The notes below the pieces were generated by a model that ran no database searches, was not told where the DNA came from, and was given only the letters and a program-made list of their open reading frames with translations. A stretch of 59,030 bases of DNA from Planctomycetales bacterium (GTDB lineage: Bacteria > 4484-113): positions 1 to 59,030 of the forward strand of contig JAUWGS010000012.1 of NCBI GenBank assembly GCA_030606285.1, read 5' to 3'. Both the position numbers and the translations under genes were made by a program. How positions within the stretch are numbered: the first letter of the stretch is position 1; the number at the start of each line of letters is the position of its first letter. Shown one piece after another: positions 1 to 59,030 of the stretch.

Positions 1-173
1 GCATTGAGAAGTTTGAGTGGGACCTTGACGGCAACGGCATCTATGAAGGTTCTGGTGAGAACCCGAACAACGAGCACACCTACGAAACCCCGGGAACCTA
101 CAACGCGAAGCTGAGAGTTACTGACAACAAAGGCGCTCAGGATACAGATACGGTGACTATCACCGTCAATTGA
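1..173 (+). CDS. C-terminal end of a PKD-domain secreted protein (5' partial at window edge)
   Basis: Frame 3 translates to ...DLDGNGIYEGSGENPNNEHTYETPGTYNAKLRVTDNKGAQDTDTVTITVN*, a typical PKD beta-sandwich C-terminus; stop TGA at 171-173. Confidence 0.6.
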   Translation, partial: IEKFEWDLDGNGIYEGSGENPNNEHTYETPGTYNAKLRVTDNKGAQDTDTVTITVN

Positions 174-294
174 TTGCCATCACGACCGCAGACAGTGGGG
201 GGGCCAGTAGACATCCCTTGCGATTGCGAACGACCATCCCGCTATCTCGTACTACGACCGTACCAACGGCGACCTCAAGTTCGCCATCTATTAT

Positions 295-520
295 TAGGCG
301 GGCAAAGCCCGCAAGGGCGTAGGGAATAGGGATTAGCTAAATCCTAACCCCTAAGCTCTGACCCCTCCACAGACGGGCAAGCCCGGCGTACTCATGGGGC
401 GGCGGGCAAGCATTTATGGCCGCCGCCCTGAGGTATACAGGGAAGAGCGGCGGGGCACAGGTCCCCGCCCTACAGGAAAGCGCGCAAGGGCAATTCGTGA
501 ATTGCCCCTACAAGAGCGGC
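295..520. repeat. Cluster of short hairpin units each followed by CCTAAG/CCCTACAR (REP/MITE-like family)
   Basis: Seen directly: ggattagctaaatcc+cctaag; ggcggcggg..ccgccgccc; gcggcggggcacaggtccccgcc+ctacag (447-477); gggcaattcgtgaattgccc+ctacaag (487-513, identical copy at 44178-44205). Confidence 0.5.
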
Positions 521-750
521 GCTGATGAGCGTTTCCTGCCCTGCTGGAGGCTGAGCCAGATTGCTCCGGAAACAGGTTGACTTGTAGAGTTCTCTTCGTT
601 ATATATACGGTAACTCAGCAGAGCCTGTCGCACGCAGTCCATCCCGACGGAAAGATTCCGCGATTCGGCGAAGCCTCGCCCGCACCGCGAACACCGGGCG
701 ATATGTGTCGCCCCTGCTGATGATAACCATTTGGTAAAGGAGAAACGACG

Positions 751-1881
751 ATGTCTGACAAGAAGGCTGACCTCGCAGGCCCCGGCATCGGTGATTACAC
801 CGAGCTGGAGAAAATCCTGCCTGAGGACTACACATCCCTGCTCTCGCCGAAGGACACGCAGAAGGCGCTCTTCGCGGTGAAGAAGTACATCGAGGACGGG
901 TTGTGCAGCGAGCTCAATTTGATGATGGTGCAGGTTCCGCTGATTGTGGACGTCAAAAGCGGCGTAAACGATATGCTGGACCGTGACGGCTCCCGCACGC
1001 CGGTTGGATTCCACATCTCAAACGACTACGACAAGCATCCCGTGGACGCACAGGTCGTGCAAGCGGCGACGAAATGGAAGCGTCCCGCACTGAAGCTGTA
1101 CGGCTGCGAGGTCGGCGAGGGCATCTGCACCGATATGAAGGCGGTGCGCAAGGACTACTTCCTCGACCACGACCACAGCAGCTACGTTGACCAGTGGGAC
1201 TGGGAAAGGGTTATGACCGCCGACCAGCGCAACCTCGACTTCCTCAAGGACGTTGTGCGCAAAATCTGGAAGGTCATCAAGGGCGCGGAGACGCACGTGC
1301 AGAAGCTGTTCCCGCAGCTCAAAACCGACAAGTACCCCGACCTGCCCGACGAGCTGAAGTTCCTCCACGCCGAGGAGATACTAGAGATGTTCCCCGACCT
1401 GCCGCGCAAACAGCGGGAAACGAAGATTGTCCAGAAGTACCCCGCCGTGTTCATCATCGGCATCGGATGGGTGCTGGCCGACGGCTATCCCCACGAGATG
1501 CGCGCCGCCGACTATGACGACTGGGTAACGGAGACCGTGTCCGAGGACGGCAGGCCCATGCACGGCTTAAACGGCGACATTTTAGTGTGGAACCCGGTGA
1601 CGAAGCGCCGCCACGAGCTGACCTCGATGGGCATCCGCGTTACCAAAGAAACGCTGAAGCAGCAGCTTGAGCTAACGGGACAGCTCGACTTCCTGGAGCT
1701 GCCGTACCATAAGGCGATACTCAACGACGAGATTCCGCTTTCTATCGGCGGTGGCATCGGACAGTCGCGCACCTACATGTCGATTCTCAAAAAGGCGCAT
1801 CTGGGGGAAGTCAGCGTGACCGTCTGGCCGAAGATACTCAAGGACATGTGTGCGAAGAAGAACATCCACGTTTTAGAGTAG
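751..1881 (+). CDS. asnA: Aspartate--ammonia ligase (asparagine synthetase A)
   Basis: 376 aa; AsnA-specific motifs DQWDWERV, SIGGGIGQSR, N-terminal KKYIEDGL...; RBS-like aaggagaaacgacgATG. Confidence 0.9.
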   Translation: MSDKKADLAGPGIGDYTELEKILPEDYTSLLSPKDTQKALFAVKKYIEDGLCSELNLMMVQVPLIVDVKSGVNDMLDRDGSRTPVGFHISNDYDKHPVDAQVVQAATKWKRPALKLYGCEVGEGICTDMKAVRKDYFLDHDHSSYVDQWDWERVMTADQRNLDFLKDVVRKIWKVIKGAETHVQKLFPQLKTDKYPDLPDELKFLHAEEILEMFPDLPRKQRETKIVQKYPAVFIIGIGWVLADGYPHEMRAADYDDWVTETVSEDGRPMHGLNGDILVWNPVTKRRHELTSMGIRVTKETLKQQLELTGQLDFLELPYHKAILNDEIPLSIGGGIGQSRTYMSILKKAHLGEVSVTVWPKILKDMCAKKNIHVLE

Positions 1882-1902
1882 GCGCTCCGGAAAATCTCGA
1901 AG

Positions 1903-1940
1903 CACTCAGGGCGGGTGTTCAATGCCCGCCCTGCTTTTTC
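1903..1940 (+). terminator. Rho-independent terminator after asnA
   Basis: agggcggg-tgttcaatg-cccgccct hairpin followed by gcttttTc T-run, 22 nt after asnA stop. Confidence 0.5.
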
Positions 1941-2049
1941 ACGCCCGGTTGTGTTGTAAGACGTGCGTGGCGATATAAACTCCTGAGCTCGTTGCTGCAA
2001 TGCGACGGATCAGAATTGAGATGCTGTTTGCGGCGCAAACAAGGGGCTA

Positions 2050-2375
2050 TTCTCTGTAGGGCGCGCACCTGTGGCGCGCCGCTGGGGGATTGCGCAAAGA
2101 TGGTAGACGGCGGGGCACACCCTCCGGCACCTGCGGAGTGGCGGGTAAAGGTCCCTGCCCTACAGAAAGAGCCGGGCTGGTTAGCCCGGCCTACCCGTGG
2201 AGGGTGGAATCACGGGCGGGACGCCCGTGCCACTAAGGAGACGCCCTACGGCGATTCACCCGTGGACGGCGAAGGGCACGGCGTGCCGTGCCCCACAATG
2301 GGTAGCGCCGGCTATCCAGTCGGCGGTAGCGGCAGTCAGCCGCCCTCCATAGGCGGGTAAACCTGGATAGGCGGC
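2050..2375. repeat. Second cluster of hairpin-CTACAR repeat units in the asnA 3' intergenic region
   Basis: ggcgcgcacctgtggcgcgcc palindrome; ggtccctgccctacag; gccgggctggttagcccggc+ctaccc; cacgggcgggacgcccgtg; ccctacggcgattcacccgtggacggcgaagggcacggcgtgccgtgcccc+acaa (about 85 percent identical to 2814-2870 inside the next CDS); ccgccctccataggcgggtaaacc. Confidence 0.5.
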
Positions 2376-2448
2376 TGAACCCAAAAGCGGAAGCGTATGG
2401 AGCTAAGCGGGGGTATAATTTACGTGAGACGAGGTCGCGCGGGGTGAG

Positions 2449-4800
2449 ATGATCGGGATAAGAGCAGGCAAATTCGCGCTGGGGACCGTCGCAGTTGCGG
2501 CGTGCATTGCGCTTGCGCTCGTGCTTAGCACTTGCGGTGGGGGGAGTGGCAAGAGTGCGGTAGTCCAGGGCTTAAGCCCTGGCTCTTCGCCAGACAATAA
2601 GACCAGCCCTGAAGGGCTAGACTACCAGGCGGATACGACGATTTCCCTCGACCAGACGCTTACAGAGCTTGAGGGGATGGAGAAACCGGAGGGAGTGGAC
2701 GAAGCGCTGTTTGAGGAATTGAAGGATGCGCTGAACGAGGCTCTTACCTGTAGGGCGGCCATTTATGGCCACCGCGATTCTAGCCGGAAAGATGACGGCG
2801 GGGATGAATCCCCGCCCTACAGCGATTCATCCGTGGACGGCGACGGGCACAGCATGCTGTGCCCCTACAAGTCCGTGGCGACACCCCCTACCGGCGAAGT
2901 AAATCGGGTCAACGACCTTACCATCCTCGACAAGGGCGATGGGACATACACGCTCACGTGGCATTACAGGAACCTCGGCGATTACGACCAAGATGGGATT
3001 GTGGGACTACCCGACATCTATCCGCTGGCGGAGCATTTTGGGGAGACCTATGAGCCGACCGATGCGAACTGCATCCAGGCAGTGATTGACGGCAGCAGCA
3101 ATGGGCGCATCGGCATTGAAGAAATCACGCCGATTGCGATGAATTACGCAGTGGACGTGCATCATTACGCGGTAGAAGGCGCGCCCGACCAAGAAGGCCC
3201 ATTTGAGCCGGTCGGCGAAATCGCACAGGATGCGGGAACCGGCGAGGGGCGCCTTGAATACAGCGCAATCATCGAATCCCCAGCCGCGCTGTGGCATAGA
3301 GTGGTGCCCTACGATAGCGAAGGCGAGCCGGGCGAGCCGAGTAATGCCGTGCTGCGGCCCAGCAATGAGCCGATAATCTACGAGGTCAGCCCCACCGAGG
3401 GCTACCAGCACGAGGAATACACGTTTACGGCGGTCGTGACCGGCGCGGAGATGCTTGAATACGCCTGGGACTTCGGCGGCGGCGCGGTGCCCAACACATC
3501 CTCCGATCCCTCACCGACCGTCACCCTCGCCGACGCAGGCGTTTACTCAGCCTCCCTCACCGTCACCAACGCCTACGGCGAAGCCTCCTTCCCTTTCACC
3601 CTCACCATCTCCGAACGCGACATCTGGGCCCATACCTGGGGAACTAGCGGTACGGATATTACGACTGACATAGTTATTGATGGAAATGGTTATGTATACC
3701 TCGCCGAAGTAGGTGGAGTACTGGTGAAGTTCAGCAGTTCCGGCGAGTTTCGCTGGGCGCGCTGCTGGGACACGGGTGGCCACCAGACTTTGACCGACTT
3801 GTGGCTAATGGACGATGGACGGCTCCTGGGCTGTGGCTCGTGCGCAGCTTCGGGTGGGGACGGATACGACGATGTGCTGTTGATTGAGTACAGCGACGAT
3901 GGAGATGTGTTGCGTGCGATGACATGGGGTACGGAGGATCACGAGCGCGCCAGTCAATTTGTGATAGACGACGCAGGCAACATCTATTTGTGTGGAAGCT
4001 GGACCGAAGCGTGGGGAGATGAGTCGGTGCTGCTAATGAAGCTCGATGCGGAGTGGAATGTGCTGTGGTCGAAGGTGTGGGGAAGCTTCAGCGATGATGA
4101 GAGCGCTCGCGGCATTGCGCTCAGCGACGGCGCTATATATGTATCGGGCAGCAAGGGCCCCTGGGGCACCGGTGACGCGCTGCTTATGAAGCTGACTCTG
4201 GAAGGCGAGGTGCTCTGGGCGAAAACCTGGGGTACGGAAAAGCATGACTCACTGACCGACCTAGTAATCTGCCCCGACGGGTGCATATATGCTGTGGGGA
4301 CAATTTGGAAACGCGATCCGGACCCTAAAGCCGGAATCATATTGAAATACGATAGGGACGGGAGTCTGTTGGCAGCCAAGGGCTGGAATCCGAACCAGAG
4401 GAGTGGGATTACGAGCATACGTGCTGACCCTTATGGAACGCTGACTGCGGTGGGAAGCGATGGATATGACCTACTGCTTGTCAGACTGGATAGTGACCTG
4501 AATGTGGTCGCGGGTAAGGCCAGGCATCCGGAGGGACACTCGAACCAAGGCGTTAGCTGCGCTTATGACGCTGATTTCAACCTGTATGTCGCTGGGAACG
4601 TACATGATTACCCGCTCGGACAGTGGGAGGACCTTGAGGACAGGAGTTACATCATTGAAGGTGTAGAGGCAGAGGTAGAGGGCACCGTTTGGAGCCCCAA
4701 CGGAGACTCCGCTATTCCTGATGGCACACAAACAGAAGTTACAGGAGTCATCGACGGTAGCTTCGGTGGCTTTGACTTGCTGATATTGAAGAACTATTAG
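2449..4800 (+). CDS. Secreted lipoprotein with dockerin-like Ca-binding repeat pair, PKD domain and SBBP beta-propeller repeats; N-terminal linker contains in-frame repeat-element insertions
   Basis: 783 aa; signal/lipobox LALVLSTCGGGSGKS; DYDQDGIVGLPDIYPLAEHFG and SNGRIGIEEITPIAMNY (dockerin-like); YAWDFGGG...YSASLTVTNAYGE (PKD); repeated WGTSGTD/WGTEDHE/WGSFSDDE/WGTEKHD blocks (SBBP); RBS ggggtgagATG. Confidence 0.75.
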   Translation: MIGIRAGKFALGTVAVAACIALALVLSTCGGGSGKSAVVQGLSPGSSPDNKTSPEGLDYQADTTISLDQTLTELEGMEKPEGVDEALFEELKDALNEALTCRAAIYGHRDSSRKDDGGDESPPYSDSSVDGDGHSMLCPYKSVATPPTGEVNRVNDLTILDKGDGTYTLTWHYRNLGDYDQDGIVGLPDIYPLAEHFGETYEPTDANCIQAVIDGSSNGRIGIEEITPIAMNYAVDVHHYAVEGAPDQEGPFEPVGEIAQDAGTGEGRLEYSAIIESPAALWHRVVPYDSEGEPGEPSNAVLRPSNEPIIYEVSPTEGYQHEEYTFTAVVTGAEMLEYAWDFGGGAVPNTSSDPSPTVTLADAGVYSASLTVTNAYGEASFPFTLTISERDIWAHTWGTSGTDITTDIVIDGNGYVYLAEVGGVLVKFSSSGEFRWARCWDTGGHQTLTDLWLMDDGRLLGCGSCAASGGDGYDDVLLIEYSDDGDVLRAMTWGTEDHERASQFVIDDAGNIYLCGSWTEAWGDESVLLMKLDAEWNVLWSKVWGSFSDDESARGIALSDGAIYVSGSKGPWGTGDALLMKLTLEGEVLWAKTWGTEKHDSLTDLVICPDGCIYAVGTIWKRDPDPKAGIILKYDRDGSLLAAKGWNPNQRSGITSIRADPYGTLTAVGSDGYDLLLVRLDSDLNVVAGKARHPEGHSNQGVSCAYDADFNLYVAGNVHDYPLGQWEDLEDRSYIIEGVEAEVEGTVWSPNGDSAIPDGTQTEVTGVIDGSFGGFDLLILKNY

Positions 4801-4819
4801 AATTAAGGAGGAAAATGAA

Positions 4820-7800
4820 ATGAGAATACTTGTGTATTCAGCTTTGATGGCCCTGGTATGCACGGTCGCTTTTCTCGTGGTTGACTGCGGAAAGGGCAGG
4901 GATCGTGTAGTTCCAGCGTTTCATCAAGCCAAGGATCTTTCTTTGGCTGGTGCAGTTTCCGGCCAAGTTGATCCGAGGTTTACGGAGGAGGACTACCGTG
5001 TAATGGCGATGCCGCTTTCAGAGCGCATCGCCTACTTGGAGAAAAAACTGAAGGACTTGCTATTCAAGCACTACGGTATCGTTATTGAAGAGGACGTTAC
5101 CGCAGCCAAGAAGGCTTCCTTAGACGACCCGTTCCACAAAGTATGCGTTTACGTAGACGTGGACAACCCCAAAGAGAACCTCCAGCTCGTTCAGACCGAA
5201 AACAAGTGGGAATGGACGCTCTCATTCCTTGAACGATTATGCGGCGACTACGACTGGAACGGCACCGTGAGTATCGCCGACATTACACCAATTGCGATGT
5301 ACTTCAACAAGAAAGAGGAAGACCTGGACTGGATGGACGGGCCATATCACGTTGACCGGCTAGCCAACGACGATGGCAAAATCAGCATCGCGGATATTAC
5401 GCCTTTGGCCATCAACTTCGGCTATCAACTCACAGGATACAACGTCTACTGGCAGGACAGCACCGGAGGTGACTGGAGGCTCATTGCGGAATGGGACGAG
5501 TTTGAGCGCTCGAGTGGAACCTACCGGGACGAATGGTCCGACGTCTTCACCAAAAAGAGCATCTATCGTGAAACGTCACCCCCGATCACCATTGAGACGT
5601 CAAGCGGTAATGACCTGATTCGGGTGAAGCCGGTATTCAGCAGCGGGGAGCAGGACATCCCCAGCGAAACCGACATCTTTGGCCACGAGCTTGATTCTGA
5701 AGATTATCCGGACGGCAATCACGCCCCGGTGGCTGAAATCACGGCTGATCCGACGGAAGCGGAATGCGACGAGACCGTGACCTTCGACGCAAGCGGGAGC
5801 ACCGATGAGGACGAGGACACGCTCTACTACGAGTGGGACTGGGATGTATCGAACGGTGCTCAATGGTTCGATTCCGGTACCACAGATACAGCCGAATGGC
5901 AGTATACTTTGCCGCGAATCTATACGGCCACCGTGTGTGTAACTGACCAAGTGGGTGATTGGCACACTGACACGGTTGAAGTCGAGGTAGAGTATGTCCC
6001 TGCGACTGAACCGCCGACTGTCATCGAGTTCACGGTGGTTCCTGAACGCGCAACACTGCCAGCGACCATCAAGTTTATGACCCGAGCACAAGACAGGGAC
6101 GGGGACATCATTGAGACCATCGCGTTCGATCCTGATGGCGACATTGACTGGGACGACACGTTCGATGATGAGGACGAGGAGTTTACTGTGGAGAATCCCG
6201 GCGCACCCGATTACGAGAAGGTCTATAAAGCGGAGTATGATGTCACGTTCAACAGATCGGATGACTGCATTGCCGATGACATCCACACGACGCTAATCAT
6301 GTGCAGAACCAAAGTCGCCGATGATGATGAGAACGATGATGACACAATTAACATAACCCCGCTGTCGCTCACGCACGCGAGTCCGGTCATTCACAGTGTA
6401 TCGATCAGTCCCAAGGTGGGAACGTCCGACCCAGGCAACCCGAATGATCCCGTGACGGTAACCATTGACGCTTCAGATGCTTCAGACGCAGATGGGCCCG
6501 ACCAGTTCCCAACGAGGTTCGTCTTCTCGTTCGGTGATGGGTCAGTCGATCACACGGAGTCGTACGGCCAGCAGGGTTTTGACGGAATAGCGACCCATCC
6601 TTACAACGATCCCGGCGTATACCAAATCACAGTCACATGCTACGACGACGACCACACGGATATGGAAGGGAGCTGTAACGAACCTTCCAAGCACGTATTC
6701 GAATACAGTTGGGAGGACGACGAAGACGAAGATGGTAAAGTTTGGATTTACTTCGCTCCCGTATGGAAGCGTAACGAGGTCGTTGACAACGGAAGCCATA
6801 TCATTGATGGTGCGGACTGGCATAGCCTGGGCATACCCAGCATCGCCATCGATATTAATCCCAACACGGGATTCCCGGGAGTTGCATATGTTGGTCAGCC
6901 GGACGAAGAGGACCGCGAAGAGGACTGGCCGCTTATGTGTGCTCTCTTCTCTGAGAAGGGGAGCGAGGAAAACGGATGGAGCGACCCTGACATGGTCTGG
7001 ATGGAGAGCCTCGAAGAGGAAATTGCCAATATCGGTCAGCAATGCGACCTGACTTACCAGCCCTCAACCGCGCTACCGCTAGTAGCGGCTACGATAGAGA
7101 GGTATGAATTCGGGACAGGGCTGCCGCTGCCGGGGGGAATAGTACTGTACTATGGAGATGGAGGCTCTTGGCAATACTCATGGTTGGTGGATGACAACAC
7201 TGCATTACATTCATCGCCAATTCGCCTGGTTTCAATTGTGACGGGAAATGGCGGCAACTTCGTTCACTACAAGTTCGTGGAAGGTTTCGAAGAGGACCCT
7301 GCACTAATGGAGATATGTGACACTTCTGACCTTAACCAGTATGTCATCGTCGAGTCAGTCGGCTGGGAAACTGGCGGGGATGTGGGCAGGTCGCACGATC
7401 AGAAGCCATATCAAGGCAATCCGTACCAGAGAAAGAACTCGACGGTTTACAGCTACTCCCTGGAGTCAACGGACTACTTGAAATACGAACTCCTGTACTA
7501 CAATTATTTCTATCAGCAATATGATTGGACCGGCGTCCCCGAGACAATATCCCCGCCAGCACCTTCAACATACAGTACGAGGATGATTGCACATGATTAC
7601 CTTGGCGCTAAGTATGGTGTCCTTTGGGTCGACGGCAGCTCGGGCCTGAACTTCAAGCAGAGCGACTGGCAAAATGAGGACGAAGTGGAACCGGATGTCG
7701 GATCGTATTGCGACTTCGACTACGACCAAACCACGGGGATCATATGCGTCGCTTACGAGAAGCTGAGCGGCCAGAACATGGAGATCTACGTGGAAGTATA

Positions 7801-7960
7801 CATGGACGACGATTGGGTGGAGCTGGAAGATCCTATTGATAACCTGGGTGTAGGTGGTATATCACACTTGGACCTTGACGTTTCTAACGGTTACATTTAC
7901 GTAGCATACAGCAAGAACGACAACATCTACTGTGCGGTGATCGATTTCTACGATAGGTAG
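4820..7960 (+). CDS. Large highly acidic secreted protein with two dockerin-like repeat pairs and a PKD domain
   Basis: 1046 aa; signal peptide MRILVYSALMALVCTVAFLVV; DYDWNGTVSIADITPIAMYF and NDDGKISIADITPLAINFG; PKD block VTFDASGSTDEDEDTLYYEWDWD...YTATVCVTD; D/E-rich; RBS aaggagg 10 nt upstream; 19 nt after previous gene (operon). Confidence 0.75.
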   Translation: MRILVYSALMALVCTVAFLVVDCGKGRDRVVPAFHQAKDLSLAGAVSGQVDPRFTEEDYRVMAMPLSERIAYLEKKLKDLLFKHYGIVIEEDVTAAKKASLDDPFHKVCVYVDVDNPKENLQLVQTENKWEWTLSFLERLCGDYDWNGTVSIADITPIAMYFNKKEEDLDWMDGPYHVDRLANDDGKISIADITPLAINFGYQLTGYNVYWQDSTGGDWRLIAEWDEFERSSGTYRDEWSDVFTKKSIYRETSPPITIETSSGNDLIRVKPVFSSGEQDIPSETDIFGHELDSEDYPDGNHAPVAEITADPTEAECDETVTFDASGSTDEDEDTLYYEWDWDVSNGAQWFDSGTTDTAEWQYTLPRIYTATVCVTDQVGDWHTDTVEVEVEYVPATEPPTVIEFTVVPERATLPATIKFMTRAQDRDGDIIETIAFDPDGDIDWDDTFDDEDEEFTVENPGAPDYEKVYKAEYDVTFNRSDDCIADDIHTTLIMCRTKVADDDENDDDTINITPLSLTHASPVIHSVSISPKVGTSDPGNPNDPVTVTIDASDASDADGPDQFPTRFVFSFGDGSVDHTESYGQQGFDGIATHPYNDPGVYQITVTCYDDDHTDMEGSCNEPSKHVFEYSWEDDEDEDGKVWIYFAPVWKRNEVVDNGSHIIDGADWHSLGIPSIAIDINPNTGFPGVAYVGQPDEEDREEDWPLMCALFSEKGSEENGWSDPDMVWMESLEEEIANIGQQCDLTYQPSTALPLVAATIERYEFGTGLPLPGGIVLYYGDGGSWQYSWLVDDNTALHSSPIRLVSIVTGNGGNFVHYKFVEGFEEDPALMEICDTSDLNQYVIVESVGWETGGDVGRSHDQKPYQGNPYQRKNSTVYSYSLESTDYLKYELLYYNYFYQQYDWTGVPETISPPAPSTYSTRMIAHDYLGAKYGVLWVDGSSGLNFKQSDWQNEDEVEPDVGSYCDFDYDQTTGIICVAYEKLSGQNMEIYVEVYMDDDWVELEDPIDNLGVGGISHLDLDVSNGYIYVAYSKNDNIYCAVIDFYDR

Positions 7961-8084
7961 AATCGTAGTTCGGGCAGGATGTTGGACTCAGACGCGCAGC
8001 CCGCTCCTTTAAGGCGGGCTCCGCTGACATCCTGGTCGCAGTTTAACCGCGCCATTGACTTCGGCTATTCCGCGTGACACAATA

Positions 8085-8265
8085 GATATGTCCGCTGGTT
8101 CAAGGAAGGCGGTGAGAATCCGCCGCGGGCCAGCCACTGTGAGGTGGACCGGACCGCCGATATCCCATTGGCCCCGCCCGGCGCGGGGCTGAGAAGGGGG
8201 CGGAACCGGGATGAAACCGAGCCAGGAAACTTGTCGGCGGGCGACAACACGAGCTTCTGGGATTA
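8085..8265 (+). promoter_or_regulatory. Cobalamin (adenosylcobalamin) riboswitch
   Basis: Conserved core seen directly: aaggaaggcGGTGAGAATCCgccgcgggccaGCCACTGtga (B12 box) then gagaagggggcggaaccgggatgaaaccgagccaggaaac; sits 5' of an ABC importer and TonB receptor operon. Confidence 0.7.
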
Positions 8266-8387
8266 AAGTGAAGTGTTGCGAACGCTGCATACAAACTGCG
8301 AACCGACCCCACCCCGCAGAGCCGCGCTCGCCTGACGCATTTTGCGCCAGCACTCCTGTTCCCGAAGCCCGCGTGAAGTGAAACGCT

Positions 8388-9194
8388 ATGGCGGAAGCGC
8401 TGGCTGCAATCGGGGTGTCCGCGGGATACAACTCCCGGCGCGTTTTGCACGACCTGAATCTCACCGTGGAGACGGGCGAGTTCGCCGCGCTCATCGGCCC
8501 CAACGGCGCGGGCAAGACCAGCCTTTTACGCCTCTTCACCAACCGCATCCGGCGCAGTGCAGGGACAGTGCGCGTGATGGGCACGGAGGCGCGCACGATG
8601 CCGGCGGCGGTGCGCGGGGCGACCATCGGCGTGCTCACGCAGGAGCGGGCGGCGCCGGTGCCGCTGAGCGTGTGGGAAATGGTAATGCTGGGACGGCTGC
8701 CGCACCTGGGGCCACTGGCACAGCCCCGGACGCATGACCGCGAAACCGTGGAGCGGACGCTGGCGGAGCTTTCACTGAGCGATTTCACAACTCGGCGCTT
8801 TACCGAGCTATCGGGCGGGGAGAGGCAGCGAGTGCTGCTCGCGCGCGCGATGGCGCAGGAGCCGAAGATACTGCTGCTCGACGAACCGACGGCACATCTG
8901 GACCTCACGTACCAGAAGGAGCTGATGGACGCGCTGCTCAAGCTTCGCGAGACGCGGGGGCTTACGGTGCTGGCGAGCCTGCACAATCTGTCGCTTGCGG
9001 GTAGCTACGCCGAGCGGCTCGTGCTGCTAAACGAGGGGCGCATCGTCGCCGACGGCACGCCCGCGGATGTGCTCAAGCTGGAGCGCTTAGAAGAGGTCTA
9101 CCACACGCGCCTCGTGCTGCTTACCGGGCACAACGGCGCGCCTATCGTAACTATAGAACCGGAGAACCGAAATGAGAACACTCGCAACGGTTAG
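8388..9194 (+). CDS. btuD: ABC transporter ATP-binding protein, FecE/BtuD family (B12/iron-complex import)
   Basis: Walker A GPNGAGKTSLLR, signature LSGGERQRVLLARA, Walker B ILLLDEPTAHLD; downstream of cobalamin riboswitch. Confidence 0.85.
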   Translation: MAEALAAIGVSAGYNSRRVLHDLNLTVETGEFAALIGPNGAGKTSLLRLFTNRIRRSAGTVRVMGTEARTMPAAVRGATIGVLTQERAAPVPLSVWEMVMLGRLPHLGPLAQPRTHDRETVERTLAELSLSDFTTRRFTELSGGERQRVLLARAMAQEPKILLLDEPTAHLDLTYQKELMDALLKLRETRGLTVLASLHNLSLAGSYAERLVLLNEGRIVADGTPADVLKLERLEEVYHTRLVLLTGHNGAPIVTIEPENRNENTRNG

Positions 9195-10116
9195 CCTTGT
9201 AGTTGTACTGGCAATCACCGCGCTGGCCGCGCCTACAGCGGCCGTAATCGTCGTTGGCGGCGAAGTCGATCCGTTCGCGCCGGTGGATTACTTCGGAGTT
9301 GAGTTCGAGCCAGCGGAGTATTCGCGGATTGTGACGCTGGCGCCGAACCTTACCGAAATGGTCCACTTCCTGGGCGCGTTCGAGCGCGTAGTAGGCGCCA
9401 CGAACTACGACACGTACCCGCCAGAGGTTAAGGACTGCGAGCGCATCGGTGGCTTTATTGATCCTGATATTGAGCGCATAGTCGCGCTGCAGCCGGATCT
9501 CGTGCTGGCGTACCGGGGGAATCCGCTGCCGGTGATATACAAGCTCAAGGAGCTCGACGTGCCCGTGTTTGTGCTGGACAATCCGAGCACGCTGAGCGAG
9601 GTCTACACGCAGATGATGCAGCTTGGAAGGCTGCTGATGGTGAGTGAGGAGCAAGAGACCAGGATCAGGCGGTTCAAAAGCGAGCTTGACGGCGCGTTTG
9701 AACTGGGCGCAAGGCTCCCCCGCCATCCGCGAGTGATGATGCTCGCGTGCAGCCTGCAGCCGCCGTATTACGCCGCAGGGCACGGCACGTTCATTGACGA
9801 CCTGATACGCCTGGCGGGAGGCGACAACGCGTTTGGCAGCGAAGGCTTCAGCGTGGTGACGCCGGAGGAGTTCATCGTGGCGGACCCGGAATTTCTGCTC
9901 ATCCCGGAGATACCAGAAGAGGGATTCCGCGAAAAGATGCTGGAAGCGCTCCGAGCGCAGCCGTTCCTCGCTCAAACTACCGCGCTGGAAACCGGCCAGG
10001 TGCTGTTTATCGACCAGGACATTCTCTCGCGCCCCGGCCCGCGCATCACCGAAGCGCTAGCAATCCTGCAGGACGCGCTCGTCGCGGCGACCACCGAGAG
10101 CGGAAACGATGAATAG
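9172..10116 (+). CDS. btuF: Periplasmic substrate-binding protein, BtuF/FecB (class III/cluster A) family
   Basis: Signal peptide; RIVTLAPNLTEMVHFLGA...IVALQPDLVLAY pattern typical of TroA-like B12/siderophore binding proteins; overlaps btuD end. Confidence 0.75.
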   Translation: MRTLATVSLVVVLAITALAAPTAAVIVVGGEVDPFAPVDYFGVEFEPAEYSRIVTLAPNLTEMVHFLGAFERVVGATNYDTYPPEVKDCERIGGFIDPDIERIVALQPDLVLAYRGNPLPVIYKLKELDVPVFVLDNPSTLSEVYTQMMQLGRLLMVSEEQETRIRRFKSELDGAFELGARLPRHPRVMMLACSLQPPYYAAGHGTFIDDLIRLAGGDNAFGSEGFSVVTPEEFIVADPEFLLIPEIPEEGFREKMLEALRAQPFLAQTTALETGQVLFIDQDILSRPGPRITEALAILQDALVAATTESGNDE

Positions 10117-11092
10117 CGAGAGCAGACGCGCGGTGAAGATCGCACTGGCACTCATCGCCGCGCTTGCGCTCATCGTCGTGCTGTCGCTCCTCGTCGGCTC
10201 AGCGGGTTTCAAACCCGCAAGCGAGAAGTTCGGGCTCATCGTGTGGCAGCTCCGGCTGCCACGAGTGCTGCTGGCATTCGCAGTCGGCGGGATGCTTGCG
10301 GTCTCCGGCGCGTACATGCAGTGTTTATTCCGCAACGCGCTCGCCGAGCCGTACATCACGGGCGTGTCGGCCGGTTCCGGGCTGGGCGCAGTGATTGCGC
10401 TGAGCGCGCTACCGTTTTCGTGGTTCTTGGCGAACCTGACACTGCCGCTTGCTGCGTTTGCCGGCGGACTGGCGATCACGCTATTGCTGCTAATACTGCT
10501 GCGCGAGCCCGGCACCGCGCCGCTGAAGCTACTGCTTCTGGGCATCGCGCTGGGAACGCTGGCGTCGGCGATGATGGCGTTTGTGCTGCTGCGGTTTCCC
10601 GATCGGACGCTGAAAAGCGCGTTGTTCTGGCTGTTTGGCAGCCTCACCGGCGCAAGCTGGCCCCAGGTGACGATTGCGCTTGTGGTGCTGGCCACGGGGC
10701 TTGCGTGGGGAGTTTTGCGCCACCGGATGCTGGACGCTCTGCTGCTGGGCACGGAGGACGCGCACAACCTCGGCGTGAACGTCACCGCCGCATCGCGCGC
10801 GCTGCTAATCGCGGCGACGCTGCTGGCGTCGGTATCGGTTGCGTTCGCGGGCATCGTTACGTTCGTGGGACTGGTGGTGCCGCACGTCATCAGATTGCTG
10901 CTGGGCGCAAGCCACTTGCGGCTGATTGTGCTATCGGCGCTTGCAGGAATGGCGCTGATGGGAATCGTTGACCTGCTCGCGCGAACGGTCGTGGCGCCCG
11001 GTGAGATTCCGCTTTCCATCATCACTTCGCTCATAGGCGCGCCGTTCTTCATCCTGCTGCTGCTGCGCACGAGGGGGCAGACCATTGGCTAG
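10109..11092 (+). CDS. btuC: FecCD-family ABC permease (BtuC-like)
   Basis: 327 aa, about 9 TM helices, motifs LLLGxxxAxxLGVN and GxIxFVGLVVPH typical of FecCD/BtuC. Confidence 0.85.
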   Translation: MNSESRRAVKIALALIAALALIVVLSLLVGSAGFKPASEKFGLIVWQLRLPRVLLAFAVGGMLAVSGAYMQCLFRNALAEPYITGVSAGSGLGAVIALSALPFSWFLANLTLPLAAFAGGLAITLLLLILLREPGTAPLKLLLLGIALGTLASAMMAFVLLRFPDRTLKSALFWLFGSLTGASWPQVTIALVVLATGLAWGVLRHRMLDALLLGTEDAHNLGVNVTAASRALLIAATLLASVSVAFAGIVTFVGLVVPHVIRLLLGASHLRLIVLSALAGMALMGIVDLLARTVVAPGEIPLSIITSLIGAPFFILLLLRTRGQTIG

Positions 11093-12989
11093 GCTCTGGT
11101 GGTTTGCGCTGTTCCTGCTTGCGCTGAACATGGCGGCTTTTGCGCAGGAAGCTGACACCGCTTCGGAGCAGGTTACAGCTGAAGCCGCCGAGCAAAACGA
11201 ACCGGCCGACCTCGGCGTTATCGAAGTTCGGGCGGAGGCCATCACGCTTTCGGCGCGCGCGCTGCCGGGGCAGAGCGTTATTGTGCTGAACCGCGACGAA
11301 TGGAGCGCAACGGCGCGAAGCATCGCCGACGTGCTGGAACAGGCTGCGCCGCTTACGCTTGCGCGCACCGGCGGCGAGGGCAGCCTGGCCACGCTATCGC
11401 TGCGCGCTGCAGGCTCGGCGGACACGCTTATTATGCTAAACGGAGTCCCGGTGGCGCTGCCGGGCGGAACGCCGGTGGACCTGAGCCTAATTGATCTGTC
11501 ATCAGTGGAGCGCATCGAGATTGTTCCGGGCGCGGCCTCGCTATATGGCACGCGGGCACTTGGCGGCATCGTCAATATCGTGCTGCGCGGCGACACGTCT
11601 GCGGAGGCTGGCACGACGGTAAAACTCTCAGGCGGCAGTTTCGGTACGTACCGCGGCGGGCTTTCACGCGTTCGCAGCGATGCCGACCGACAGGAGGCGC
11701 TGATAGCGTCGGTTTTCTCTACGCGTGGCAATTTCGGCTTCGAGACCGTAAACGGCCTAATCCGCACGCGGCGTAACAACGACGCACAGCGGGTCAATCT
11801 GCTCTGGCAACGCCAGGACTTCTCGGCGGATTCGCTGCGCACGAGCTTTGCATCGCTGCACGCGCTCCGGCGCGGCGTGCCAGGCTTCGCCGAGTTTCCC
11901 ACCGAACACGCACGGCTCACCGAGGAGATATTCACCGCGGGAATAAGCGAATTCGAGCCTAGGCCAACGGGAAAGTGGGGGCGCGAATGGTCGGTTGCGC
12001 TTGCGCAGGGCTACACGCGATTCCGCGACGATGCGCCGTTGATGGGCGCACCAGTGCGTTCGCGCACGGCAGACGCAACGCTGCGCGGAACGCTGTTACT
12101 CGGCAAGGACGAGCGCGACGGTCGCAGCGAAGCGGCGTTTGCGCTTACAGGCAATGCGATGTCCGCAGCGGATTACGGTGATCCAAAACGCATTAGCGGG
12201 CGTGTCAACGCGCTACGCTGCTGGCGCACCGGGGATTTCGCGTTCACGCCTTCGTTTGCGCTGGACTTATGCGAGGGCGAAGGCGCTGAAGCCAGCTGGG
12301 ATTTGGGCGTTGCATGGCAGCCTTCAAAGCATCTGACTGTCAGCGCGAACGCGGGGCGCAGTTTCCGCTACCCGGAGTTCGCCGAGCTTTACTATCCGTC
12401 GCAGGGATTCGTGCGCGGAAATCCGAGCCTCGAATCCGAGCACGCTTACTATGCGAACCTGGGGCTTTCGCTGGAGGGAAACGGCGGCGAGCTTGTAGTG
12501 GCCGCGTTCCTGCGCGAGCAGCACGACACCATCAAATTCCTGCCCGTTTCGGCGCAGTGCATCCGTCCGGTAAACACCGGCGAAACGCGCGCGCGCGGGC
12601 TGGAGACGACCGGGCACCTGCGGCTGTCTGAAAACGTTACAGCGAGCGCAAGCTATGCGCTGACAGACGCGGAGTTTGCACGCTCCGGTATTGATTTTGC
12701 GCAGACGCCGCGCCACCGCTTCTACGGGGCGGTCGCGTACGACGACGGCGGATGGAGCGCGGAGGTTGCGCACTTTCGCGAGTCGGCGCAGAGCGCGGAC
12801 CTCTTCGGCAGCATTCGCGTGCCGGGCAAGGCGCTGTGGAACCTATCGCTTGCGCGGCGGTCGCGCGGTGAGCGCTGCGGTAAACTATCAGTAACGGTGC
12901 GCAACGTCTTTGACCGAAGCGCGCGGGACTTCTGGGACCTGCCGCTGCCCGGGCGCAGCGTTGAAGTCTCGTGGGAACAAACGTTTTAG
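11085..12989 (+). CDS. btuB: TonB-dependent outer-membrane receptor (BtuB-like)
   Basis: Signal peptide; plug domain motifs (IVPGAASLYGTRALGGIVNIV), C-terminal aromatic residue (...SWEQTF); translationally coupled to btuC. Confidence 0.8.
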   Translation: MARLWWFALFLLALNMAAFAQEADTASEQVTAEAAEQNEPADLGVIEVRAEAITLSARALPGQSVIVLNRDEWSATARSIADVLEQAAPLTLARTGGEGSLATLSLRAAGSADTLIMLNGVPVALPGGTPVDLSLIDLSSVERIEIVPGAASLYGTRALGGIVNIVLRGDTSAEAGTTVKLSGGSFGTYRGGLSRVRSDADRQEALIASVFSTRGNFGFETVNGLIRTRRNNDAQRVNLLWQRQDFSADSLRTSFASLHALRRGVPGFAEFPTEHARLTEEIFTAGISEFEPRPTGKWGREWSVALAQGYTRFRDDAPLMGAPVRSRTADATLRGTLLLGKDERDGRSEAAFALTGNAMSAADYGDPKRISGRVNALRCWRTGDFAFTPSFALDLCEGEGAEASWDLGVAWQPSKHLTVSANAGRSFRYPEFAELYYPSQGFVRGNPSLESEHAYYANLGLSLEGNGGELVVAAFLREQHDTIKFLPVSAQCIRPVNTGETRARGLETTGHLRLSENVTASASYALTDAEFARSGIDFAQTPRHRFYGAVAYDDGGWSAEVAHFRESAQSADLFGSIRVPGKALWNLSLARRSRGERCGKLSVTVRNVFDRSARDFWDLPLPGRSVEVSWEQTF

Positions 12990-13003
12990 AAAGGGGAAAC
13001 GAC

Positions 13004-14392
13004 ATGAGAACGAGCTTATTAATGTGGATCGCAGTTGCAGCGTTGCTGCTCGCATCGTGCGGCGGCGGGGGGGGCGGCGGCCCTACGCCTGAACCTCCCA
13101 ACGGGAACGGCAATGGCGCGACCGGCGTCGTATGGTTCTACACCTACCCCACCGGCGAGCAGTGGGTTGTCGCGCCGCCGGTGACGGCTCAACCCGCAAG
13201 CGGCGTAACGATGGCCGCCGATGGTCAGATATACACGTTTAACGCGCGCGACGATGGGAGCTTTTATTACACGTTCGCCGAGGGAGGCGTCCTCACGGTG
13301 AGCGTGAACTACACGGACGCGAGCGGCAACACGAAAAACGTCACTGCCACGCCGTTCAGCATCGAGCAGCATCTGACGCACGACTTCGTCCTGACGGGCG
13401 CAGCGCCAAACGACATGGTCTTCGCTAACGACTGTTGCTACATCGTCAACTCGATGGACAACAACATGTCCATCTACGACACCGCCGACTTCACCCGAAT
13501 CGGGGGAATGACGTTCCCCGAATGGTCGTCGCCGTCGTACATCGTCGTGGGCGCGGAGTTCGGCTTCGTCGCCTGCAACGGCAACAACACCATCTACGCG
13601 TTCGACCCGGCGGACGGCACCGAGCAGTGGTCGGTGCAGCTTGAGTCGGGCGGGCTGGCGTTTCTGGGGCCCGGCAGGCTGTGGGCGAACGAGGACTACG
13701 TGTTTGTGCCGCTGGCGAACATCTACGAGTTCGGGCAGGCGGGCGATGAAACGCTCTACAATCCGGCGCAGGTCGCGGTAATAGGCATTGAGAGCCACCT
13801 GATGGAGTTTGCGATTACGCTGTCGGGCGAAAACGCGGTGGAGATTGCGCCGGTGGGCGAAGACCTGCTGGCAATCTCCCAGGCGGGGAACGTGTCGTTT
13901 GACGAGGACTACAATCCGTTTGTAACCACAACGAGCTTCATTGACGTCTACAGTCTGGATACGATGAGGATTGTGGAGAGCGTCAGCCTCGGCGTGGTCG
14001 GCGCAGGCACGCTGCTCTACGACGAGGAGCGCAGCCGCCTGCTGGTGGGTAGCCTGGTGAACGGGCGCGCGTACGAGATAAGCACCGAAAGCTGGGCGAT
14101 TGAGCGCGGGCGCACAAATCCCATTCGCATCGGCACGGGCAAGACGTTCATCTCCGATATGGTGCTGACGGAAGACGCGCTGCTGGCTGCGAGCTTCAAC
14201 GAGGACGCAATCTTCGCGCTCGACTTGGAGGACTACGCCGTGGGCGTCTGGCCGCTACCCGCGCCGCTGTCGCTGGAGCAGGAAACGCTGTTCCTAGCGG
14301 GCCCGCAGGAGCTTTACTACGACGGCACGGCGGGCGCGCTGCTAATCCTCGAAGGCGTCGCCAACCGCATCGCGCGGTTTGATCTGCCATAG
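13004..14392 (+). CDS. Surface lipoprotein with YVTN/YncE-like beta-propeller repeats, distal gene of the riboswitch-controlled btu operon (candidate BtuG-like B12-binding protein)
   Basis: ATG at 13004 with RBS aaagggga; lipobox LLLASCGGGGGGG; repeated propeller-like blocks (IYAFDPADG..., IYEFGQAGDE..., AYEISTESW...); 14 nt after btuB stop. Confidence 0.65.
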   Translation: MRTSLLMWIAVAALLLASCGGGGGGGPTPEPPNGNGNGATGVVWFYTYPTGEQWVVAPPVTAQPASGVTMAADGQIYTFNARDDGSFYYTFAEGGVLTVSVNYTDASGNTKNVTATPFSIEQHLTHDFVLTGAAPNDMVFANDCCYIVNSMDNNMSIYDTADFTRIGGMTFPEWSSPSYIVVGAEFGFVACNGNNTIYAFDPADGTEQWSVQLESGGLAFLGPGRLWANEDYVFVPLANIYEFGQAGDETLYNPAQVAVIGIESHLMEFAITLSGENAVEIAPVGEDLLAISQAGNVSFDEDYNPFVTTTSFIDVYSLDTMRIVESVSLGVVGAGTLLYDEERSRLLVGSLVNGRAYEISTESWAIERGRTNPIRIGTGKTFISDMVLTEDALLAASFNEDAIFALDLEDYAVGVWPLPAPLSLEQETLFLAGPQELYYDGTAGALLILEGVANRIARFDLP

Positions 14393-14407
14393 GCTTGGAA
14401 GTCGAAG

Positions 14408-15442
14408 CTACCGCTCGAAGGCGCTTAGAACGGCTTCGCTCTCGACCGGCGGCTGGCCCAGCATCTCGTGTGCGCGACCCGCGACGTCTTTGGGCGTGAC
14501 GCGCAGCAGGCACTCCATTCGCGGAAGGCGGCAGCGGCCGCGGAAGCAGGGATGGCAGCGAAGCTCGTGCGCTGCGAAGGCGAACGAGCTTTCCCCCTGC
14601 GGACCGGTGCGCACGGGATCGGTGGCGCCGAAGATGCCGATGACGGGGCGTCCCTGCGCCCACGCCAGGTGCATTATGCCGGTGTCGTGGCTTATGGTGA
14701 GATCGCAGGCATGCACCAGCGCGGCGGCCTGATTAATCGTGGTGTGCCCGCAGAGGTTCGTGCAGTATTCGGGGCGCGCGGTGTGGATGCGCCGGCCGCG
14801 CTCAAGCTCGCGCCTGTCGTTCCCGCCGAGGATTATGAAGTGGAACGCGCCGCGCACGTTCATCAGGTCCATCAGCCGCGCGAAGTTCTCCTCCGGCCAC
14901 AGCTTCGTCTCCCAGAACCCGCCGATACCCAGCGCGATGTAGGCATCGGCCGGCGTCAGGCTGGACACCGTCTGCTGCGCCCATTCCTCCTCTTCCGGGC
15001 TGCTCAGCGGCAGGGGCTCGATGTTGCCCAGGGGCTCCAGGCCGGCGGCGAGCAGCGTGTTGACGCACTTGTCGAGCTGGTGCCGCCGCATGCGCCGGTC
15101 GAACGAGTAGATCTGGCGCGCCAGCAGCGTGTTGACGAGCAGCCGCGAGCGCGGGTTGGCCTGCCAGTCGAACACGACGTCGAACCGCTCGGCTGCAAGA
15201 TCCATCGCGCACCGCGCGTAGTCGCTGAAACCGCGCAGGTTGCGCTGCGGCGCGTAGTGGTGGAGCTTGGCGATGCCGGGAAGGTGGCGGACGATGTCGT
15301 CGAAGCGTGGGGAAATAAGCAGGTGGATTTCGTCCTGCGGGCGCTGCGAGATGTAGTGCGCCAGCGCCGGCAGGCACATAATGATGTCGCCGTACGCCGA
15401 GAAGCGCACGAACAGTACTTTCAGCTTTTCGTCCGGAAGCAT
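14408..15442 (-). CDS. Glycosyltransferase family 9 (LPS heptosyltransferase-like)
   Basis: 344 aa; N-terminal KVLFVRFSAYGDIIMCLPAL, C-terminal TISHDTGIMHLAWAQGRPVIGIFGATDP typical of RfaF/WaaC-type GT9. Confidence 0.8.
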   Translation of the reverse strand: MLPDEKLKVLFVRFSAYGDIIMCLPALAHYISQRPQDEIHLLISPRFDDIVRHLPGIAKLHHYAPQRNLRGFSDYARCAMDLAAERFDVVFDWQANPRSRLLVNTLLARQIYSFDRRMRRHQLDKCVNTLLAAGLEPLGNIEPLPLSSPEEEEWAQQTVSSLTPADAYIALGIGGFWETKLWPEENFARLMDLMNVRGAFHFIILGGNDRRELERGRRIHTARPEYCTNLCGHTTINQAAALVHACDLTISHDTGIMHLAWAQGRPVIGIFGATDPVRTGPQGESSFAFAAHELRCHPCFRGRCRLPRMECLLRVTPKDVAGRAHEMLGQPPVESEAVLSAFER

Positions 15443-15486
15443 ACTAATCGCCGCCCTATTCTACGACATCGGGCAGGTCACGGCAC

Positions 15487-16821
15487 TCATTTCGCCGGAA
15501 GACGCTCACGGATGAAGGCTTCCAGCTTATTCTTCGCCCGCTCCGAAAAGGCCTGATGGCGGGCGCGCTTGCCGCGTGCGCCGGCTACCGGTGGCAGCAT
15601 CGAAAGCATAAACGCGGTGGGATGGTAATTATCCGGATCGGCTTCAACCATATAGCGCAGCATTGCGCCTGTTGCCGTTTCGCGCGGAAATTCGAGCGGC
15701 GAGTCGCCCTGCGCAAGCTGCGCCGCGTTCAGGCCCGCGACAAGGCCGGTGGCGGTCGCCGCGACGTAGCCTTCCAGGCCGGTTAGCTGCCCGGCGAAAA
15801 AGACGTGTGGGTATGCGCGCAGTTGCAGCGTCGGCAGCAGGTGTCTGGGCGCGCAGATGTAGTTGTTGCGATGCATCCTGCCAAAGCGCAGGAAGCGCGC
15901 GTTCTCCAAGCCGGGAATGCGTGCGAAGACGTCTTTCTGCGACTGCTGCGTGAGCCGCGTCTGGAAGCCAACGAGCGACCACGCTTTTTGCAGCGCGTCT
16001 TCGCGGCGAAGCTGCACCGCGGCGTATAGCCCTTCGACCTTCTCGCCGTCGCGCTTCAAGCCAACCGGCCGCAGAGGGCCGAAGCGCATTGCGCCTTCGC
16101 TGCGCCGCGCAAGCTCCTCGATGGGCAGGCAGCCCTCGAACGGCACGAATTCATCGCCCTCGTGCAGCGGAGCAAGGTCGGCGCTGAGCAGCGCGCGCCT
16201 AAAAGCTATGTAGTCATCTTCGGCAAGCGGCGCGTTAAGGTAGTCGTTGCCCGCGCCTTTGCCGTAGCGGCTGGCGAAGAAAAGGCGGGACATATCGAGC
16301 GAATCGCCCGCGACGATGGGCGACGTGGCATCGTAGAAGAAAAGCGAGTCGCCGCCCAAAAGCTGCTGCAGCTCCGCAAACAGCGGCGGATGCGTGGCGG
16401 GGCCCGTGGCAAGTATCACCGGCGCGTCCGGCTCATCTAAGAAACCGTGCAGTGACTCCACCGGCTCACGGGCTATCCGCAGGCCGTCCAGTTCGTCCAG
16501 GCGGCGCTCGATTTCAGCGGAAAAGCGGTCACGATCCACTGCCAGCGCCGCGCCCGCGGGCACGCGCGTTTCATCCGCAACCTGCATCAGCAGCGAGCCG
16601 AGCCGCTTCAGCTCCGCTTTGAGCATTCCGGGGGAGCGCAGCGGGTCATCGGACTTGAACGAGTTGGAGCAGACGAGCTCGGCAAGATGCGCCGTGTGGT
16701 GAAACGGCGTGACGGCGCGCGGGCGCATCTCGTAGAGCGTCACCTCCACGCCCCGCCGCGCAAGTTGGTACGCGGCTTCACAGCCCGCAAGCCCCCCGCC
16801 GATTACCACCGCTTCCGCCAC
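15487..16821 (-). CDS. trmFO: Methylenetetrahydrofolate--tRNA-(uracil54-C5)-methyltransferase TrmFO
   Basis: 444 aa; FAD-binding VIGGGLAGCEAAYQLA, LVCSNSFKS, GQLTGLEGYVAA motifs of TrmFO/Gid. Confidence 0.85.
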   Translation of the reverse strand: MAEAVVIGGGLAGCEAAYQLARRGVEVTLYEMRPRAVTPFHHTAHLAELVCSNSFKSDDPLRSPGMLKAELKRLGSLLMQVADETRVPAGAALAVDRDRFSAEIERRLDELDGLRIAREPVESLHGFLDEPDAPVILATGPATHPPLFAELQQLLGGDSLFFYDATSPIVAGDSLDMSRLFFASRYGKGAGNDYLNAPLAEDDYIAFRRALLSADLAPLHEGDEFVPFEGCLPIEELARRSEGAMRFGPLRPVGLKRDGEKVEGLYAAVQLRREDALQKAWSLVGFQTRLTQQSQKDVFARIPGLENARFLRFGRMHRNNYICAPRHLLPTLQLRAYPHVFFAGQLTGLEGYVAATATGLVAGLNAAQLAQGDSPLEFPRETATGAMLRYMVEADPDNYHPTAFMLSMLPPVAGARGKRARHQAFSERAKNKLEAFIRERLPAK

Positions 16822-16988
16822 GGGATGATGATAGCAGAGCGGGCGTCAGGGATGGTCGTCCTTCGCTTCTCTACAACTTCTCCGCATCGCTGGGAAGCAG
16901 CGCATCAGTGCGGCCAAGTCTGGAGCTTATCGAACAGCTCCTTCATCCTGACAGCGTTTTATGCTAGCCCGATAGTAGGCTGCGGTGA

Positions 16989-17279
16989 CTACTCCGCGCT
17001 CTCCGCAGGAATGACCTTGAAGGTGCCGAACATCATTAGCACGTGGTCCTTGAGCTCAGGATCGCCCTGCACGCCCCACTCGGAAGCAGACCCCCCGATG
17101 CCGCCGTACTCTCTTTCATCCGTGCTGAAATATACAAACTCATACGAACCGGCTGAGAGGCTAGGTACGCGGAAGCGAAGCGCAGTCTCCGGAGGCCCTT
17201 CGCCGACAGGATTGCGCACGACGCAGTCGGTTGTCAGGCATTTTGGGTGAACGTGTCCCTCTCGGTCGGTCACATTCAT
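16989..17279 (-). CDS. Hypothetical protein (downstream part of the same interrupted reading frame)
   Basis: 96 aa; in frame with 17358..17654. Confidence 0.3.
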   Translation of the reverse strand: MNVTDREGHVHPKCLTTDCVVRNPVGEGPPETALRFRVPSLSAGSYEFVYFSTDEREYGGIGGSASEWGVQGDPELKDHVLMMFGTFKVIPAESAE

Positions 17280-17357
17280 ATCGAGTACGAAATCACCCAG
17301 TCCATCTACGGAGTCGTCGTTAGCCCACTTGCCCTGCCTATCGGCATACTGGTATCC

Positions 17358-17654
17358 CTAGAGGACCTTTGGCCTGAACTCAGCAGAGACCCGCACTTCT
17401 ATCACGAAGGGGTCGTCCTCAACAACTGGGTCAGGCATTCGGATTTCTTCCACATACACCCAGTACTGCGTCGGGTATCCGCCTATGGGCTCGTAGAGCT
17501 CCCGCGAATTGTCAGAGGGAAGTGTTGACGGTGGCAACGAGTACAGGGGAGGGCCACCGTAGGCTCCGCCACTGAAACTGGCACCGACAAGACCGATGAG
17601 CACAAGGAAGAGCAACGTAACGATTTGATTCCTCATGTCTACCACCAACCACAT
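17358..17654 (-). CDS. Hypothetical secreted protein (upstream part of an ORF interrupted by in-frame TAG)
   Basis: 98 aa with N-terminal hydrophobic segment; same frame as ORF 16989..17279, separated by TAG at 17358-17360. Confidence 0.35.
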   Translation of the reverse strand: MWLVVDMRNQIVTLLFLVLIGLVGASFSGGAYGGPPLYSLPPSTLPSDNSRELYEPIGGYPTQYWVYVEEIRMPDPVVEDDPFVIEVRVSAEFRPKVL

Positions 17655-17677
17655 TATAGCTGCATGATGCGCGGTGC

Positions 17678-18484
17678 TTAATCAGATTTGTAGTTCTCTT
17701 CTATTTCCACTTTCAACTGTAGCAACTCCGTATTTTCCGGATCCACTTCCAGCCCACAGGCGACGGATTCATAGGCGACTTGAGGCTTCCCCATTTCGAT
17801 GGCGATTCGGGCTAAGCGGATCCATTTTGCAGCTCCCTGCTGGCGCACTTCCTCAGAGGACGGATGTTCATCCTCGAGTGTCGGTTGATACGTCAGCATA
17901 CTATCCCACACGGTCTCGTAATGCTTATCGAACGTGTTTGGTTTAGTCATGTACTGTATGTTATGTGATCTGCCTTTTATCAAGAAGTCGATCATCAGAA
18001 ACTTCACTGTCTGGCCCTGCATGCTAAGCGAAGCGCACCTCTTGATCGCTGGCATTTTATTGAACACAATAGGCTCTATATTCATTTCCACGCCTAATTG
18101 CTGCTCGATATCTTCGATGTTTTTCATCAGTTCATCATAGTCCGCCAAGTCAATTGCTTTGACCAGGACCCGCAGATCACCTTGGCCGTCTGGTATAAGG
18201 AAGGCAACCTTGCCTCGCGGGTCATCAGGATATTCCAGTATTTCCCAATCGGCGGGTGGAATGATGGTGAAATTGCCCTTGGGGTCCGTATAAACAACAG
18301 CTTCTGGCTCCTTAGCTTGGTCCGCTGCTCCCGGAGCAGCGTTGCGTACCGCGGTGGGCGTTGTTGATGCCTGACTACTATCATCTGAATTATTATCTTC
18401 GCTGCATGACGCGCAGAGCAAAATCAGTTGGCTGCTAACGACTAAAACCATAAATCCACATTTACCTAAACCGTACATAGTCAC
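17678..18484 (-). CDS. Lipoprotein, hypothetical (low-GC islet)
   Basis: 268 aa; lipobox LILLCASCSEDNNSD; TPR-like C-terminal helices; local GC clearly lower than flanks. Confidence 0.5.
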   Translation of the reverse strand: MTMYGLGKCGFMVLVVSSQLILLCASCSEDNNSDDSSQASTTPTAVRNAAPGAADQAKEPEAVVYTDPKGNFTIIPPADWEILEYPDDPRGKVAFLIPDGQGDLRVLVKAIDLADYDELMKNIEDIEQQLGVEMNIEPIVFNKMPAIKRCASLSMQGQTVKFLMIDFLIKGRSHNIQYMTKPNTFDKHYETVWDSMLTYQPTLEDEHPSSEEVRQQGAAKWIRLARIAIEMGKPQVAYESVACGLEVDPENTELLQLKVEIEENYKSD

Positions 18485-18532
18485 TCCTTACGACCTAAGT
18501 TTAAATACATTATTCAGCAGATGTATAAATTA

Positions 18533-18760
18533 TTAAAACTTATCCCAATTAATCCCAAGCAGGTGATCGATTAATCTCGCTAGCGGGAAAAAGGCTAAAC
18601 AGCAAATAATAACCGTAGCCCATTGTATTAGGCTTTCATTTCGAATTGTGATCTGGTCGAGTATATACCATACGATACAAATAGCCCCAATTACTAGACC
18701 AAATGCGGTAATAAAAGCTATGACCCCGAAATTGTCGCTATCACCGAGATTCACCCTCAC
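18533..18760 (-). CDS. Small membrane protein, hypothetical
   Basis: 75 aa, two predicted TM helices; low-GC islet. Confidence 0.35.
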   Translation of the reverse strand: MRVNLGDSDNFGVIAFITAFGLVIGAICIVWYILDQITIRNESLIQWATVIICCLAFFPLARLIDHLLGINWDKF

Positions 18761-18896
18761 ATCGCCGACATATGTGCGTAATAGTAACGTCCTTTCAAGT
18801 AAAATTATAGCACAACAAACGCTTCGTGTAAGCGCCGGTTGAAAAGCGCGGCGGTGTAGTGGCAGTCAAAAGTGCGGTACCCAGTAACAGAACAGG

Positions 18897-19154
18897 GTGT
18901 ATACGAATATGGAATGGTGGGCCGCCATAAGGCACATTGTGTTGGTTGAGGGAGTCAGCAAGCGGCAGGTGCTAGCTGAGACGGGAATTCACTGGCAGGC
19001 ACTTGAGAAGATCCTGGCATACAACGAGCCACCTGGGTGCCGGCTTGGGAAGAAACGGCGCAGGCACACCGAGCGCAGATCCCGTCAAGTGCCCATAGCG
19101 GTCCTCGCAGTCCAACCCCGAATACTACATGATAAACGACAAGCGAAGCATTAA
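18897..19154 (+). mobile_element. IS21-family transposase (IstA) N-terminal HTH fragment, truncated remnant
   Basis: MEWWAAIRHIVLVEGVSKRQVLAETGIHWQALEKIL matches the IstA N-terminal pattern (I..L...EG.S.R.IA...G.....V.K.L); ORF ends after 85 aa, no catalytic domain. Confidence 0.5.
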
Positions 19155-19194
19155 TCTCGATATGCTCCTGACAACACTACAGATCTCAATAGAC

Positions 19195-19420
19195 CTGCCC
19201 CATCTGGGGCGGATCGAGGTCGCGGCGAGCTTCGCAGATTTCGCGGCGGGGGGTAAACGCGCCTAGGCGCACAAGACCCCGCCCTACAAGAGGTGCGGCA
19301 CGCTTCGGCTTCGCTCTCTTCGAGCCTGAGCCTCAGAGCCGAAGGCAGCGTCTACGACAGAGACCGCACCCCGCCATAGGCGGGCAAGCCTACAGCGCAG
19401 TTTTCAGCCCGCACGGGGCT
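19195..19420. repeat. Hairpin-CTACAR repeat cluster
   Basis: gcgcctaggcgc+acaagaccccgccctacaag; ccgccataggcgg+gcaagcctacagcg. Confidence 0.45.
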
Positions 19421-19431
19421 TAGAGGATGCT

Positions 19432-19626
19432 TCAGGTGCTGGGAGTGCAGGAACTGACGGTGCAGCTTTCGCAGGCTTTGGAGCCGCCCGCGGTCATAGA
19501 GAATATGGGCATGAGCTTGCCGCCGCATTTTTCGCAGGACTCGTCCGGGTCATCCCTGCCGGAAAAGCTCACCAGCAGCTCGACGACCTCGCCGCAGTCA
19601 TTGCATTTGTATTCGTATAGCGGCAT
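19432..19626 (-). CDS. FmdB-family zinc-ribbon protein
   Basis: MPLYEYKCNDCGEVVE...CEKCGG, canonical FmdB CxxC...CxxC. Confidence 0.7.
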   Translation of the reverse strand: MPLYEYKCNDCGEVVELLVSFSGRDDPDESCEKCGGKLMPIFSMTAGGSKACESCTVSSCTPST

Positions 19627-19687
19627 ACGTTAGCTGTTGCCCGCTCAAACGGAATACCCCGCCGGTGCGCCGGCTATCGCAGTGGGG

Positions 19688-20428
19688 CTATTCGCTGTCT
19701 TCCGCTTCTTCGGTTTCAGCAGCAGGCTCGGCGGGTTCGGCCTCCCCGGCGGATTCGCCATCCTCCGGCTCCAGGACCTCAGCCACTGCTTCGTCCAGCG
19801 GAACCGTGAGCGGCTCGGTGCTCGGCGGCAGCTCGTCCGGCTCGGCTTCGGAGTACCAGTTGGGGAACGCCTCTTTGGCGCTTTCCTGTATCAGCGACTC
19901 GTAGTAGTAGATTTCTTCTTCCGTGCGCGGGAGCCAGTCGCTGCGCTCGCCGGTCACCATGTTTACGTAATAGGAGTACTTCACGCGGCGCTTCTTCTTG
20001 CCCGCCGGGCCGGTGCGCTTGTACTTCTTCACGAGCTTGTAGGTCATCCCGTCAATGCCGAAGTAGTAGTTGCCGTCGATGAAGGGGATCACCTTCCCCC
20101 ACACGCGGACGAAACCCTCTAGCTCCTCTCCTCGGAAGATTATCTTGATGCGCTCGTACTGCACCGGCGCGGGATACCATATCTGCCCCAGCGAGTCGAA
20201 GAGCACCGCGCGGCCCTCGGATTCTCCCACCCAGTACTCGAAGAACTGGTCGCCCACAATGCTGATCGGATAGACCTTCGTGTACAGGTAAAAGCCGTTG
20301 TCCATCCGCACGGTGCCCCAGACGAAGGAGTCGTCGTCGCGCGCGAACGCCACGCCTGCAAGCGCCAGGACAATGGACGCGGCCAGCACAACCGCTAAAA
20401 ACACTCCGGTGATTTTCCTTGTAATCAT
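19688..20428 (-). CDS. Hypothetical membrane-anchored/secreted protein with acidic E/A/P-rich C-terminal tail
   Basis: 246 aa; N-terminal signal anchor; tail ...EPEDGESAGEAEPAEPAAETEEAEDSE. Confidence 0.5.
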   Translation of the reverse strand: MITRKITGVFLAVVLAASIVLALAGVAFARDDDSFVWGTVRMDNGFYLYTKVYPISIVGDQFFEYWVGESEGRAVLFDSLGQIWYPAPVQYERIKIIFRGEELEGFVRVWGKVIPFIDGNYYFGIDGMTYKLVKKYKRTGPAGKKKRRVKYSYYVNMVTGERSDWLPRTEEEIYYYESLIQESAKEAFPNWYSEAEPDELPPSTEPLTVPLDEAVAEVLEPEDGESAGEAEPAEPAAETEEAEDSE

Positions 20429-20500
20429 CGCTTTATCACTTCCGGCACGGGTTGAATCACCTTATTATACCACCGGTGACAGTGTCTCATTTCAGTTCCT

Positions 20501-21406
20501 GTGCGGCCCGCGCGTGATATAATCGCGGAAGTGGCGGAGCACCTGCAGCGGGTAGTCATCATCACCGGAATGAGCGGAGCCGGCAAGTCGACCGCGCTAC
20601 GCTGCTTCGAGGATATGGGCTACCTGTGCGTCGACAACATCCCGCCGCAGATCATCGAGACGTTTTTGAAGCTGCTGGGCCAGTCGGAGACCAGCCCGTC
20701 GCAGGTGGCGTTCGTCTGCGACATCCGCAGCGGCGCGCTGTTCGACGATTTCCACCGGGTCTGGGGCGAACTTTCGGATATGGGCGTGTCGCCACGCGTG
20801 ATTTTCCTGGATTCGGACAACGCAACGCTGGTGCGCCGCTACAAAGAGCTTCGGCGCCAGCATCCGCTCACCCAGGGCGGGATATCCAACGAGGCAGCCA
20901 TCACCAGCGAGCGCGAGCGGCTGGATCTGCTGAAAGAGCAGGCCACCGAGGTCATCGACACAACAAACCTGACGTCGCGCCAGCTAACCGACGCGTTGCG
21001 GGAGCTTTTCGTCGCCGGCGACCAGATGAGCTATGCGTCCCTCACGCTCGTGTCGTTCGGCTACAAGTACGGCGTGCCCACGGACGCCGACTTCATCTTC
21101 GACCTGCGCTTCCTGCCCAACCCGTTTTACGTGGAGGAGCTGAAGGAGCTTACAGGGCGTGACCAGGCGGTGTACGACTTCGTGATGAAGGACGAGCGCG
21201 CGGTGTGGGCGGGCGAGCGCATTTTAGAGCTGATTGAGGGCACGCTGCCGGGATTTGAGGCGGTGCAGAAGTTCAATTTGCTGGTGGCGCTGGGCTGCAC
21301 CGGCGGGAAGCACCGGAGCGTCACGCTGGTGAACTGGCTCAAAGAGCGCTTTGAAGAGCGCGACCGCCGCGTGCTGGTCATCCACCGGGATGTGGAGAAG
21401 CTGTAG
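20501..21406 (+). CDS. rapZ: RNase adapter protein RapZ (YvcJ/UPF0042 P-loop protein)
   Basis: VVIITGMSGAGKSTALRCFEDMGYLCVDNIP matches the RapZ N-terminus; true start may be GTG at 20531. Confidence 0.85.
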   Translation: MRPARDIIAEVAEHLQRVVIITGMSGAGKSTALRCFEDMGYLCVDNIPPQIIETFLKLLGQSETSPSQVAFVCDIRSGALFDDFHRVWGELSDMGVSPRVIFLDSDNATLVRRYKELRRQHPLTQGGISNEAAITSERERLDLLKEQATEVIDTTNLTSRQLTDALRELFVAGDQMSYASLTLVSFGYKYGVPTDADFIFDLRFLPNPFYVEELKELTGRDQAVYDFVMKDERAVWAGERILELIEGTLPGFEAVQKFNLLVALGCTGGKHRSVTLVNWLKERFEERDRRVLVIHRDVEKL

Positions 21407-21455
21407 GGAAGCCGAGGACGATCATCCCTGACGCCCGCTCTGGTATCATCATCGC

Positions 21456-22313
21456 GTGCGCTTTGTGGTGGGGACAAGCGGGTATGACTATCCGGAATGG
21501 GTTGGCGAGGACAGATTTTATCCCGCGAGTCTGGCGCACGACCGCAAGAGCTTCCTCACCTACTACTCTTCGCAGTTCCCGCTGGTGGAGCTCAACTTCA
21601 CGTATTACGGACATACCAATCCGGCTCAGATCGAGGGGATGCTCAAGAGGGTGCGGCCGGAAGCGGAGCTACACGTGCTGGAGGGCGCGTTTGCGCCACG
21701 CGAGGATTTTTCGTTCGCGGTCAAGGCCTACCGGGAGCTGACGCACGAAGTGTCGCGCGAATACGCGGAAGTTTCACGGAAGTTTCTGGCGGACATCGCG
21801 CCGCTAAACGATGCGGGTAAGCTAACAGCGGTGGTCTTCCAGTTTCCGCCGTCATTTCGCCCGGGCGCGGAGACCGCGAAGTATCTGGGATCGCTGGCGG
21901 ACGCTTTTACGGACTACCCCAAGGCGTTTGAGTTTCGCAACTCCGCGTGGTTCAGCGAGCAGGTCGCGGAGCAACTGGGCAAGTATCGGGTGCCGCTTTG
22001 CTGGGTGGATGCGCCTGAAACGTCGCACCTGCCGCGCCATTTCTTCCCGCTCACGGGCGATTTTGCCTATGCGCGGTTCCACGGGCGCAACGAAGACCAC
22101 TGGTGGGCCAAGGCGGATACACCGGACGAGGAAGCGAAACAGGCGCGTTACCACTACCGGTATGCGAGCAACGAGCTTGAGGAGCTGGCGAAGGCCATTG
22201 GCGAGACGGGCGCGCCGAAGGCGTTCTTGCTGTTCAACAACCACGTGGAGACCCACGCCGTCCGCAACGCCCGCAACCTGCAGGAGATACTGGATCGGCT
22301 GTTTGGGGAGTAG
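21456..22313 (+). CDS. DUF72 (YecE-like) family protein
   Basis: VGTSGYDYPEWVG..FYP and LVELNFTYYG signature of DUF72. Confidence 0.8.
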   Translation: MRFVVGTSGYDYPEWVGEDRFYPASLAHDRKSFLTYYSSQFPLVELNFTYYGHTNPAQIEGMLKRVRPEAELHVLEGAFAPREDFSFAVKAYRELTHEVSREYAEVSRKFLADIAPLNDAGKLTAVVFQFPPSFRPGAETAKYLGSLADAFTDYPKAFEFRNSAWFSEQVAEQLGKYRVPLCWVDAPETSHLPRHFFPLTGDFAYARFHGRNEDHWWAKADTPDEEAKQARYHYRYASNELEELAKAIGETGAPKAFLLFNNHVETHAVRNARNLQEILDRLFGE

Positions 22314-22329
22314 GTTTATCTAACCGCTG

Positions 22330-23553
22330 TTGCATATAATGCACCGTTGCTTATTGACACAACACACGCATATATGCAACAATACCCTTGTGACGTGCGA
22401 TCGTGAACTTGTGGATAGCTTCCTCCGAGCGCTGCAGGAATTTGACAGAGGCTGGCTGGCAGTGCGCCGCGCAAAAGCAGGCGCGATGACGCTCGATGCT
22501 GGAAAGGGGAAGTTCTGGGATCAGGCAGAGGTTGATACGAAGCTTGACGTTGACCTTGCTGAACGTGTGCATGCTGATATCGTCGTCTCTATCAGAGTTG
22601 ATGGTCGCAGGACGGAGTTCGTCGGTGAGGTCTTGCCATACTTGTCTCCCGGATATGTGCCACAGGTCAAAGAACGGGTCCGCAGACTGGCCGCAACCGC
22701 CCATGCTACTGGTGCAGTGCTAGAGCCTCCTCAGCTGCTTGTCATAGTGGGATACACGAGCCAGGCGACACGTGAGGAACTGCGGAACCACGACATATCT
22801 TACTTCGACAGCGCAGGAAGCCTGTATTTGCGAGGTGACAACTTCGTTGTCGAAAGCTTAGGAAAGGACTTCCCTCCTCGATTCCGACGGCAAGACGGCG
22901 GCTCTCTCCGATTGGACTCCCCAAAGGTCAGCCGTATTGTACGGGCTGTGCTTGCGGGCTTTAGCGGCGGAGTGCGGAACATGGCGTCAGCCATAGGAGT
23001 GGATCCGAGCTACGTGAGTAGGATACTTCGCAGCCTTACAACTGCGGGCTTCGTCAAGCGCAAGTACGGCGGCTCAATCATGGATGTAACCTACACCCTA
23101 GACGGTGAAACTCGCGGAGAGCTTCTTGACGTCTGGACCTCCTCGCCGAGGCCGTTCTGGCGTAAGCGCGAGCTGTACCGCCTTCCCGAACCGGAACCGG
23201 ATACACTCGAACGCAAGCTTGAAGCGCTCTGCAGAGAGACAGGGCTCCGCTATGCGCTCTCGCTCTGGGGCGCTGCCAATCGATATGCAGAAGTTACGAC
23301 AGTGCCGGCCGTAGCTATGTACTGTGACGAGCCCTGGCGGCTTCCACTTAACACTCTAGGCGCAAAATCCGTCGGCGAGAAGGAGAATTTCTGGCTGCTG
23401 ACTCCACGGGACGTGGGTGTCTTTCAGTTCGCACAGGAGAGAAACGGGATGGCTACTGTCCATCCAGTCCAACTCTATTATGACCTGATGCATGCACCAC
23501 ATAGGGGAAAGGCAACGGCTGAGATGTTTCGGGAGATAGTTCTTGGATATTGA
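22330..23553 (+). CDS. Hypothetical protein with internal winged-HTH segment; candidate antitoxin/regulator partner (AbiEi-like) of the downstream nucleotidyltransferase
   Basis: RIVRAVLAGFSGGVRNMASAIGVDPSYVSRILRSLTTAGFVKRK looks like a wHTH; 11-nt overlap with next gene; low-GC islet; true start probably internal. Confidence 0.35.
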   Translation: MHIMHRCLLTQHTHICNNTLVTCDRELVDSFLRALQEFDRGWLAVRRAKAGAMTLDAGKGKFWDQAEVDTKLDVDLAERVHADIVVSIRVDGRRTEFVGEVLPYLSPGYVPQVKERVRRLAATAHATGAVLEPPQLLVIVGYTSQATREELRNHDISYFDSAGSLYLRGDNFVVESLGKDFPPRFRRQDGGSLRLDSPKVSRIVRAVLAGFSGGVRNMASAIGVDPSYVSRILRSLTTAGFVKRKYGGSIMDVTYTLDGETRGELLDVWTSSPRPFWRKRELYRLPEPEPDTLERKLEALCRETGLRYALSLWGAANRYAEVTTVPAVAMYCDEPWRLPLNTLGAKSVGEKENFWLLTPRDVGVFQFAQERNGMATVHPVQLYYDLMHAPHRGKATAEMFREIVLGY

Positions 23554-24241
23554 CACCCAAATTAAGGAGCATTTCCGCAGGATCACCGCACTGGCTCATG
23601 CCCTGCAGCCTATTACTGAAAAGGTAGTCGTTGTAGGCGCGTCTGCCGTATTGCTACACTGGCTGCACACTCGGAAAGGCCAACCACTGATGTACGTCGA
23701 GGCAAGGCCGACTACTGACATTGATATAGCAGTCCAGTCTCCCGATCTTGCTCGTGAGCTCGTTTCAGAGCACAAGGAGCTTGTTCTACAAGCCCTATGC
23801 CCGCTGTCAGCAGATGACGGCAGACGTGGCGTGGGCTTCCTCCCACACATCAAGTTCGCATTTGAAGACTTCATTACCGTGAGACTGAAAGATGAGCTGA
23901 CGATTAGAGCCGCTGGCGCGGTTGCACTATATGTTCTGAAACTCGAGGCTATTACCAAGCCGTATCGCGCGAAGAAGGATTCAGATATGCGCGACCTGTA
24001 CTTCTTACTTAACCTATACGGAGAAGAGCCGTTAGCTACTATGTGCCTGTCCTTCGCCGGACGCAACGAGGTAATATCATCGCTGCGCAGACTCAAAAAA
24101 CTGCTTGCCCATGAGCTCGCTCCCGGCTACAAGCTGCTATTTGAGGAAATGAACCTCCCGTTCCCAAGCGAAACGTGGGTTATTGCTAGGTTTGACAGGT
24201 TCTTCTACGAGCTGACGCAGGCCGGCTTCAGCCTGGAATAG
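23543..24241 (+). CDS. Putative Pol-beta-type nucleotidyltransferase (AbiEii/AbiGii-like toxin candidate)
   Basis: VVVGASAVLLHW...TTDIDIAV resembles the GS...DxD nucleotidyltransferase motif; overlapping two-gene arrangement; low GC. Confidence 0.4.
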   Translation: MDIDTQIKEHFRRITALAHALQPITEKVVVVGASAVLLHWLHTRKGQPLMYVEARPTTDIDIAVQSPDLARELVSEHKELVLQALCPLSADDGRRGVGFLPHIKFAFEDFITVRLKDELTIRAAGAVALYVLKLEAITKPYRAKKDSDMRDLYFLLNLYGEEPLATMCLSFAGRNEVISSLRRLKKLLAHELAPGYKLLFEEMNLPFPSETWVIARFDRFFYELTQAGFSLE

Positions 24242-24266
24242 CACCATACAGAACTCTTGCCCGCCC

Positions 24267-25853
24267 CTACCGCTTAAATCCCGCGGCGATGACTTCGGGT
24301 GAGACGTTGGCCTCGTACTTTTTAAAGTTGTCCTCGAACAGGCCCCTGAGTTCCCGCGCTTTTACGTCGTAAGCGTCCTTGTCCTCCCAGGTGTTGCGCG
24401 GGAAAAGCAGGTTCGCGTCGGCGCCAGGGCATTCCGTCGGCACGCTCAGCCCGAAGGCGGGGTCATCTTCGTACTTCACGTTGTCGAGGTCGCCTTCAAC
24501 AGCCGCATTGAGCAGGCTGCGTGTCAGGTGAATCGGCATACGCTCACCCACGCCGTAAGAGCCGCCGCTCCAGCCGGTGTTGACCAGCCAGAAGTTGTTT
24601 CCGTGCTTGGCGGCGCGCTCCATCAGCATATCCGCGTATACGCCGGGATGCCGGGGCAGGAACGGCAGGCCGAAGCAAGCGCTAAATGTCGCCTGCGGCT
24701 CGTTAATCCCACGCTCGGTTCCCGCGAGCTTCGCCGTGTAGCCGCTGATGAACTGGTACGCAGCCTGCTGCGGGTTCAGCCGGGCCAAAGGCGGCAGCAG
24801 ACCGAAAGCGTCGGCGGTGAGGAACACCACGTTCTTCGGATGGTCGCCGTAGGCGGATATTTCGACGTTGTCTATATACTCCAGGGGATAGGTGCCGCGC
24901 GTGTTCTCGGTGATGGTGCTGTCAAAGTAGTCGGGATTGCGTCGGTCGTCCACCATCACGTTTTCCAGCACCGAGCCGAATCGCAGCGCGTTGTAGATCT
25001 GCGGCTCAGTCTCCAGTGAGATACGGATGCACTTAGCGTAGCAGCCGCCCTCAAAGTTGAAAATGCCGTCCGGGCCCCAGCCGTGCTCGTCGTCACCGAT
25101 AAGCCGACGGTTGGGGTCGGCGGAAAGACTCGTCTTGCCGGTGCCGGACAAGCCAAAGAACAGCGCCGTATCGCCTTTGCTCCCCACGTTCGCGGAGCAG
25201 TGCATTGGCAGCACGCCCCGGTCTGGCATCAGGAAATTAAGGACGGTGAACATCCCTTTCTTGATTTCGCCGGCGTAAGCGCTGCCCGCAATCAGAATCA
25301 TCTTGCGCGAGAAGCTCAACATAACGCCAACTTCGCCGCCGGTGCCGTCCTTCTCAGGATCGAGCACGAGTTCCGGCGCTGCGAGAACTATGAACTTCGG
25401 ATCATGATGCTCCAGGTCTTCCGGCGTGGGGCGGCGGAACTGAGTCTGCGAGAACTGAGCGTGCCACGCCTTCTCCGCGATTACACGGATGGGCATCTTG
25501 AGTTTCGGATCCGCCAGCACAAAGCCGTCAAAGATGTAAAGATCGCGGTCTCGGTAGTGGTTGAGGATCTTCTGATAAAGGCTCTCGAATGCCTCAGGTG
25601 TCGTCTCCTGGTTGGGTCCCCCCCACCAGACGCCTTCCTCGCTGGCCGGCTCACGAACGGTGAACTTGGCCTTGGGCGAACGGCCGGTGCCACGCGAACC
25701 CGTCCGCACGATTAGACCGCCGTTGCTGGCAAGAAAACCCTCCTCGCGCGCCAGCGCGTGCTCCACGAGCTCGGGCACTGTGAGGTTCCGGTGAACATTC
25801 CCGCTCGTTTCGATGCCGATGGACTTCAGGATATCTTTAGGATTGTCAGACAC
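24267..25853 (-). CDS. pckA: Phosphoenolpyruvate carboxykinase (ATP)
   Basis: 528 aa; FGLSGTGKTSLSADPNRRLIGDDEHGW kinase-1a/ATP loop; full-length collinear with PckA. Confidence 0.9.
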   Translation of the reverse strand: MSDNPKDILKSIGIETSGNVHRNLTVPELVEHALAREEGFLASNGGLIVRTGSRGTGRSPKAKFTVREPASEEGVWWGGPNQETTPEAFESLYQKILNHYRDRDLYIFDGFVLADPKLKMPIRVIAEKAWHAQFSQTQFRRPTPEDLEHHDPKFIVLAAPELVLDPEKDGTGGEVGVMLSFSRKMILIAGSAYAGEIKKGMFTVLNFLMPDRGVLPMHCSANVGSKGDTALFFGLSGTGKTSLSADPNRRLIGDDEHGWGPDGIFNFEGGCYAKCIRISLETEPQIYNALRFGSVLENVMVDDRRNPDYFDSTITENTRGTYPLEYIDNVEISAYGDHPKNVVFLTADAFGLLPPLARLNPQQAAYQFISGYTAKLAGTERGINEPQATFSACFGLPFLPRHPGVYADMLMERAAKHGNNFWLVNTGWSGGSYGVGERMPIHLTRSLLNAAVEGDLDNVKYEDDPAFGLSVPTECPGADANLLFPRNTWEDKDAYDVKARELRGLFEDNFKKYEANVSPEVIAAGFKR

Positions 25854-25995
25854 GCTAAATACCTCCTAACAGGCTATGAAAAACTCCGGATTTGATATTG
25901 CGCAATACACGTATCGTGGTTTTTCCCACAGATGAGCGAGTAAGGGTAGTCCAGGAAGCGCTCTGAGTCAATATCGGGGATTCACGGGAGCGAGG

Positions 25996-27159
25996 CTACT
26001 TCTTGCGGGCAAACGTCTCTGGCGGCAGCGTCTTGCGCGCAATGACCATCCGGAGTATCTCGTTTGTGCCCTCGTATATCTGGGTCACCTTTGCCTCGCG
26101 GAAGAAACGCTCGGCGTCGAAATCGGTGATATAGCCGTAGCCGCCGTGAATCTGGACGGCTTTGTCGGTGACCCAGCGGCACGAGTCGGAGGCGAAGGTC
26201 TTTGCTATCGCCGCTTCGGCAGTGTGCTCCTGCCCCTGTTCCCGCATCCACGCCGCGTGCCAGGTAAGCAGGCGCGACGCTTCAACGCGCGTCCGCATTT
26301 CAGCAATGAAATTGTAGACCAGGTCGAAGCCGCCGATCTTGCGTCCGAACTGCTCGCGCTCGCTCGCATACTGCACGGTGGCTTCCAGCGCCCCCTGGGA
26401 GATGCCGGTGGCCTGCGCCGCAATGCCGATGCGCGAGTCATCAAGCGCGTTTAGCGCAATGTGCATCCCCTGCCCTTCCCCGCCCAGGAGGTTTTCGCCG
26501 GGCACCTCACAGTTGCTGAATATCATCTCGCAGGTGTCGGACGAGTTGAGGCCCATCTTACTCTCGCGCTTGCCGATCTTCAGGCCGGGATAGTCGCGCT
26601 CAACCAGGAACGCGGAAATGCCGCGCGCGCCGGCAGCCGGATCGGTTTTCGCCATCACGACGAAGACGGAGGCAATCTCGGCGTTGGTGATGAACACCTT
26701 TTGACCGTTGAGCAGATACTTTCCGTCTTTTTTCACAGCCGTGCTCTGAATCGCCGCAACGTCGCTCCCCGCATTGGGCTCGCTGAGGGCGTATGCCGTG
26801 TAGATGCTGCCATCGGCGATGCGCGGAAGATACTTGTCCTTCTGCGCGTCGGTTCCGAATTTGAGGATGGGCAGGCAGCCCACATTGACGTTTACCGAGA
26901 AAAAAACACCGAACGCGGCGTCCACGCGCGATAGCTCCTCCACAATCAGCGCTTCCGCCACTGCGCCCAGCGGGTTGCCGCCGTACTCTTCGGGTATGGT
27001 GCAGCCGTAGAAGCCCAGCTCGCCCAGCGCTTTCATCTGCTCCGTCGGGCTCGTGTGAGTACGGTCGCGCTCGCCCGCGGTCGGACGAAGCTGCTCTTCG
27101 GCGAAGTCACGCGCGGTTTCGCGCACCATCTGTTGCTCTTCGGTGAGTGTGAAGTCCAC
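25996..27159 (-). CDS. Acyl-CoA dehydrogenase
   Basis: Start revised to GTG 27159 (RBS caggagggg); DFTLTEEQQMVRETARDFAEE, YALSEPNAGSD, C-terminal QIHGGYGY...QIYEGTNEI motifs. Confidence 0.85.
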   Translation of the reverse strand: MDFTLTEEQQMVRETARDFAEEQLRPTAGERDRTHTSPTEQMKALGELGFYGCTIPEEYGGNPLGAVAEALIVEELSRVDAAFGVFFSVNVNVGCLPILKFGTDAQKDKYLPRIADGSIYTAYALSEPNAGSDVAAIQSTAVKKDGKYLLNGQKVFITNAEIASVFVVMAKTDPAAGARGISAFLVERDYPGLKIGKRESKMGLNSSDTCEMIFSNCEVPGENLLGGEGQGMHIALNALDDSRIGIAAQATGISQGALEATVQYASEREQFGRKIGGFDLVYNFIAEMRTRVEASRLLTWHAAWMREQGQEHTAEAAIAKTFASDSCRWVTDKAVQIHGGYGYITDFDAERFFREAKVTQIYEGTNEILRMVIARKTLPPETFARKK

Positions 27160-27273
27160 GATACGCCCCTCCTGACCTAGATGCGAGTGCGTATGATTAT
27201 AGGTGAAAGCCCGTCGCACGCCAAGCCGTCCCATACCCGCGTGTATAATGTTCGCTCACCCCAAGGTGCGCTG

Positions 27274-28230
27274 ATGATCGAAATGACCAAAGCCGAACGG
27301 GTCCGGGCCGCCCTGGCCGGAGAGCCCGTTGACCGCGTGCCATTCAGCCTGTGGTACCACTTCGGGCAGCACTTCCGCGAGGGCGTCTTTCACGCCGAGG
27401 TGGAGCACGCCTTTTTTGAGCGATACGACCTGGACTTCATCAAGGTGATGAACGACTACGACTACCCGCGCCCGGACGAGCTCTACGACATCCGCGAACC
27501 GGAGGACTGGCACCGGCTAAATACGGTGAGCCCGTGGAGTTACGACGGATACAAGCAGGAGCTTGTCGCGCTGCGCGAGCTTTCGCGGAAGCTCGCAGAC
27601 TCGGCGCTTTACATCGACACCATCTTCTCGCCGTGGACGACCGCGCGCAACATCTGCTTCAAGCACTGGCGCAGCCACATGGAGGAGCATCCCGACGACT
27701 TTCTTGCGGGCCTGGACACCATTACGACGAACCTGGAGCGGCTGGTCGCAGCGATGCTGGAGGCCGGAACGAGCGGCATCTTCCTGACCATTGCCGGCGC
27801 AAGCGACAAATACCTGACGGCGGAGGAGTATGAGCGCTTCGGCAAGCCCTTCGACCTGCGCGTGCTGCGGGCGGCGGAAGGCGCGCCGTTCAACGTGCTG
27901 CACGTGCATGGCAGCAACGTTCGGCTGCAGCAGGTGCTGGACTATCCAGTAAGCTGCATCAACTGGGCGGATCGCGATGAGACGAATCCGTCGCTTGCAC
28001 AGGCGCGCGGGATGACGGATCTCACGCTGATGGGAGGCGTGGAGCACTTATCCTTCAAGGAGACTTACCTCGGCGATGTTGAAAGCCAAGTGAAGGACGC
28101 AATCGAGCAGACGGGCGGTCGCAAGCTCATCCTCACGCCGGGGTGTTCGGTGAAGCCCAACACCTACGTGCGCCAGATAGACAATCTGCGCGAAGCGGCG
28201 CACAAGTGGGGACGGATGGGTTCGGAATAG
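27274..28230 (+). CDS. Uroporphyrinogen decarboxylase (URO-D) family protein (MtaA/CmuA-like)
   Basis: MTKAERVRAALAGEPVDRVPFSLW N-terminus typical of URO-D family; start taken at ATG 27274 rather than the longer track ORF that overlaps the ACAD gene. Confidence 0.7.
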   Translation: MIEMTKAERVRAALAGEPVDRVPFSLWYHFGQHFREGVFHAEVEHAFFERYDLDFIKVMNDYDYPRPDELYDIREPEDWHRLNTVSPWSYDGYKQELVALRELSRKLADSALYIDTIFSPWTTARNICFKHWRSHMEEHPDDFLAGLDTITTNLERLVAAMLEAGTSGIFLTIAGASDKYLTAEEYERFGKPFDLRVLRAAEGAPFNVLHVHGSNVRLQQVLDYPVSCINWADRDETNPSLAQARGMTDLTLMGGVEHLSFKETYLGDVESQVKDAIEQTGGRKLILTPGCSVKPNTYVRQIDNLREAAHKWGRMGSE

Positions 28231-28233
28231 CGC

Positions 28234-29358
28234 CTAGCTGACCTGCCCCAGCCTGCTCTGTAGAAATTCGACGATAAGCTCTGCCGCATGGCCGTCACCA
28301 AACGGGTTCGGCGTATCCCTCGGCGGTATGCCACCGCTCCTCGTGCCCGCCAGGGCGTCCTCCATCTGATGCATTATGCGGTCGGCATCGGTGCCGATGA
28401 CGCGGGCGAATCCCGCTTCCACCGCTTCCGGACGCTCCGTACGCTCACGCAGCACCAGCACGAACTTCTCCAGGCCGCAGGCTTCCTCCTGGATGCCACC
28501 GGAGTCGGTGAGGATAAAGCGCGCGCCGTGCATCAAGTGCACAAACGCGGTGTAGGCGCAGGCGGGTGTCAGCAAGACGTTCGGCAGTTCGCCGACTAGC
28601 GGTTCCAAGCCTTCGCGCAGCACCGGGTTCGGGTGCAGGCAGATGATGATGCCGACGGCAGGGTTGGCGCGGGTGAAGCCCGCAATGCCGCCACCGATGC
28701 GCTGCAGGGGCTCGCCCCAGTTCTCGCGCCGGTGCGTGGTGACGACGACGTATTCGGGGAAGTTGGCGATGAAGTCTCTGGTGGCCTGAGGAAACTCCGG
28801 CTTCATCTCCAGGACCAGATTCACCGCGTCCACGACTGTGTTACCGGTGATGATTATCTCGCCGTCGGCCAGACCCTCGCGCCGCAGGTTCGCAGCCGCG
28901 CCGGGCGTGGGGCAGAAGTAGTAGTCGGTAAGCTCGTCTGCCAGGCGGCGGTTCATCTCCTCGGGAAAGGGCTGGAAGCGGTCGGATGTGCGCAGCCCCG
29001 CTTCCACGTGGCCGACGGGAATGCGGTTGTAGAATGCCGCCAGCGCGCCGGATAGGGTTGAAGTCGTGTCGCCGTGCACCAAAACGCAGTCGGGGCGCTC
29101 AGCGCGCAGTATCTCGCCAAGGCGTGCAAGCGTGCGCGTGAGGATCTCGTCAAGCTGCTGGCCCTCCTGCATTACGTCGAGGTCGTGCGCGGGCTTAAGC
29201 GCGAAAAGCTCCAGCACCTGGTCGAGCAGCTCCCGGTGCTGGCCGGTGACGATGAGAGTGTGGGTGAAGTCGGGCGAGGCGCCGAGCGCGCGGATGACGG
29301 GCGCCATCTTGATTGCTTCGGGGCGCGTCCCGAGTATTGTCGCAATCCTCACCCCCAC
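28234..29358 (-). CDS. wecB: UDP-N-acetylglucosamine 2-epimerase (non-hydrolysing)
   Basis: IATILGTRPEAIKMAPV, VLVHGDTTSTL, HVEAGLRT motifs. Confidence 0.85.
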   Translation of the reverse strand: MGVRIATILGTRPEAIKMAPVIRALGASPDFTHTLIVTGQHRELLDQVLELFALKPAHDLDVMQEGQQLDEILTRTLARLGEILRAERPDCVLVHGDTTSTLSGALAAFYNRIPVGHVEAGLRTSDRFQPFPEEMNRRLADELTDYYFCPTPGAAANLRREGLADGEIIITGNTVVDAVNLVLEMKPEFPQATRDFIANFPEYVVVTTHRRENWGEPLQRIGGGIAGFTRANPAVGIIICLHPNPVLREGLEPLVGELPNVLLTPACAYTAFVHLMHGARFILTDSGGIQEEACGLEKFVLVLRERTERPEAVEAGFARVIGTDADRIMHQMEDALAGTRSGGIPPRDTPNPFGDGHAAELIVEFLQSRLGQVS

Positions 29359-29411
29359 GGGGCTTATTGTAGCAGAGGGGGGAGGTTTGAGAAGCCCAGT
29401 AAAGGCAGTTT

Positions 29412-30407
29412 CTATGGAGCTAGTCCCTTAGCCTTAAGGTCTGGCAGTAGTCTCGTGTCGAATGTAGATAAACTGAAGAAGTTGTCCCCAATAACGGTTA
29501 GCAACCCTCTCAGCAGGCTATCCCAAGAAGGATGCCAGAATCCACGGCCATCCAGAAACACGTACAGATCGATCGTAGCTCTGGGATGACCGGAGTTATA
29601 CCTCGTAACGTCGCTAAAAGATGCTGTGATTTCTTCAAAATATCTCTTTTCGAATCCACCGCTCTTCCCCAGATAGAATGCACATTGAATCAGCACCTGC
29701 GGTGACGCAGCTTCAGGAAGGGCGAAATTCACTTTGCGAGCCGTGGGCAGCATAGTAATTCTTACGTCAGATGGATAGCCTCGTATGCTAGGGTTACTAA
29801 TCTTCCCTTCTGGCTCGAAGTTTGCCCCAGCCTCGTGTAGCTTTAAGGCGAGCGCATATTCGGCGAACTTGCCACGCTTGTTGGTTGCTTTTCCTCTCAC
29901 TAGAGGTTCAGCCAACGCTGTTAGGAAGGAGGGATTACGAGCTAAAGCGCGACAATGGTTACTGCTTGGCGGAATATATGTGAAGATACCGGCGCAAAAC
30001 CTCTCCAATAGCGCAACATTGCCATTGCTCCCATCAGCTATGAGTCTACTGGCCAAGCGGGAAATCCCACTCAATGACGGAGTGCGGGGTAGCCTTAGGT
30101 CGCCAGGGAGTTGAAACGAATGCTGCCCCAGAAACACTCCGAGTTGCACATCTATATCAGTCTTAGATAGACCATTAAGCACTACTAAGGCTTGGAGTGC
30201 AGAGCGAGTTGAAGGGGATAGCAAAACTCGGAAACGCCCGTTTCTCAGGTTGGCAACAAGTGGAGCCAACTCCCGAAGTCCTGTAGAGAGTTCACTGCGG
30301 AAGCTCTCCCTGAGTTGGGCGACAAACTCCTCCTCCACCGGGAGTCTAGGCGTTAAGCCATCTCTTAATTCAGCGATTCGAGCATCGATACGACTAGTAC
30401 GAGCCAT
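29412..30407 (-). CDS. Hypothetical protein, candidate restriction endonuclease partner of the adjacent methyltransferase
   Basis: 331 aa, no recognisable motifs; 9 nt downstream of the MTase gene in the same orientation; low-GC islet. Confidence 0.3.
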   Translation of the reverse strand: MARTSRIDARIAELRDGLTPRLPVEEEFVAQLRESFRSELSTGLRELAPLVANLRNGRFRVLLSPSTRSALQALVVLNGLSKTDIDVQLGVFLGQHSFQLPGDLRLPRTPSLSGISRLASRLIADGSNGNVALLERFCAGIFTYIPPSSNHCRALARNPSFLTALAEPLVRGKATNKRGKFAEYALALKLHEAGANFEPEGKISNPSIRGYPSDVRITMLPTARKVNFALPEAASPQVLIQCAFYLGKSGGFEKRYFEEITASFSDVTRYNSGHPRATIDLYVFLDGRGFWHPSWDSLLRGLLTVIGDNFFSLSTFDTRLLPDLKAKGLAP

Positions 30408-30415
30408 AAGGTTGT

Positions 30416-31819
30416 TTACCCCTTCTTAATCTTGTCTTCCAGCTTACGGATCAACTGCTGCACACCCAATTCAAGCACAGATGCTTTCCCCCCGTCAAGG
30501 AAAGACCGCCTAAGATTCCTGAATTCATCTCCAAGCCTCTTCTGCCTACGCAAACTGTAACAAGGCACCTTCAACTTCCGCAGTTGCGTCTTATTGATGC
30601 TGACAGTTCCAACACCATGTTTCATTGCTTCAATCTGGATTCTCCCAGCGCTAGTATGCATGAATAGATGAAGGAACGCAGCATCATATTGCTTTAGTCT
30701 AATGATGTGCAGGTAGTCGGTGGCAACTCCGATGTCTCTATCACTCAGAATAGGAGCTGTCTTACCAGCGCTGCCCACGCCCACCCGGCAAAAGACAAGG
30801 TCGCCAACGCGTGTCGTCGCACGCTCACTGTCCATCAGCGAACCCGGCTTGATGTACCGAGGATCTTTTAAGTAATCAACCCCTAGGACAGTGAGATTGG
30901 TTGCGTGAAGAAAGCGCTTTCCGCTCTTGCTGAAGCGTCTATCCGCACCGTACAGAGTACGCCCGCTAGTAATGTCACTGGTAATCTCTTCGAGATTCAT
31001 CCACTCGCATTTAAATTCACGGTCAAGAGACGTAGCAGGTTTGGCGGTGACCGGTAATCCTTCCACGAAATCTCCAGATGACAGAATAGTCGTTCTAGCG
31101 CGATTAGGGCTGTCGTATTCAACCAACCTGATCCTATCCCGAACATGTCCTGAAAAAGGGCGCTTACGAAGCACAACCGCCGCTGTTTTCGCTGTTGTGT
31201 AATCAAACGTGTCTCTAGGTAGTCTCAGCACAGTAAGGACTTGACATACATCTGTCATATGACTGCGCACGTACTTGTCACGAAGATTCGTGACCGCGCC
31301 CTCAGGCAGTACGATGCCAATGTACCCACCGGAAGAGCATAGCCTGATAAACCTCTCAAGGAATAGAACTTCGATTGGCTGAGAAGAACGGCCTACTCCT
31401 AAATGGTACTGGTTTAGCACTCTGGGGTCGTTGATACGGTCATACCAAGCGCTGAACGGCGGGTTCCCAACTACAAGGTCGTACTTGAAATCTGCAAGGA
31501 TTCGCCTTGCTTTAGAATCGTGCGACTCGATGTCAAGCGTATCAGCGCAAACGAAGTTGCTCCGCCCGAAACTAGAAGCACAGTGAGCAACCCATCTTTT
31601 GTCAATATCAGCCCCGAATAAGCTTACATGCGGCCACCTTTCACTTACAGCCTTTAGAAAAGTCCCGCTGCCAACAGCCGGGTCAACGGCTCTCTGGAAA
31701 ATGACACTCGGCACTTCATCGAGGATTGCGGAAACGACCCATGTAGGCGTAAAGTACTGATTATGTGGCTGCCTATGCGGCCGTTCTCTGGTGGTTAGCT
31801 TAGCATCCATCTGGACCAA
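30416..31819 (-). CDS. Gamma-class N6-adenine DNA methyltransferase with fused C-terminal target-recognition domain (TaqI-like)
   Basis: Motif order FxGxG (DPAVGSGTF) then NPPF (VVGNPPFSAW) is gamma class; C-terminal roughly 200 aa resembles an HsdS-type TRD; low GC. Confidence 0.7.
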   Translation of the reverse strand: MVQMDAKLTTRERPHRQPHNQYFTPTWVVSAILDEVPSVIFQRAVDPAVGSGTFLKAVSERWPHVSLFGADIDKRWVAHCASSFGRSNFVCADTLDIESHDSKARRILADFKYDLVVGNPPFSAWYDRINDPRVLNQYHLGVGRSSQPIEVLFLERFIRLCSSGGYIGIVLPEGAVTNLRDKYVRSHMTDVCQVLTVLRLPRDTFDYTTAKTAAVVLRKRPFSGHVRDRIRLVEYDSPNRARTTILSSGDFVEGLPVTAKPATSLDREFKCEWMNLEEITSDITSGRTLYGADRRFSKSGKRFLHATNLTVLGVDYLKDPRYIKPGSLMDSERATTRVGDLVFCRVGVGSAGKTAPILSDRDIGVATDYLHIIRLKQYDAAFLHLFMHTSAGRIQIEAMKHGVGTVSINKTQLRKLKVPCYSLRRQKRLGDEFRNLRRSFLDGGKASVLELGVQQLIRKLEDKIKKG

Positions 31820-31873
31820 TTATAGCGGATATTTAGCTAGGTACACAAGCGAGATGTACCTTACAATACATAT

Positions 31874-32269
31874 ATGGAGATTAACCGAGAAGACGTTATT
31901 GAGCTGCTATCTTCTTTTGCTGACGCGCTTGGGAATCTTGCGGAATTCGGGGAGGCTTATATCACGCACGCTTCCCATATTCTCGACAGCAAAGTAGGCT
32001 ATATCTGGCTTGAGACTTGGACGCCAGCCTGCGTTGAGTGTAATGAAGAGCTAACCCGTGAGATGATTGAGTTGGACGAGCTGGGAGAATACAGCGAAGC
32101 AACCACGCTACTGCTTGCTGAATACGAACATCTGGCATGGGAGGACGCGAAGAAGTTAGCACAAGCTATGGATGGTGAACTACTGACCGTTCACTGGGTG
32201 GAGAAGGAAGGCATCTCAGAGCAGCAGTCGGCCGCCCTAATACTGCTGGATAAGATCAAGGAGCGTTAG
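31874..32269 (+). CDS. Hypothetical acidic protein
   Basis: 131 aa, D/E-rich, no motif recognised. Confidence 0.35.
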   Translation: MEINREDVIELLSSFADALGNLAEFGEAYITHASHILDSKVGYIWLETWTPACVECNEELTREMIELDELGEYSEATTLLLAEYEHLAWEDAKKLAQAMDGELLTVHWVEKEGISEQQSAALILLDKIKER

Positions 32270-32319
32270 CCGGAATAGCCGGGCTGGTGAGCCCGGCGTA
32301 CTCCTGTTGGTCCGTCCCC

Positions 32320-33101
32320 CTACCCGCTCCAGCGGGCAATCATATCCGGGAGCCAATCGGTGAAGGCTTGGGCGACCGCCTTGTTGCCTGCCTCATTGGG
32401 ATGAGAGTCGCTTTCGCTTTTGCGGTATTCGGCGCGCAAAAAACCGTCGCCGTCCGCAAGCACGCCGAAGCAGTCAAACACCGCGATGTTGCGCTCGTTC
32501 GGCGCCCAGTCTTTTTGCAGCCAGTCGCAGAAGGCGCGCTTGCGCCTGGCGTTTTGCGCGGTGGTTTTGGCTGACACGAGCGGCGGCGCGGTCCACGCTA
32601 CGAACAGCACTTCGGGATGCTTCGCGAACATCGGCTTTAGCTTGTTGTAGTATCCCTTGTAGTCGGCGAGCATCTTGTCAGACGAGATGTTGCTTGCGGG
32701 ATAGCAGCTCTTGAACGCGACAATTTCGTGGCGGTCGGCGCCGGTAAGGTCCCACGCAAGCACTTCGTCCATATGCTCGCCGAACGTGACCGGGAAGTGG
32801 TCGGCATTGGTATTGTCGCCGATCCAGCCGTCGCCGTAGGTGATGTCGAACACCGAAAGCCCCAGCTCTTCGAGCTTGCGCCACATCCCGCCCTGCTTCA
32901 GGAAGCCGTTGCCGCAGGAATGGTGCAGATACACGATGCTCATCCCCTCGATGCTCTCCTCCGTCCATGCGGGAGCCGCCGTGCTGCGCAACTCCAGGCC
33001 TTGGGAGCCATCCTGCTGCTTTGCCTGACCGCGGCAGGTGGACGCGCAGCAGAACAGCACCGCCACGCATAGCATTGCGAACCAGAAGACGATACGCATA
33101 A
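32320..33101 (-). CDS. Secreted hypothetical hydrolase (weak SGNH-like features)
   Basis: Start revised to ATG 33101 (RBS ggaggaggg); signal peptide MRIVFWFAMLCVAVLFCCA; C-terminal DSHPN resembles SGNH block V. Confidence 0.45.
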
Positions 33102-33225
33102 TCCCTCCTCCCGTGTGTCGATGATTATAGCCAGTCTCGCGCCTGCTGCAAATTGCAGCCCTCCAGCAGTACCTGCTATACTCTAGTAAGTGCCAGGACG
33201 GACGCACTGCAGTAAGGAGACCTTT

Positions 33226-33432
33226 ATGCTCAAGAAACTGGGGAGACTAGTAGTGGGTGCCAGTTTGGCTTTCGCTACTTATGCTCTCACACCATTAGCT
33301 TCCGCTATCGTCTTTATTGCCGCAGTAGGCGCATTTAGCGCGCTGTCAGACTCCAAGCACACTGCCAAGGGCAAGCGTGCCCGCGCCAGTAAGAGCGACA
33401 ACACGAACTCCACTCCTAAGGATACAAGCTGA
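33226..33432 (+). CDS. Small membrane protein, hypothetical
   Basis: RBS taaggaga; 68 aa with one TM helix and a basic C-terminal tail. Confidence 0.4.
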   Translation: MLKKLGRLVVGASLAFATYALTPLASAIVFIAAVGAFSALSDSKHTAKGKRARASKSDNTNSTPKDTS

Positions 33433-33494
33433 GCATCGTCTTAGGCTACTGGACTTTACCCGACCGCAGCTGGTTTCTCTGCTAGAATCAGCGT

Positions 33495-34343
33495 ATGGAG
33501 AAGATCTGGGACGACCTTATCCGGATGGCGCTGAAGGAGGATGTCGGCGACGGCGATCTTACCAGCGAACTCCTCATCCCGCACGACCACCGCAGCCGGG
33601 CGGCGATGTGCGCGAAGGCGCCCGGCATCGTTTCAGGCCTGTCGCTGGCGATGCGGGTATTCGAGCTGCTGGACGAAAGCGTGGAGATTGTGTTGCACTG
33701 CGACGACGGGGACTACGTAAAGCCGGGAGACTGCGTGGCGGAGTTCACCGCGCATACGCGCAAGCTGCTGGCGGGCGAGCGGCTGGCGCTGAACTTCGTG
33801 ATGTGGCTTTCGGGCATCGCCACCGCAACGTACGAGCTGCAGGAGAAGCTGCGCCAGGCGGGTGTGAAGACCCGCGTGACCGACACGCGCAAGACGATTC
33901 CGCTATGGCGGTTCGCCCAGAAGAAGGCGGTGCGGCACGGCGGCGGCGTGAACCACCGGATGTCGCTGTCCGACGCGATACTGATAAAGGACAACCACCT
34001 GAGCTTCTATCCCGAAACCCCGGAAGCGGTACGGCGCGTAAAAGCGCAGAAGCGGATTGTGGACCTGATTGAGGTGGAGATTACCGAGCCCGCGCAGGTT
34101 GAGCCGATGATTGACGCGGGCGCCGACATCCTGCTGCTGGACAATATGACGCCGGAACAGGTGCGTGAATGCGTGAAGCTGGCAGGCGGGCGGGCGCGCA
34201 TCGAAGTCTCAGGCGGCGTCAGACCGGAAAACATAATGGACTACGCCATCGAGGGCGTGGACGTGATTTCGCTGGGCTACGTGACGCATTCCGCGCCGGC
34301 GCTGGATTTCTCGATGAAGATTACCGGCGAGGTGGCCGACTGA
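33495..34343 (+). CDS. nadC: Nicotinate-nucleotide pyrophosphorylase (carboxylating) / quinolinate phosphoribosyltransferase
   Basis: ALKEDVGDGDLTS, RKTIPLWR, ILLDNM motifs of NadC. Confidence 0.85.
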   Translation: MEKIWDDLIRMALKEDVGDGDLTSELLIPHDHRSRAAMCAKAPGIVSGLSLAMRVFELLDESVEIVLHCDDGDYVKPGDCVAEFTAHTRKLLAGERLALNFVMWLSGIATATYELQEKLRQAGVKTRVTDTRKTIPLWRFAQKKAVRHGGGVNHRMSLSDAILIKDNHLSFYPETPEAVRRVKAQKRIVDLIEVEITEPAQVEPMIDAGADILLLDNMTPEQVRECVKLAGGRARIEVSGGVRPENIMDYAIEGVDVISLGYVTHSAPALDFSMKITGEVAD

Positions 34344-35107
34344 TGCTGCTGGTCGTTGACATCGGCAACAGCAACATCGTCATCGGCGTGTGGCGTAACG
34401 GCGAGCTGGAGCATCGCTTCCGCATCACCACGCGGCATGACGCCACGAGCGACGAGTACGTGGGATTGCTGCGCAGCCTGTTCACCCCGGACTGGCTCAG
34501 CGGCCAGCACTTCATCGGCGCGGTTATGAGCAGCGTGGTGCCACCGCTGTTGCCACGAATGACTAAGGTCATCGAGCGCCTTACGGGCCACGAGCCGCTG
34601 GTGGTGGGCCCGGGCGTCAAGACCGGCCTGAACATACTTTACGAAAACCCGCGCGAAGTGGGCGCGGACCGCATCGTCAACAGCGTGGGCGCGCTGGCGC
34701 AGCACGAGCCGCCGCTGATCGTGGTGGATTTCGGCACGGCGACAACGTTTGACGTGCTGCAGCCGCCGGCGGACTACCTGGGCGGTGCTATCGCGCCGGG
34801 GATTGACATTTCGCGGGAGGCGCTTTCGGAGCGCGCGGCGAAGCTGCCGCTGGTGGAGCTTGCGCTGCCGGACGACCCGGTGGGGCGCACGACGGTGGAG
34901 AGCATCCGCAGCGGCGTGCTGTGGGGGCACGGCGCGATGGTGGACGGGCTTATTGCACATATCGAAGAGCGGCAGGGCTTCACCGCGAAAATCGTCGCTA
35001 CCGGCGGCTTCGGCGAGCTTATGCGCCGCGCATGCAAGCGCATCGAACTCGTCGACCCGAACCTCACGCTCCTCGGCCTGCGCATCATCTGGGAGAAGAA
35101 TCAGTAG
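34343..35107 (+). CDS. coaX: Type III pantothenate kinase
   Basis: MLLVVDIGNSNIVIGVW..., VVDFGTATTFD, GGFGELM; ATG overlaps nadC TGA (TGATG). Confidence 0.85.
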   Translation: MLLVVDIGNSNIVIGVWRNGELEHRFRITTRHDATSDEYVGLLRSLFTPDWLSGQHFIGAVMSSVVPPLLPRMTKVIERLTGHEPLVVGPGVKTGLNILYENPREVGADRIVNSVGALAQHEPPLIVVDFGTATTFDVLQPPADYLGGAIAPGIDISREALSERAAKLPLVELALPDDPVGRTTVESIRSGVLWGHGAMVDGLIAHIEERQGFTAKIVATGGFGELMRRACKRIELVDPNLTLLGLRIIWEKNQ

Positions 35108-35118
35108 GGGTTATCTGC

Positions 35119-36879
35119 CTAGTTCTCCTTACTACCTTCCTTAAGCCCTAGCTTCTTCCGCACATTCTCAACCAGCGGTGCGAATTCAGGATCGTCCTTG
35201 TAGGGTTCGAAGGCTGCGAAAACTGTATCTGGTTTGTCAACTTTAAAGCTCTCTCCCGATAGCACTTCTTGAACCTGAAGCTCGCTAATAGCTTTTTTCC
35301 GCTTCTTTTGCGCGGCCAGTGTAGCTGCTAGAATGATGTGGGGCCCCGCCTGCGAACGCAGTTTCTCATCGCCATCTAAAGCTCTCCGCAGCGATGCTTC
35401 AGCCTCTTCGAATCGCTTCGCACAGAAGAGCAGTTCCCCTTGACTTGCATAGGCTTCGTAGTAGTCGGGCTTGAGCTTCACCGCTTCCGCACACTTCTCT
35501 AGTGCTTCGTCATACTTGCCCAGCACTCCCAGCGCGATGCCCCAATTGTTGTAGGCTATAGCATACTCGGGCTTGTGCTTCACCGCTTCTGCGTACTTTT
35601 CGCACTCCTCTTTGTACTTGCCCAAGTTCCCCAGCGCTACACCCCAGTTGGAGTAGGCTTGGTGGTCGTCTGGCTTGTGCTTCACCGCTTCGGCATACTT
35701 CTCACATGCTTCCTCGTGCTTGCCAAGCATGGAAAGCGCAGTGCCCCAGTTGTAGTAGGCTTCAGCGTAATCGTGCTTGTGCTTCACTGCTTGTGCAAGC
35801 TTCTCACACGCTTCCTCATACCGGCCCAGCTTCCCTAGCGGCACGGCCCAGTTATTGTAAGCCACCGCATAATCGGGCTTGTGCTTCACCGCTTCTGCGT
35901 ATTTTTCGCACCCCTCTTTGTACTTGCCCAAGTTCCCCAGCGCTACACCCCAGTTGGAGTAGGCTTGGTGGTCGTCTGGCTTGTGCTTCACCGCTTCGGC
36001 ATACTTCTCACATGCTTCCTCGTCGCGGCCTAGCATGGAAAGCGCAGTGCCCCAGCAGAACCATAACCGCTCATCCTCGCTGTTATCAGCTTGGATGCTC
36101 TCCGCAATACTCACTGTGATGGCATGAGCATCCCTATAATGAGCAGTCAGCAAGTCGCGTATTGAGTACTTCCGCGGCTTCGAAAGCTCAGCAGCATATG
36201 CAGGTGCGGTGCTCTCAATCCGCTTTCGCAGGTTTTCTTTCAAGTCCTTAATTTGGGGAAGAACGTCACTCGCCAGAACTCTCCTTAGTAACTCCTCACT
36301 GGCCTTATCGAGAGCTCGCTTCTGCTTTTTCCGCACTCCTGGCGCCAAAGCGGTATACTCGCGGAGGTCGTCAAGCTCCTTCTTAGTCTCTGCGAGCTCC
36401 TTTTCCGTTCGAGTAAGCTGCAAAACAGGGCTCGGTGAATATGGTTTTATAAGAACATCCAGCACAGCATCAGTGCCTTCATCACTGGCCCTGAGAGCTT
36501 CAAGCAAGAGGCGCCATTCTTCGGCTTGCGACAAGTCGTAGTAGTGGTATGCTTTGAATCTCTCAGAAGGCATGTCCGGCCCAAGCTTAACAACTAACGG
36601 TGCTCTATTCTCGTGGCAGGACTGGAAGTCTTCCAACTCCTGAAGGCATCTTGGCCTGTCATCCCAGCTTTTGCTGTATAGGAGTAGGAACTCACGGCAG
36701 CAGTCAACTGCCCCTGAAGTCTCCCTCTCGATATGACCGCTGACCAGGTGAATCGGATCGAACCAGGGAGAGATCCCGGCGAATCTAAGGACGACGTAAA
36801 GCGCCTTCGCTGCCGCACCATGCGTATCTTTGTGATAGCTGATAAAGCAATCGTATTCGCGTTCTTTCTTCTCGTCCAT
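35119..36879 (-). CDS. TIR-domain protein with coiled-coil and multi-TPR array (candidate NADase-type defence effector)
   Basis: Start ATG 36879 (RBS gggagg); N-terminus EYDCFISYHKD...ALYVVLRFAGISPWFD is a TIR fold; at least 9 TPR units (AEAVKHKPDxxxAYxNWGxALGxLGKYxE); DNA-level near-identical 190-bp tandem repeats with 306-bp period. Confidence 0.75.
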   Translation of the reverse strand: MDEKKEREYDCFISYHKDTHGAAAKALYVVLRFAGISPWFDPIHLVSGHIERETSGAVDCCREFLLLYSKSWDDRPRCLQELEDFQSCHENRAPLVVKLGPDMPSERFKAYHYYDLSQAEEWRLLLEALRASDEGTDAVLDVLIKPYSPSPVLQLTRTEKELAETKKELDDLREYTALAPGVRKKQKRALDKASEELLRRVLASDVLPQIKDLKENLRKRIESTAPAYAAELSKPRKYSIRDLLTAHYRDAHAITVSIAESIQADNSEDERLWFCWGTALSMLGRDEEACEKYAEAVKHKPDDHQAYSNWGVALGNLGKYKEGCEKYAEAVKHKPDYAVAYNNWAVPLGKLGRYEEACEKLAQAVKHKHDYAEAYYNWGTALSMLGKHEEACEKYAEAVKHKPDDHQAYSNWGVALGNLGKYKEECEKYAEAVKHKPEYAIAYNNWGIALGVLGKYDEALEKCAEAVKLKPDYYEAYASQGELLFCAKRFEEAEASLRRALDGDEKLRSQAGPHIILAATLAAQKKRKKAISELQVQEVLSGESFKVDKPDTVFAAFEPYKDDPEFAPLVENVRKKLGLKEGSKEN

Positions 36880-36970
36880 GGAGCTGACCTCCCACTGCAA
36901 TTATAGCCCAATAGGTGACAGTTAGGCTTTTGCAGTCTACAAGCCCTTCAATATCCGGTCGAAGTCTAAA

Positions 36971-37000
36971 CGGCGGGGCGCAGAGACCCCGCCCTACAGG
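36971..37000. repeat. Hairpin-CTACAR unit overlapping the 3' end of the HicB-like gene
   Basis: cggcggggcgcagagaccccgcc+ctacagg; the CTA of ctacag is the TAG stop (minus strand) of the CDS. Confidence 0.45.
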
Positions 37001-37218
37001 GGAACCGGTACGCAGGGCATGTCTTTTTTCTGTTCCCGATACGCTTCAATCATCTCGTCCAGGGCGTCTTCGAGCATCTCCCGACACTCTTCGAGGGTTT
37101 TTCCTTCGGTCACAACTTCCGGCCATTCCAGCAGCTGCCCCATGTAGCCCTCGGAGAGCTCAACGTACTTCGCGGTGAAAAGGTGGACGTTACGCCTAGC
37201 TGTTGTTCGCTTCACCAT
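36994..37218 (-). CDS. HicB-family antitoxin-like protein (UPF0150), no adjacent HicA
   Basis: YVELSEGYMGQLLEWPEVVTEGKTLEECREMLEDALDEMIEAY matches the HicB/UPF0150 consensus; start taken at MVKR. Confidence 0.5.
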   Translation of the reverse strand: MVKRTTARRNVHLFTAKYVELSEGYMGQLLEWPEVVTEGKTLEECREMLEDALDEMIEAYREQKKDMPCVPVPL

Positions 37219-37309
37219 AACCAGGAGTAAGTATACCCTCGCGCCAACCCGTATGTCTATTCGGAGTGCAGGAAGCTTGCGGCTACGCACGCCCGGATAC
37301 GATTACAGC

Positions 37310-37942
37310 TCACAGCTTTTTGTATATCCTATCGAAGTCGGCGGTGCCGACGAGGACCATCTGGACGACGCGGTCGCGGATGAGGACGAATATCAGGTTC
37401 GAGTTGCCGCGCCGGTAGGCTACGCGGCGCTTCATCCCCACCTGCTGCCGCGAAAGAGGCTCCTGCTCGTAGGCGTCGCGGAGCTCATCGTAGGTGGAGC
37501 CGAGCGTTATGCCCTCTGCGGTCTTCACACCGGGATACCTGGCGCGGAAGCCGACGACGAGTTCGGCGTATTCGGGCTCCTCATACACGCGCTTGAACTT
37601 CTCGACTCCGGGAGCGCCTCCGGGCGAGAATGCTGAACGCTCGTAGGTTAAGCTGCAAATACGGATGACGTCAACGCGCCCGTCGAAGTCGAAGTCCTGC
37701 AACGCAACTGTGATGTCCGCCTCGTCGTCTCTGCAGCAAAAGGCGCCGCGCACGACGGACGTGTGCACGCTTGCGTCAGCGAACTTAATCACCTCGCGCA
37801 TCGCATCACGCGCGGTTTCGAGCCGGTCGCTGATGTGCGCGCCCAGGCCAAAGCTCTCGTCGGCGAATCCCGACGGTGCGCATGACGCAAGCAGGAGCGC
37901 AAGCGCGTGTGCAAGCAGTTTGTGAGCCTGAAACGGCTTCAC
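37310..37942 (-). CDS. Lipoprotein, hypothetical
   Basis: 210 aa; lipobox LLLASCAPSG. Confidence 0.5.
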   Translation of the reverse strand: MKPFQAHKLLAHALALLLASCAPSGFADESFGLGAHISDRLETARDAMREVIKFADASVHTSVVRGAFCCRDDEADITVALQDFDFDGRVDVIRICSLTYERSAFSPGGAPGVEKFKRVYEEPEYAELVVGFRARYPGVKTAEGITLGSTYDELRDAYEQEPLSRQQVGMKRRVAYRRGNSNLIFVLIRDRVVQMVLVGTADFDRIYKKL

Positions 37943-37971
37943 TTTATCTATCCGTTCTCAGATAGCGGCTG

Positions 37972-39444
37972 TTAGGTCTCCTCGCCTTCAGGACCGGGTG
38001 CGCCCTCGTCAGGCGATGGCGGTGGCTCAGGAGCGATGCGTAGTTGCGGCGGCTCAGGATTGCCACCTTCGCTGGCCTCCTTTGCCTTCACCAGGAAGTC
38101 GGGCAGCGACAGTCCGGCGATATCGAACAGGTTTTGCAGCGGCGGCAACGACTTCATCAGATTGGCGAAGAAGTTCGCCGTGGTGGACGGGCCGCCTTCC
38201 TTGCTGTTGCCGCTCATCGAGTCCCAGACCACGACCTTGTCGATAGCCAGGCCCTTGACCGCCTCGACCTGCGTGCTGACCAGCTCCGGCAGTTTCTCGG
38301 TAATCATCAGGAGTGCGGCGAGCCGCGCGTCTTTTCCGGCGGCGCTGACCAGCTCACGCAGACCTTCCGCACGCTTCACCAGGATCTCCCGGTTGCCGCG
38401 CGCCTGGGCGTCCAGCTTGGCGAAGATGGCGTCGGCCTGTCCGCGCGCCACCCGGCGCAGCTTCTCGGCTTCCGCCTCGGCGGCGATTTCGATACGCTGC
38501 TTCTCGATCTCCTGGGGAACGACGATGTCCGCCTTCTGAGTTGCTCGCGTACGCTCGGCACGCTGCAACTCGGCAATACGCTCGGCGACGTAGGCTTCCT
38601 CCAGCGCTTTGGCGGCCTGCACTTTCTCGGCAGCCGTGCCGCGCTTGTTCGCCTCGGCCTCCTTCTCCCGCCGGTCGGCGTTGGAGTTGGCAATCTGGAT
38701 GCGCGCCTGGTTCTCACCGTCAACGGCGTCGGCGTCCGCAGCTGCCACCCTGATGCGCTGTTCGCGCTCAGCCTCCGCCTTGCCCACCTCACCGTCGCGG
38801 AGGCGCTCGGCGACCTTCTTCTTGGCCTCGTTTATGGCCTGCGCCGCGGCTTCCTTGCCCAGCGCCTCGATGTAGAGGGACTTGTCAGTGATGTCCTTGA
38901 CGTTGACGTTGATGAGCTTCAGGCCGATCTTCTTCAGCTCGATCTCGACGCCGCCGGTGACGTTGTCCAGGAACTTGTCGCGGTCGGCGTTAATCTGCTC
39001 GATGTACATCGTCGCAATGACGACACGCAGCTGACCGAAGATGATGTCCTCGGTAATGCGCTTGATGGCTTCGTTGGACAGGCCAAGCAGACGCTCTGCT
39101 GCATTCTCCATTACGCCTATCTCGGTGGAAATACCGACCGTAAACGTGGACGGTACATCAACGCGGATGTTCTGCCGGGATAGCGCCTCGCGCAGCGGGA
39201 TGTCAATCGTTATCGGCGTCAGGTCCAGGAATTGGTAGTCCTGGATCACCGGCCAGACGAATGCCGCGCCACCGTGCAGGCACCGCGCAGAACGGCGGCC
39301 TTCCGGGCCCTGCCCTATGCGGCCGTAGATGACCATCACCTTGTCGGACGGGCACCGCTTGTAGCGCGACAGCAGCCAGGTCAGGATGAAGAATAGAAGC
39401 AGTACAAATGCTGCTATTAGACCTATGAGACCTTGTAGTGGCAT
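37972..39444 (-). CDS. Flotillin / SPFH (band 7) family protein
   Basis: 490 aa; N-terminal TM, SPFH domain, long E/A/K-rich coiled-coil, Pro/Glu-rich tail; YqiK-type. Confidence 0.85.
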   Translation of the reverse strand: MPLQGLIGLIAAFVLLLFFILTWLLSRYKRCPSDKVMVIYGRIGQGPEGRRSARCLHGGAAFVWPVIQDYQFLDLTPITIDIPLREALSRQNIRVDVPSTFTVGISTEIGVMENAAERLLGLSNEAIKRITEDIIFGQLRVVIATMYIEQINADRDKFLDNVTGGVEIELKKIGLKLINVNVKDITDKSLYIEALGKEAAAQAINEAKKKVAERLRDGEVGKAEAEREQRIRVAAADADAVDGENQARIQIANSNADRREKEAEANKRGTAAEKVQAAKALEEAYVAERIAELQRAERTRATQKADIVVPQEIEKQRIEIAAEAEAEKLRRVARGQADAIFAKLDAQARGNREILVKRAEGLRELVSAAGKDARLAALLMITEKLPELVSTQVEAVKGLAIDKVVVWDSMSGNSKEGGPSTTANFFANLMKSLPPLQNLFDIAGLSLPDFLVKAKEASEGGNPEPPQLRIAPEPPPSPDEGAPGPEGEET

Positions 39445-39445
39445 G

Positions 39446-40096
39446 TTATCCCTCGCTCCTTGTTCTCTTTACTATAAAAGTCGTGGCGTCCAGCATCTTG
39501 GTGATAACGACTTTGGTTCGGGGCGGCAGGCGCTCCGGCTCGTCGCTGACCGCCGAGACCTCGCGCATACGCCCCTGCACAACCACCTGCACCTGACCCG
39601 CAGCTTCACGCTTTGGCGGTATGGTGATATATACCGTCGCCACTTTCCCGATGGCGTTAGCGTAGCTGATGTTGCCGTAATCGCGCAGCTTGAAAATCTG
39701 CGCCATCAGCCAGAACACCATTAGCATGAAGGCGAACCCGATGGCGGTTCCTCCGATGAGGGCGATATAGGGATTCTCCAGCCACTCGTAGAAGGTGACA
39801 CCGCCCCAGCCGAAACCGACGAAGAACGCTATCAGGGTGCGCCAGGAGAGGAAGTGCAGTCCGGCATCGTGCGCCATGAAGTGGTCACTCTCAATCGAGC
39901 CCATGTCGAAGTCATGGTCGGCCACAGCGAAGTCGTGGTCGCCCACGCCGCTGACGTCGGCGTCCATATCCGTGTCCGCGTGCCCCAGCCCGATCATAGT
40001 GAGGATGAGCTGAAACACGAGCACGAAGGAGGCGCTGAAGGCAACGATGTAGAAGAACCTCAGAATCCCGGGCAGTGACGCCCACCACTCGTTCAA
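39446..40096 (-). CDS. NfeD/YqiJ-family membrane protein (flotillin partner)
   Basis: 216 aa; 4 TM helices plus C-terminal OB-fold-like segment; immediately upstream of flotillin in the same orientation. Confidence 0.7.
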   Translation of the reverse strand: MNEWWASLPGILRFFYIVAFSASFVLVFQLILTMIGLGHADTDMDADVSGVGDHDFAVADHDFDMGSIESDHFMAHDAGLHFLSWRTLIAFFVGFGWGGVTFYEWLENPYIALIGGTAIGFAFMLMVFWLMAQIFKLRDYGNISYANAIGKVATVYITIPPKREAAGQVQVVVQGRMREVSAVSDEPERLPPRTKVVITKMLDATTFIVKRTRSEG

Positions 40097-40422
40097 ATCA
40101 CGTACCCCCTTCCTCCCGGGCCTAACGAGCAGGACCCGTCTGCACTACCAGTTTACAGCATAGACGATGCCCCTGTCAAGCGCGAAGCCGCATTATTACT
40201 GGGCTCAGCGCGACCGGCGCGGGGCGGCACGGACGCACATGCCGGCTCTCAGCTGCCGGTTCACCGCAATTTCACGCCCGACGGGCCGCCATACTAGGCA
40301 AGACGGCCTGCATCGCGTAGAATAGTGGCACGCAGCGGGAGGAAGGAAGTGCGACACGAGGCGAATGTGGGCCGTGCGGCTGGCCCCAGCGGGTGCCATT
40401 ACGCCTTTAAGGGGAAGCCGAG

Positions 40423-41142
40423 ATGAGGGCGCAAGTCGTCACCTGGAACGTGCACAGCTGGCTGGACAGCAGCTTCCGGCTGCGGTTCTCCGAAATGCTC
40501 CATATTCTCAGCGGACTTCGCCCGGACGTGCTGTGCTTGCAGGAGGCACGGTGGGATCCTTCCCGGGGCGTTTATTCACCGGAAATCGCCCGGCTTCGCA
40601 GCGACCTGGAGCTTGACGGATATGCGATGTGCACGACGCATCTCAGCCCGCTCCGGCGACAGGCGGTGGGACACCTAATCCTCACGCGCCCCAGTCTCTG
40701 TAACATCCAGCATTTCGACATCGGGAGGGCGTTCCACATCCGGCGCCGACTGCTCCTGGCGGACGTCAAACTCGGCAGCGTGGAGATGACCATTGCCACG
40801 GCGCATCTCAGTCCGCTCCCCTGGCCGGCCACGCCGGGGTGGCACTGGGAATGGCTGCCGCGCCCGAGGGAAACGCGCCGGATGCTGAAGGCTCTGGCAG
40901 AGGTGGAGAAGCCGCTCGCGCTGGCGGTTGACCTCAACGCCACGCCGCAGACGGAGGATTTCGCGCGCGTGAGCGAAATGCTCGCGCCCTGCAGCACCAC
41001 CCAGATGAGCCACGTATCGGGCATGTGCCTGGATTACGTGTTCACGAGCCGCGACCTGCCAGCCTCCCACCGCCCGCTGAACCTCACCTCCAGCCCCTCG
41101 GACCACTACCCCATCGCCGCCACGCTCAAACTGCCGGGCTAG
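40423..41142 (+). CDS. Endonuclease/exonuclease/phosphatase (EEP) family protein
   Basis: VVTWNVH...DVLCLQEA N-terminal EEP signature; C-terminal SDHYP. Confidence 0.75.
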   Translation: MRAQVVTWNVHSWLDSSFRLRFSEMLHILSGLRPDVLCLQEARWDPSRGVYSPEIARLRSDLELDGYAMCTTHLSPLRRQAVGHLILTRPSLCNIQHFDIGRAFHIRRRLLLADVKLGSVEMTIATAHLSPLPWPATPGWHWEWLPRPRETRRMLKALAEVEKPLALAVDLNATPQTEDFARVSEMLAPCSTTQMSHVSGMCLDYVFTSRDLPASHRPLNLTSSPSDHYPIAATLKLPG

Positions 41143-41326
41143 CGGGCGGCGCACCTAAGGTCTCAGCCGATCTCGCCACCGAGGCGCTGAACCTCGCCGC
41201 CTTCTGGTGGCTCTTCCGCCGGGGGAACTGGAAGCGGGTCCGGGTGTGAGATGGGGGGCTTGACAGCCTATACGCCGGTATAGTATAGTTCTAACCGCCT
41301 CGGAGTCTTGCTCCCAGGAGAAACCT

Positions 41327-41740
41327 ATGCCGAATCGCAATACTCATATAGCAGGCGGGCTAATAACTGGAGCGGTGGTATCTTTCTATCTCGCCCGTAA
41401 TGAGGCACCTGACGATATGATGCTCGAAGTGCTTGGTGGTACTGCCATCGCTATATTGGCCTCGTCTCTTCCAGACCGCATTGACCCCCCAACAGGGCCG
41501 TATCATCGAAGTATTGGGCACAGTGCCTTGCTCTCCTCTGTAACGGCTCTAGCCATGGCAACTACTCTTTCTGATTGGCAACGCGCGTGCAGGGAAAGGT
41601 CGGTCGCCGCAAAGGAAGCTGGAGACAAGGTCAGCTGGTTCATCTGGCGTGTACTTGCAGGGATGCCTTGGGGATTTGTAGCAGGCTACTCCTCCCATCT
41701 CATCTTTGATGCTTTTACGGCAAGAGGCTTGCCATCCTAG
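41327..41740 (+). CDS. Membrane-bound metal-dependent hydrolase (DUF457/YdjM-like)
   Basis: 137 aa; MPNRNTHIAGGL..., HRSIGHS..., SHLIFDAFT histidine motifs; low GC. Confidence 0.55.
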   Translation: MPNRNTHIAGGLITGAVVSFYLARNEAPDDMMLEVLGGTAIAILASSLPDRIDPPTGPYHRSIGHSALLSSVTALAMATTLSDWQRACRERSVAAKEAGDKVSWFIWRVLAGMPWGFVAGYSSHLIFDAFTARGLPS

Positions 41741-41790
41741 ATGAAAATCATCTTGGCTGAGTTTCACGTGCGTAGGCTATAATTGAGACG

Positions 41791-42987
41791 ATGGCTGTTC
41801 GCACTGTTGAGCATGTGACCGTTGTCAGCTCCTACAAGAAGCCTCCTGTCAAGGACTTCGCAACAATAACCCCTAAAACACCTCTTGAAGAGCTTAACCT
41901 CAACTGGCGCGAACGAGATTTGCCAGAGAAGGTGAGAACGAAGCATGTGCATCGCCTTCATCCCTATCTGGGGAAGTACATTCCCCAACTCGTTGAAGTG
42001 TTCCTCCGAAAGTACAGGCCCACTCTTGTCTACGACCCCTTCTGCGGGTCGGGAACGACGTTAGTTGAGGCCAACACGCTAGGAATCGACTCTATAGGAT
42101 GCGATGTGTCGCAGTTCAATGTGCTCCTTTCACGGGTCAAGACAGCCAAGTATGATTTGGGCAAATTAAAGAGCGAGATACAGGACATCCTTTTCGAGAC
42201 TTCCAAGCTGCGAAAAGGGACGCTTTTCGGGATTGACACGTTCGACAGACTGGGTCCGGAGAGTGAGTATTTGAAGGAGTGGTATGCGGATCGGTCACGA
42301 AAGGAGCTCTTGTATTACAGGGAACTCATTGCCAACTATCACTATAAGGACTTGATGCGAGTTATACTCTCAAGAGCTGCACGGTCAGCAAGGCTTACCA
42401 CGCACTACGACCTTGACTTTCCTAAGAAACCGCAGACAGAACCTTACTACTGCTACAAACATGGCAGAACATGTAAGCCCGTTGAGGAAGCCTATAAGTT
42501 CCTAGCACGGTATACAGAGGATACATACCGGCGGGTGGCGGAATTTGCAGCAATCCGCACGAAAGCAGATGTAGATGTGCGTTGGACAGACTCCCGTGGA
42601 GTTGACCTACCTAAGGGTATCGACTGCGTGATTACCTCACCGCCATACTTTGGACTCATCGACTATCATGAGCAGCACAAATATGCATACGAGTTGCTTA
42701 ACCTGTCACGCTCGGATGAGGAAGAGATCGGAGCAGCTTCTAACGGACAATCTCAGAAAGCTCGTCAGCAGTATATCGAGGGAATAAACGAAGTGCTAGC
42801 GCACACTCGAAAGCATTTGAAAAGAAATGCCGTTCTGGTGATCGTCATCAATGACAAGTTCGAACTCTACGACCCGAAGCCTCTAGGATATAAATGGGAG
42901 GCCAGAATGCAGCGGCACGTGAATCGACGCACCGGCAGGCGTTCGGGTGCATTCTACGAAGACATCTTCATCTGGAGGAAGCCGTGA
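41791..42987 (+). CDS. DNA methyltransferase (N4-cytosine/N6-adenine family, SPPY motif)
   Basis: Motif I DPFCGSGTTLVEA, motif IV VITSPPYFGLIDY; low-GC islet. Confidence 0.75.
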   Translation: MAVRTVEHVTVVSSYKKPPVKDFATITPKTPLEELNLNWRERDLPEKVRTKHVHRLHPYLGKYIPQLVEVFLRKYRPTLVYDPFCGSGTTLVEANTLGIDSIGCDVSQFNVLLSRVKTAKYDLGKLKSEIQDILFETSKLRKGTLFGIDTFDRLGPESEYLKEWYADRSRKELLYYRELIANYHYKDLMRVILSRAARSARLTTHYDLDFPKKPQTEPYYCYKHGRTCKPVEEAYKFLARYTEDTYRRVAEFAAIRTKADVDVRWTDSRGVDLPKGIDCVITSPPYFGLIDYHEQHKYAYELLNLSRSDEEEIGAASNGQSQKARQQYIEGINEVLAHTRKHLKRNAVLVIVINDKFELYDPKPLGYKWEARMQRHVNRRTGRRSGAFYEDIFIWRKP

Positions 42988-43799
42988 TTGATACTAAGAC
43001 ACGCGCGAAAATCAAGGGTTATGTGGAGGGCTTTCTTCAGCACACAGTGGAACAGATACTCTCAAGGCAACGTGATAGGCAAGCTAAATTGCAGACCGGA
43101 AGGAAAGATACATCACCGGCTCACAAGCCTTTTCATCGTGCACTACTTCCGGAAGGAATCAGACGCATAAGCGAGTTCGAGAGGTCTTTTTCAACAGCGC
43201 TCGGAAGCACTTTTGAAGAGGCAGGGAAGCTTATTGCGGCTGCCACACACCAAACGGCCATAAGGGGACACAAAATATCCGGACGAGTGTCTGCTAAAGC
43301 CATCGGCCTGATTGAGGCAATCGTTGAATCCAATAAGCAGAACGGTTCGACGAAACCGTATCTTGAGTTCGTCCGACAAGTAGTGGATGCCGCCGCCGAG
43401 GATGGAGGTGAAATACGACCCGTGACCTCCGACCTATACGTGAAAACCCATTCTGGGGAGGAGTGGTATTTCGAGATAAAGTCACCAATGCCTAACAAGG
43501 GGCAGTGCCTTGAGGCTACATCGCGGCTCCTTCACATATGCGCCATCAGACATGAGCAATATCCGAAGCTACGAACGCATTTCGCGATGGGCTATAACCC
43601 TTACGGTGAGGATAAATCTGATTACAAATGGAGCTTTGCGGTGAGACATATGGATATGAAAAATCAAGTAGTTATTGGCCGGGAGTTTTGGGATTTATTA
43701 GGCGGTGAAGACACATACGACGATCTCCTATCAATCTATAACGAGGTAGGACGTGAGAAAGCTAAGTACTTACTTGATAAGTTGATGCTGAACTACTGA
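42983..43799 (+). CDS. Hypothetical protein, candidate Type II restriction endonuclease
   Basis: GTG start overlapping the MTase TGA (ccGTGAtt) with RBS ggagga; 272 aa; no motif recognised with certainty. Confidence 0.4.
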
Positions 43800-43802
43800 G
43801 CG

Positions 43803-44132
43803 CTACTCCAGCAAAGCCACCAGTGCGTCGAAAGCCTCGGTGAATTCATCATATAACTCTCGGTAAGTCCCGTCCTTGGAGCGCAGCGAGAAGAACGCGC
43901 CACCGCCGCCATTGCAATCATACTCAGAGTTAGTGTGCTTGAGTTGCCTACTGCGCCTGTCCAGTTTCAACCACTGCGTCTCCACTACACCCCCAACAAT
44001 CAAGCGAAGTTGGTGTTTACCGTCTGAAATCCGCTCCCAGATGCCATCCCGCTTGAGAATTCGTATGGCCTCTTCAGGCGTCAACTCGACCTCATCCAAG
44101 TCGATTTCATTCAGATTATTTGTCGTTGCCAT
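43803..44132 (-). CDS. Hypothetical protein
   Basis: 109 aa; convergent with the REase candidate. Confidence 0.35.
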   Translation of the reverse strand: MATTNNLNEIDLDEVELTPEEAIRILKRDGIWERISDGKHQLRLIVGGVVETQWLKLDRRSRQLKHTNSEYDCNGGGGAFFSLRSKDGTYRELYDEFTEAFDALVALLE

Positions 44133-44169
44133 GTTGCGGACCCTACCAGATTCAGGTCCGAATTCAAGG

Positions 44170-44215
44170 GTATTAGCAGGGCAATTCGTGAATTGCCCCT
44201 ACAAAGAAGGGCGAG
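44170..44215. repeat. Hairpin-CTACAR unit (exact copy of the 487-513 unit)
   Basis: gggcaattcgtgaattgcccctacaa is identical to the unit at 487-513. Confidence 0.5.
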
Positions 44216-44283
44216 GCCCCCAGGTGATACAATGATGGTGGCTCAGTCGCGCCATACAAGGCGCGAGGAGCAGGGGGAGTACG

Positions 44284-44487
44284 GTGGGAACGTTTTTTGG
44301 CTTCGTCGTCATCGCCATCGTGGTGATCTTCGCGCTCGCGGCGTTTGCGAACGCGATACGGGTATTCATCGGCGGCGAGAGTAAAGACGACCCGCACGCC
44401 AGAAAAGAAGCCCTCATGTTTGCGCTCATCGCGCTCGCGCTGGTAATCGTCGTGTTCTGCTGCTTCTTCGGCTGGCGACTCCTGTAG
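44284..44487 (+). CDS. Small membrane protein, hypothetical
   Basis: GTG start with RBS aggggga; 67 aa, two TM helices. Confidence 0.4.
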   Translation: MGTFFGFVVIAIVVIFALAAFANAIRVFIGGESKDDPHARKEALMFALIALALVIVVFCCFFGWRLL

Positions 44488-44502
44488 CGCATCTTCTGAG
44501 GA

Positions 44503-45165
44503 TTACAGCGAACGCAGCGCATTACGCGCAGCCAGGTGCGCCAGGCGGAGGGGCTCGGGCGCGATGTGGGTGGTGATGGCGCGGCGTACCAGCGCTACCG
44601 AGTCGTCCACCGAAAGGTCCGGCGGCCAGCCGGGCGAGATGAACAGCAACCTGCGCGCGCTTTTGCCCGGACGCAGCACTGCGCCCATCACTTCCGCGGA
44701 ATCCTCGCGTGTGAGCGCGCTCTCCCTTGCCGCTTCCGCGCGTAAACGCGCCCTGCCCTCCGGCAACTGCGGCTCCGGAGGCAGCGTGTAGCTCCCGCAA
44801 AGCCAGTTTTTCGCCACACCAACGGTCGTGCAGCCTGTAGCTTCGCCGAATACACAGGCTAGCCCCGCGCCGCGCGGATGGGCGACTCCCGCACCGTCAA
44901 CGAGAAACGAGACGTCGCGTGCACGCTTCGTTTTGCGCAGCAGCCTTTCCCACGCCTGCAGCATCAGCGGAAGCTCGCGCTTGGCTAGGTAGCTGGGCCG
45001 GTAGGGCTCATTGACTTCGCCGCGCACGATGATTTCGCGCTTCACGTCACATCCCTCTACGCTGATTGAGCAGACAACGATGGCGCAGACCGCTGGAGAA
45101 GGCACTTCGCAGGGATCTTTGCAAGCGATGTCGATACCCGCGATGAGGCTTTGCACGTCAAGCAT
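44503..45165 (-). CDS. nfi: Endonuclease V (deoxyinosine 3' endonuclease)
   Basis: Start revised to ATG 45165; AGIDIA, FLVDGAGVAHPRGAGLACVFGEATGCTTVGVAK motifs of EndoV. Confidence 0.8.
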   Translation of the reverse strand: MLDVQSLIAGIDIACKDPCEVPSPAVCAIVVCSISVEGCDVKREIIVRGEVNEPYRPSYLAKRELPLMLQAWERLLRKTKRARDVSFLVDGAGVAHPRGAGLACVFGEATGCTTVGVAKNWLCGSYTLPPEPQLPEGRARLRAEAARESALTREDSAEVMGAVLRPGKSARRLLFISPGWPPDLSVDDSVALVRRAITTHIAPEPLRLAHLAARNALRSL

Positions 45166-45170
45166 TCCAC

Positions 45171-46415
45171 TCACACAATCACGGTCAGCAGGTGTTTTTC
45201 GGCTATGACGTCCTCGACGATAGCCTTGTAGTCGTCGGGATAAAGGTACTTTATCGCGCAGGCGAGGTTGGAGAGCACCGCATTGCCCTCCTGCGGCACC
45301 AGCACCGACATCAGCACCGTGGAGTACCGGCACTCGCCTGGCTCCAGCAGCACGCCCTGGCCGATCCAGGGCACGACCTGCGTCTGGCTGTCGATTATCA
45401 CCGCGTAGTCGTAGCCCCGGCTGACGAAGCTGGTGGAGCAGAACTCGTCGTAGACCTGCCCCATCGCCCGGTAGTCGGTGAATGCCAGCAGCGGGAATTT
45501 CTCCATCCGCTGGTGCACCATTTCGCGCGTCCATTCGCCCTCGACGGTGATGCCGAAGTGTATCGCGTGCATCAGCGGCTGGGGCAGCTTCGTGGCGTGC
45601 GAGACCATGCGGAAGTTCTGCGGGACGCGGCCGCCGAGCGCCGCGATAATGACGTCGTAGGCGTCGCGCGCCTGGTGCGTGCCGAAATCATCGTCTATTA
45701 GCGGCTCGAAGGTCATTGTCTGCACCGCGCCGCCTTCCTTGCCGATGTCCTGGTTGCGCCGGTCGATGAACGCGACAACCTGCCGGATGCGGTCGATGTC
45801 CTTGCCGCTGTCGGCGAGCGCCCAGACGACTGCGCTCATGGCGTGCGTGTTGCACGACGGTATCTCTACGCGGCGCTCAAGCGTAAGATCCAGCACCGAA
45901 TCGGTCAGCCCGTACATAAACTGCGGGCCGAACTCGCCGATGCCGCCCTCCGCCGCGATCCCGCGCAGCGACTTGCGCGGACGTGCAGCCAGCAGGTCCT
46001 CGTACCACGCCTTGATGTCCTGGCCGGTGCAGTCAACGATGCAGCTCACGTGGGACGCGGCTTCCTCCACGGTGGTCGCCACTGGATAGCGGAAACCGTA
46101 GAATTCGGCCTCGCCGAAGCGGTTGTAGACCTCGCGGTGGACCGCCAGTTTGACGCCGTACTGCTCGCACAGGCGCGTCATCCGCCCGATGTTCTCGTCG
46201 CGCCAGCTGCGCTTGGCCATAAAGAGCTCGATGTCCGGCAGCGCCTCGCGCAGAAGCATCGTCGTGGGATACGCCACCGCGCCGGTGCCGAGCATCAGCA
46301 CCGAGAGCCCCTTGCCGGTGGGCAGCTTGCCGGTGCGCTTTGCGGGCTTCTTCGCTTTCGCCGATTTCGTTGTTTTTCCCTTGATCGCCTTCGACGTCTT
46401 CTTCGTAGCCATCAC
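45171..46415 (-). CDS. Dehydrogenase with archaeal type-II GAPDH-like features and a lysine-rich N-terminal extension
   Basis: LMLGTGAVAY dinucleotide loop; EIPSCNTHAM resembles the catalytic-cysteine SCNT motif; first 35 aa KKTSKAIKGKTTKSAKAKKPAKRTGK. Confidence 0.4.
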   Translation of the reverse strand: MMATKKTSKAIKGKTTKSAKAKKPAKRTGKLPTGKGLSVLMLGTGAVAYPTTMLLREALPDIELFMAKRSWRDENIGRMTRLCEQYGVKLAVHREVYNRFGEAEFYGFRYPVATTVEEAASHVSCIVDCTGQDIKAWYEDLLAARPRKSLRGIAAEGGIGEFGPQFMYGLTDSVLDLTLERRVEIPSCNTHAMSAVVWALADSGKDIDRIRQVVAFIDRRNQDIGKEGGAVQTMTFEPLIDDDFGTHQARDAYDVIIAALGGRVPQNFRMVSHATKLPQPLMHAIHFGITVEGEWTREMVHQRMEKFPLLAFTDYRAMGQVYDEFCSTSFVSRGYDYAVIIDSQTQVVPWIGQGVLLEPGECRYSTVLMSVLVPQEGNAVLSNLACAIKYLYPDDYKAIVEDVIAEKHLLTVIV

Positions 46416-46496
46416 ACGTCCCCCGGCGGACGCACCGCCGCCGCTGATTCTAACACCGGATATGGATTAGAGCTAACCTGCTACGCCCCGGGTCTC

Positions 46497-47558
46497 CTAT
46501 AAATTGAAGCGCACGAGGATTACTTCGCCGTCCTGCACCGGATAGTCCTTGCCCTCGGTGCGCAGCTTGCCCGCGGACTTCGCGGCGTCGGTAGACCCAA
46601 GCTCCACCAGATCCTGTGCGGCGATGACTTCCGCGCGGATAAACCCGCGCGCCAGGTCGGTGTGTATCGCCCCCGCAGCCTCAACCGCCGTTGATCCGGT
46701 CGGCACGCTCCAGGCGCGCAGTTCCTTCACATTGAAAGTGAAGAACACAATCCGGTCCATCGCCGCAAGCAGCGCCTTCTTCAGCGGCGGCACCAGCGCG
46801 CCTTCAATGCCGTAAAGCTCGCGGAACGCCGCACGTTCTTCTTCCGGTAGCTCCGCAAGCTCCGCCACCAGCGCGATGGGCAGAGGATAACAGCGAGACG
46901 CGCTAACGCTATCGCCGAGTTGGGCGCACACGCTGTCGCGAAAGCCCTTGTCGGCGTACTGCTCCTCGGTGAGGTTGACAACCACCAGCTCTGGCTTTAG
47001 CGTGAGCAGCGCGAGGTCTTTAAGCTCGTTTTTCTCCTCAGGTGACAGCTCGGCGTGCAGCGACGCCCCACCCTCCAGCAATTCAACCACGCGCGCCAGC
47101 AGCTTGTAGCGCGGATCGTCGGATGGGCGCTTGGCGACCCGCAGCTTCGTCTTAAGGTTGGAAAAGGCGCTGTCGGCGTTGGCGTAATCCAGCAGCACCA
47201 GCTCTTCGCGGAAGCTCTTGTAGTCCGCTGCGAGCTGCTGCGCTTCGGCGTTAGCCTGCAGTACAACGACCAGCAGGTCCGACTGACGGATTTCGCGGAG
47301 GATGCGGTTCACGAGCTTGGTGGGCGTGCTGCTGCCGAACCCGGGGAAGTCGTACAGCTCGACCGTGAGCGGAACGACCTTGCGTCCGCTGAGGATGCCT
47401 GCAAGCGCGGCAAGGCGCGCGTCCTCCAGCTCCACTGGCGCGACCGGCGGACTGAAGGATTCGGTCAGCATCGTTTCGCGGGGCTGCTCGCCCGAAAGCA
47501 GCGTGAACAGCCGGCTCTTGCCGGTTCCTTCCGGCCCAATTAGGCTAATCCGCAGCAT
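46497..47558 (-). CDS. YchF/Obg-family ribosome-binding ATPase-like protein with C-terminal TGS domain (divergent G1 motif)
   Basis: C-terminus GAIHTDLARGFIRAEVI...EGKDYPVQDGEVILVRFN matches the YchF TGS domain; N-terminal LIGPEGTGKS P-loop. Confidence 0.55.
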   Translation of the reverse strand: MLRISLIGPEGTGKSRLFTLLSGEQPRETMLTESFSPPVAPVELEDARLAALAGILSGRKVVPLTVELYDFPGFGSSTPTKLVNRILREIRQSDLLVVVLQANAEAQQLAADYKSFREELVLLDYANADSAFSNLKTKLRVAKRPSDDPRYKLLARVVELLEGGASLHAELSPEEKNELKDLALLTLKPELVVVNLTEEQYADKGFRDSVCAQLGDSVSASRCYPLPIALVAELAELPEEERAAFRELYGIEGALVPPLKKALLAAMDRIVFFTFNVKELRAWSVPTGSTAVEAAGAIHTDLARGFIRAEVIAAQDLVELGSTDAAKSAGKLRTEGKDYPVQDGEVILVRFNL

Positions 47559-47617
47559 AGCCGCTACCTCCCCTTTGCGTGGTGGGTCTGATTATAGCAG
47601 TGCGGGCGTCCGGCGCC

Positions 47618-47636
47618 GGGAGTTGTGATAGAATCC
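47618..47636 (+). promoter_or_regulatory. Putative extended -10 promoter for the tRNA
   Basis: ttgTGaTAGAAT about 35 nt upstream of the tRNA 5' end. Confidence 0.3.
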
Positions 47637-47671
47637 GATGCGCGATCCGCGCAAACGCGCGCGGAACATCG

Positions 47672-47747
47672 TCGGGGCGTGGCTCAGTCCGGTTAGAGCG
47701 CAGCGTTCGGGTCGCTGAGGTCGCGAGTTCGAATCTCGCCGCCCCGA
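47672..47747 (+). tRNA. tRNA-Pro (anticodon CGG)
   Basis: Cloverleaf read by hand: acceptor cggggcg/cgccccg, D-arm gctc..gagc, anticodon stem cagcg/cgctg with loop ttCGGgt, T-arm gcgag-ttcgaat-ctcgc, discriminator A, CCA not encoded. Confidence 0.85.
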
Positions 47748-47751
47748 TTGT
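47717..47751 (+). repeat. Direct repeat copy 1 (3' 35 nt of the tRNA-Pro, attL-like)
   Basis: gaggtcgcgagttcgaatctcgccgccccgattgt. Confidence 0.7.
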
Positions 47752-47854
47752 ATTTCGTTGCCCGTGGCAGCAGCGAGCCACCGGGATTGCGGGCGACTTT
47801 GCGAAGTGGATGATCTGATTTTAGAACGTAAGGGCTGATGGAGGGTCGGAACTG

Positions 47855-48055
47855 ATGGCGCGATTTACTCTTGAATACTGGAAGGATGAAGGCTGGTATG
47901 TCGGGCGGCTTAAACAAGTGCCTGGCATCTTCAGCCAGGGCGAGTCGCTCGAAGAGCTCGAAGAAAACATCCGCGAAGCCTACGCGCTGATGAGAGAAAC
48001 CGAAGCCGCGCCCGACCTCGACGTGCAGCCCGAAGAGGTTGAGATTGAAGTGTGA
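47855..48055 (+). CDS. hicB: HicB-family antitoxin
   Basis: 66 aa; YVGRLKQVPGIFSQGESLEELEENIREAYALM matches HicB; RBS ggaggg. Confidence 0.75.
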   Translation: MARFTLEYWKDEGWYVGRLKQVPGIFSQGESLEELEENIREAYALMRETEAAPDLDVQPEEVEIEV

Positions 48056-48231
48056 AGCGGCGCGAGCTAATACGGGAGCTTACGCGCGCGGGATGCTACC
48101 TGCTGCGCCGGGGTAGGAAGCACGACATCTACATCAATCCGCGCACCGGAAGGAAAGCGCCGGTGCCCCGGCACAACGAAATACCCGACAGCATGCGCCG
48201 GATGGTTCGCACGCAGCTTGGGCTGAAGTAG
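48052..48231 (+). CDS. hicA: HicA-family mRNA-interferase toxin (not in the ORF track; GTG start)
   Basis: Hand translation VKRRELIRELTRAGCYLLRRGRKHDIYINPRTGRKAPVPRHNEIPDSMRRMVRTQLGLK* fits the HicA consensus (ELI..L...G..L.R..GSH.I..NP..G....VPRH.E); GTG overlaps the hicB stop (gtGTGa). Confidence 0.75.
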   Translation: MKRRELIRELTRAGCYLLRRGRKHDIYINPRTGRKAPVPRHNEIPDSMRRMVRTQLGLK

Positions 48232-48265
48232 AGGTCGCGAGTTCGAATCTCGCCGCCCCGATTGT
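48231..48265 (+). repeat. Direct repeat copy 2 (duplicated tRNA-Pro 3' end, attR-like)
   Basis: Identical 35 nt gaggtcgcgagttcgaatctcgccgccccgattgt. Confidence 0.7.
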
Positions 48266-48271
48266 TTTTTG

Positions 48272-48730
48272 CATCACATCAAGATGTGGAGCCATCCTGG
48301 TAGTCCAGGGCTTCAGCCCTGGTCTTTTCATCCGACGAGCCAGCCCTAAAGGCTTGCCCGCCTGGGCGGGGCTGGACTACCGGATTCTCTTTCGTAGGGG
48401 CACGGCACGCCGTGCCCGCCAACGTGGATAAGGATGCAAAAGGGCATAGCATGCTATGCCCCTACAATCAACAACGACACTTTAGAGACGGACGCGCAGT
48501 CTCCAGGCTGCGCGATTGAAGGCATATAAGGAGTGGCGGCCCGCCGGCGCCTGTGGCGTGGCGGGTAAACCTGGAGATTTACACGCCTGGGCGTGCCGCC
48601 ACTCCAGGTTTAATCAGAGAAGACGGCGGTCATACCCTCCGACGCTTGCGCTATAGCGGGCAAGAATGACCGCCCTACAGCGTCCCTTCTTGCTGACGCT
48701 TGCCCGCCATAGCTTTAGCGGCGGCGGGAC
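48272..48730. repeat. Large cluster of the 85-bp TIR element and hairpin-CTACAR repeat units
   Basis: ggtagtccagggcttcagccctgg...ggctggactaccgg (85-bp TIR element homologous to 2560-2640); gggcacggcacgccgtgccc; gggcatagcatgctatgcccctacaa; gtggcgggtaaacctggag; gaccgccctacagcg. Confidence 0.5.
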
Positions 48731-48755
48731 TGATAGCTGACAGCTGATAGCTGAA

Positions 48756-49010
48756 TTACCCCGGATAGTACTTCATGACGAGGACATCATCCTCGCCGCC
48801 ACCTTCGTCCTCCGTACCGGTGGGCTCCGATTCCTCACCGCTCGGTTCTCCTTCGGTGCCACTAATATCCTGCGCCTGTTGTGCCGGCGGCGTGAGCGTC
48901 AACTGCGCAACCTGCCCGCTCCGATGCCCGCAAGCGGCAAGCAGAAGTGGAATCGCGACGCCTGCTAGCATCGCAACTGCGACTATACGGATAACACCTT
49001 TCGCCTTCAT
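48756..49010 (-). CDS. Small acidic lipoprotein, hypothetical
   Basis: 84 aa; lipobox LLLAACGHRSG; E/G-rich. Confidence 0.45.
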   Translation of the reverse strand: MKAKGVIRIVAVAMLAGVAIPLLLAACGHRSGQVAQLTLTPPAQQAQDISGTEGEPSGEESEPTGTEDEGGGEDDVLVMKYYPG

Positions 49011-49240
49011 CTTTCACGCCTCCCCGCGTGCCATTATTCGCCATTACTGTATCACACGCTAATCGTGCTGCCCGGGACTGCTAGCTCTATTCCCGCAATT
49101 TCGCGATGTACGCGCATCCGGACACGGGCGAGCACTCCGGCCACGCGCGGCGCGTGGTGACGAATAAACCGGGCACCGGGCCGCCGGGAGCGCGGCGTCC
49201 CGCGAAACGCGGGAAGCGCCGACCCGATGGAGTGCTTCTG

Positions 49241-50062
49241 CTAGGCAGGCTCCAGGACGTTATCAACGCGAGATTCGAACTCACCAGCCGAGAGGCCCGT
49301 TGATCCCCGCTTCAAGTGCAGAAAGAACTCCTTGTTGCCTTTGGCGCCGGCAGGCTGAGCGAGAATGACCTGCTTCACCGCAAAGCCATCCGCCTCGAGC
49401 TGCGAGTATGCCCTCATCAGCACTCGCTTGTGCAGCGTAGGATGGTGCACGACGCCGCCGGTGAACCACCTGCGGCGCTCGTCTTCCGCGTCCGGCTCGC
49501 GCTCAAACTGCGGCTTGAGCAGCAAAAGCCCGTCGGCGCGCTCCCCTAGTAGCGGCGCGATAGCGCTGCAAAGCCCCACGCCGGAGATGAACGAGACATC
49601 AACGGTGAATAGGCCGCACGGATCGGGCACGTGCCCGGCGCTCAAGTTGCGCGCGTTCACTCCTTCTAGCAGCACAATGCGCTCATCGCCTCGCAGCCTA
49701 CCGTCCAGCAGGCCCGTTCCCACATCCACCGCGTAGACCTTCGCAGCGCCCTGCTCCAGCAGCACTTCGGTGAAGCCGCCGGTGGAGCTACCGACATCCA
49801 GGCAGATTGCGCCCTTCACCATCGGGCTGGCCTCGCCCAGAGCGTCCAGGCAGTTCTTCAGCTTCAAGCCACCGCGCGATACATAGGGGCATTCGGGCTC
49901 GACCAGCTCTACTTCTGCGGTATCCGGCACCGCCGTTCCCGGGCCGGTCACAGGCCTGCCGTCCACCAGCACGCGCCCCTGCATAATCAGCGAGCGCGCA
50001 ATGCGCTCATCTTCGACCAGTTTACGGGAAAGTACCAAGTCCAGCAGGCGCCGGCGCGTCAC
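49241..50062 (-). CDS. tlyA: TlyA-family rRNA (cytidine-2'-O)-methyltransferase
   Basis: N-terminal S4-like RLDLVL...GRVLVDG, FtsJ-like VSRGGLKL...CLDVGSSTGGFTEVLLEQGAAKVYAVDVG. Confidence 0.8.
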   Translation of the reverse strand: MTRRRLLDLVLSRKLVEDERIARSLIMQGRVLVDGRPVTGPGTAVPDTAEVELVEPECPYVSRGGLKLKNCLDALGEASPMVKGAICLDVGSSTGGFTEVLLEQGAAKVYAVDVGTGLLDGRLRGDERIVLLEGVNARNLSAGHVPDPCGLFTVDVSFISGVGLCSAIAPLLGERADGLLLLKPQFEREPDAEDERRRWFTGGVVHHPTLHKRVLMRAYSQLEADGFAVKQVILAQPAGAKGNKEFFLHLKRGSTGLSAGEFESRVDNVLEPA

Positions 50063-50517
50063 GTAAGGTTCACCACCATCGCGTACGCCACGAAAAAGCC
50101 GATGGCGCCGCCGATAAACACTTCGAGCTGGTTGTGGCCCAGCATCTCCTTGAGCACTTTGTAGTCGAACTCGCGCACCATCTTTCCGCGCAGCAGCTCG
50201 GGGATGATACGGTTCAGCACCTGTGCATGATTGCCCGCGGAGCGGCGCAGGTTCGTCGCATCGTACACGACGACCGCGGCAAACAGGACAGCCACGGCGA
50301 AGAGCGGCGAATCCACACCAAACTGGTAGCCCATCACTGTCGCGAGGGCTATCACGCCTGCAGAATGGGCGCTTGGCATCCCGCCGGCGTCAAACAGCTT
50401 GGCGACGTTTAGCTGCCGCTCGGTGTACAGGTAATACAGCGTCTTGGCTATCTGGCAGATCATCCAGGCGATAGCCGGCGCACTGATAAAGACGTAGGTG
50501 CCCAGGAATTCGGACAT
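50059..50517 (-). CDS. Divergent PAP2 family membrane protein (DUF212/YuiD-like)
   Basis: GGMPSAHSAGVIALATVMG and VVVYDATNLRRSAGNHAQVLN conserved blocks; overlaps tlyA start by 4 nt. Confidence 0.7.
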   Translation of the reverse strand: MSEFLGTYVFISAPAIAWMICQIAKTLYYLYTERQLNVAKLFDAGGMPSAHSAGVIALATVMGYQFGVDSPLFAVAVLFAAVVVYDATNLRRSAGNHAQVLNRIIPELLRGKMVREFDYKVLKEMLGHNQLEVFIGGAIGFFVAYAMVVNLT

Positions 50518-50836
50518 TGCCGTAAGCGATTATAGCAAAGGAGTTCGCGCGCGCGGCTCCCCAACCGCGAATAATGGTAATTACTCCATATTCGGCCCGG
50601 GGAGGGAGGATGGGGGGAGGGGACCCCCGGGCCGAGAGTGAGTTAGGCTCGTACTGTGAAGCAGCACTTTGCCTATGGGGCACCTCTCGATGACCCCAGA
50701 GAGTTGTTGGGGAGGTCAACCCTCACTATAAGTATACCCTCTAGCGGAGCAAATTGCTTGATATTTCAGCATATTTCGCGAAATCCCTTTATCTGTCGCG
50801 CCGCAGCGTTTGGCGTGATAGAATCGCCTGCAAGAG

Positions 50837-51196
50837 GTGTTTATGGTTCTTGTCGGCCCTGAAACCATCGTGCCAAAAGAGCAGGTTGTGTCCATCGTCT
50901 CGGTCAGGGAGACCGGCGGCGGGATGGAGTGCAGCTACCAGGTTCAGCACCCGCTGACCGGCAAGGTCTACCTGTACTCCCTCACCCTTCCCCGCGACGC
51001 CACTCCCCTCAGCCCCGAATGGAAGGAGCTCAATGCGGTATTTACCGAGATGTTCCCCCGCCGCGAGTATATGCTCACCTACCGCGACACCGCCAAGGCG
51101 CTCATTCTCGAAGCGGTATACAAGCTTGTGAAAAAGCCCCCGGAGAAGAAACCCGCAGCTGCCGATGAGAAGAGCGAACCGGCGCAAGAGCCTTGA
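50837..51196 (+). CDS. Hypothetical protein with lysine/proline-rich C-terminus
   Basis: 119 aa; no motif recognised. Confidence 0.35.
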   Translation: MFMVLVGPETIVPKEQVVSIVSVRETGGGMECSYQVQHPLTGKVYLYSLTLPRDATPLSPEWKELNAVFTEMFPRREYMLTYRDTAKALILEAVYKLVKKPPEKKPAAADEKSEPAQEP

Positions 51197-51280
51197 TCCC
51201 CGCGGCTCAGCGCTGCGCTCCTTCAACCGAAAGGCTTGCGCGGGTATAATACTCATAACCTTATGCCAAGCGGGGAAACT

Positions 51281-52906
51281 ATGCTCGTTCGCTTTACCCT
51301 GACGACAGTCCTGCTCGTCGTGTTGCTGAGCGCCCCAGCGCTGACCGGCACCGTGCGGGTTCACGACAACCAGCTCATCGTGAAGATGGCAGCCGGACGC
51401 CAGGCTTCGGCGCTGGAAGCGCGCGGCGCGAAATCGGTGAGCCACGTGCGCAGCCTGCGCCTCTCCTACGACACCTACGAGATCGTCCGGGTGCCCGAAG
51501 GCGAGGACCCGTTCGAGTATGCCCGGCAGCTTGAGGACTCGGGGCTGGTGGAGTTCGCCTACCCCAACGTCATCAAGACGGTGACTTCGCTGGAGGAGCT
51601 GGAGGCGTGCCCGTCGTTTATCCCCGACGACACGTACCTGCTCAACCCCTACACCTCCTTCGCCCAGGCGTGGGAGAACCCGCGGGCGTGCCAGTGGGGG
51701 CTTCTGTGGACCAACGCACCGCTGGCGTGGGATTACACGACCGGAACGAGCAACGTCATCGTGGCGATGATCGACACGGGTATCAAGTTTGAGCACCCGG
51801 AAATTCAAGGCCGGCTGTGGAAGAACGCCGACGAAACCCCGGGAAATGCCATTGACGACGACGGTAACGGCTGGGTGGACGATATTTTCGGCTACGACTT
51901 CTCCTCCTACAACGTGGAGCAGCAGACCGGCGGCGACCCCGACCCGGCAGATACCCAATCTGACGCCAACGCCCACGGCACCGCTACCGCAGGCATCATC
52001 GGCGCGGCTTCCAACAATGGCATAGGCATCTCCGGCATTGCGGGCGGCGGGAAAGGGAGCGATACCGGCGTCAGGCTGATGATTCTCCGCGTGGGCACCA
52101 ATGCCAACATCACGGTGGACGCCGAAATCGCAGCCCTCGATTACGCGGCGCAAAACGGCGCCAGGATAATCAATATGAGCTTCGGCGGACCGACGGGCGG
52201 GCCGCCGGAAGCCAACGCAATCACGCGCACCTGGAACGCCGGCGCGCTCATCATCGCCGCCGCGGGCAACGAGCCGGCGGGCAATCCCGACGGCATCGAC
52301 CTGCCGGCCGGCTTCGAAGAGGTTATCGCAGTCGGCGCGACCACCATATTCAGCAGCCGCACGGTGTATCCCACAACCGGGCTCGTCCCGGAAACAGTTG
52401 CGGACTACAGCAAGGTCGGGCCGGAGCTTGAACTCGTCGCGCCCGGCACGCACATCATCACGCTTCTGGGCTCGTCGGGCTACACCACCGACTCCGACAT
52501 CCAGTTCAAGGGCACCAGCGCCGCGACGCCCATCGTCACCGGTTTCGCCGCGCTGCTGGCAAGCCGCTTCTCGGACAAGTCCAACCAGGAAATTCGCAAT
52601 ATGATGCGCCAATCGGTGGTGGATATGGGGACGCCCGGCTTCGACGAGGACTACGGGTACGGGCGCATTGACATGGTGAAAGCTTTCCGCGACAACGAGA
52701 CACCCACAATCGAGCTTGTAGGTAACACCAATAACGACAACGTAGTGGATGGAAAGGACGTGGATGTGTTGATAGCGCTCTATGGCCTTCGAAAAGGAAT
52801 GCCCCACTACGAGCCCCTTGCCGACACCAATAAGGACGACGTCATTGACGAGCTGGATATCTTCCTCATAGGCCTGAACTTCGGAAAGACCCGCGAAGAC
52901 CTCTAG
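51281..52906 (+). CDS. Secreted subtilisin-like S8 serine peptidase with C-terminal dockerin-like module
   Basis: Start at MLVRF signal peptide (RBS agcgggga); catalytic D (AMIDTGI), H (HGTATAG), S (GTSAATP); C-terminal NTNNDNVVDGKDVDVL...DTNKDDVIDELD dockerin-like repeats. Confidence 0.85.
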   Translation: MLVRFTLTTVLLVVLLSAPALTGTVRVHDNQLIVKMAAGRQASALEARGAKSVSHVRSLRLSYDTYEIVRVPEGEDPFEYARQLEDSGLVEFAYPNVIKTVTSLEELEACPSFIPDDTYLLNPYTSFAQAWENPRACQWGLLWTNAPLAWDYTTGTSNVIVAMIDTGIKFEHPEIQGRLWKNADETPGNAIDDDGNGWVDDIFGYDFSSYNVEQQTGGDPDPADTQSDANAHGTATAGIIGAASNNGIGISGIAGGGKGSDTGVRLMILRVGTNANITVDAEIAALDYAAQNGARIINMSFGGPTGGPPEANAITRTWNAGALIIAAAGNEPAGNPDGIDLPAGFEEVIAVGATTIFSSRTVYPTTGLVPETVADYSKVGPELELVAPGTHIITLLGSSGYTTDSDIQFKGTSAATPIVTGFAALLASRFSDKSNQEIRNMMRQSVVDMGTPGFDEDYGYGRIDMVKAFRDNETPTIELVGNTNNDNVVDGKDVDVLIALYGLRKGMPHYEPLADTNKDDVIDELDIFLIGLNFGKTREDL

Positions 52907-53220
52907 CCGCCGGACGCTTAGCGGCACTCGATCCCGTCGAAAGCCTGCGCTATGAGTGAGCGCGGCAGTGCATCTCTGCGGGGGGCTCCAGCTCAGTAAT
53001 AAATGGCGAATCTGAGTTCGGTGTCTGTGACATAGCTAATTGCGGGACAACCGTTGACGGTCTTAAGCGAGGGATAGCTTAGATCCACATCGTCGTTATC
53101 TACGGTGACTGGAGTTCGTCATCGACGAAGTGTTCCCGTTCAAGGACGCGGCGAAGGCGCACGAAAAGCTCGAAAACCGCCGTTCCACCGGCAAGCTGTT
53201 GTTGAAGCTGTAGTTGTGAC

Positions 53221-54609
53221 CTAAGAGCCCTTAACCGGACGGATGCCCAGGATCATCTCCTCAATCTCAGCTCGCGTCTTATGTTGAAGACGATTGACTG
53301 TTTCGCGTTCTTTAGCGATCTCCGCACGCCCTACCTCGACTCGCTCCACGATGGCCTGCTGAACATCAAGCGGCGGAAGGGGAAGGCGCAGGCTGCGAAT
53401 TTCCTGGCTGTTGATGTTGTTCTGCATGATTAGCCGACTTAAAGAATCCACCTGCTGCCGCCCCACAGGCGAATTGACGTACGATGCGACGAAGTCCGAA
53501 TCCGCTCTTTCTAGAGAGGGACGCAAGCGGATGAGATAGGAGGCGAAAACGAAGTTTCCTTGTTCATGAAAGACCGCGCATGTGCCCACCAAGTCACGGC
53601 TTCCGCTTGTGCGGATGATGAGAATATCCCCGTCGTGCAAGCGCAACCTGTTTAGCGACATCTTTCCTAGCGGGATATGCTTCAAATCTGTAGTATCAAT
53701 CCTCCCGTCCTTGATGTTGTTTATCCGAAGAGCCGGCGTCCCTTTCCCGTCGGCGTTGGCCTTTTCGCTGGTGCCGTATTGGACCGTTTCGAGAATAGAG
53801 CTAAGACCCGTTACAGGATAATTGCCGCGTGAAAGGTCAATCATGGAGGCCGCGGATTGGCCATAGCTGACACTCCAACGTTCGAAATCCTCCCAATGGA
53901 CGGCGAGGGCTTTCGGCGGGGCGGCCCGTTTGGGAAGAGTAAGACCGAGGTCAGCGAGGAATTGGGCGGCGGTTTCGCGCTCGATGCGGGTGATGCGTTC
54001 GTTGGCCTTCGCTGTGGCATCTTGCGCCTTGCGCCATCGCGACACAATCGCGCTTTGAACCTGCAACGGAGGAAGAGGGATTTCGATTTGCTCGATCTGG
54101 GCTGGCTTAACCCGCTTTCGACCGCTCGCACCGCTAATCATGCTATTGATTGCGTCACGGAAGAAGCTAGTTCGAAACACTAGCTTGACATACTCAGGCA
54201 TTGCTTTTTCAGGTTTGACGCGATAAATAGGATATTCGCTGCTTACGACTATAGTGCCCATTTCCTCCGGCACAACACTTATCGCGCCGTTGCGAACGTC
54301 TATCTTAGAATAAATTACATCGCCAGGATGAGCGAAGAATAGACGCCCCTTGAAGTTGTTCTGACCCCGCATGTTGCGCAGTTCCATCTCTCCATCAAAA
54401 TGAAGCGTGATAAGGTTAAGGGACGCGAAATTGTGTTTCATTCGGTCAACGATTTCAACCCGCTTGTCCAGCGCATCTCCAAGAGGTTGGATGAAGGCCT
54501 TAGGCCACTGCCAGTCAATATCAAAGAAGCTGCGGACACTCCATCGCGCCAACTCCCTAAACCAAGTGGCGAAAGCCCTGATGCGTTTGCTGTTGTCTTG
54601 GGATTTCAT
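53221..54609 (-). CDS. hsdS: Restriction-modification specificity subunit (HsdS-like, two target-recognition domains)
   Basis: 462 aa; duplicated TRD plus conserved coiled-coil spacers (LPPLQVQSAIVSRW, LPLPPLDVQQAIVERV). Confidence 0.85.
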   Translation of the reverse strand: MKSQDNSKRIRAFATWFRELARWSVRSFFDIDWQWPKAFIQPLGDALDKRVEIVDRMKHNFASLNLITLHFDGEMELRNMRGQNNFKGRLFFAHPGDVIYSKIDVRNGAISVVPEEMGTIVVSSEYPIYRVKPEKAMPEYVKLVFRTSFFRDAINSMISGASGRKRVKPAQIEQIEIPLPPLQVQSAIVSRWRKAQDATAKANERITRIERETAAQFLADLGLTLPKRAAPPKALAVHWEDFERWSVSYGQSAASMIDLSRGNYPVTGLSSILETVQYGTSEKANADGKGTPALRINNIKDGRIDTTDLKHIPLGKMSLNRLRLHDGDILIIRTSGSRDLVGTCAVFHEQGNFVFASYLIRLRPSLERADSDFVASYVNSPVGRQQVDSLSRLIMQNNINSQEIRSLRLPLPPLDVQQAIVERVEVGRAEIAKERETVNRLQHKTRAEIEEMILGIRPVKGS

Positions 54610-56852
54610 ATGAAATAACCTTCAGGATTCCGCCGGTATTCGCGGTAGTGCTCTAGCGCGGTCATGCCGATGTCCCCGGGAGTACGGTCGTTGGGGTATA
54701 GCTCGTTTAGGTCATCCTCACCGGTAGCGGTGATGCCGACCTTTTCGGCCTCGTAGAGAAAGACAGGATAGTCGAAACGCTCCTTAAGCAGCGCGCGAGC
54801 CTCAGCATTGATATTCATTTCCGCTGCCTTCTTGTAACCGCGCAGTTCCTTTTGGGCAGTCTTGCGGCGTTCGGCGTCGCGGGCCTTCTTCGCCTCCGCG
54901 ATTTCAGTTTCAAGGCGTTCGGTTTCAGCGGAGACTTCGGGAACGTACTTAGCTTCTATCTCGCGCTGGGCGCGTTCCTTCTCGTCATTGTATCGGGCTT
55001 GTTCCTCTTCAGTGAACTTCTGCATGAATAGAAGTGACGCCTTGACTGACGTACCGGAGGAATAGAATGTCTCTTGCGGAAGACTGATTACGGCGCGGAT
55101 GTAGGCGCGGTCTTCACAGAAGGAACGGACGCGAATCAGTGAGGGATTGTTGAGAACGCCCTCAGGCAGGACAATGCCAAGCCTCCCGCCAGGCTTTAGA
55201 AGAGCTAGGCAACGCTCGATAAAGAGAATTTCGGTTTTAACCTTGCTCTTTCCCGACCTAGGCAGCTCGAAAAGCGAAGCTATGGGTTTACCCGTGGCGG
55301 CTTGAACGCGAGCCTGCGCGTCCTTGTACGTTTCGCCGAATTCGCGGATATATCGGCGGGAGTCTTCGTTGGAGACAGCAACATCGCTGTCTAGGATTAT
55401 GTCCGACGGCTCGACATTCGCGCCAAAGGGAGGATTCGTTAGAACGATGTCGAAGCGCTCCTCAAAGATACCATTGACGTTGATAAATCCATCATGGTGA
55501 TGTACTCCGCCGTGACCGTCGCCGTGCATGATCATGTTCATCTTGCTGGTGCGGGCCATGCGCTCATTGGCGTCAGTGCCAAAGATGCAGCGGTTAGCCA
55601 ATGTCCAGACGCGGGAACCTTCACGGGTGGAGTCGAGCGTAACCTGCAGTTCATCGAATCTCGCGCGGAGCATTTCAGCTTTCTTCTTCTTGCTGTATTT
55701 CTTTTTGTCGAGTTTGGCTTTAAACTCCTGGTATTGCCTGTCAGCGTCGGCGAGTATTTGTTCTCGGACTAGCTCGAAAAACCGGATAAGAAAGCCGCCA
55801 GAGCCGCTGGCCGGGTCGCAGATAATGTCTCCTTCCTTTGGCTCCATCATGCGGATCATGAATTCGACGATGGTGCGTGGAGTGAAGAACTGGCCTATTT
55901 CGCCCCGGAAGGTACGGCCCAGGAAGCGCTCGAAGGCGATACCCTTTATATCCTCGCTGGTGTCGGAGAGGTTGTATCGCTCAAGTAGGCGCACAATCTC
56001 GCGACCGGTAGCGGTCTTAAGGTTGATGCGTTCGCGGTCCTCAAATATGCGGTCTGCTTTATAGAATTTCTTGGTTTCCTGAAAAAGCTGGTCGAGGGGA
56101 TTATCGCCGAGTAGTGAATCAAGATATTCGGCGGTGAAAAGGTTTTGGCGCTGATGCTTACTGCTCAGTTCGCGCTCAACCCAAACCTTGACAAATAGCA
56201 CTTTGGCAATTTCGTCAAATGCCGCTGCCGGGTCCTTTTTCTCGCGGTTGCGGATAACATTGTGGCATTGATGCAAAAGCTGGGCGAATTCCTCTTCCTT
56301 GAAAACCTTCAAACGGGCTATGAGTTCCTTAATCTCCTTATCGCTAGCTTCAGCATAGGGGATGTTCTCGATTTCCTCAATGTAGCCTGGCATCCGGTCT
56401 TTCTTAACACGCCAGAACTTCGTTTCGCGCGTGTTGTGTGTGACAAAGAAGGGAGCGTTTGTGAGGCGAGCATAATTGTCACCTTGCGCGTAATCCTGCG
56501 GTTGGATGGTCACGTTGTCGGACTTGCACTCGACGATAATCAGGGGCGATTTGCCATCGCTCTTGTCCTGTGCAGTGCGCCAGACGACGAAATCGGCGCG
56601 TGCTTGACCGCTGCCGCGCCCGGTGAGTTCCTCTTCCTCCGCGATCTGCTCGGGCTGGAAGCCGTACTCTGAAACAAGGTGAATAAGGTATTCTTGCCGC
56701 ACGCGCTCTTCGGGCGTCTCGACCAGCCACTTCTGGCGAATGTGGCTCCAGACCTTACCGTCTTTACGACGGACGGCGATTTCCGAGCTTGCCCCTGAGG
56801 CCGTCTTATTCATCTTTCCCTCCTCGGGTTTCCCTCTGCGCAATTGTAGCAC
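54606..56852 (-). CDS. N6-adenine DNA methylase (HsdM-like, gamma class) fused to an N-terminal HsdR_N-type PD-(D/E)xK nuclease module; start possibly ATG 56813
   Basis: Motif I CDPASGSGGFL, motif IV VLTNPPFG; N-terminal ARADFVVW...PLIIVECKSDN (D...ExK); 4-nt overlap with hsdS. Confidence 0.8.
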   Translation of the reverse strand: MLQLRRGKPEEGKMNKTASGASSEIAVRRKDGKVWSHIRQKWLVETPEERVRQEYLIHLVSEYGFQPEQIAEEEELTGRGSGQARADFVVWRTAQDKSDGKSPLIIVECKSDNVTIQPQDYAQGDNYARLTNAPFFVTHNTRETKFWRVKKDRMPGYIEEIENIPYAEASDKEIKELIARLKVFKEEEFAQLLHQCHNVIRNREKKDPAAAFDEIAKVLFVKVWVERELSSKHQRQNLFTAEYLDSLLGDNPLDQLFQETKKFYKADRIFEDRERINLKTATGREIVRLLERYNLSDTSEDIKGIAFERFLGRTFRGEIGQFFTPRTIVEFMIRMMEPKEGDIICDPASGSGGFLIRFFELVREQILADADRQYQEFKAKLDKKKYSKKKKAEMLRARFDELQVTLDSTREGSRVWTLANRCIFGTDANERMARTSKMNMIMHGDGHGGVHHHDGFINVNGIFEERFDIVLTNPPFGANVEPSDIILDSDVAVSNEDSRRYIREFGETYKDAQARVQAATGKPIASLFELPRSGKSKVKTEILFIERCLALLKPGGRLGIVLPEGVLNNPSLIRVRSFCEDRAYIRAVISLPQETFYSSGTSVKASLLFMQKFTEEEQARYNDEKERAQREIEAKYVPEVSAETERLETEIAEAKKARDAERRKTAQKELRGYKKAAEMNINAEARALLKERFDYPVFLYEAEKVGITATGEDDLNELYPNDRTPGDIGMTALEHYREYRRNPEGYFI

Positions 56853-56931
56853 GCGCGATGTTTACACCCGCGCCGATGAATCCATCCGCCCCCATTTGCG
56901 CATACGGCGCGTCCGCGCCTATAATCTGCGC

Positions 56932-57528
56932 GTGGAAGGCTTAAGCGGGGAGACGGGGAAGCGCAAGCGCCGCACAACCTCAACCGAGAAGCGCATCATC
57001 GTCCACCGCCGGCGCAAAGTCTTCCTCATAATCCTGCTCCTCCTCGCAGGGCTTGGCTACTACGCCTACTGCACCTACTATTCCGGGCGCTTGATCCTGC
57101 TGCAGCAGGCATCGGCGCTGGAGATTACTCGCGGCTGCACCTTCGGGCCGTTTTACCTTGCTGAAGGCGCCGCGTGCCTCTACAGCTACCGTGTCGACGT
57201 GCCTGCAACCGACGGGATGTGGGAGACGAAAATCGAGCTGCTGGACGACCACGGGCGCGTAATCCATCCGCAGACCGACTTCATCCTGGCGGGCGGGCAG
57301 GCACTTGGCAAAAGCTCAAGCTACGCCCGCTCGGGCCTGCTAAGGCTGCGCCGGTCGGGGTATTATTCGCTGCGCTTCACCCAGCTCAACGGAAGCTACG
57401 CCGCAAGCTCCGCGTCTCCGCCGGTAATGACGCTCACCGTGCGCGCCGGAGCGATTCGCGGATGGCTGCTGTGGCTGCCGCTCGCATTGATAATCATCCT
57501 GCTCGTGCTGTTGCTCTATTTCTGGTAG
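56932..57528 (+). CDS. Hypothetical membrane protein (start uncertain)
   Basis: TATAAT at 56921-56926; TM helix FLIILLLLAGLGYYAY and C-terminal TM LLWLPLALIIILLVLLLYFW. Confidence 0.3.
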   Translation: MEGLSGETGKRKRRTTSTEKRIIVHRRRKVFLIILLLLAGLGYYAYCTYYSGRLILLQQASALEITRGCTFGPFYLAEGAACLYSYRVDVPATDGMWETKIELLDDHGRVIHPQTDFILAGGQALGKSSSYARSGLLRLRRSGYYSLRFTQLNGSYAASSASPPVMTLTVRAGAIRGWLLWLPLALIIILLVLLLYFW

Positions 57529-57630
57529 CGCCGACAGACGTCCCGCATTTTGCACCCGTACATCCGGGGCCTTATCTGCTACAACACACCAATTCCGCTC
57601 TTCACAAGCCCCAGATGGTAAAATTACTGA

Positions 57631-58050
57631 GTGGCGATGCCCAAGCGGAAGAACCAGCCGGGGAGTGTGGACTTCCCGGCGGATGCGCGCAAGCGCGAGG
57701 AAGACGCACGCCGGTGCCCCAAGTGCGACGGCGAGATGGTGCGCGGCGAGTTTTCCTCGGTCGCCAACTTCGGCGTGACCAAAGAGCCCCACTTCGTCGC
57801 CACCTACGGCTGGATGCAGGTCAAGTACGACCGCGCCACCCCCATTGACACGTATATGTGCCTGAAGTGCGGCTACGTGGAATTCTACGGGCGCACGCCG
57901 CTTGCGGTGCTCGACCCCGTAAAGCGCCAGGAGTACGTCAAGGAGCAGTTCCCGGAACTGAAGAAGAAGCTCGAGGAGCAGGAGAAAAAGCAGCGCGAGA
58001 AAGAATCCATGGAAACCCTCCCCGACAGCGACGACCACACGGGGATTTAG
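57631..58050 (+). CDS. Hypothetical zinc-ribbon protein with K/E-rich C-terminus
   Basis: CPKCDG...CLKCGY four-cysteine ribbon. Confidence 0.4.
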   Translation: MAMPKRKNQPGSVDFPADARKREEDARRCPKCDGEMVRGEFSSVANFGVTKEPHFVATYGWMQVKYDRATPIDTYMCLKCGYVEFYGRTPLAVLDPVKRQEYVKEQFPELKKKLEEQEKKQREKESMETLPDSDDHTGI

Positions 58051-58133
58051 CTTCTGTAGGGTGGGGACTTGTGCGCCCAGCCTACTCTGCGGTGTTCCTC
58101 TTTCGAGTAAGCGGTGCGTGCAACCCAGCCGAC

Positions 58134-59030
<897 letters not shown>

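What the first reader, a model, noticed from the sequence alone, without database searches (positions are those of the whole stretch)
2050..2375. Family of short hairpin units ending in CCCTACAR (REP/MITE-like) scattered at seven or more loci
Seen at 295-520, 2050-2375, 2750-2880, 19195-19420, 36971-37000, 44170-44215 and 48272-48730. Each cluster is made of different 20-35-nt perfect palindromes (for example gggcacagcatgctgtgccc, gggcaattcgtgaattgccc, cggggatgaatccccg, ggcgcgcacctgtggcgcgcc), each followed by ctacag/ctacaa. One unit is exactly duplicated (487-513 = 44178-44205). A 57-nt composite unit is about 85 percent identical between 2243-2297 and 2814-2870. The variable stem with a constant 3' tag suggests a templated or nuclease-guided spreading mechanism, in the manner of REP/BIME elements and a RAYT-type transposase, rather than random palindromes.
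Basis: seen in the sequence. Interest (0 to 1): 0.6.

Follow-up and report, generated by a model that had tools for sequence, protein, structure and literature searches.

The report
GTAG-tagged REP hairpin repeats (REP/BIME clusters)
The scattered short hairpins ending in CCCTACAR are real: read on the other strand they are classical bacterial REP elements (a 5'-GTAG head followed by a GC-rich stem-loop), several families of them, the kind spread by RAYT tyrosine transposases, so this is a new example of a known kind of selfish or domesticated repeat.

Summary
CCCTACAR occurs 15 times against about 2 expected. GTAG-tagged perfect hairpins (stem of 7 bp or more) occur 14 times against 1.4 expected. 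About 21 units lie at 9 loci, and 15 of them are intergenic.

On the opposite strand each unit reads YTGTAG followed by a stem-loop. This is the defining layout of GTAG-type REPs (Di Nocera 2013). At least five stem families coexist, as head-to-head dimers (REPIN-like) and mosaic (BIME-like) clusters.

Five units lie in frame in the N-terminal linker of a PKD lipoprotein gene (2449-4800). Orthologues carry different REP modules at the same spot.

The same hairpins occur in many phyla. In other genomes they flank, and for class B also sit inside, RAYT genes (NCBIfam REP_Tyr_transpos). This matches the published TnpAY1 subclass 2.4 (Quentin 2018).

No RAYT, TnpB or other transposase is encoded in the window, and the rest of this genome could not be examined. 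RAYT-driven spread here is therefore inferred, not shown.

Verdict: a new member of a known kind, of modest interest.

The parts
449..475 (-). Class A REP: CTGTAG|GGCGGGG-7 nt-CCCCGCC
   Evidence: An identical unit is in L055.
488..513 (-). Class B REP: TTGTAG|GGGCAATTC-ac-GAATTGCCC
   Evidence: A 27-nt identical copy is at 44178-44204.
297..432 (.). Untagged or degenerate GC hairpins (GGCGGGCAAR cores) in the same cluster; family not assigned
   Evidence: Partial matches to L006.
2054..2080 (+). Class E REP: CTGTAG|GGCGCGC-7 nt-GCGCGCC. With 2109-2165 it forms a head-to-head pair.
   Evidence: The same sequence is coded as CRARTCGAP in orthologue P0006.
2109..2165 (-). Long class A REP: imperfect outer stem, large loop with a nested hairpin, CTGTAG head
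   Evidence: z-score only -0.14, so the fold is weak. The inner part matches L006.
2171..2194 (-). Class D REP: GGGTAG|GCCGGGCT-4 nt-AGCCCGGC
   Evidence: 96% matches in L055 and L006.
2233..2297 (-). Composite copy 1: decayed tag, 22-nt spacer and a class B REP whose tag is degenerate (TTGTGG)
   Evidence: 84% identical to 2814-2870, with compensatory stem changes
2318..2365 (.). Untagged hairpin unit with a GGCGGGTAAA core; family not assigned
2556..2630 (+). Class C REPIN (two GTAGT|CCAGGGCTT..AAGCCCTGG-type REPs, heads outward), in frame inside ORF 2449-4800
   Evidence: -16.9 kcal/mol, z -2.8. Present in L239 and absent in L238.
2748..2822 (+). Head-to-head dimer: class E (CTGTAG|GGCGGCCATTTATGGCC) plus class A (GGCGGGGATGAATCCCCGCC|CTACAG), in frame inside ORF 2449-4800
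   Evidence: folds as one long hairpin, -18.2 kcal/mol. Present in L238 and replaced by class D in L239.
2845..2870 (-). Class B REP: TTGTAG|GGGCACAGCATGCTGTGCCC, in frame inside ORF 2449-4800 (encodes GHSMLCPYK)
   Evidence: 100% identical in L239 and absent in L238.
19245..19289 (-). Long class A REP with the nested palindrome GCGCCTAGGCGC
19360..19395 (-). Degenerate unit CCGCCataGGCGGgcaagCCTACAG
   Evidence: read by eye only
32277..32301 (-). Class D REP with a GTAC tag in place of GTAG
36972..36999 (-). Class A REP. Its GTAG head supplies the TAG stop (36994-36996) of the HicB-like gene 36994-37290 (-).
44178..44204 (-). Class B REP, exact copy of 487-513
48296..48384 (+). Class C REPIN with a further hairpin nested in its right arm
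   Evidence: -22.4 kcal/mol, z -3.2
48394..48467 (+). Head-to-head dimer of two class B REPs (GGGCACGGCacGCCGTGCCC and GGGCATAGCATGCTATGCCC)
48535..48610 (.). Untagged long hairpin with a GGCGGGTAAA core; family not assigned
48625..48680 (-). Long class A REP: 9-bp perfect outer stem GGCGGTCAT/ATGACCGCC, 32-nt loop, CTGTAG head
58054..58090 (+). Degenerate class A-like unit CTGTAG|GGTGGGG..., inside ORF 57858-58778

Best explanation
These are REP elements of the GTAG-tagged superfamily. Each is a 24-60 nt unit: an unpaired 5' YTGTAG head followed directly by a GC-rich stem-loop. At least five stem families are present (A, B, C, D, E). They occur singly, as head-to-head dimers that can fold into longer hairpins (REPIN-like), and as mosaic clusters (BIME-like).

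The most likely way they spread is through a RAYT (TnpA-REP), an HUH/Y1 single-strand DNA endonuclease encoded elsewhere in the genome. The enzyme binds the folded hairpin on single-stranded DNA, uses GTAG as a guide or recognition tetranucleotide, cuts at a nearby dinucleotide, and rejoins. This copies or moves units, preferentially next to units already in place, which builds clusters.

The 5' extension differs by family: CT for classes A and E, TT for class B, GG for classes C and D. This suggests more than one cognate enzyme or cleavage site.

**Shown here:**
- the anatomy of the units;
- their excess over chance;
- sharp unit boundaries;
- compensatory stem variation;
- presence or absence of modules at one orthologous site;
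- RAYT genes flanked by the same hairpins in other genomes.

**Inferred:** that a RAYT exists in this genome and that it acts by this chemistry. The chemistry is taken from experiments on group 2 and group 3 enzymes (PMC8266576). The group 4 / subclass 2.4 enzymes that match class B have not been tested biochemically, as far as I found.
For: - **Excess over chance:**
- **Hairpin with an unpaired GTAG foot, and dimers that fold as one long hairpin:**
- **Unit boundaries:** a 27-nt identical copy sits at two unlinked loci with unrelated flanks.
- **Structure is maintained:**
  - Within the window, GGGCACAGCATGCTGTGCCC and GGGCATAGCATGCTATGCCC differ by a compensatory pair, as do the two composite copies.
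  - Across metagenomes, 119 of 130 matches to GGGCANNNCRTGNNNTGCCCCTACAA have all three free stem positions complementary. Chance would give 1 in 64.
- **Mostly extragenic:** 15 of 21 units.
- **A GTAG head supplies a TAG stop codon**. Di Nocera 2013 describes the same thing.
- **Modules come and go at one orthologous site.** The window, L239 and L238 carry different combinations in the same coding linker. The modules are 88-100% identical, against 56-81% for the flanks.
- **RAYT association elsewhere:**
  - L007, L033 and L110 are class A loci. Their RAYTs score 113, 86 and 103 bits against NCBIfam NF047646 (cutoff 80), and class A REPs sit beside the RAYT gene in L007 and L110.
  - L152 (107 bits) has a class B dimer about 215 bp from its 3' end.
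  - L194 is a REPtron: GGGCACGGCATGCCGTGCCC lies on both sides of the RAYT and inside it. That sequence differs from the window units at 2274 and 48398 only in the two central bases.
  - The L007 RAYT matches PDB 4ER8 (TnpA-REP) at 3.9e-9.
- **Density of RAYT-like ORFs:** 10 in about 1.5 Mb of DNA fetched by REP pattern alone.
- **Literature:**
  - GTAG REP superfamily, coexisting families, head-to-head dimers and intragenic REPs (PMC3733652).
  - Subclass 2.4 REPs with a GGG/CCC stem base, 'double foot' forms, and in-frame insertion in tnpA-REP (PMC6006769).
Against: - No RAYT, IS200-type TnpA, TnpB or other transposase is encoded in the 59 kb. This rests on Pfam scans of about 60 ORFs and a six-frame HMM search at E up to 10.
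- No RAYT was found in the 8-22 kb pieces of the closest relatives either (L006, L055, L238, L239).
- Only one pair of units in the window is identical and many are decayed. The population could be old and no longer mobile.
- Class B has TT, not CT, 5' of GTAG. In S. maltophilia, changing CT to TT abolishes cleavage, so the cleavage site for this class is unknown.
- Several hairpins in the clusters carry no GTAG at all (GGCGGGTAAA units).
- The genome-wide copy number is unknown.
Confidence: 0.82

Rival explanations
1. Fossil REPs. The units are genuine GTAG REPs, but the cognate RAYT has been lost from this genome. They now persist only as passive or exapted hairpins, for example mRNA 3' structures, linker-coding modules or stop-codon donors.
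For: No RAYT in the window or in the fetched relatives. High sequence heterogeneity and decayed tags, such as TTGTGG at 2274-2297, GTAC at 32301 and GGTGGGG at 58054. Di Nocera notes that REPtrons are missing in some REP-bearing strains.
Against: The modules are 88-100% identical between genomes whose flanking coding DNA is only 56-81% identical, and different modules occupy the same site in orthologues. This argues for recent turnover or homogenisation. Only about 1-2% of a typical genome was inspected, so failing to see a RAYT says little.
Confidence: 0.2
2. Functional RNA or DNA hairpins that arose in place (intrinsic terminators, mRNA stabilisers, protein-binding sites) and resemble each other through convergent selection, not through mobility.
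For: Most clusters lie downstream of genes. A few class C and D hairpins are followed by weak T-rich tails and are picked up by the terminator scan.
Against: Class A and B hairpins are followed by CTACAR, not by a T-run. The real asnA terminator (1907-1933) is a separate, canonical structure upstream of the cluster. Identical 27-nt copies with unrelated flanks, units on both strands and inside a coding region in frame, and a constant unpaired tag cannot be explained by terminator function. No Rfam family matches.
Confidence: 0.05
3. Ends or miniature derivatives of IS200/IS605-family insertion sequences (PATE-like), mobilised by a classical TnpA(IS200), possibly with TnpB.
For: The chemistry and architecture are related: a subterminal hairpin plus a 5' guide tetranucleotide.
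Against: No TnpA or TnpB in the window. The transposase genes found beside the same hairpins elsewhere carry the RAYT signature Y..NP, not Y...Q. They score best on the RAYT model NF047646 and well below cutoff on transpos_IS200. The units are single hairpins or symmetric dimers, not left-end/right-end pairs enclosing cargo.
Confidence: 0.04
4. A repeated peptide motif under protein-level selection (for example GHSMLCPYK or DGGDESPPYS in secreted-protein linkers), with the intergenic copies being gene fragments.
For: Five units are translated in frame in ORF 2449-4800, and similar peptides recur in orthologues.
Against: The same DNA unit is translated in different frames in different proteins: CRGTACRAPT, VGQFMNCPYK and RAIRESPLQY. 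It occurs in both orientations and mostly between genes. Variation preserves base pairing, not the peptide.
Confidence: 0.01

Closest known systems
GTAG-tagged REP superfamily (Di Nocera, De Gregorio & Rocco 2013, PMC3733652), which includes E. coli REP/BIME, Pseudomonas REP/REPIN, Stenotrophomonas SMAG and Opitutus terrae GTAG families
   Same: An unpaired GTAG at one end of a 6-13 bp GC-rich stem with a short or complex loop. Several families in one genome. Head-to-head dimers and clusters. Mainly extragenic. The tag can donate a TAG stop codon. In-frame intragenic copies. Class A hairpins were found in many Opitutaceae MAGs.
   Different: The stem sequences and the host (an unclassified 'bacterium' MAG lineage) are not among the 24 published families as far as I could check; the published figures are not held in the library. 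The family-specific 5' extensions (CT, TT, GG) and the long-loop class A variants are particular to this set.
REPs of TnpAY1 subclass 2.4 (Quentin et al. 2018, PMC6006769), equal to RAYT group 4 of Bertels et al. 2017
   Same: Class B units have GTAG followed by a stem that starts with three G-C pairs. In metagenomes about half are 'double foot' (GTAG...CTAC), 63 of 130. [quoted passage not shown] The RAYT motifs NH[IV]H, WQ and YIxxNP match.
   Different: All class B units in the window are single-foot. Whether this genome has a subclass 2.4 RAYT is unknown.
E. coli TnpA-REP / REPtron (PDB 4ER8; Corneloup et al. 2021, PMC8266576)
   Same: The presumed mechanism: an HUH/Y1 enzyme recognises GTAG plus the hairpin on single-stranded DNA and cleaves at a flanking dinucleotide. 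The L007 RAYT matches 4ER8 at 3.9e-9. Classes A and E have CT immediately 5' of GTAG.
   Different: The E. coli REP has a bulged stem that is required for recognition, whereas these stems are perfect. The class B-associated RAYT (L194) has no detectable sequence match in the PDB.
Rickettsia palindromic elements (RPE) and other in-frame intragenic repeats
   Same: Short palindromic repeats tolerated in frame within coding regions, in surface or linker segments.
   Different: The RPE-4 and RPE-6 types that Di Nocera maps to REPs belong to the CGTC superfamily, which lacks a dedicated transposase, and RPE-1 is a longer palindromic insertion. The units here are 24-30 nt and GTAG-tagged.

Membership tests
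GTAG-tagged REP superfamily | Short (about 20-40 nt) unit able to form a stem-loop (stem 6-13 bp) | tested here: met
   Perfect stems of 7-10 bp with loops of 0-8 nt. DNA folds of -7.7 to -10.4 kcal/mol, mostly z below -2. The long class A variants fold less convincingly (z -0.14 to -2.05).
GTAG-tagged REP superfamily | Unpaired GT[AG]G tetranucleotide 0-2 nt 5' of the stem | tested here: met
   12 cluster units have GTAG 0-1 nt from a perfect stem of 7 bp or more, and 14 in total against 1.4 expected. A few have decayed tags (TTGTGG, GTAC).
GTAG-tagged REP superfamily | Many dispersed copies in the genome | tested here: inconclusive
   About 21 units at 9 loci in 59 kb, with one exact duplicate at unlinked loci.
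GTAG-tagged REP superfamily | Predominantly extragenic, often just 3' of genes, with dimers or clusters in alternating orientation | tested here: met
   15 of 21 units are intergenic against 13% intergenic sequence. Head-to-head dimers at 2054-2165, 2556-2630, 2748-2822, 48296-48384 and 48394-48467.
REPtron (REP plus cognate RAYT) | A RAYT gene (HUH motif, Y..NP motif) in the same genome, flanked by the same REPs | not testable with these tools
   None in the window, and the rest of the genome was not retrievable. In other genomes the same hairpins do flank RAYTs: L007, L110, L152 and L194.
TnpAY1 subclass 2.4-type REPs | Long REP whose stem base is three G-C pairs; 'double foot' forms; in-frame copies inside tnpA-REP | tested here: inconclusive
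   The GGG/CCC stem base is met for all class B units in the window. Double-foot forms and copies inside RAYT genes were seen only in other loci, not in the window.
IS200/IS605 miniature elements (PATE-like) | Distinct left-end and right-end hairpins bounding a unit, plus TnpA (Y...Q) or TnpB in the genome | tested here: not met
   The units are single hairpins or symmetric dimers. There is no TnpA or TnpB in the window. The associated transposases elsewhere are of the Y..NP RAYT type.
MITE (DDE-transposase derived) | Terminal inverted repeats with target-site duplications | tested here: not met
   For the duplicated unit, identity stops exactly at the hairpin and tag, with no duplicated flank. 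No transposase was found in the window.
Rho-independent terminator | GC-rich hairpin followed immediately by a T-run on the transcribed strand | tested here: not met
   Class A and B units are followed by CTACAR. Only weak T-rich tails follow some class C and D units. A canonical terminator is present separately at 1907-1933.
Any curated RNA family (Rfam 15) | Match at the family's gathering score | tested here: not met
   Only a cobalamin riboswitch and tRNA-Pro were found.

The most novel reading that the evidence does not exclude
Subclass 2.4 RAYT genes carry their own REP in frame. Horizontal transfer of the gene alone would therefore deliver both the enzyme and its template hairpin. This would explain why identical 26-nt class B REPs (for example GGGCAATTCATGAATTGCCCCTACAA) occur in contigs of 34-71% GC and in this unclassified lineage.

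Once established, the units would be recruited repeatedly as interchangeable in-frame modules in the disordered linkers of secreted proteins. The PKD lipoprotein family shows a different REP combination in every orthologue.
Probability: 0.2. Interest if true: 0.5.

Novelty: new member of a known kind. Interest (0 to 1): 0.28.

Why it matters
The finding extends the catalogue of GTAG-type REPs to an uncultured, unclassified bacterial lineage that carries at least five coexisting stem families in 59 kb.

It also gives a clear natural example of REP modules being swapped in and out of one coding linker among orthologues. That is useful for anyone studying how RAYT/REP systems evolve, how repeats are tolerated in proteins, or how to avoid annotating REP-derived peptides as real protein features.

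It does not reveal a new mechanism. The architecture, the RAYT link, intragenic REPs and REPs inside RAYT genes have all been published.

Tried and rejected
- **Finding the source genome.** Exact-protein look-ups for AsnA and for P0001 found nothing on record. Megablast of the window against all 237 fetched loci gave no match. The protein search did show that the window is a whole 59,030-bp NCBI contig.
- **RAYT in the window or in relatives.** None was found by a regex screen, a 3-seed HMM, a 9-seed HMM at E up to 10, or Pfam scans.
- **REPs inside RAYT genes.** This looked new at first. Reading Quentin 2018 showed it is already described for subclass 2.4, so I dropped it as a novelty claim.
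- **Terminator explanation.** Checked and rejected for classes A and B.
- **Known RNA families.** None match.
- **PDB match for the class B-type RAYT (L194).** None by sequence.
- **Strand bias relative to replication.** GC skew in the window gives no clear origin or terminus, so the test was not possible.
- **Direction of change at the orthologous linker.** Gain or loss could not be resolved. L238 has TGACAA where the window has CTACAA, which could be a remnant of a lost unit.

Full report
**1. Observation**

The motif is real and far above chance.
- CCCTACAR occurs 15 times on the two strands, against 1.93 expected (maximum 6 in 100 shuffles).
- GCCCTACAG occurs 7 times, against 0.47 expected.
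- A search for perfect hairpins (stem of 7 bp or more, loop of 12 nt or less) finds 59 in the window.
- Counted the other way, 14 GTAG sites are followed within 0-2 nt by a perfect stem of 7 bp or more. First-order Markov simulations give 1.4 (maximum 4).

- The duplicated unit is confirmed. Identity covers exactly 27 nt (AGGGCAATTCGTGAATTGCCCCTACAA) and stops at the hairpin and tag.
- The 57-nt composite is confirmed at 84% identity, and the stem differences are compensatory.

I found additional units at 2556-2630, 32277-32301 and 58054-58090.

**2. What the units are**

On the complementary strand every unit reads 5'-YTGTAG followed directly by a GC-rich stem-loop. The 'constant 3' tag' is therefore the reverse complement of the canonical REP head. 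DNA folding leaves GTAG unpaired at the foot of the hairpin.

| Class | Head and stem | Notes |
|---|---|---|
| A | CTGTAG\|GGCGGGG...CCCCGCC | also long-loop variants with nested hairpins |
| B | TTGTAG\|GGGCA...TGCCC | |
| C | GGTAGT\|CCAGGGCTT..AAGCCCTGG | |
| D | GGTAG\|GCCGGGCT....AGCCCGGC | |
| E | CTGTAG\|GGCGCGC... or GGCGGCC... | |

Many units form head-to-head pairs that fold as one long hairpin, as REPINs do. Examples are 2556-2630, 2748-2822, 48296-48384 and 48394-48467. Some hairpins in the clusters have no GTAG (GGCGGGTAAA cores). I could not assign these to a family.

**3. Position**

- 15 of 21 units are intergenic, whereas 13% of the window is intergenic.
- The cluster at 2050-2375 lies downstream of a separate, canonical asnA terminator at 1907-1933.
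- At 36994-36996 the GTAG head supplies the TAG stop of a HicB-like gene. Di Nocera et al. describe this behaviour.
- Five units (2556-2870) lie in frame in the N-terminal linker of ORF 2449-4800. This is a PKD-domain protein with a lipoprotein-type signal peptide. NCBI's gene call is the same 783-residue protein (P0001).

**4. Evidence for structure and turnover**

Within the window, stems differ by compensatory pairs.

A metagenome scan used GGGCANNNCRTGNNNTGCCCCTACAA, which leaves six stem positions free. In 119 of 130 matches all three free pairs are complementary, where chance would give 1 in 64.

Orthologues of the PKD protein all carry REP-coded peptides in the same linker, but different ones. 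A DNA alignment of the window, L239 and L238 shows the following:

| Module | Window | L239 | L238 |
|---|---|---|---|
| Class C REPIN | present | present | absent |
| Class E/A dimer | present | replaced by a class D unit | present |
| Class B unit | present | present | absent |

The modules are 88-100% identical, while the flanking coding DNA is 56-81% identical. Units that are intergenic in the window (2056 and 449) are coding in orthologue P0006, as CRARTCGAP and DGGAQVPALQG. The units are therefore DNA-level modules, not protein motifs.

**5. Distribution and transposase link**

Hits came from Opitutaceae and other Verrucomicrobiota, Oscillospiraceae, Armatimonadota, Acidobacteriota, WS1, Kiritimatiellia, Rhodobacterales and others.

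L006 (MAG 'bacterium AUK046') and L055 carry units identical to window units, and L006 shares several other families as well. They are the nearest named relatives.

Screening the fetched loci found RAYT genes next to the repeats.
- **L007, L033 and L110 (class A loci):** their RAYTs score 113, 86 and 103 bits against NF047646 (cutoff 80), and class A REPs lie beside the gene in L007 and L110.
- **L152, L150 and L225:** above cutoff.
- **L135 and L194:** just below cutoff.
- **L194:** a REPtron. GGGCACGGCATGCCGTGCCC lies on both sides of the RAYT and inside it. It differs from the window units at 2274 and 48398 only in the two central bases.
- **L007:** its RAYT matches E. coli TnpA-REP (PDB 4ER8) at 3.9e-9.

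In L135, L150, L194 and L237 the class B hairpin lies in frame inside the RAYT gene next to the HuH motif, in different reading frames. I first took this to be new. Quentin et al. 2018 already describe exactly this for TnpAY1 subclass 2.4 (Bertels group 4), including the GGG/CCC stem base and the 'double foot' REPs.

**6. What is missing**

- The window encodes no RAYT, TnpA(IS200), TnpB or other transposase.
- The rest of the genome could not be reached.
- RAYT-mediated spread in this organism is therefore an inference from anatomy and from other genomes.
- The cleavage chemistry (CT or CA cleavage guided by GTAG on single-stranded DNA) has been shown only for group 2 and group 3 enzymes.
- Class B has TT, not CT, ahead of GTAG, so its cleavage site is unknown.

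**7. Rivals**

- **Terminator or in-situ hairpin origin:** contradicted by the CTACAR tail, identical copies with unrelated flanks, both orientations, and the separate true terminator.
- **IS200/IS605 miniature elements:** not supported, because the associated enzymes are Y..NP RAYTs and the units are not left-end/right-end pairs.
- **MITEs:** no terminal inverted repeats and no target-site duplications.
- **Peptide repeat:** excluded, because the same unit is used in several reading frames and variation preserves base pairing.
- **Fossil REPs whose RAYT has been lost:** still open. The high identity of modules between diverged genomes argues for recent activity.

**8. Verdict**

These are GTAG-type REP/BIME elements, several families of them, in an unclassified lineage. 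This is a new member of a known kind.

The modestly interesting points are the module swapping in one coding linker and the occurrence of sequence-identical class B REPs in contigs of 34-71% GC. The latter suggests co-transfer of REP and RAYT, possibly helped by the REP copy inside the RAYT gene. That idea is not tested here.

Noticed in passing
window 47672-48269: The 3' 39 nt of tRNA-Pro(CGG) (47672-47748) are repeated at 48231-48269 (97% identical). The two copies bracket only a hicB (47855-48055) / hicA (48052-48231) toxin-antitoxin pair. This is a 514-bp tRNA-attached islet with no integrase.
   Followed up: partly
window 8079-12989: A cobalamin riboswitch (8079-8252, 89 bits) sits ahead of an ABC ATPase / periplasmic binding protein / FecCD permease / TonB-dependent receptor operon. 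The same gene order is found in relative L239.
   Followed up: partly
window 30416-31819, 41791-43799, 53221-56852: Three restriction-modification loci lie in 59 kb: an N6_Mtase/Eco57I-type enzyme, a DNA methylase with a TdeIII-type endonuclease, and a type I specificity subunit next to a fused HsdR_N/N6 methylase. A TIR-TPR protein lies at 35119-36900.
   Followed up: no
window 16900-19200: A stretch of lower GC (53-59%) holds ORFs with no Pfam match. A short ORF (18897-19154) looks by eye like the helix-turn-helix start of a transposase. This may be a decayed mobile element.
   Followed up: no
window 297-432, 2318-2365, 48535-48610, 19360-19395: Hairpin units with GGCGGGTAAA or GGCGGGCAAG cores and no GTAG tag sit inside the REP clusters. 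They are shared in part with L006. Their family and tag (possibly TTTAC on the other strand) are not assigned.
   Followed up: partly
L181 8343-9019 (also 3442-3673): Six class B REPs (GTAG|GGGCACGGCgtGCCGTGCCC) lie in the same orientation with a period of about 122-148 bp. This is a tandem block, not a dimer or mosaic cluster.
   Followed up: no
metagenome loci L118-L237: The identical 26-nt class B REP GGGCAATTCATGAATTGCCCCTACAA occurs in contigs ranging from 34% to 71% GC, so the same hairpin sequence is present in very different organisms.
   Followed up: partly
L055 6400-7030 and L026 5540-5630: REP clusters or dimers appear to lie inside long ORFs in other genomes too, for example L055 ORF 5345-7201. 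In L055 the class D, A and D units are read through in frame.
   Followed up: partly

What the first reader, a model, noticed from the sequence alone, without database searches (positions are those of the whole stretch)
2555..2880. Two different repeat elements inserted in-frame inside a surface lipoprotein gene
Within CDS 2449..4800, nt 2560-2640 are a copy of the 85-bp TIR element seen intergenically at 48297-48385 (ggtagtccagggcttMagccctgg...agactaccagg). Nt 2750-2880 are hairpin-CTACAR units homologous to intergenic 2243-2297. Both are read through in frame (AVVQGLSPGSSPDNKTSPEGLDYQ and GHRDSSRKDDGGDESPPYSDSSVDGDGHSMLCPYKS) in the linker between the lipobox and the first dockerin-like repeat. 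Small noncoding repeats appear to have been co-opted as coding linker sequence.
Basis: seen in the sequence. Interest (0 to 1): 0.65.

Follow-up and report, generated by a model that had tools for sequence, protein, structure and literature searches.

The report
Palindromic repeats translated inside lipoprotein linkers
Short palindromic DNA repeats (GTAG-type REP elements) that normally sit between genes are read in frame as part of two flexible linkers of a surface lipoprotein, and related genes carry different sets of them at the same two sites; repeats read inside genes are already known, but this is an unusually clear and recurrent case.

Summary
CDS 2449..4800 is an intact lipoprotein gene with an invariant lipobox Cys29, PKD domain and beta-propeller. 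It reads through (i) an inverted pair of GTAG-tagged palindromes at 2559-2626, a short form of the intergenic copy at 48299-48381, and (ii) a second inverted pair at 2748-2822, a 21-nt spacer and a single unit at 2845-2870. Part of the second array matches intergenic 2242-2294.

Both "different" elements are the same kind of thing: GTAG-type REPs arranged as head-out dimers (REPIN-like). They are not MITEs, because there is no target-site duplication.

Conserved coding blocks flank both sites in 42 family members. Fifteen members have a 15-30-nt linker 2 with none of the recognised repeat units. Twenty-three carry 81-141 nt, mostly recognisable GTAG-REP units or dimers, in at least six combinations. 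Twelve of 13 distinct long types keep the frame. The closest homologue carries different hairpin elements in both linkers.

Linker composites are 100% identical between paralogues whose flanks are 55-85% identical, which points to recent mobility or gene conversion.

Intragenic GTAG REPs and Rickettsia RPEs are already described, so this is a new member of a known kind. The twist is a recurrent hotspot inside a multigene family. No RAYT transposase was found in the sequence available.

The parts
2449..4800 (+). Host gene: a 783-aa lipoprotein with a signal peptide, lipobox LSTC (Cys29 codon at 2533-2535), a PKD domain at aa 308-380 and a C-terminal SBBP-type beta-propeller
   Evidence: ORF. 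Pfam PKD. Partial match to NCBIfam LipL53-family SBBP lipoprotein. Full-length homologues of 752-783 aa with Cys29 invariant.
2559..2626 (+). REP dimer A (short form) inside linker 1. GTAG at 2560-2563 is followed by palindrome CCAGGGCTTAAGCCCTGG (2565-2582). A spacer follows, then hairpin AGCCCTGAAGGGCT (2605-2618) and CTAC at 2622-2625. The dimer and its immediate flanks (2557-2628) are read as AVVQGLSPGSSPDNKTSPEGLDYQ.
   Evidence: It is 97% identical over 67 nt to copies in two L002 genes whose proteins are about 50-57% identical to the window protein. No target-site duplication.
2644..2745 (+). Conserved coding block b1 (SLDQTLTELEGMEKPEGVDEALFEELKDALNEAL), which separates the two repeat-bearing linkers. 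Predicted helices at aa 67-75 and 85-106.
   Evidence: tblastn finds it in 42 family copies. Alignment. AF2 secondary structure. No excess RNA structure.
2748..2822 (+). REP dimer B with GTAG heads outward, 75 nt: CT-GTAG-GG-CGGCCATTTATGGCCACC ... GGCGGGGATGAATCCCCGCC-CTAC-AG. Read as CRAAIYGHRDSSRKDDGGDESPPYS.
   Evidence: It lies in the opposite orientation to the homologous dimer in L003, L004, L011 and L023: 61-62 of 75 nt match the reverse complement, against 54-56 of 75 for the forward strand.
2823..2843 (+). 21-nt spacer CGATTCATCCGTGGACGGCGA, homologous to intergenic 2251-2271. Present in L011 and absent from L003, L004 and L023, so it is an in-frame indel.
   Evidence: (D7).
2845..2870 (+). 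Single REP unit 'T1', GGGCACAGCATGCTGTGCCCCTACAA, read as GHSMLCPYK. It sits directly before the conserved K/S-V-A junction.
   Evidence: Identical over 27 of 27 nt in five genes from three samples while the flanks diverge. The exact 26-mer occurs in at least 120 metagenome contigs. It is stop-free in the three reading frames seen in different genes (GHSMLCPYK here; GAQHAVPLQ and RGTACCAPT in the Y1-transposase ORFs).
2881..2997 (+). Conserved coding block b2 (TPPTGEVNRVNDLTILDKGDGTYTLTWHYRNLGDYDQDG), which begins the folded part of the protein
48299..48381 (+). Intergenic long form of REP dimer A, with GTAG at 48300-48303 and CTAC at 48377-48380
   Evidence: (z = -3.6). It lies between tRNA-Pro and the next ORF at 49241. 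Its open frame LVVQGFSPG...GLPAWAGLDYR matches the long-form peptides of P0004 and P0018.
2054..2345 (.). Intergenic REP array immediately upstream of the gene. It holds a head-out dimer at 2056-2163 and further hairpins at 2171-2194, about 2208-2232, 2242-2294 and 2302-2325. Each of these types also occurs inside the linkers of paralogues.
   Evidence: P0006's linker CRARTCGAPLGDYAKMVDGGAQVPALQ equals the translation of 2054-2167.
446..513 (+). Intergenic REP units of family B (two units)
48394..48467 (.). Intergenic pair of T1-like REP units: 48394-48417 (-) and 48442-48467 (+)
19263..19291 (+). Intergenic REP unit of family B. Further single units lie at 36972-37001, 44178-44204, 48656-48682, 58055-58080 (-) and 32274-32306.

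Best explanation
The repeats are GTAG-type repetitive extragenic palindromes (REPs). Some are single units and some are head-out inverted dimers, which makes them REPIN-like.

They lie inside two unstructured tether segments of a secreted lipoprotein. Linker 1 runs from the lipobox to a short conserved helical block. Linker 2 runs from that block to the folded part of the protein. Transcription and translation run straight through them, so each palindrome contributes about 8-25 residues of linker.

Shown here:
- They are REP-like in anatomy, and otherwise lie between genes in this window.
- The reading frame is continuous and is flanked by conserved coding sequence.
- Family members exist with short linkers that lack the recognised repeat units.
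- Different members carry different element sets, and one dimer occurs in both orientations.
- The composites are identical between otherwise diverged paralogues.

Inferred:
- The elements entered by the usual REP route (single-strand, Y1-transposase/RAYT-dependent), or by short-tract gene conversion from paralogues that already carried them.
- Only versions that were multiples of three and free of stop codons survived selection.
- A disordered tether tolerates almost any sequence or length, so the inserts are neutral or nearly so.
- Once one REP is present it attracts more, because REPs cluster, and it promotes recombination. That would make both linkers fast-evolving hotspots.
For: **REP anatomy**
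- Each unit is a GC-rich hairpin abutting GTAG/CTAC.
- Dimers carry GTAG on the outside at 2056-2163, 2560-2625, 2750-2820 and 48300-48380.
- The window holds 13 units against 3.1 +/- 1.5 in shuffles.
- Every REP-family unit outside this gene lies in a gap between long ORFs.

**Read-through**
- Cys29 and blocks b1 and b2 are conserved.
- In 42 family copies, 40 have a linker-2 length divisible by three with no stop codon. Twelve of 13 distinct long types are in frame, which gives a binomial p of about 2e-5.

**Insertion rather than ancestry**
- Fifteen members have 15-30-nt linkers such as AARGEAKTVS, and 23 have 81-141 nt, mostly recognisable REP units.
- The closest homologue, L001, is about 88% identical in nucleotides over the gene body but only 27-45% in both linkers. 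It carries other hairpin elements there.
- The window's dimer is the reverse complement of the one in L003, L004 and L011.

**Recent mobility or conversion**
- Linker 2 is 100% identical between L039 and L003b, and between L027 and L013, while b1 and b2 are 53-87% identical.
- The same linker type sits on downstream domains that are 29-78% identical to the window's.
- Exact shared tracts of at least 40 nt are about 17 times denser in linker 2 than downstream.
- The L002 tandem paralogues are identical up to the REP tail CCCCTACAA and diverge immediately after it.

**T1 is a genuine REP**
- The exact 26-mer occurs in at least 120 metagenome contigs. Only one clear case (L140) lies in a family linker.
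- It is physically linked to Y1_Tnp genes in four of those loci.

**Tolerance**
- The REP-coded residues are coil with the lowest pLDDT in the model, 24-29.
- The palindromes are nearly stop-free.

**Precedent**
- Intragenic GTAG REP dimers encoding 20-30 residues are described, with the suggestion that they sit in flexible linkers (PMC3733652).
Against: - No RAYT/Y1 transposase was found in the window or in 0.44 Mb of related loci. The mobilising enzyme is therefore only inferred for this lineage.
- Identical tracts extend 9-24 nt beyond the REPs into coding sequence. This fits gene conversion better than clean transposition, and the two routes cannot be separated here.
- Two linker types (ESRLSSRDS... 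and SGLESPDS...) were seen only inside family linkers and never intergenically in the sequence sampled. Not every linker hairpin is shown to be a genomic REP.
- The AF2 model has low confidence over the whole N-terminal half, not only the linkers.
- There is no expression or proteomic evidence that the peptide is made.
- The related loci were fetched through the gene family, so the claim that only this family hosts intragenic REPs rests mainly on the 59-kb window.
Confidence: 0.8

Rival explanations
1. The REPs in the linkers are functional recombination signals. As hairpin or cleavage sites, they start short-tract gene conversion or module exchange among paralogous lipoprotein genes. This would shuffle the promoter, signal peptide and tether 'leader' cassettes and diversify surface proteins.
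For: - The L002 tandem paralogues are 100% identical from about 135 nt upstream of the ATG to the REP tail, and only about 80% identical directly after it.
- Identical linker composites sit on very different backbones.
- Exact tracts are about 17 times denser in linker 2 than downstream.
- The window's dimer is inverted relative to that of its paralogues, as expected from recombination between inverted arms.
Against: - All of these patterns are also expected from passive homology-driven conversion at any shared repeat. Nothing shows selection for the exchange.
- Tract ends are near REP boundaries but not always at them.
- The sample of paralogue pairs is small and partly redundant across related MAGs.
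Confidence: 0.2
2. The start codon is mis-called. The true gene would begin downstream of the repeats, for example at the in-frame GTG at 2875, and the repeats would be 5' untranslated or intergenic REPs, as Di Nocera et al. warn for N-terminal cases.
For: REPs in N-terminal coding regions are often annotation artefacts (PMC3733652). An in-frame GTG exists at 2875. The repeat arrays have open frames by chance reasonably often.
Against: - A lipoprotein signal peptide with an invariant Cys, and the conserved 34-residue block b1, lie upstream of and between the repeats, in the same frame, in 18 aligned homologues and 42 genomic copies.
- Insert lengths are multiples of three in 12 of 13 distinct long types.
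- A protein starting at 2875 would lack any export signal.
- GGGGTGAG lies directly before the ATG at 2449.
Confidence: 0.03
3. The direction of descent is the reverse. The palindromic linker sequences would be native to this gene family, and the intergenic copies would be decayed fragments of family genes.
For: - Several specific variants were seen more often in family linkers than elsewhere in the loci sampled, and two types were seen only in linkers.
- The richest intergenic array (2054-2345) lies directly upstream of the family gene.
Against: - The intergenic copies are isolated hairpin units with no trace of b1 or b2 around them, next to unrelated genes.
- In an unbiased scan, T1 occurs in at least 120 unrelated contexts with GC 0.31-0.67. 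Only about one is a family gene, and several are next to or inside Y1 transposase genes.
- Short-linker family members exist.
- The loci were selected through the family, which biases that count.
Confidence: 0.04
4. Assembly artefact: metagenome assemblers collapsed or mis-joined contigs at shared repeats and created a chimeric in-frame linker.
For: Several related contigs begin or end inside the REP linker (L007, L029, L030, L032). This shows that assemblers do break there.
Against: - The same architecture, in frame, recurs in independent assemblies from JGI, ENA and NCBI and in several MAGs.
- The window gene aligns end to end with homologues of 752-783 aa.
- A random mis-join would keep the frame only one time in three, yet 12 of 13 types keep it.
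Confidence: 0.03

Closest known systems
Intragenic GTAG-type REPs (Di Nocera et al. 2013, PMC3733652), for example in Opitutus terrae
   Same: - GC-rich hairpin tagged by GTAG.
- Mostly extragenic, often as head-out dimers or clusters.
- A minority lie entirely within ORFs, in frame, with dimers encoding about 20-30 residues.
- The authors propose that such inserts sit in flexible linkers or loops.
- That study also reports GTAG REPs in the PVC (Planctomycetes, Verrucomicrobia, Chlamydiae) superphylum.
   Different: - There the hosts are many unrelated genes, notably replication and repair genes, usually with one event each.
- Here two defined linkers of one multi-copy lipoprotein family are hit repeatedly, by at least six element combinations.
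- There is rapid turnover between close homologues, and the composites are identical across diverged paralogues.
Rickettsia palindromic elements (RPE; Ogata et al. 2000 and 2002, as summarised in PMC10969869 and PMC3184786)
   Same: Palindromic selfish repeats inserted in frame into protein-coding genes, translated, and located where they are compatible with the protein fold.
   Different: - RPE-1 elements are about 100-150 bp, and RPE-4 and RPE-6 belong to the CGTC superfamily (PMC3733652). Neither is GTAG type.
- They are Rickettsia-specific and scattered over unrelated genes. They are not a hotspot in a paralogous family.
The REPIN/RAYT system (Bertels & Rainey; PMC3337134, PMC5581495; TnpA-REP, PMC8266576)
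   Same: Two inverted REPs separated by a spacer form one hairpin. GTAG is the conserved head. The T1 unit is found beside and inside Y1_Tnp genes in other metagenomic loci.
   Different: - REPINs are defined as extragenic and tied to a single-copy RAYT in the same genome. No RAYT could be found in the sequence available for this lineage.
- The exact T1 26-mer occurs in contigs with GC 0.31-0.67. That is unlike the lineage-specific, vertically inherited REPIN populations described.
MITEs fused in frame to ORFs (ERIC, BOX and Anabaena MITEs; Delihas 2007 and 2011, PMC3184786)
   Same: Small non-autonomous repeats with inverted ends whose open frames fuse with host ORFs.
   Different: MITEs have true terminal inverted repeats derived from an IS element and make target-site duplications. 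Element A has no duplication, and its 'TIRs' are GTAG plus a palindrome.

Membership tests
GTAG-type REP / REPIN | Short (about 20-40 nt) GC-rich imperfect palindrome that forms a stem-loop | tested here: met
   Stems of 6-8 bp or more with 4-8-nt loops in every unit. Folding z-scores are -2.0 to -3.6, against about 0 for flanking coding DNA.
GTAG-type REP / REPIN | Conserved unpaired GTAG tetranucleotide at one end of the palindrome | tested here: met
   Family B units all end in (C)CCTAC-AR, which is YT-GTAG-GG on the other strand. Element A is G-GTAG-T + CCAGGGCTTAAGCCCTGG ... ACTAC-C.
GTAG-type REP / REPIN | Repeated many times, predominantly in extragenic space | tested here: met
   13 strict units in 59 kb against 3.1 +/- 1.5 in shuffles. 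Every REP-family unit outside CDS 2449..4800 lies in a gap between long ORFs. Only 59 kb of this genome is available, so the genome-wide copy number is unknown.
GTAG-type REP / REPIN | Units paired in inverted orientation (head-out dimers) able to form one long hairpin | tested here: met
   Dimers at 2056-2163, 2560-2625, 2750-2820 and 48300-48380. Predicted long hairpins.
GTAG-type REP / REPIN | A cognate RAYT (Y1_Tnp) gene in the same genome, flanked by the REPs | not testable with these tools
   tblastn with E. coli RayT and with two environmental RAYT-like proteins found nothing in the window or in loci L001-L044, but this is a small part of any genome. Indirect support: T1 lies beside or inside Y1_Tnp ORFs (Pfam PF01797 above cut-off) in L161, L143, L056 and L131.
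MITE | Target-site duplication flanking the element | tested here: not met
   The flanks are ...gtgcg|element|aggcg... and ...tcctg|element|ggatt..., with no direct repeat.
MITE | Terminal inverted repeats related to those of an IS/transposase partner | not tested
   The inverted ends are GTAG plus a palindrome. No IS with matching ends was looked for beyond the window.
Rickettsia palindromic elements | In-frame, translated insertion of a palindromic repeat inside a protein-coding gene | tested here: met
   This shows the elements work like RPEs, not that they belong to the RPE family.
Rickettsia palindromic elements | Sequence membership of an RPE family (RPE-1 to RPE-10; the small ones carry a CGTC tag) | tested here: not met
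   The units carry GTAG/CTAC tags, not CGTC. The RPE-4/6 = CGTC assignment is from PMC3733652. No direct alignment to RPE sequences was made.
Bacterial lipoprotein (host gene) | N-terminal signal peptide ending in a lipobox with an invariant Cys | tested here: met
   MIGIRAGKFALGTVAVAACIALALVLS-T-C29-GG. Cys29 is invariant and Gly30 is nearly invariant in 18 homologues. A lipobox was found in most genomic copies. This is pattern-based only; no signal-peptide predictor was available.
Dockerin | Match to the dockerin repeat profile | tested here: not met
   Pfam scan of aa 145-305 at E <= 10 returned nothing. The similarity is limited to DxDxDG-like motifs seen by eye.

The most novel reading that the evidence does not exclude
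REP hairpins embedded in the coding tethers act as portable recombination sites. They would drive exchange and inversion of 'leader' cassettes (promoter, signal peptide, tether) among dozens of paralogous surface-lipoprotein genes. In this reading a selfish repeat family has become the engine of surface-protein diversification in an uncultured lineage. The same universal palindrome (T1) is also carried in frame inside its own Y1-transposase gene across genomes with GC from 36% to 66%.
Probability: 0.2. Interest if true: 0.65.

Novelty: new member of a known kind. Interest (0 to 1): 0.45.

Why it matters
- It is a clean natural example of selfish DNA palindromes becoming protein sequence. Empty sites, filled sites, both orientations and several element types are all visible within one gene family.
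- It shows that a disordered tether can act as a safe landing pad for mobile DNA. It also shows that the least conserved part of a gene family can be the place where paralogues share the longest identical DNA.
- For annotation, peptides such as GHSMLCPYK, GAQHAVPLQ and RGTACCAPT are signatures of translated REPs rather than protein motifs.
- If REPs do seed recombination between paralogues, this would be a simple route to surface-protein mosaicism.

Tried and rejected
- Exact-sequence look-up of P0001 and P0006 found no contigs on record. The cluster look-up gave no names or taxonomy. The organism is therefore known only through related MAGs, titled 'bacterium' or 'Planctomycetales bacterium'.
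- Classifying repeat copies as coding or non-coding by overlap with stop-to-stop ORFs of at least 150 aa was useless, because 92% of this GC-rich DNA lies in such ORFs. I used gaps between long ORFs in the window instead.
- The RAYT search in the window and related loci was negative.
- The AF2 model was too weak in the N-terminal half (18-sequence alignment, pLDDT below 55) to prove disorder specifically. I used it only as weak support and ran no fold search.
- Pfam and NCBIfam gave no dockerin hit.
- blastn with a 97% identity filter missed the identical tracts because HSPs extended into diverged flanks. An exact-match scan replaced it.
- The orientation of the 23-nt spacer inside dimer B is ambiguous, at about 10-11 of 23 matches either way. 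Only the arms show the inversion.
- Long open frames over T1 in metagenome loci are mostly arginine-rich junk. They were not counted as coding.
- The MITE reading was rejected for lack of a target-site duplication.
Full report
**1. What is in the sequence**

The ORF 2449..4800 (+) encodes 783 residues. It begins with a hydrophobic signal peptide and the lipobox L-S-T-C29, carries a PKD domain (aa 308-380) and ends in an SBBP-type beta-propeller. GGGGTGAG lies directly before the ATG.

Two stretches of the 5' part are repeats.

- Element A, 2559-2626, is GGTAGT + CCAGGGCTTAAGCCCTGG ... AGCCCTGAAGGGCT + AGACTACC. Its first 24 nt recur at 48299-48322, and in none of 100 shuffles. The alignment shows that the intergenic copy 48299-48381 is a longer form with an extra inner hairpin.
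- Element B covers three parts: 2748-2822 (CTGTAGGG-hairpin ... hairpin-CCCTACAG), a 21-nt spacer, and 2845-2870 (GGGCACAGCATGCTGTGCCCCTACAA, called T1 here). The stretch 2813-2865 is 89% identical to intergenic 2242-2294.

About ten further hairpin-CCCTACAR units lie at 446-513, 2054-2345, 19263-19291, 36972-37001, 44178-44204, 48394-48467, 48656-48682 and 58055-58080. All are in gaps between long ORFs. A strict detector counts 13 units in the window, against 3.1 +/- 1.5 in dinucleotide shuffles. The repeat segments fold better than shuffles: z = -2.0 for the CDS copy of element A, -3.6 for its intergenic copy and -3.2 for the CDS array 2746-2872. The coding blocks next to them do not (z = -0.3 and +0.8).

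**2. The two elements are one kind of thing**

Read on the other strand, hairpin-CCCTACAR is YT-GTAG-GG-hairpin. Element A is two such units facing each other: G-GTAG-T-palindrome ... palindrome-A-CTAC-C.

A GC-rich stem-loop tagged by an unpaired GTAG, often paired with the tags outside, is the published definition of GTAG-type REPs and their dimers (PMC3733652). It also fits REPINs (PMC3337134, PMC5581495). Element A has no target-site duplication, so it is not a MITE in the strict sense.

**3. The frame really runs through them**

The protein has many full-length relatives of 752-783 residues. In an alignment of 18 of them, Cys29 is invariant. Two blocks are strongly conserved: SLDxTLxELEGMExPEGVDEALWxELKDAL (b1, window 2644-2745) and TPPTGEANRVNDL...HYRNLGDYDQ (b2, from 2881). 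Element A lies between the lipobox and b1. Element B lies between b1 and b2. A start downstream of the repeats is therefore excluded.

tblastn located b1 and b2 in 42 gene copies, in the window, three metagenome contigs and the MAG loci L004-L044. The DNA between the two blocks (linker 2) falls into three size classes:

| Linker 2 length | Copies | Content |
|---|---|---|
| 15-30 nt | 15 | none of the recognised repeat units (for example AARGEAKTVS) |
| 38-45 nt | 4 | intermediate |
| 81-141 nt | 23 | mostly recognisable REP units or dimers |

Forty of the 42 lengths are multiples of three with no stop codon. Counting each distinct long type once, 12 of 13 are in frame, where one third would be expected without selection (p about 2e-5).

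**4. Insertion, turnover and both orientations**

The long linkers are built from a limited set of hairpin units, and most of these also occur intergenically in the window:

- head-out dimers of the CGGGG.../GGCC... type (window, L003, L004, L011, L023);
- GCGCGCC.../GGGGCAC... dimers (L005, L014, L038, P0006);
- the CACGGGCGGGACGCCCGTG hairpin (L011-, L015, L020, L028; window 2208-2232);
- a heterodimer of GTAG-GCCGGGCTCACCAGCCCGGC with T1 (L002, L003b, L008, L012, L039; compare window 2171-2194);
- two further hairpin types, seen so far only in linkers (L001, L010, L013, L027, L024).

Linker 1 shows the same pattern. Element A occurs in its short form in the window and both L002 genes, and in its long form in P0004 and P0018. 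Many other members carry a GGGTAGCGCCGCCTATCCAGGCGGCG unit, read as HRVAPPIQA, which is also intergenic at window 2300-2325.

The closest homologue, P0002/L001, is 78-80% identical in protein and shares part of the upstream flank. It is about 88% identical in nucleotides over the gene body but only 27-45% in both linkers, where it carries other elements. The segments are not conserved.

The window's dimer B matches the reverse complement of the dimer in L003, L004 and L011 at 61-62 of 75 positions, with both arms essentially perfect. The forward strand matches at only 54-56 of 75. The same element is therefore present in both orientations, in frame each time.

**5. Signs of recent movement or gene conversion**

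- T1 is 27/27 identical in five genes from three samples, although the flanks differ.
- Element A is 97% identical between the window and L002 genes whose proteins are about 50-57% identical to the window protein.
- Whole linker-2 composites are 100% identical over about 100-140 nt between L039 and L003b, and between L027 and L013. The conserved blocks either side are 53-87% identical.
- One linker type sits on downstream domains that are 29-78% identical to the window's.
- In all-against-all comparisons of non-identical members, exact tracts of at least 40 nt have a density of 0.49 per nt in linker 2. This compares with 0.18 in b1, 0.06 upstream and 0.03 downstream.
- In L002 two tandem paralogues are identical from about 135 nt upstream of the ATG to the REP tail CCCCTACAA and diverge immediately after it.
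- Because identical tracts usually extend 9-24 nt into the coding flanks, short-tract conversion between paralogues is at least as likely as fresh transposition.

**6. T1 is a widespread REP linked to Y1 transposases**

Locus GC ranges from 0.31 to 0.67, and 30 of 125 occurrences are full two-headed palindromes, GTAG...CTAC. The contexts are unrelated to one another. Only one (L140) is clearly a family linker, and one (L132) is a REP cluster of the window's type.

Four loci encode one subfamily of RAYT-like proteins: L161, L143, L056 and L131. L161 and L143 score above the Pfam Y1_Tnp cut-off. In L161, L143 and L056 T1 lies in frame just after the HUH motif, read as GAQHAVPLQ or RGTACCAPT, and L131 carries a variant (RAQHAVPLR) at that position plus an exact T1 about 280 nt upstream of the gene. 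L161 also has a T1 51 nt upstream of the gene. This ties T1 to the REP/RAYT world.

No RAYT was found in the window or in 0.44 Mb of related loci. For this lineage the enzyme is only inferred.

**7. Why the protein tolerates it**

The REP-coded residues (aa 31-60 and 107-153) are predicted as coil and have the lowest confidence in the model, pLDDT 24-29. Helices are predicted in b1, and the folded domains start after b2. The whole N-terminal half is poorly modelled, so this is weak support.

T1 is open in the three frames seen in different genes. The only built-in stop is the TAG of the GTAG head, in one frame. Intergenic arrays also have one or two open frames. An in-frame, stop-free insertion is therefore not rare, and selection only has to remove the rest.

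**8. Comparison with what is known**

Intragenic GTAG and CGTC REPs, often dimers encoding 20-30 residues, have been catalogued. Those authors proposed that they are neutral because they fall in flexible linkers (PMC3733652). Rickettsia RPEs are the classic in-frame palindromes (PMC10969869, PMC3184786).

The present case works the same way and meets every REP criterion that could be tested. What is unusual is the concentration. Two defined linkers of one multi-copy lipoprotein family are occupied in more than half of the copies, by at least six element combinations. Close homologues differ through turnover, the dimer occurs in both orientations, and composites are homogenised across paralogues.

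**9. Verdict**

It is a new member of a known kind.

The most novel reading not excluded is that the REPs drive cassette exchange among the paralogues (about 0.2). Rivals are unlikely: a mis-called start, the reverse direction of descent and assembly artefact each score 0.03-0.04.

Limits:
- only 59 kb of the genome is available;
- there are no expression data;
- the related loci were chosen through the family;
- taxonomy is unresolved (MAG titles read 'bacterium' or 'Planctomycetales bacterium').

Noticed in passing
Metagenome loci L046-L165, especially L161:3269-3901, L143:520-1089, L056:4560-5200 and L131:2197-3080: The exact 26-mer REP T1 (GGGCACAGCATGCTGTGCCCCTACAA) occurs in at least 120 metagenome contigs with GC 0.31-0.67. 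In L161, L143 and L056 it lies in frame inside a RAYT-like Y1-transposase ORF just after the HUH motif, read in different frames (GAQHAVPLQ or RGTACCAPT), including one 36%-GC locus. L131 has a variant (RAQHAVPLR) at that position and an exact T1 about 280 nt upstream of the gene. A GC-rich palindrome kept at the DNA level inside its putative transposase gene, across very different genomes, looks worth its own study.
   Followed up: partly
window 47672-48269: tRNA-Pro(CGG) at 47672-47748 is followed by a roughly 0.5-kb islet that ends in a 39-nt copy of the tRNA's 3' end (48231-48269, 97%). The islet carries two overlapping small ORFs: 47855..48055 (HicB/UPF0150-like, below the Pfam cut-off) and 48052..48231 (HicA toxin, E = 3.5e-10). 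It looks like a toxin-antitoxin module integrated at the tRNA 3' end. The intergenic REP dimer A lies directly after it.
   Followed up: partly
window 16819-16888 and 21389-21458: A 70-nt inverted repeat (89% complementary) with arms 4.5 kb apart. Each arm lies immediately upstream of one of two divergently oriented genes (15487..16821 on the minus strand, 21456..22313 on the plus strand), so it is probably a shared leader or promoter element. No Rfam family matches it.
   Followed up: partly
L002:1055-1563 versus L002:3866-4374, and L002:3575-3874 versus L002:6403-6702: Tandem paralogous lipoprotein genes share 97-100% identical upstream regions, 5' leaders and 3' flanks, while the gene bodies are only about 57-80% identical. 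The 5' identity stops exactly at the tail of a REP unit.
   Followed up: partly
L007:25, L029:8, L030:47-117, L032:47-117: Several MAG contigs begin inside the REP-bearing linker of a family gene. Assemblies evidently break at these repeats, so the family's copy number and linker diversity are probably underestimated.
   Followed up: no
L041:10199-10311 and L033:10114-10151: These are the only two family copies whose linker 2 is not a multiple of three. L041's also contains a stop codon. They may be pseudogenes, sequencing errors or misplaced block boundaries.
   Followed up: no
window 35461-36023: About 5.5 tandem copies of a 102-nt (34-residue) unit lie inside CDS 35119..36900 on the minus strand, which by length looks like ordinary TPR-type protein repeats.
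   Followed up: no
window 8079-8252: A cobalamin riboswitch (Rfam RF00174, 89 bits) lies upstream of the operon that starts at 8388.
   Followed up: no
window 4820-7960: The neighbouring 1046-residue gene has the same overall layout (signal peptide with Cys, helical segment, DxDxDG-like repeats, PKD domains) but contains no REP-family units. A tether alone is therefore not sufficient to attract the repeats.
   Followed up: partly

What the first reader, a model, noticed from the sequence alone, without database searches (positions are those of the whole stretch)
8085..14392. Cobalamin-riboswitch operon btuD-btuF-btuC-btuB ending in a beta-propeller lipoprotein (possible BtuG analogue)
A B12 riboswitch (GGTGAGAATCC...GCCACTG) precedes five tightly coupled genes: ATPase, periplasmic binding protein, permease, TonB-dependent receptor, then a 462-aa lipoprotein with YVTN-like propeller repeats. 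In Bacteroides, BtuG is a surface-exposed beta-propeller lipoprotein that captures B12 for BtuB and is encoded beside btuB under riboswitch control. This high-GC, apparently non-Bacteroidetes genome shows an architecturally equivalent but probably unrelated lipoprotein, suggesting convergent or undescribed B12-capture machinery.
Basis: partly seen in the sequence, partly recalled or inferred. Interest (0 to 1): 0.65.

Follow-up and report, generated by a model that had tools for sequence, protein, structure and literature searches.

The report
B12-riboswitch BtuB operon with new propeller lipoprotein
A vitamin-B12-sensing RNA switch controls a five-gene B12 import operon whose last gene encodes a lipoprotein of an undescribed family that always sits beside a BtuB-like outer-membrane B12 receptor, so lipoprotein-assisted B12 capture, known only from Bacteroidota, may also exist in other bacteria.

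Summary
A cobalamin riboswitch (RF00174, 89 bits) lies at 8079-8252. It precedes five coupled + strand genes: ABC ATPase, binding protein, FecCD/BtuC-like permease, BtuB-like TonB-dependent receptor, and a 462-aa lipoprotein.

The AlphaFold2 model (pLDDT 85) shows a disordered Gly/Pro tether, a beta-sandwich and a seven-bladed propeller.

The lipoprotein matches no Pfam or NCBIfam family above cutoff and is rare. It always follows a BtuB-like receptor (25 loci plus the window). Every locus with enough upstream DNA (11 of 11, protein identity down to about 25-30%) carries the riboswitch. One locus holds only riboswitch, receptor and lipoprotein.

It is not a BtuG member: none of 29 relatives hits PF16819. 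It is not unrelated either. Profile comparison places both in the YVTN propeller superfamily, and each is as far from the other as from an archaeal S-layer propeller. BtuK shares the domain order but no detectable sequence similarity.

Conservation is concentrated on one predicted propeller face.

The most likely role is a corrinoid-binding partner of the receptor. Binding, surface exposure and complex formation are untested.

This is a new variant of a known kind, of moderate interest.

The parts
8055..8083 (+). Sigma-70-like promoter candidate (TTGACT, 17 nt, TG-CACAAT) just upstream of and overlapping the riboswitch start
   Evidence: Consensus scan. It scores 9 of 12 and 0.4 such sites are expected by chance in the region. 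This is a weak lead, not evidence of function.
8079..8252 (+). Cobalamin riboswitch aptamer (RF00174)
   Evidence: 89.3 bits against a gathering score of 31.5, E 9e-21, full model. The homologous element is found upstream of the same operon in 10 further loci.
8253..8387 (+). Leader or expression platform between the aptamer and the first start codon. Its first ~60 nt are nearly invariant among loci whose proteins are only 50-55% identical.
   Evidence: Alignment A4. No intrinsic terminator was found. The minimum-free-energy fold is no more stable than shuffles. The mechanism is unresolved.
8388..9194 (+). ABC transporter ATPase (BtuD-like)
   Evidence: Pfam ABC_tran E 6e-33. NCBIfam matches to heme, corrinoid and F420-0 ATPases are all below equivalog cutoffs.
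9172..10116 (+). Periplasmic substrate-binding protein, class Peripla_BP_2 (BtuF-like)
   Evidence: Pfam PF01497 E 7e-30. NCBIfam BtuF scores 75 bits against a cutoff of 234.
10109..11092 (+). FecCD-family permease (BtuC-like)
   Evidence: Pfam PF01032 E 4e-82. The best NCBIfam match is BtuC, 251 bits against a cutoff of 334.
11085..12989 (+). TonB-dependent receptor, BtuB-like. It has a signal peptide ending AFA/QE, a Plug domain, a barrel and a C-terminal Phe.
   Evidence: Pfam Plug plus TonB_dep_Rec. The best NCBIfam match is TonB-B12, 125.6 bits against a cutoff of 599.7. The best solved relatives are E. coli BtuB at E 2e-19; the next is PqqU at 4e-10.
13004..13060 (+). Lipoprotein signal peptide with lipobox L-A-S-C (Cys19)
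   Evidence: Read directly from the sequence. The Cys is present in at least 90% of 29 family members.
13061..13132 (+). Gly/Pro-rich disordered tether (CGGGGGGGPTPEPPNGNGNG...)
   Evidence: pLDDT is below 50 for residues 1-40. A Gly run after the Cys is common across the family.
13133..13363 (+). N-terminal beta-sandwich (Ig-like) domain, residues ~44-120
   Evidence: The AlphaFold2 model has about eight strands here at pLDDT ~90. One family member hits Pfam Big_6. This domain is less conserved than the propeller.
13373..14389 (+). Seven-bladed YVTN-type beta-propeller, residues 124-462. The N-terminal strand 124-130 closes blade 7.

Best explanation
This is a corrinoid (vitamin B12) uptake operon that a cobalamin riboswitch switches off when the cell has enough B12.

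Four genes encode a standard import route. A BtuB-like TonB-dependent receptor carries the vitamin across the outer membrane. A BtuF-like binding protein and a BtuC/BtuD-like ABC importer carry it across the inner membrane.

The fifth gene encodes an outer-membrane lipoprotein of an undescribed family. It has a lipid anchor, a flexible Gly/Pro tether, an Ig-like beta-sandwich and a seven-bladed YVTN-type propeller. This family has co-diverged with, and is genomically inseparable from, BtuB-like receptors.

I propose that it works at the outer-membrane step. The conserved face of the propeller binds a corrinoid, or the receptor's loops, and passes the vitamin to the receptor. That is the job BtuG does in Bacteroides.

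Shown: the riboswitch, the gene identities at family level, the fold, the strict linkage to receptor and riboswitch, and conservation concentrated on one predicted face.

Inferred: corrinoid binding, physical complex with the receptor, and which side of the outer membrane the protein faces.

My sub-estimates:
- functional partner of the receptor in B12 uptake: about 0.75
- direct corrinoid binding: about 0.5
- surface-exposed lid on the receptor: about 0.3
For: - Riboswitch at 89 bits on the same strand, with gene junctions of -23, -8, -8 and +14 nt.
- The receptor's best solved relatives are BtuB, at E 2e-19.
- The lipoprotein family is rare. There are 19 clusters in 5.8 billion sequences, and 22 clusters at 50% identity with E below 1e-30 in 1.84 billion representatives.
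- In 25 fetched loci plus the window, the gene directly upstream is a homologous receptor, either overlapping by 4 nt or within 32 nt.
- Receptor and lipoprotein identities fall in step: 86/87, 50/56, 53/52, 44/42 and 30/29%.
- RF00174 is present in all 11 loci that have enough upstream DNA. These range from 44 to 69% GC, and the lipoproteins go down to about 25-30% identity.
- Locus L028 contains only riboswitch, receptor and lipoprotein, with no ABC genes. This ties the lipoprotein to the outer-membrane step.
- Partner receptors in distant members are also BtuB-like.
- The fold is an Ig-like domain plus a seven-bladed propeller, remotely homologous to the BtuG propeller.
- In the broad family, 32 of 108 residues in the loops predicted to form the 'top' face are at least 70% conserved, against 0 of 52 in 'bottom' loops (Fisher p 9e-7).
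- In BtuG, B12 binds one propeller face and that face points at BtuB (PMC13616437, PMC10404256).
Against: - There is no experimental or docking evidence for B12 binding or for a complex.
- The family is no closer to BtuG than to a generic archaeal YVTN propeller.
- It lacks an alignable counterpart of BtuG's N-terminal SEGxF..NNS segment, which holds the B12 contacts Glu55 and Phe58 of BtuG2 (PMC13616437).
- The conserved loop residues coincide partly with generic YVTN repeat motifs, so part of the one-face conservation may be structural. The faces were assigned from secondary structure and canonical propeller topology, not from coordinates.
- The second-best structural match, YncE, lies beside the receptor PqqU/YncD in E. 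coli, yet its deletion does not affect PQQ uptake (bioRxiv 10.1101/2022.06.07.495086). A propeller gene next to a receptor gene is therefore not proof of a transport role.
- Nothing is known about lipoprotein surface-export signals in this lineage.
Confidence: 0.55

Rival explanations
1. The lipoprotein faces the periplasm. It either receives the corrinoid from the receptor and hands it to the BtuF-like binding protein, or it stabilises or assembles its cognate receptor in the way BamB does. It is not a surface capture protein.
For: - The lipobox Cys is followed by Gly, with no known surface-export signal.
- The structural neighbours YncE (periplasmic) and BamB (periplasm-facing lipoprotein) appear among the hits.
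- There is a weak PQQ_2/BamB Pfam hit, E 8.5e-4, below cutoff.
- All of the linkage evidence fits this reading equally well.
Against: - BamB has eight blades and is not under B12 control. This protein has seven blades, and the PQQ_2 score of 19.5 is below the cutoff of 27.6.
- A disordered tether of more than 20 residues and an extra Ig-like domain are more typical of surface lipoproteins such as Lp49 and BtuK (PMC13616437). From memory and untested here: Neisseria TbpB and fHbp also carry Gly runs after the lipid Cys.
- A dedicated BtuF-like protein already covers the periplasmic step.
Confidence: 0.2
2. The propeller is an enzyme that processes incoming corrinoids or related compounds, for example a hydrolase or lyase like other seven-bladed propeller enzymes, rather than a binding protein.
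For: - A few family members give weak sub-threshold Pfam hits to the Lactonase, SGL, Vgb_lyase and Arylesterase propeller families.
- The conserved polar residues on one face could form an active site.
Against: - The hits are scattered, below cutoff, and differ from member to member.
- No conserved His/Asp/Glu metal-binding constellation was identified.
- The gene is tied to the receptor rather than to salvage or remodelling genes, and in L028 it occurs with the receptor alone.
Confidence: 0.08
3. The lipoprotein is a passenger. It would be a surface or adhesin-like YVTN protein (as Lp49 and YncE are described) that happens to be co-transcribed, with no role in B12 uptake.
For: - The best structural matches, Lp49 and YncE, have no established transport role.
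- PKD-domain proteins, which are typical surface proteins, lie just upstream in the window and in L007.
Against: - Receptor adjacency in 25 loci plus the window and the riboswitch in 11 of 11 assessable loci, across lineages from 44 to 69% GC and with otherwise different flanking genes.
- Purifying selection on the lipoprotein is as strong as on the receptor.
- A 4-nt start/stop overlap with the receptor gene in one subfamily.
Confidence: 0.07
4. It is a true BtuG orthologue acquired from Bacteroidota by horizontal transfer and then diverged.
For: - hhalign against the BtuG family gives 97.1% probability and E 6.7e-11 over blades 1-5.
- The gene position is the same, immediately downstream of btuB under a B12 riboswitch, as in Bacteroides locus L030.
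Against: - None of 29 members hits PF16819 at E no greater than 0.01.
- The family is as close to the archaeal 1l0q propeller as to BtuG.
- It has an extra N-terminal Ig-like domain, and BtuG's conserved N-terminal motif has no counterpart.
- The partner receptors resemble E. coli-type BtuB more than Bacteroides BtuB.
- There is no Bacteroidota-type acidic export signal after the Cys. BtuG has C-D-D; this family has C-G-G-G.
Confidence: 0.03

Closest known systems
BtuG (Pfam PF16819/DUF5074), the surface lipoprotein lid of BtuB in Bacteroides
   Same: - It is a lipoprotein with a seven-bladed propeller.
- It is encoded immediately downstream of btuB under a cobalamin riboswitch.
- It shows remote sequence homology over blades 1-5: hhalign 97.1%, E 6.7e-11.
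- The BtuG2 corrin contacts Gln93, Asn107 and Ser131 lie in the motifs GDVAQS, VVNNS and SPRY. These align approximately with this family's conserved APN136D, VN149S and SS176PSY (PMC13616437).
- Conservation is concentrated on one predicted face.
   Different: - No member reaches the PF16819 model.
- It is no closer to BtuG than to a generic archaeal YVTN propeller.
- It has an extra Ig-like domain and a long Gly/Pro tether.
- BtuG's N-terminal SEGxF..NNS segment, which holds the Glu55 and Phe58 contacts, has no aligned counterpart.
- BtuG has been reported only in Bacteroidetes (PMC6143338). This family occurs in MAGs labelled Planctomycetales.
- B12 binding and lid formation are proven for BtuG and untested here.
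BtuK1/BtuK2 (BT1486/BT1487) of Bacteroides thetaiotaomicron
   Same: - The size is the same: 461 and 448 aa against 462 aa.
- The domain order is the same: lipoprotein, N-terminal Ig/PKD-like domain, C-terminal seven-bladed propeller.
- It is under B12-riboswitch control, and BtuK1 binds cyanocobalamin at nM-pM affinity (PMC13616437, PMC12751083).
   Different: - No significant profile similarity: hhalign 4.2% for BtuK1 and 1.0% for BtuK2.
- BtuK genes lie upstream of btuB in a separate riboswitch unit (PMC13616437). Here the gene is the one coupled directly to the receptor.
- The role of BtuK is itself unresolved.
YVTN/YncE-type seven-bladed propellers (M. mazei S-layer protein 1l0q, E. coli YncE 3vgz, Leptospira lipoprotein Lp49 3bws)
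   Same: - Lp49 is also a lipoprotein and was the top hit in both fold searches. That its N-terminal domain is Ig-like is from memory and was not tested here.
- yncE lies beside the TonB-dependent receptor gene pqqU/yncD.
   Different: - None of these is linked to B12 or to riboswitches.
- YncE is a soluble periplasmic protein, and its deletion has no effect on uptake by PqqU.
- This family has its own conserved motifs (APND, SPSY, FLGPG, S/QFDE, NPI, SFN(T/E)DE, GxAN) and long insertions in the B-C loops of blades 3 and 4.
E. coli btuB and btuFCD B12 uptake system under the cobalamin riboswitch
   Same: It has the riboswitch, the BtuB-like receptor and BtuF/C/D-like components.
   Different: - All components here lie in one operon, in the order D-F-C-B, with an added lipoprotein.
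- All transporter proteins score below the NCBIfam equivalog cutoffs.

Membership tests
Cobalamin riboswitch (Rfam RF00174) | Covariance-model score above the curated gathering score, over the full model | tested here: met
   89.3 bits against 31.5, model positions 1-189, E 9e-21
Cobalamin riboswitch (Rfam RF00174) | Located in the 5' leader of B12 transport or biosynthesis genes on the same strand, conserved in orthologous loci | tested here: met
   It lies 135 nt upstream of the first gene. It is present in 10 further orthologous loci.
Cobalamin riboswitch (Rfam RF00174) | Ligand-dependent switching through an expression platform | tested here: inconclusive
   No intrinsic terminator was found and the fold is not distinctive. 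A conserved ~60-nt block follows the aptamer. The mechanism was not resolved.
BtuB (TonB-dependent vitamin B12 receptor) | Plug domain plus 22-strand-type TonB-dependent barrel with a signal peptide | tested here: met
   Pfam PF07715 and PF00593. The signal peptide and C-terminal Phe were read from the sequence.
BtuB (TonB-dependent vitamin B12 receptor) | Score above the NCBIfam equivalog cutoff (TIGR01779 / NF007926) | tested here: not met
   TIGR01779 is the best family but scores 125.6 bits against a cutoff of 599.7. The same holds for partner receptors in other loci. The protein is therefore BtuB-like, not a certified equivalog.
BtuB (TonB-dependent vitamin B12 receptor) | Closest characterised relatives are BtuB, and the gene is under B12-riboswitch control | tested here: met
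   E. coli BtuB E 2e-19 against the next receptor type at 4e-10; riboswitch.
BtuFCD-type ABC importer | ABC_tran ATPase, Peripla_BP_2 binding protein and FecCD permease | tested here: met
BtuFCD-type ABC importer | NCBIfam equivalog cutoffs for BtuC, BtuD and BtuF | tested here: not met
   BtuC 251 against 334; BtuF 75 against 234; BtuD 128 against 281. Substrate is inferred from the riboswitch.
BtuG (PF16819 / DUF5074) | Match to the Pfam family model that BtuG homologues carry | tested here: not met
   BtuG homologues carry PF16819. None of 29 members of this family hits it at E no greater than 0.01.
BtuG (PF16819 / DUF5074) | Specific sequence affinity to BtuG beyond the general YVTN propeller superfamily | tested here: not met
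   Family against BtuG: E 6.7e-11. Family against archaeal 1l0q: E 2.8e-12. BtuG against 1l0q: E 1.4e-11. The three are equidistant.
BtuG (PF16819 / DUF5074) | Lipoprotein with a seven-bladed propeller, encoded next to btuB under a B12 riboswitch | tested here: met
   Bacteroides locus L030 for comparison.
BtuG (PF16819 / DUF5074) | Conserved N-terminal SEGxF..NNS segment carrying the B12 contacts (Glu55, Phe58 of BtuG2) | tested here: inconclusive
   The hhalign alignment starts after this segment (BtuG column 80). No counterpart was identified, but a structure-based alignment was not possible.
BtuG (PF16819 / DUF5074) | High-affinity corrinoid binding, surface exposure, and a stable lid complex with BtuB | not testable with these tools
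No docking tool or coordinates were available.
BtuK (BT1486/BT1487) | [quoted passage not shown] | tested here: met
   The model has a beta-sandwich at residues 44-120 and a propeller at 124-462. The BtuK architecture is taken from PMC13616437. This is a resemblance in architecture only.
BtuK (BT1486/BT1487) | Detectable sequence homology to BtuK1 or BtuK2 | tested here: not met
   hhalign probability 4.2% (E 0.0098) for BtuK1 and 1.0% for BtuK2. The BtuK sequences were taken from Bacteroides-type locus L030. This was profile against single sequence, so sensitivity was limited.
YVTN / YncE-type beta-propeller superfamily | Significant profile match to archetypal YVTN repeats and a seven-bladed propeller fold | tested here: met
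   [not shown]
BamB (PQQ_2) | Eight-bladed propeller lipoprotein matching PF13360 above cutoff | tested here: not met
   PF13360 scores 19.5 bits against a cutoff of 27.6. The model has seven blades.

The most novel reading that the evidence does not exclude
Lipoprotein-assisted, possibly lipoprotein-capped, TonB-dependent vitamin B12 uptake is not exclusive to Bacteroidota. On this reading, an independent lineage of YVTN propeller lipoproteins carrying an added Ig-like domain was recruited as the obligate surface partner of BtuB in uncultured bacteria labelled Planctomycetota and in other environmental bacteria. It would bind corrinoids on its conserved face and deliver them to the receptor. 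That would be a second origin of the BtuB-BtuG principle.
Probability: 0.3. Interest if true: 0.75.

Novelty: new variant of a known kind. Interest (0 to 1): 0.55.

Why it matters
B12 is produced by a minority of microbes and scavenged by most, so capture machinery shapes competition in communities. So far the extracellular capture proteins BtuG, BtuH, BtuJ and BtuK have been studied almost only in gut Bacteroidota. [quoted passage not shown]

This family is strictly linked to BtuB-like receptors, is under riboswitch control, and occurs in sediment and hypersaline MAGs of other lineages. It gives a concrete, clonable candidate for testing whether the same strategy exists elsewhere, and whether it arose independently from the same propeller superfamily. 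It would also give annotation pipelines a new marker for B12-scavenging loci, because the protein currently has no family assignment.

Tried and rejected
1. Complex prediction. I built 12 receptor-linker-lipoprotein fusions from orthologous loci to test for a lid-like interface.
2. Foldseek against afdb50 was unavailable.
3. Suspected second pair. A second 462-aa ORF (53221-54609, minus strand) overlaps a 748-aa ORF by 4 nt. It turned out to be the HsdS and HsdM subunits of a type I restriction-modification system.
4. BamB-like assembly factor. Rejected on blade number and a sub-threshold Pfam score.
5. BtuK homology. Rejected at sequence level.
6. A specific relationship to BtuG. Rejected by the 1l0q control.
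8. Expression platform. No intrinsic terminator was found and the fold z-score is -0.8, so the regulatory mechanism downstream of the aptamer is left open.
9. Literature searches for YVTN with cobalamin and TonB, for Planctomycetes B12 receptors with lipoproteins, and for DUF5074 found no description of this family.
10. Cluster look-up gave no names or accessions for the window protein.


Full report
**Observation**

Rfam finds a full-length cobalamin riboswitch (RF00174) at window 8079-8252 on the + strand. It scores 89.3 bits against a gathering score of 31.5, with E 9e-21. It is followed after 135 nt by five + strand genes whose junctions are -23, -8, -8 and +14 nt.

Pfam and NCBIfam identify the five genes as follows:
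- 8388-9194: ABC ATPase.
- 9172-10116: Peripla_BP_2 binding protein.
- 10109-11092: FecCD permease. The best NCBIfam match is BtuC.
- 11085-12989: Plug plus barrel TonB-dependent receptor. The best NCBIfam match is TonB-B12.
- 13004-14392: a 462-aa protein with no family above cutoff.

All NCBIfam scores are below the equivalog cutoffs, so the btu names are best-match inferences backed by the riboswitch. The receptor's closest solved relatives are E. coli BtuB at E 2e-19, nine orders of magnitude ahead of the next receptor type. Downstream genes are on the other strand, so the lipoprotein gene ends the operon. A promoter-like site overlaps the riboswitch start. No intrinsic terminator was found in the leader.

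**The lipoprotein**

The sequence begins MRTSLLMWIAVAALLLAS-C, which is a lipobox, followed by a Gly run and a Pro-rich stretch. I built an AlphaFold2 model from a 19-sequence alignment; it has pLDDT 85.4 and pTM 0.84. The model shows three parts:
- a disordered N-terminus, residues 1-40;
- a beta-sandwich, residues about 44-120;
- 28 strands from residue 124 to 462, which is seven blades, with the N-terminal strand closing the last blade.

**Distribution and genomic context**

The family is rare:
- 19 clusters at 90% identity among 5.8 billion sequences.
- 22 clusters at 50% identity with E below 1e-30 among 1.84 billion representatives.

I fetched loci for close members, for members at about 50% and about 43% identity, and for a distant subfamily at about 30% identity. 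I also fetched two outliers, L028 and L029.

In every locus with upstream sequence (25 loci plus the window), the preceding gene is a receptor homologous to the window's. It either overlaps by 4 nt or lies within 32 nt. Receptor and lipoprotein identities decline together: 86/87, 50/56, 53/52, 44/42 and 30/29%.

RF00174 is present in all 11 distinct loci where enough upstream DNA exists: the window, L001, L005, L007, L010, L012, L021, L022, L025, L028 and L029. These loci range from 44 to 69% GC and have otherwise different neighbours.

L028 carries only riboswitch, receptor and lipoprotein, with no ABC genes. This ties the lipoprotein to the outer-membrane step.

Partner receptors of distant members are also BtuB-like.

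Related genome records are titled 'Planctomycetales bacterium' or 'bacterium' MAGs, so this is not Bacteroidota.

**Relationship to known B12 lipoproteins**

According to the literature:
- BtuG homologues were detected only in Bacteroidetes (PMC6143338).
[quoted passage not shown] I tested each relationship in turn.

BtuG family model:
- BtuG homologues carry Pfam PF16819.
- None of 29 members of the new family hits that model at E no greater than 0.01.

Remote homology to BtuG:
- A broad family profile does reach BtuG chains in the PDB, at E about 2e-3 for the full-length profile.
- A profile of blades 1-3 reaches them at E 1e-4 to 1e-8.
- Profile-profile comparison with a 20-sequence BtuG alignment gives 97.1% probability and E 6.7e-11 over 213 colinear columns.

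Control:
- The same profile matches the archaeal S-layer YVTN propeller 1l0q just as well: 97.6%, E 2.8e-12.
- BtuG matches 1l0q equally: 97.4%, E 1.4e-11.
- BtuG paralogues are themselves as distant from one another as from 1l0q.

The new family and BtuG therefore belong to one YVTN/YncE-type superfamily, with no special affinity for each other.

BtuK:
- I recovered BtuK1 and BtuK2 sequences from a Bacteroides-type locus, L030.
- They show no significant similarity to the family profile: 4.2% and 1.0%.
- They share its size and domain order.

**Clues to mechanism**

I assigned strands to blades from the model's secondary structure and the YVTN repeat register. The D-A and B-C loops form the canonical 'top' face of a propeller. 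In the broad family these loops hold 32 of 108 residues that are at least 70% conserved. The A-B and C-D loops hold 0 of 52 (Fisher p 9e-7). The long insertions also lie in top-face loops.

In BtuG, B12 binds one propeller face, and that face points at BtuB (PMC13616437, PMC10404256). The BtuG2 contacts Gln93, Asn107 and Ser131 lie in the motifs GDVAQS, VVNNS and SPRY. I checked the numbering against BtuG3. These motifs align approximately with the family's conserved APN136D, VN149S and SS176PSY.

There are three caveats:
- These positions are also generic YVTN motif positions.
- BtuG's N-terminal segment carrying Glu55 and Phe58 has no aligned counterpart.
- The faces were inferred from topology, not from coordinates.

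**Conclusion**

The operon is a riboswitch-controlled corrinoid uptake system. Its fifth gene defines an undescribed lipoprotein family: tether, Ig-like domain, seven-bladed YVTN propeller. This family is an obligate genomic partner of BtuB-like receptors.

The best-supported mechanism is that it binds corrinoid, the receptor, or both through its conserved face, and assists the outer-membrane step as BtuG does.

My estimates are:
- functional partnership with the receptor: about 0.75
- direct corrinoid binding: about 0.5
- surface lid: about 0.3

The rivals are a periplasm-facing acceptor or stabiliser, an enzyme, a passenger surface protein, and a transferred BtuG orthologue. YncE is a cautionary case. 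It is the second-best structural match and lies beside the receptor PqqU, yet it is dispensable for PQQ uptake.

I could not predict the complex or dock B12. Binding assays and multimer prediction are the decisive next steps.

I rate this a new variant of a known kind, with interest 0.55.

Noticed in passing
window 8253-8315 (and L001, L005, L007, L010 leaders): About 60 nt just 3' of the riboswitch aptamer (GAGCTTCTGGGA..AAGTGAAGTGTTGCGAACGCTGCA.ACAA.CTGC) are almost invariant among loci whose proteins are only 50-55% identical (alignment A4). This is presumably the expression platform. No terminator or clear RBS-sequestering helix was found.
   Followed up: partly
window 2449-4800 (+) and 4820-7960 (+): Two large PKD-domain proteins (783 and 1046 aa) end 119 nt before the riboswitch. 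A 1021-aa PKD protein occupies the same position in L007, and a 543-aa one lies downstream in L001. They are outside the riboswitch unit. Any relation to B12 uptake is unknown, although BtuK carries a PKD domain.
   Followed up: no
window 35119-36900 (-): A 593-aa protein has an N-terminal TIR domain (PF13676, E 4e-9) followed by many TPR repeats. It could be a defence or signalling protein.
   Followed up: no
window 53221-54609 (-), 54606-56852 (-), 50789-52927 (-), 30416-31819 (-): A type I restriction-modification module is present: HsdS (Methylase_S) overlaps by 4 nt an N6_Mtase/HSDR_N protein. Next to it is a 712-aa ORF with no Pfam match. A separate N6_Mtase/Eco57I gene lies at 30416-31819. 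In L001 an Eco57I/N6_Mtase gene is the upstream neighbour of the btu operon.
   Followed up: partly
window 12971 / 13004 / 13022: The start codon of the lipoprotein gene is ambiguous. A Shine-Dalgarno-like AAAGGGG lies 5-6 nt before 13004. All three starts keep the lipobox.
   Followed up: partly
L028 43-555 (-) against 195-359 (+): A called minus-strand gene of 170 aa with no Pfam hit overlaps the 89.8-bit cobalamin riboswitch that precedes the receptor. It is probably a spurious gene call.
   Followed up: no
L012 9966-11183 and L027 1148-4235: In MAG 'Planctomycetales bacterium 4484_113' the N-terminal part of the lipoprotein ORF does not align and appears frame-shifted. In L027 the receptor is split over two frames. 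These could be assembly errors or pseudogenes.
   Followed up: no
L030 913-2298 (Bacteroides-type btu operon 1): The BtuK1 homologue carries a precomputed PF16819 (DUF5074) hit, the same Pfam family as BtuG, while BtuK2 carries PKD_3. In addition, BtuG1-like P0174 matches the archaeal 1l0q propeller (E 6e-9) better than its own paralogues BtuG2 and BtuG3 (E 1e-5 to 1e-4). The BtuG/BtuK propellers are therefore a very loose group.
   Followed up: partly
L016 3285-4229: In the most distant branch examined (P0045, E 1e-23), the Peripla_BP_2 gene lies downstream of the lipoprotein instead of upstream of the receptor. The contig is too short to check for a riboswitch.
   Followed up: no
window 47673-47747 (+): A single tRNA gene (Rfam RF00005, 65 bits) is present. 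It is unrelated to the finding.
   Followed up: no

What the first reader, a model, noticed from the sequence alone, without database searches (positions are those of the whole stretch)
35119..36879. TIR-TPR protein built from near-identical tandem DNA repeats
The N-terminal TIR fold (EYDCFISYHKD...LRFAGISPWFD) is followed by a coiled-coil and at least 9 TPR units. At DNA level two 190-bp segments (35560-35750 and 35870-36050) are about 97 percent identical with a 306-bp period (three TPRs), implying recent expansion and recombinational plasticity. Bacterial TIR proteins act as NAD+-consuming antiphage effectors (Thoeris ThsB, TIR-STING and others), and a TPR array is a plausible sensor. This looks like a single-gene defence candidate lying between coaX and a HicB-like gene.
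Basis: partly seen in the sequence, partly recalled or inferred. Interest (0 to 1): 0.7.

Follow-up and report, generated by a model that had tools for sequence, protein, structure and literature searches.

The report
Strain-specific TIR–TPR candidate phage-defence gene
This is an intact gene for a protein that joins a TIR (NAD-cleaving type) domain to a tetratricopeptide-repeat array. It was acquired by one strain on a 2.2-kb insertion and is most likely a single-protein anti-phage system of a kind already shown to work in E. coli, so it is a well-supported but not surprising find.

Summary
Window 35119-36879 (minus strand) encodes a 586-aa protein with four parts:
- an N-terminal TIR domain (Pfam TIR_2 above threshold; predicted fold matches SARM1, SPARTA and plant TIRs; the catalytic-position Glu, E81, is invariant);
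- a ~140-aa helical linker;
- six canonical plus one degenerate TPR units;
- a helical tail.

Two ~186-nt tracts 306 nt apart are 96% identical, with 111 nt exact. The rest of the 306-nt unit is only ~70% identical. That fits gene conversion or concerted evolution better than a fresh triplet duplication.

The gene is accessory. Relatives at 84-91% nucleotide identity have the coaX stop abutting the next gene. Here a 2.2-kb, low-GC3 segment (TIR-TPR plus an orphan HicB-like gene) is inserted at that spot. Three other strain-specific islands nearby carry restriction-modification or AbiE-like genes.

The sequence family is tiny. In 1.84 billion representative proteins there is one other full-length member (9 TPR units) and one short form (1 TPR unit).

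The best reading is a single-protein abortive-infection system: the TPR array senses and the TIR depletes NAD+. Function is inferred, not shown. A TIR+TPR single-protein system (E. coli TIR-II) is already validated, so this is a new member of a known kind. Interest is moderate to low.

The parts
35119..36879 (-). TIR-TPR coding sequence, 586 aa plus stop (stop codon 35119-35121)
   Evidence: ORF list and translation. Identical protein P0001 is a singleton cluster from an NCBI contig of 59030 bp.
36888..36893 (-). Shine-Dalgarno-like GGGAGG, 8 nt upstream of the ATG at 36879
   Evidence: Sequence read directly.
36490..36858 (-). TIR domain, aa 8-130 (strands 9-14, 61-68, 95-98, 113-115; BB-loop region 42-53 at low confidence)
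   Evidence: Pfam TIR_2 37.4 bits. AF2 model of aa 1-135 has pLDDT 89 and pTM 0.84. Foldseek hits to SARM1, SPARTA TIR-APAZ, RUN1 and MyD88 TIRs with TM up to 0.80.
36637..36639 (-). Codon of E81, the catalytic-position glutamate (motif CLQEL)
   Evidence: Invariant in an alignment of 26 TIR domains. The profile column aligns with the Glu of 'WCLDEL' in RUN1, Roq1 and RPV1. Conserved in P0002 and P0121.
36073..36489 (-). Helical linker, aa 131-269; no known domain
   Evidence: No Pfam, NCBIfam or PADLOC hit. AF2 predicts long helices at pLDDT 47-65. Conserved only in P0002 and partly deleted in P0121.
35359..36072 (-). TPR array, aa 270-507: six canonical 34-aa units plus one degenerate unit
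   Evidence: Unit table. Pfam TPR families. AF2 pLDDT 94-97 with helix pairs. Best PDB matches are 8-repeat consensus TPR and the OGT TPR domain.
35122..35358 (-). C-terminal helical region, aa 508-586, with motifs PHIILAA and YKDDPEFAPL..NVRKKL shared with P0002
   Evidence: BLASTP alignment to P0002. AF2 helices 511-576.
35869..36054 (-). Near-identical tract, copy 1 (codons 276-337: second part of TPR unit 1 and all of unit 2)
   Evidence: 178/186 nt identical to copy 2. Codon-by-codon list. Exact run 35913-36023.
35563..35748 (-). Near-identical tract, copy 2 (codons 378-439: second part of TPR unit 4 and all of unit 5), 306 nt from copy 1
   Evidence: Exact run 35607-35717. Independent k=31 contigs end 30 nt inside each copy.
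36994..37218 (-). HicB-like (UPF0150) small gene, 74 aa from ATG 37218; co-inserted upstream of TIR-TPR, with no HicA partner next to it
   Evidence: Pfam UPF0150. 70-80% identical to a widespread 72-aa HicB family, which elsewhere is followed at 2 nt by a 62-aa HicA. No HicA here.
36972..36993 (-). GC-rich hairpin (GGCGGGG-N8-CCCCGCC) just after the hicB-like stop, in the 114-nt spacer before TIR-TPR
   Evidence: Sequence read directly. Not called by the terminator scan because there is no T-run.
35109..37321 (.). Strain-specific 2.2-kb insertion (TIR-TPR + HicB-like) between the coaX stop and the stop of the 210-aa gene
   Evidence: BLASTN blocks and alignments against relatives L082, L083 and L085-L088, where 14-36 nt separate the two blocks. 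GC3 is 0.60 and 0.68 against 0.78-0.86 in flanking genes.

Best explanation
The gene encodes a cytoplasmic single-chain sensor-effector protein. It was acquired horizontally and most likely acts as an abortive-infection anti-phage system.

Proposed mechanism:
1. In the resting state the N-terminal TIR domain is kept inactive by the helical linker and the TPR superhelix.
2. The TPR array binds a phage-derived protein or peptide.
3. Binding drives self-association, so TIR domains form the assemblies that TIR NADases need for a composite active site.
4. E81 then catalyses NAD+ cleavage, and NAD+ depletion arrests the infected cell.

No partner effector gene is conserved beside it, so the TIR domain is taken to be the effector itself rather than a signal generator.

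The near-identical tracts in the TPR array reflect ongoing gene conversion or unequal recombination among repeat units. Such recombination can reshape the binding surface.

Shown here: the domain architecture, the TIR fold, the conserved Glu, the insertion and absence from relatives, and the repeat structure.
Inferred: NADase activity, the trigger, oligomerisation and the defence phenotype.
For: Architecture: TIR_2 above the gathering score and six TPR_2 stretches. The TIR model has pLDDT 89 and matches solved NADase TIRs (SARM1, SPARTA, RUN1). The TPR part matches consensus TPR superhelices.

Catalytic residue: E81 is invariant in 26 TIR domains and aligns to the plant TIR catalytic-position Glu. 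It is conserved in all three family members.

Accessory, acquired gene:
- The protein cluster has 1 member, while the flanking coaX, nadC and flotillin clusters have 9-13.
- Six longer loci from two relative lineages, plus one short contig, have coaX directly followed by the 210-aa gene.
- GC3 is 0.60 against 0.78-0.86 for neighbours.

Defence neighbourhood: three further strain-specific islands within about 14 kb carry a type II MTase, an MTase + TdeIII-type REase, and an AbiEii-like pair.

Precedent: the single-protein TIR+TPR system TIR-II protects E. coli and needs the TIR active-site residues (PMC11350192).

Same design with other effectors: the most similar TPR arrays in the 5.8-billion-cluster search sit in proteins carrying SIR2_2 (PF13289), CHAT (PF12770) or STAND ATPase domains.

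No effector partner: nothing but a 74-aa HicB-like gene shares the insertion.
Against: - No experiment supports the function.
- PADLOC gives only weak, domain-level hits (best 1.2e-7 to a SAVED-TIR model) and no system-level match.
- The aromatic residue four positions before the Glu (W in the plant TIRs of the alignment, and by my reading of the SARM1 sequence; its importance in AbTir is from memory) is R77 here and Ala in both homologues. Catalysis or product could therefore differ.
- The TIR score is modest, and P0002 falls below the Pfam threshold (24.6 bits).
- The only full-length homologue has two unknown genes immediately downstream that are absent here. A partner-dependent mechanism in the ancestral system is therefore not excluded.
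- No match in the phage or plasmid collections ties it to known mobile defence cargo.
Confidence: 0.6

Rival explanations
1. Thoeris-like signalling: the TIR domain makes a cADPR-type or other NAD-derived signal that activates an effector encoded elsewhere. The TPR array acts as the sensor.
For: Many bacterial TIRs are signal generators, and new Thoeris types keep appearing (bioRxiv 10.64898/2025.12.03.692087). The homologue P0002 is followed at 34 nt by two overlapping unknown genes that could be effectors.
Against: The 2.2-kb insertion holds no candidate effector. There is no SIR2, SLOG, Macro or TM protein, and the HicB-like gene has no PADLOC hit. The P0002 downstream proteins have no counterpart in the window. 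There is no ThsB_TIR or Thoeris hit for the protein.
Confidence: 0.1
2. Toxin-antitoxin-like pair: the orphan HicB-like protein encoded 114 nt upstream restrains the TIR-TPR protein, which has taken the place of the missing HicA toxin.
For: This HicB family is normally followed at 2 nt by HicA. Here HicA is absent and TIR-TPR is the next gene on the same strand, inside the same insertion. The C-terminus of this HicB differs from the family consensus.
Against: Neither other family locus has a HicB-like neighbour. A 114-nt spacer with a GC hairpin separates the genes. The HicB-like gene has its own promoter-like site. It may simply be a decayed hicBA remnant.
Confidence: 0.07
3. Not a defence gene: a TIR-TPR scaffold or regulator of host physiology, for example NAD homeostasis or protein-protein signalling, or a host-directed Tcp-like effector.
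For: TIR and TPR are both generic interaction modules. Two of three family loci lie next to de novo NAD synthesis genes: nadC-coaX here and nadA for P0121.
Against: The gene is absent from close relatives that keep nadC-coaX intact, so it is not needed for NAD metabolism. It is convergent with coaX, not co-transcribed. I saw no signal peptide or secretion motif in the N-terminus. The catalytic-position Glu is conserved.
Confidence: 0.13
4. The repeat structure, or its copy number, is an assembly artefact of a metagenome-assembled contig.
For: The contig comes from a metagenome bin. A 111-nt exact repeat breaks k=31 assemblies. The segment between the copies (35637-35993) is supported only by the NCBI assembly.
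Against: Both outer junctions are reproduced at 100% identity in independent contigs that stop exactly k-1 nt into each copy, as expected for a true two-context repeat. The reading frame is intact, and the protein aligns end to end with P0002. The 8 differences inside the 186-nt tract argue against a chimeric duplication of one copy.
Confidence: 0.07

Closest known systems
E. coli TIR-II single-protein TIR+TPR anti-phage system (PMC11350192, Nat Commun 2024)
   Same: TIR and TPR sit in one polypeptide. It is a single-gene system and an accessory gene. In TIR-II, defence depends on the TIR active-site residues.
   Different: Sequence relationship could not be tested because the accessions are in supplementary data that are not held. 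About 30% of TIR-II systems also carry an ATPase domain, which is absent here. This family has a ~140-aa helical linker and almost no relatives.
Avs / bacterial NLR-like STAND proteins with TIR effector and TPR sensor
   Same: The logic is an N-terminal effector plus a C-terminal TPR sensor. Many of the most similar TPR arrays are in proteins with STAND/AAA domains.
   Different: There is no NTPase module between TIR and TPR. No P-loop or NACHT/NB-ARC hit appears in Pfam, NCBIfam or PADLOC, and the linker is purely helical.
DSR2 (SIR2 + helical-repeat sensor) and the SIR2-TPR proteins found among the TPR hits
   Same: A single chain with an N-terminal NADase-type domain and a C-terminal alpha-solenoid that, in DSR2, binds a phage structural protein to switch on NAD+ depletion (PMC11850899 abstract). 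SIR2_2+TPR proteins share 35-45% identity with this TPR array.
   Different: The effector fold is TIR, not SIR2. The DSR2 repeats are not TPR.
SARM1 (ARM-SAM-TIR)
   Same: It gives the best sequence and Foldseek matches for the TIR domain. A helical-repeat domain regulates a TIR NADase.
   Different: The domain order is reversed. There are no SAM domains. The repeats are TPR, not ARM. Identity is about 22%.
BcTir/BcTpr two-gene system (bioRxiv 10.1101/2023.05.26.542521) and TPR-bearing Thoeris effector ThsI (bioRxiv 10.64898/2025.12.03.692087)
   Same: A TIR domain and a TPR domain cooperate in anti-phage defence. The preprint reports that TPR helix number modulates NAD-derived product formation.
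   Different: Those are two-gene systems in which the TPR protein carries a different N-terminal hydrolase domain and the TIR is a separate protein. Here TIR and TPR are fused and no partner is present.

Membership tests
TIR domain (Pfam PF13676 TIR_2) | Profile match above the curated gathering score | tested here: met
   37.4 bits vs a 28-bit cutoff, aa 12-121.
TIR domain (Pfam PF13676 TIR_2) | Flavodoxin-like alpha/beta TIR fold | tested here: met
   AF2 model has pLDDT 89.3. Foldseek probability is 1.00 to SARM1, SPARTA, RUN1, MyD88 and Hydra TRR-2 TIRs, with TM 0.6-0.8.
Enzymatic TIR NADases (SARM1 / plant TIR / AbTir type) | Catalytic glutamate at the start of helix alphaC | tested here: met
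   E81 is invariant in 26 aligned TIRs. The profile column aligns with the Glu of WCLDEL/WCLEEL in RUN1, RPV1 and Roq1. That this Glu is catalytic (RUN1 E100, SARM1 E642) is supported by the PDB entry names 'E100A mutant' and 'E642A' and by established knowledge.
Enzymatic TIR NADases (SARM1 / plant TIR / AbTir type) | Aromatic residue four positions before the Glu (WxxxE) | tested here: not met
   The residue is R77 here and Ala in P0002 and P0121. This is typical of the family but not strictly defining, and several bacterial TIRs in the alignment also lack W.
Enzymatic TIR NADases (SARM1 / plant TIR / AbTir type) | NAD+ cleavage activity | not testable with these tools
   Needs a biochemical assay.
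TPR repeat proteins | Tandem 34-aa helix-turn-helix units matching TPR profiles and forming a superhelix | tested here: met
   TPR_2 E=8e-31 with 6 stretches. Unit table. Model aligns over 272 columns to an 8-repeat consensus TPR, with TMt 0.76-0.85.
E. coli TIR-II defence system | TIR and TPR in a single protein acting alone | tested here: met
   The architecture is shown. No conserved partner gene is present.
E. coli TIR-II defence system | Sequence homology to the validated TIR-II protein | not testable with these tools
   The accessions are only in Supplementary Data 2, which is not held. The E. coli collection cannot be searched with a protein.
E. coli TIR-II defence system | Anti-phage activity dependent on the TIR active site | not testable with these tools
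   Needs an experiment.
Thoeris (ThsB TIR + ThsA-type effector) | Adjacent effector gene activated by a TIR-made signal | tested here: not met
   The only co-inserted gene is a 74-aa HicB-like protein with no PADLOC hit. The protein has no ThsB_TIR hit.
Avs / STAND NLR-like | Central P-loop NTPase (NACHT / NB-ARC / AAA) module | tested here: not met
   No NTPase family in the Pfam, NCBIfam or PADLOC scans. Residues 131-269 are predicted helices only.
HicAB toxin-antitoxin (for the upstream gene) | HicA toxin gene adjacent to HicB | tested here: not met
   Family members have a 62-aa HicA 2 nt downstream. None is present at 36880-36993. The only HicA-like sequence in the window is at 48049-48228.

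The most novel reading that the evidence does not exclude
This very rare TIR clade may be a metabolite-gated NADase wired to NAD homeostasis, in the manner of SARM1, rather than a sensor of a phage protein. The linker and TPR module would sense an NAD-pathway metabolite. That would explain why two of the three known loci lie beside de novo NAD synthesis genes (nadC here, nadA for P0121/P0189). A related unexcluded twist is that the orphan HicB-like protein has been recruited as its antitoxin in place of HicA.
Probability: 0.05. Interest if true: 0.7.

Novelty: new member of a known kind. Interest (0 to 1): 0.35.

Why it matters
If the function holds, this adds a very divergent and extremely rare sequence family to the single-protein TIR+repeat-sensor defence systems. 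Only three members were found among about 15 billion predicted proteins.

It comes with a clean natural 'empty site' comparison showing acquisition as a 2.2-kb cassette. Its sensor array is visibly being homogenised by recombination.

It would be a compact candidate for studying how a TPR array gates a TIR NADase without a STAND ATPase. It would not change current concepts, because the TIR+TPR single-gene defence design is already experimentally established.

Tried and rejected
1. The search for homologous proteins with the N-terminal 265 aa returned nothing, not even the protein itself. I treat this as a limit of the word index, not as evidence. The index-free HMMER search replaced it.

2. 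The genome-contig scan with coaX found no close genome; the best hit was 52% identity, to Paenibacillus. The organism could therefore not be named. Close relatives were reached instead through the 90%-identity clusters of the flanking proteins.

3. I looked for the protein in its own record, and it was not on record. The flanks were recovered through coaX and the HicB-like protein.

4. I looked for target-site duplications or inverted repeats at the insertion ends and saw none convincing. No integrase or transposase is in the insert.

5. A simple recent 306-bp tandem duplication is rejected. Identity is 100% over 111 nt but about 70% over the remaining third of the unit.

6. Unit-by-unit orthology with P0002 was tested to separate conversion from expansion and was inconclusive. 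P0001 units resemble each other (59-97% nt) more than any P0002 unit, whereas P0002 units are 45-60% alike. This shows concerted evolution but not its exact route.

7. tblastn against the phage and plasmid collections gave only a TPR-level hit in one archaeal virus and nothing for TIR+linker.

8. The Rfam scan found nothing near the gene.

9. The promoter and terminator scans found nothing above shuffle expectation for the gene. A TATAAT at 36900-36905 lies only about 20 nt from the ATG and has no -35 box, so I do not claim it.

10. I tried to find an empty site for the P0121 locus. All six recovered contigs carry the gene, so this was uninformative.
Full report
**What is there**

The minus strand of window 35119-36900 is one open frame. 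The likely start is the ATG at 36879, preceded by GGGAGG at an 8-nt spacing. This gives a 586-aa protein identical to a singleton protein cluster from an NCBI contig of the same length as the window (P0001).

- Pfam gives TIR_2 for residues 12-121 (E=4e-9, 37.4 bits against a gathering score of 28) and a set of TPR families with six TPR_2 stretches.
- NCBIfam gives only sub-threshold TPR-protein resemblances.
- PADLOC gives only weak domain-level hits, the best being 1.2e-7 to a SAVED-TIR model.

**Structure**

An AlphaFold2 model of the full protein has mean pLDDT 79. It shows:
- a small alpha/beta domain (strands 9-14, 61-68, 95-98, 113-115);
- long low-confidence helices from 133 to 262;
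- fourteen regularly spaced helices from 270 to 503 at pLDDT 94-97;
- four further helices up to residue 576.

A separate model of residues 1-135, built on an alignment of 26 TIR domains, reaches pLDDT 89 and pTM 0.84. Its best PDB matches are all TIR domains: SARM1, SPARTA TIR-APAZ (TM up to 0.80), RUN1, MyD88 and Hydra TRR-2. The repeat part matches 8-repeat consensus TPR proteins and the OGT TPR superhelix.

By sequence there are six canonical 34-residue units (aa 270-473) and a seventh degenerate one (474-507).

**Catalytic glutamate**

In the 26-sequence TIR alignment only L31 and E81 are invariant. A profile of that alignment aligns its 'yclkEl' column with the Glu of WCLDEL/WCLEEL in RUN1, RPV1 and Roq1. 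This is the position mutated in the PDB entries named RUN1 E100A and SARM1 E642A. E81 is conserved in both homologues.

One difference is worth recording. The aromatic residue four positions upstream (W in the plant TIRs of the alignment) is R77 here and Ala in both homologues.

**The DNA repeat**

All other offsets give 21-34%. The longest exact run is 111 nt (35913-36023 = 35607-35717), against a maximum of 35 nt for any other direct repeat in the window.

The similarity is patchy. Codons 276-337 versus 378-439 differ at 8 of 186 nt. The remaining third of the period (unit 3 versus unit 6) is 72% identical, no more than unrelated unit pairs at 59-77%. A fresh 306-nt tandem duplication would be uniformly similar. 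A gene-conversion tract of about 186 nt fits better.

More generally, units 1-6 of this protein are 59-97% identical to one another at the DNA level, whereas the nine units of the homologue P0002 are 45-60% identical. So the array here has undergone concerted evolution. Whether by conversion or by rounds of unequal crossing-over cannot be settled.

The repeat is not an artefact of one assembly. Two contigs of an independent k=31 assembly of run SRR14876847 are 100% identical to window 28343-35636 and 35994-43143, and each ends exactly 30 nt inside one copy of the exact repeat. The copy number itself rests on the NCBI assembly.

**How rare it is**

An index-free HMMER search of 1.84 billion representative proteins used a profile of the TIR+linker region. 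It found:
- one full-length relative, P0002 (666 aa, 37% identity end to end, nine TPR units);
- one short relative, P0121/P0189 (267/297 aa: TIR, shortened linker, one TPR unit; E=1.7e-17);
- otherwise only generic TIR hits at E>1e-8, many of them plant TIR-NLR domains.

The linker has no other relatives and no family assignment.

The TPR array has hundreds of strong matches. Many of the best-matching proteins carry SIR2_2, CHAT or STAND-type ATPase domains, which is the same 'effector plus TPR' design.

**It is an acquired, strain-specific gene**

The 90%-identity clusters of the flanking proteins (coaX, nadC, flotillin) have 9-13 members on many contigs, while the TIR-TPR cluster has one.

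Contigs from two related lineages (84-91% nucleotide identity) are collinear with the window on both sides. In them the coaX stop is followed within a few bases by the stop of the convergent 210-aa gene. Window 35109-37321 is extra. It contains only the TIR-TPR gene and a 74-aa HicB-like gene.

GC3 is 0.60 and 0.68 for these two genes, against 0.78-0.86 for their neighbours. No integrase, transposase or clear terminal repeats were found.

The same comparison shows three more strain-specific, low-GC islands within about 14 kb:
- 22312-24266: a winged-helix protein plus an AbiEii/DUF6036-like nucleotidyltransferase;
- 29385-32288: a type II N6-methyltransferase plus an unknown 331-aa protein, where the relatives carry an R.Pab1-type endonuclease instead;
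- 41143-44217: a methyltransferase plus a TdeIII-type endonuclease.

The gene thus sits in a stretch where strain-specific cargo is dominated by defence genes.

**The HicB-like neighbour**

It belongs to a very widespread 72-aa HicB family with 70-80% identity across phyla. In other genomes that family is followed at 2 nt by an uncalled 62-aa HicA. Here the C-terminus differs and no HicA follows. After a GC-rich hairpin and a 114-nt spacer comes TIR-TPR.

Neither other family locus has a HicB-like neighbour. I therefore regard it as a decayed hicBA remnant or independent cargo. An antitoxin role towards TIR-TPR is not excluded.

**Most likely mechanism**

A single-chain sensor-effector, as follows:
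1. The TPR superhelix binds a phage protein or peptide.
2. This releases autoinhibition and promotes self-association through the helical linker.
3. The assembled TIR domains cleave NAD+ using E81.
4. NAD+ depletion aborts the infection.

The steps from binding onward are inference by analogy with DSR2, SARM1, TIR-STING, SPARTA and TIR-bearing Avs proteins. I take the TIR domain to be the effector rather than a signal generator because no candidate effector shares the insertion. My confidence is about 0.6 for defence by NAD+ depletion, and higher for defence in general.

Rivals are Thoeris-like signalling to an unlinked effector (0.1), a TA-like pairing with the HicB-like protein (0.07), a non-defence role (0.13), and an assembly artefact affecting only the repeat copy number (0.07).

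**Comparison with what is known**

A survey of E. coli TIR proteins validated a single-protein system, TIR-II, that contains TIR and TPR domains. It needs the TIR active-site residues and is reported as the most widespread of the new TIR systems, sometimes with an added ATPase (PMC11350192). The present protein has the same architecture. Its sequence relationship to TIR-II could not be tested because the accessions are not held.

It is not an Avs/STAND protein (no NTPase module). It is not Thoeris (no effector gene). It is not the BcTir/BcTpr or ThsI type, which are two-gene systems with a different hydrolase on the TPR protein.

I therefore file it as a new member of a known kind: a very divergent, very rare sequence family with the established TIR+TPR single-gene design.

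**Verdict**

The domains, the glutamate and the accessory status are right. 'Recent expansion' is better read as gene conversion or concerted evolution. The defence function is plausible but untested.
- Interest is 0.35.

Noticed in passing
window 33495-35107; L089 5582-7926; L090 902-3336: Two of the three known loci of this TIR family lie beside de novo NAD synthesis genes: nadC-coaX here, and nadA about 500 nt from P0121/P0189. In L089 the TIR gene also has atypically low GC3 (0.63 vs 0.74-0.89). This may be coincidence or a functional link with an NAD-consuming enzyme; it is unexplained.
   Followed up: partly
window 36994-37218 (-): Orphan HicB-like gene. Its family is normally followed at 2 nt by a 62-aa HicA that gene callers miss (for example L091 2721-2909). 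Here HicA is absent and the C-terminus differs. The database holds this gene only as a 49-aa product.
   Followed up: partly
window about 47717 and about 48231; tRNA-Pro 47672-47748; HicA-like 48049-48228 (+): A 35-nt exact direct repeat duplicates the 3' part of tRNA-Pro about 514 nt downstream, bracketing a HicA-like ORF. This looks like the att sites of a small integrated or decayed element.
   Followed up: no
window 29385-32288: Strain-specific low-GC island with a type II N6-adenine methyltransferase (30416-31819), an unknown 331-aa protein (29412-30407, probably the endonuclease) and a 131-aa ORF. Relatives carry a different pair at the same site (R.Pab1-type endonuclease plus a 392-aa protein).
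   Followed up: partly
window 41143-44217: Strain-specific low-GC island with a methyltransferase (41791-42987) and a TdeIII-type restriction endonuclease (42894-43799). Relatives have different content at this site.
   Followed up: partly
window 22312-24266: Strain-specific segment with a 407-aa winged-helix (MarR/Csa3-like) protein and a 232-aa AbiEii/DUF6036-like nucleotidyltransferase, resembling an AbiE-type toxin-antitoxin or abortive-infection pair. The hits are weak and below Pfam thresholds.
   Followed up: no
window 8079-8252 (+): Cobalamin riboswitch (Rfam RF00174, 89 bits).
   Followed up: no
L001 2270-3189: In the only full-length homologue's contig, two overlapping unknown genes (171 aa and 136+ aa) start 34 nt after the TIR-TPR stop. 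They have no counterpart in the window and could be partners in that system.
   Followed up: partly
L085 19007-19658: A relative's locus carries a HepT/MNT (nucleotidyltransferase) toxin-antitoxin pair that is absent from the window. This is another example of variable defence or TA cargo in this lineage.
   Followed up: no
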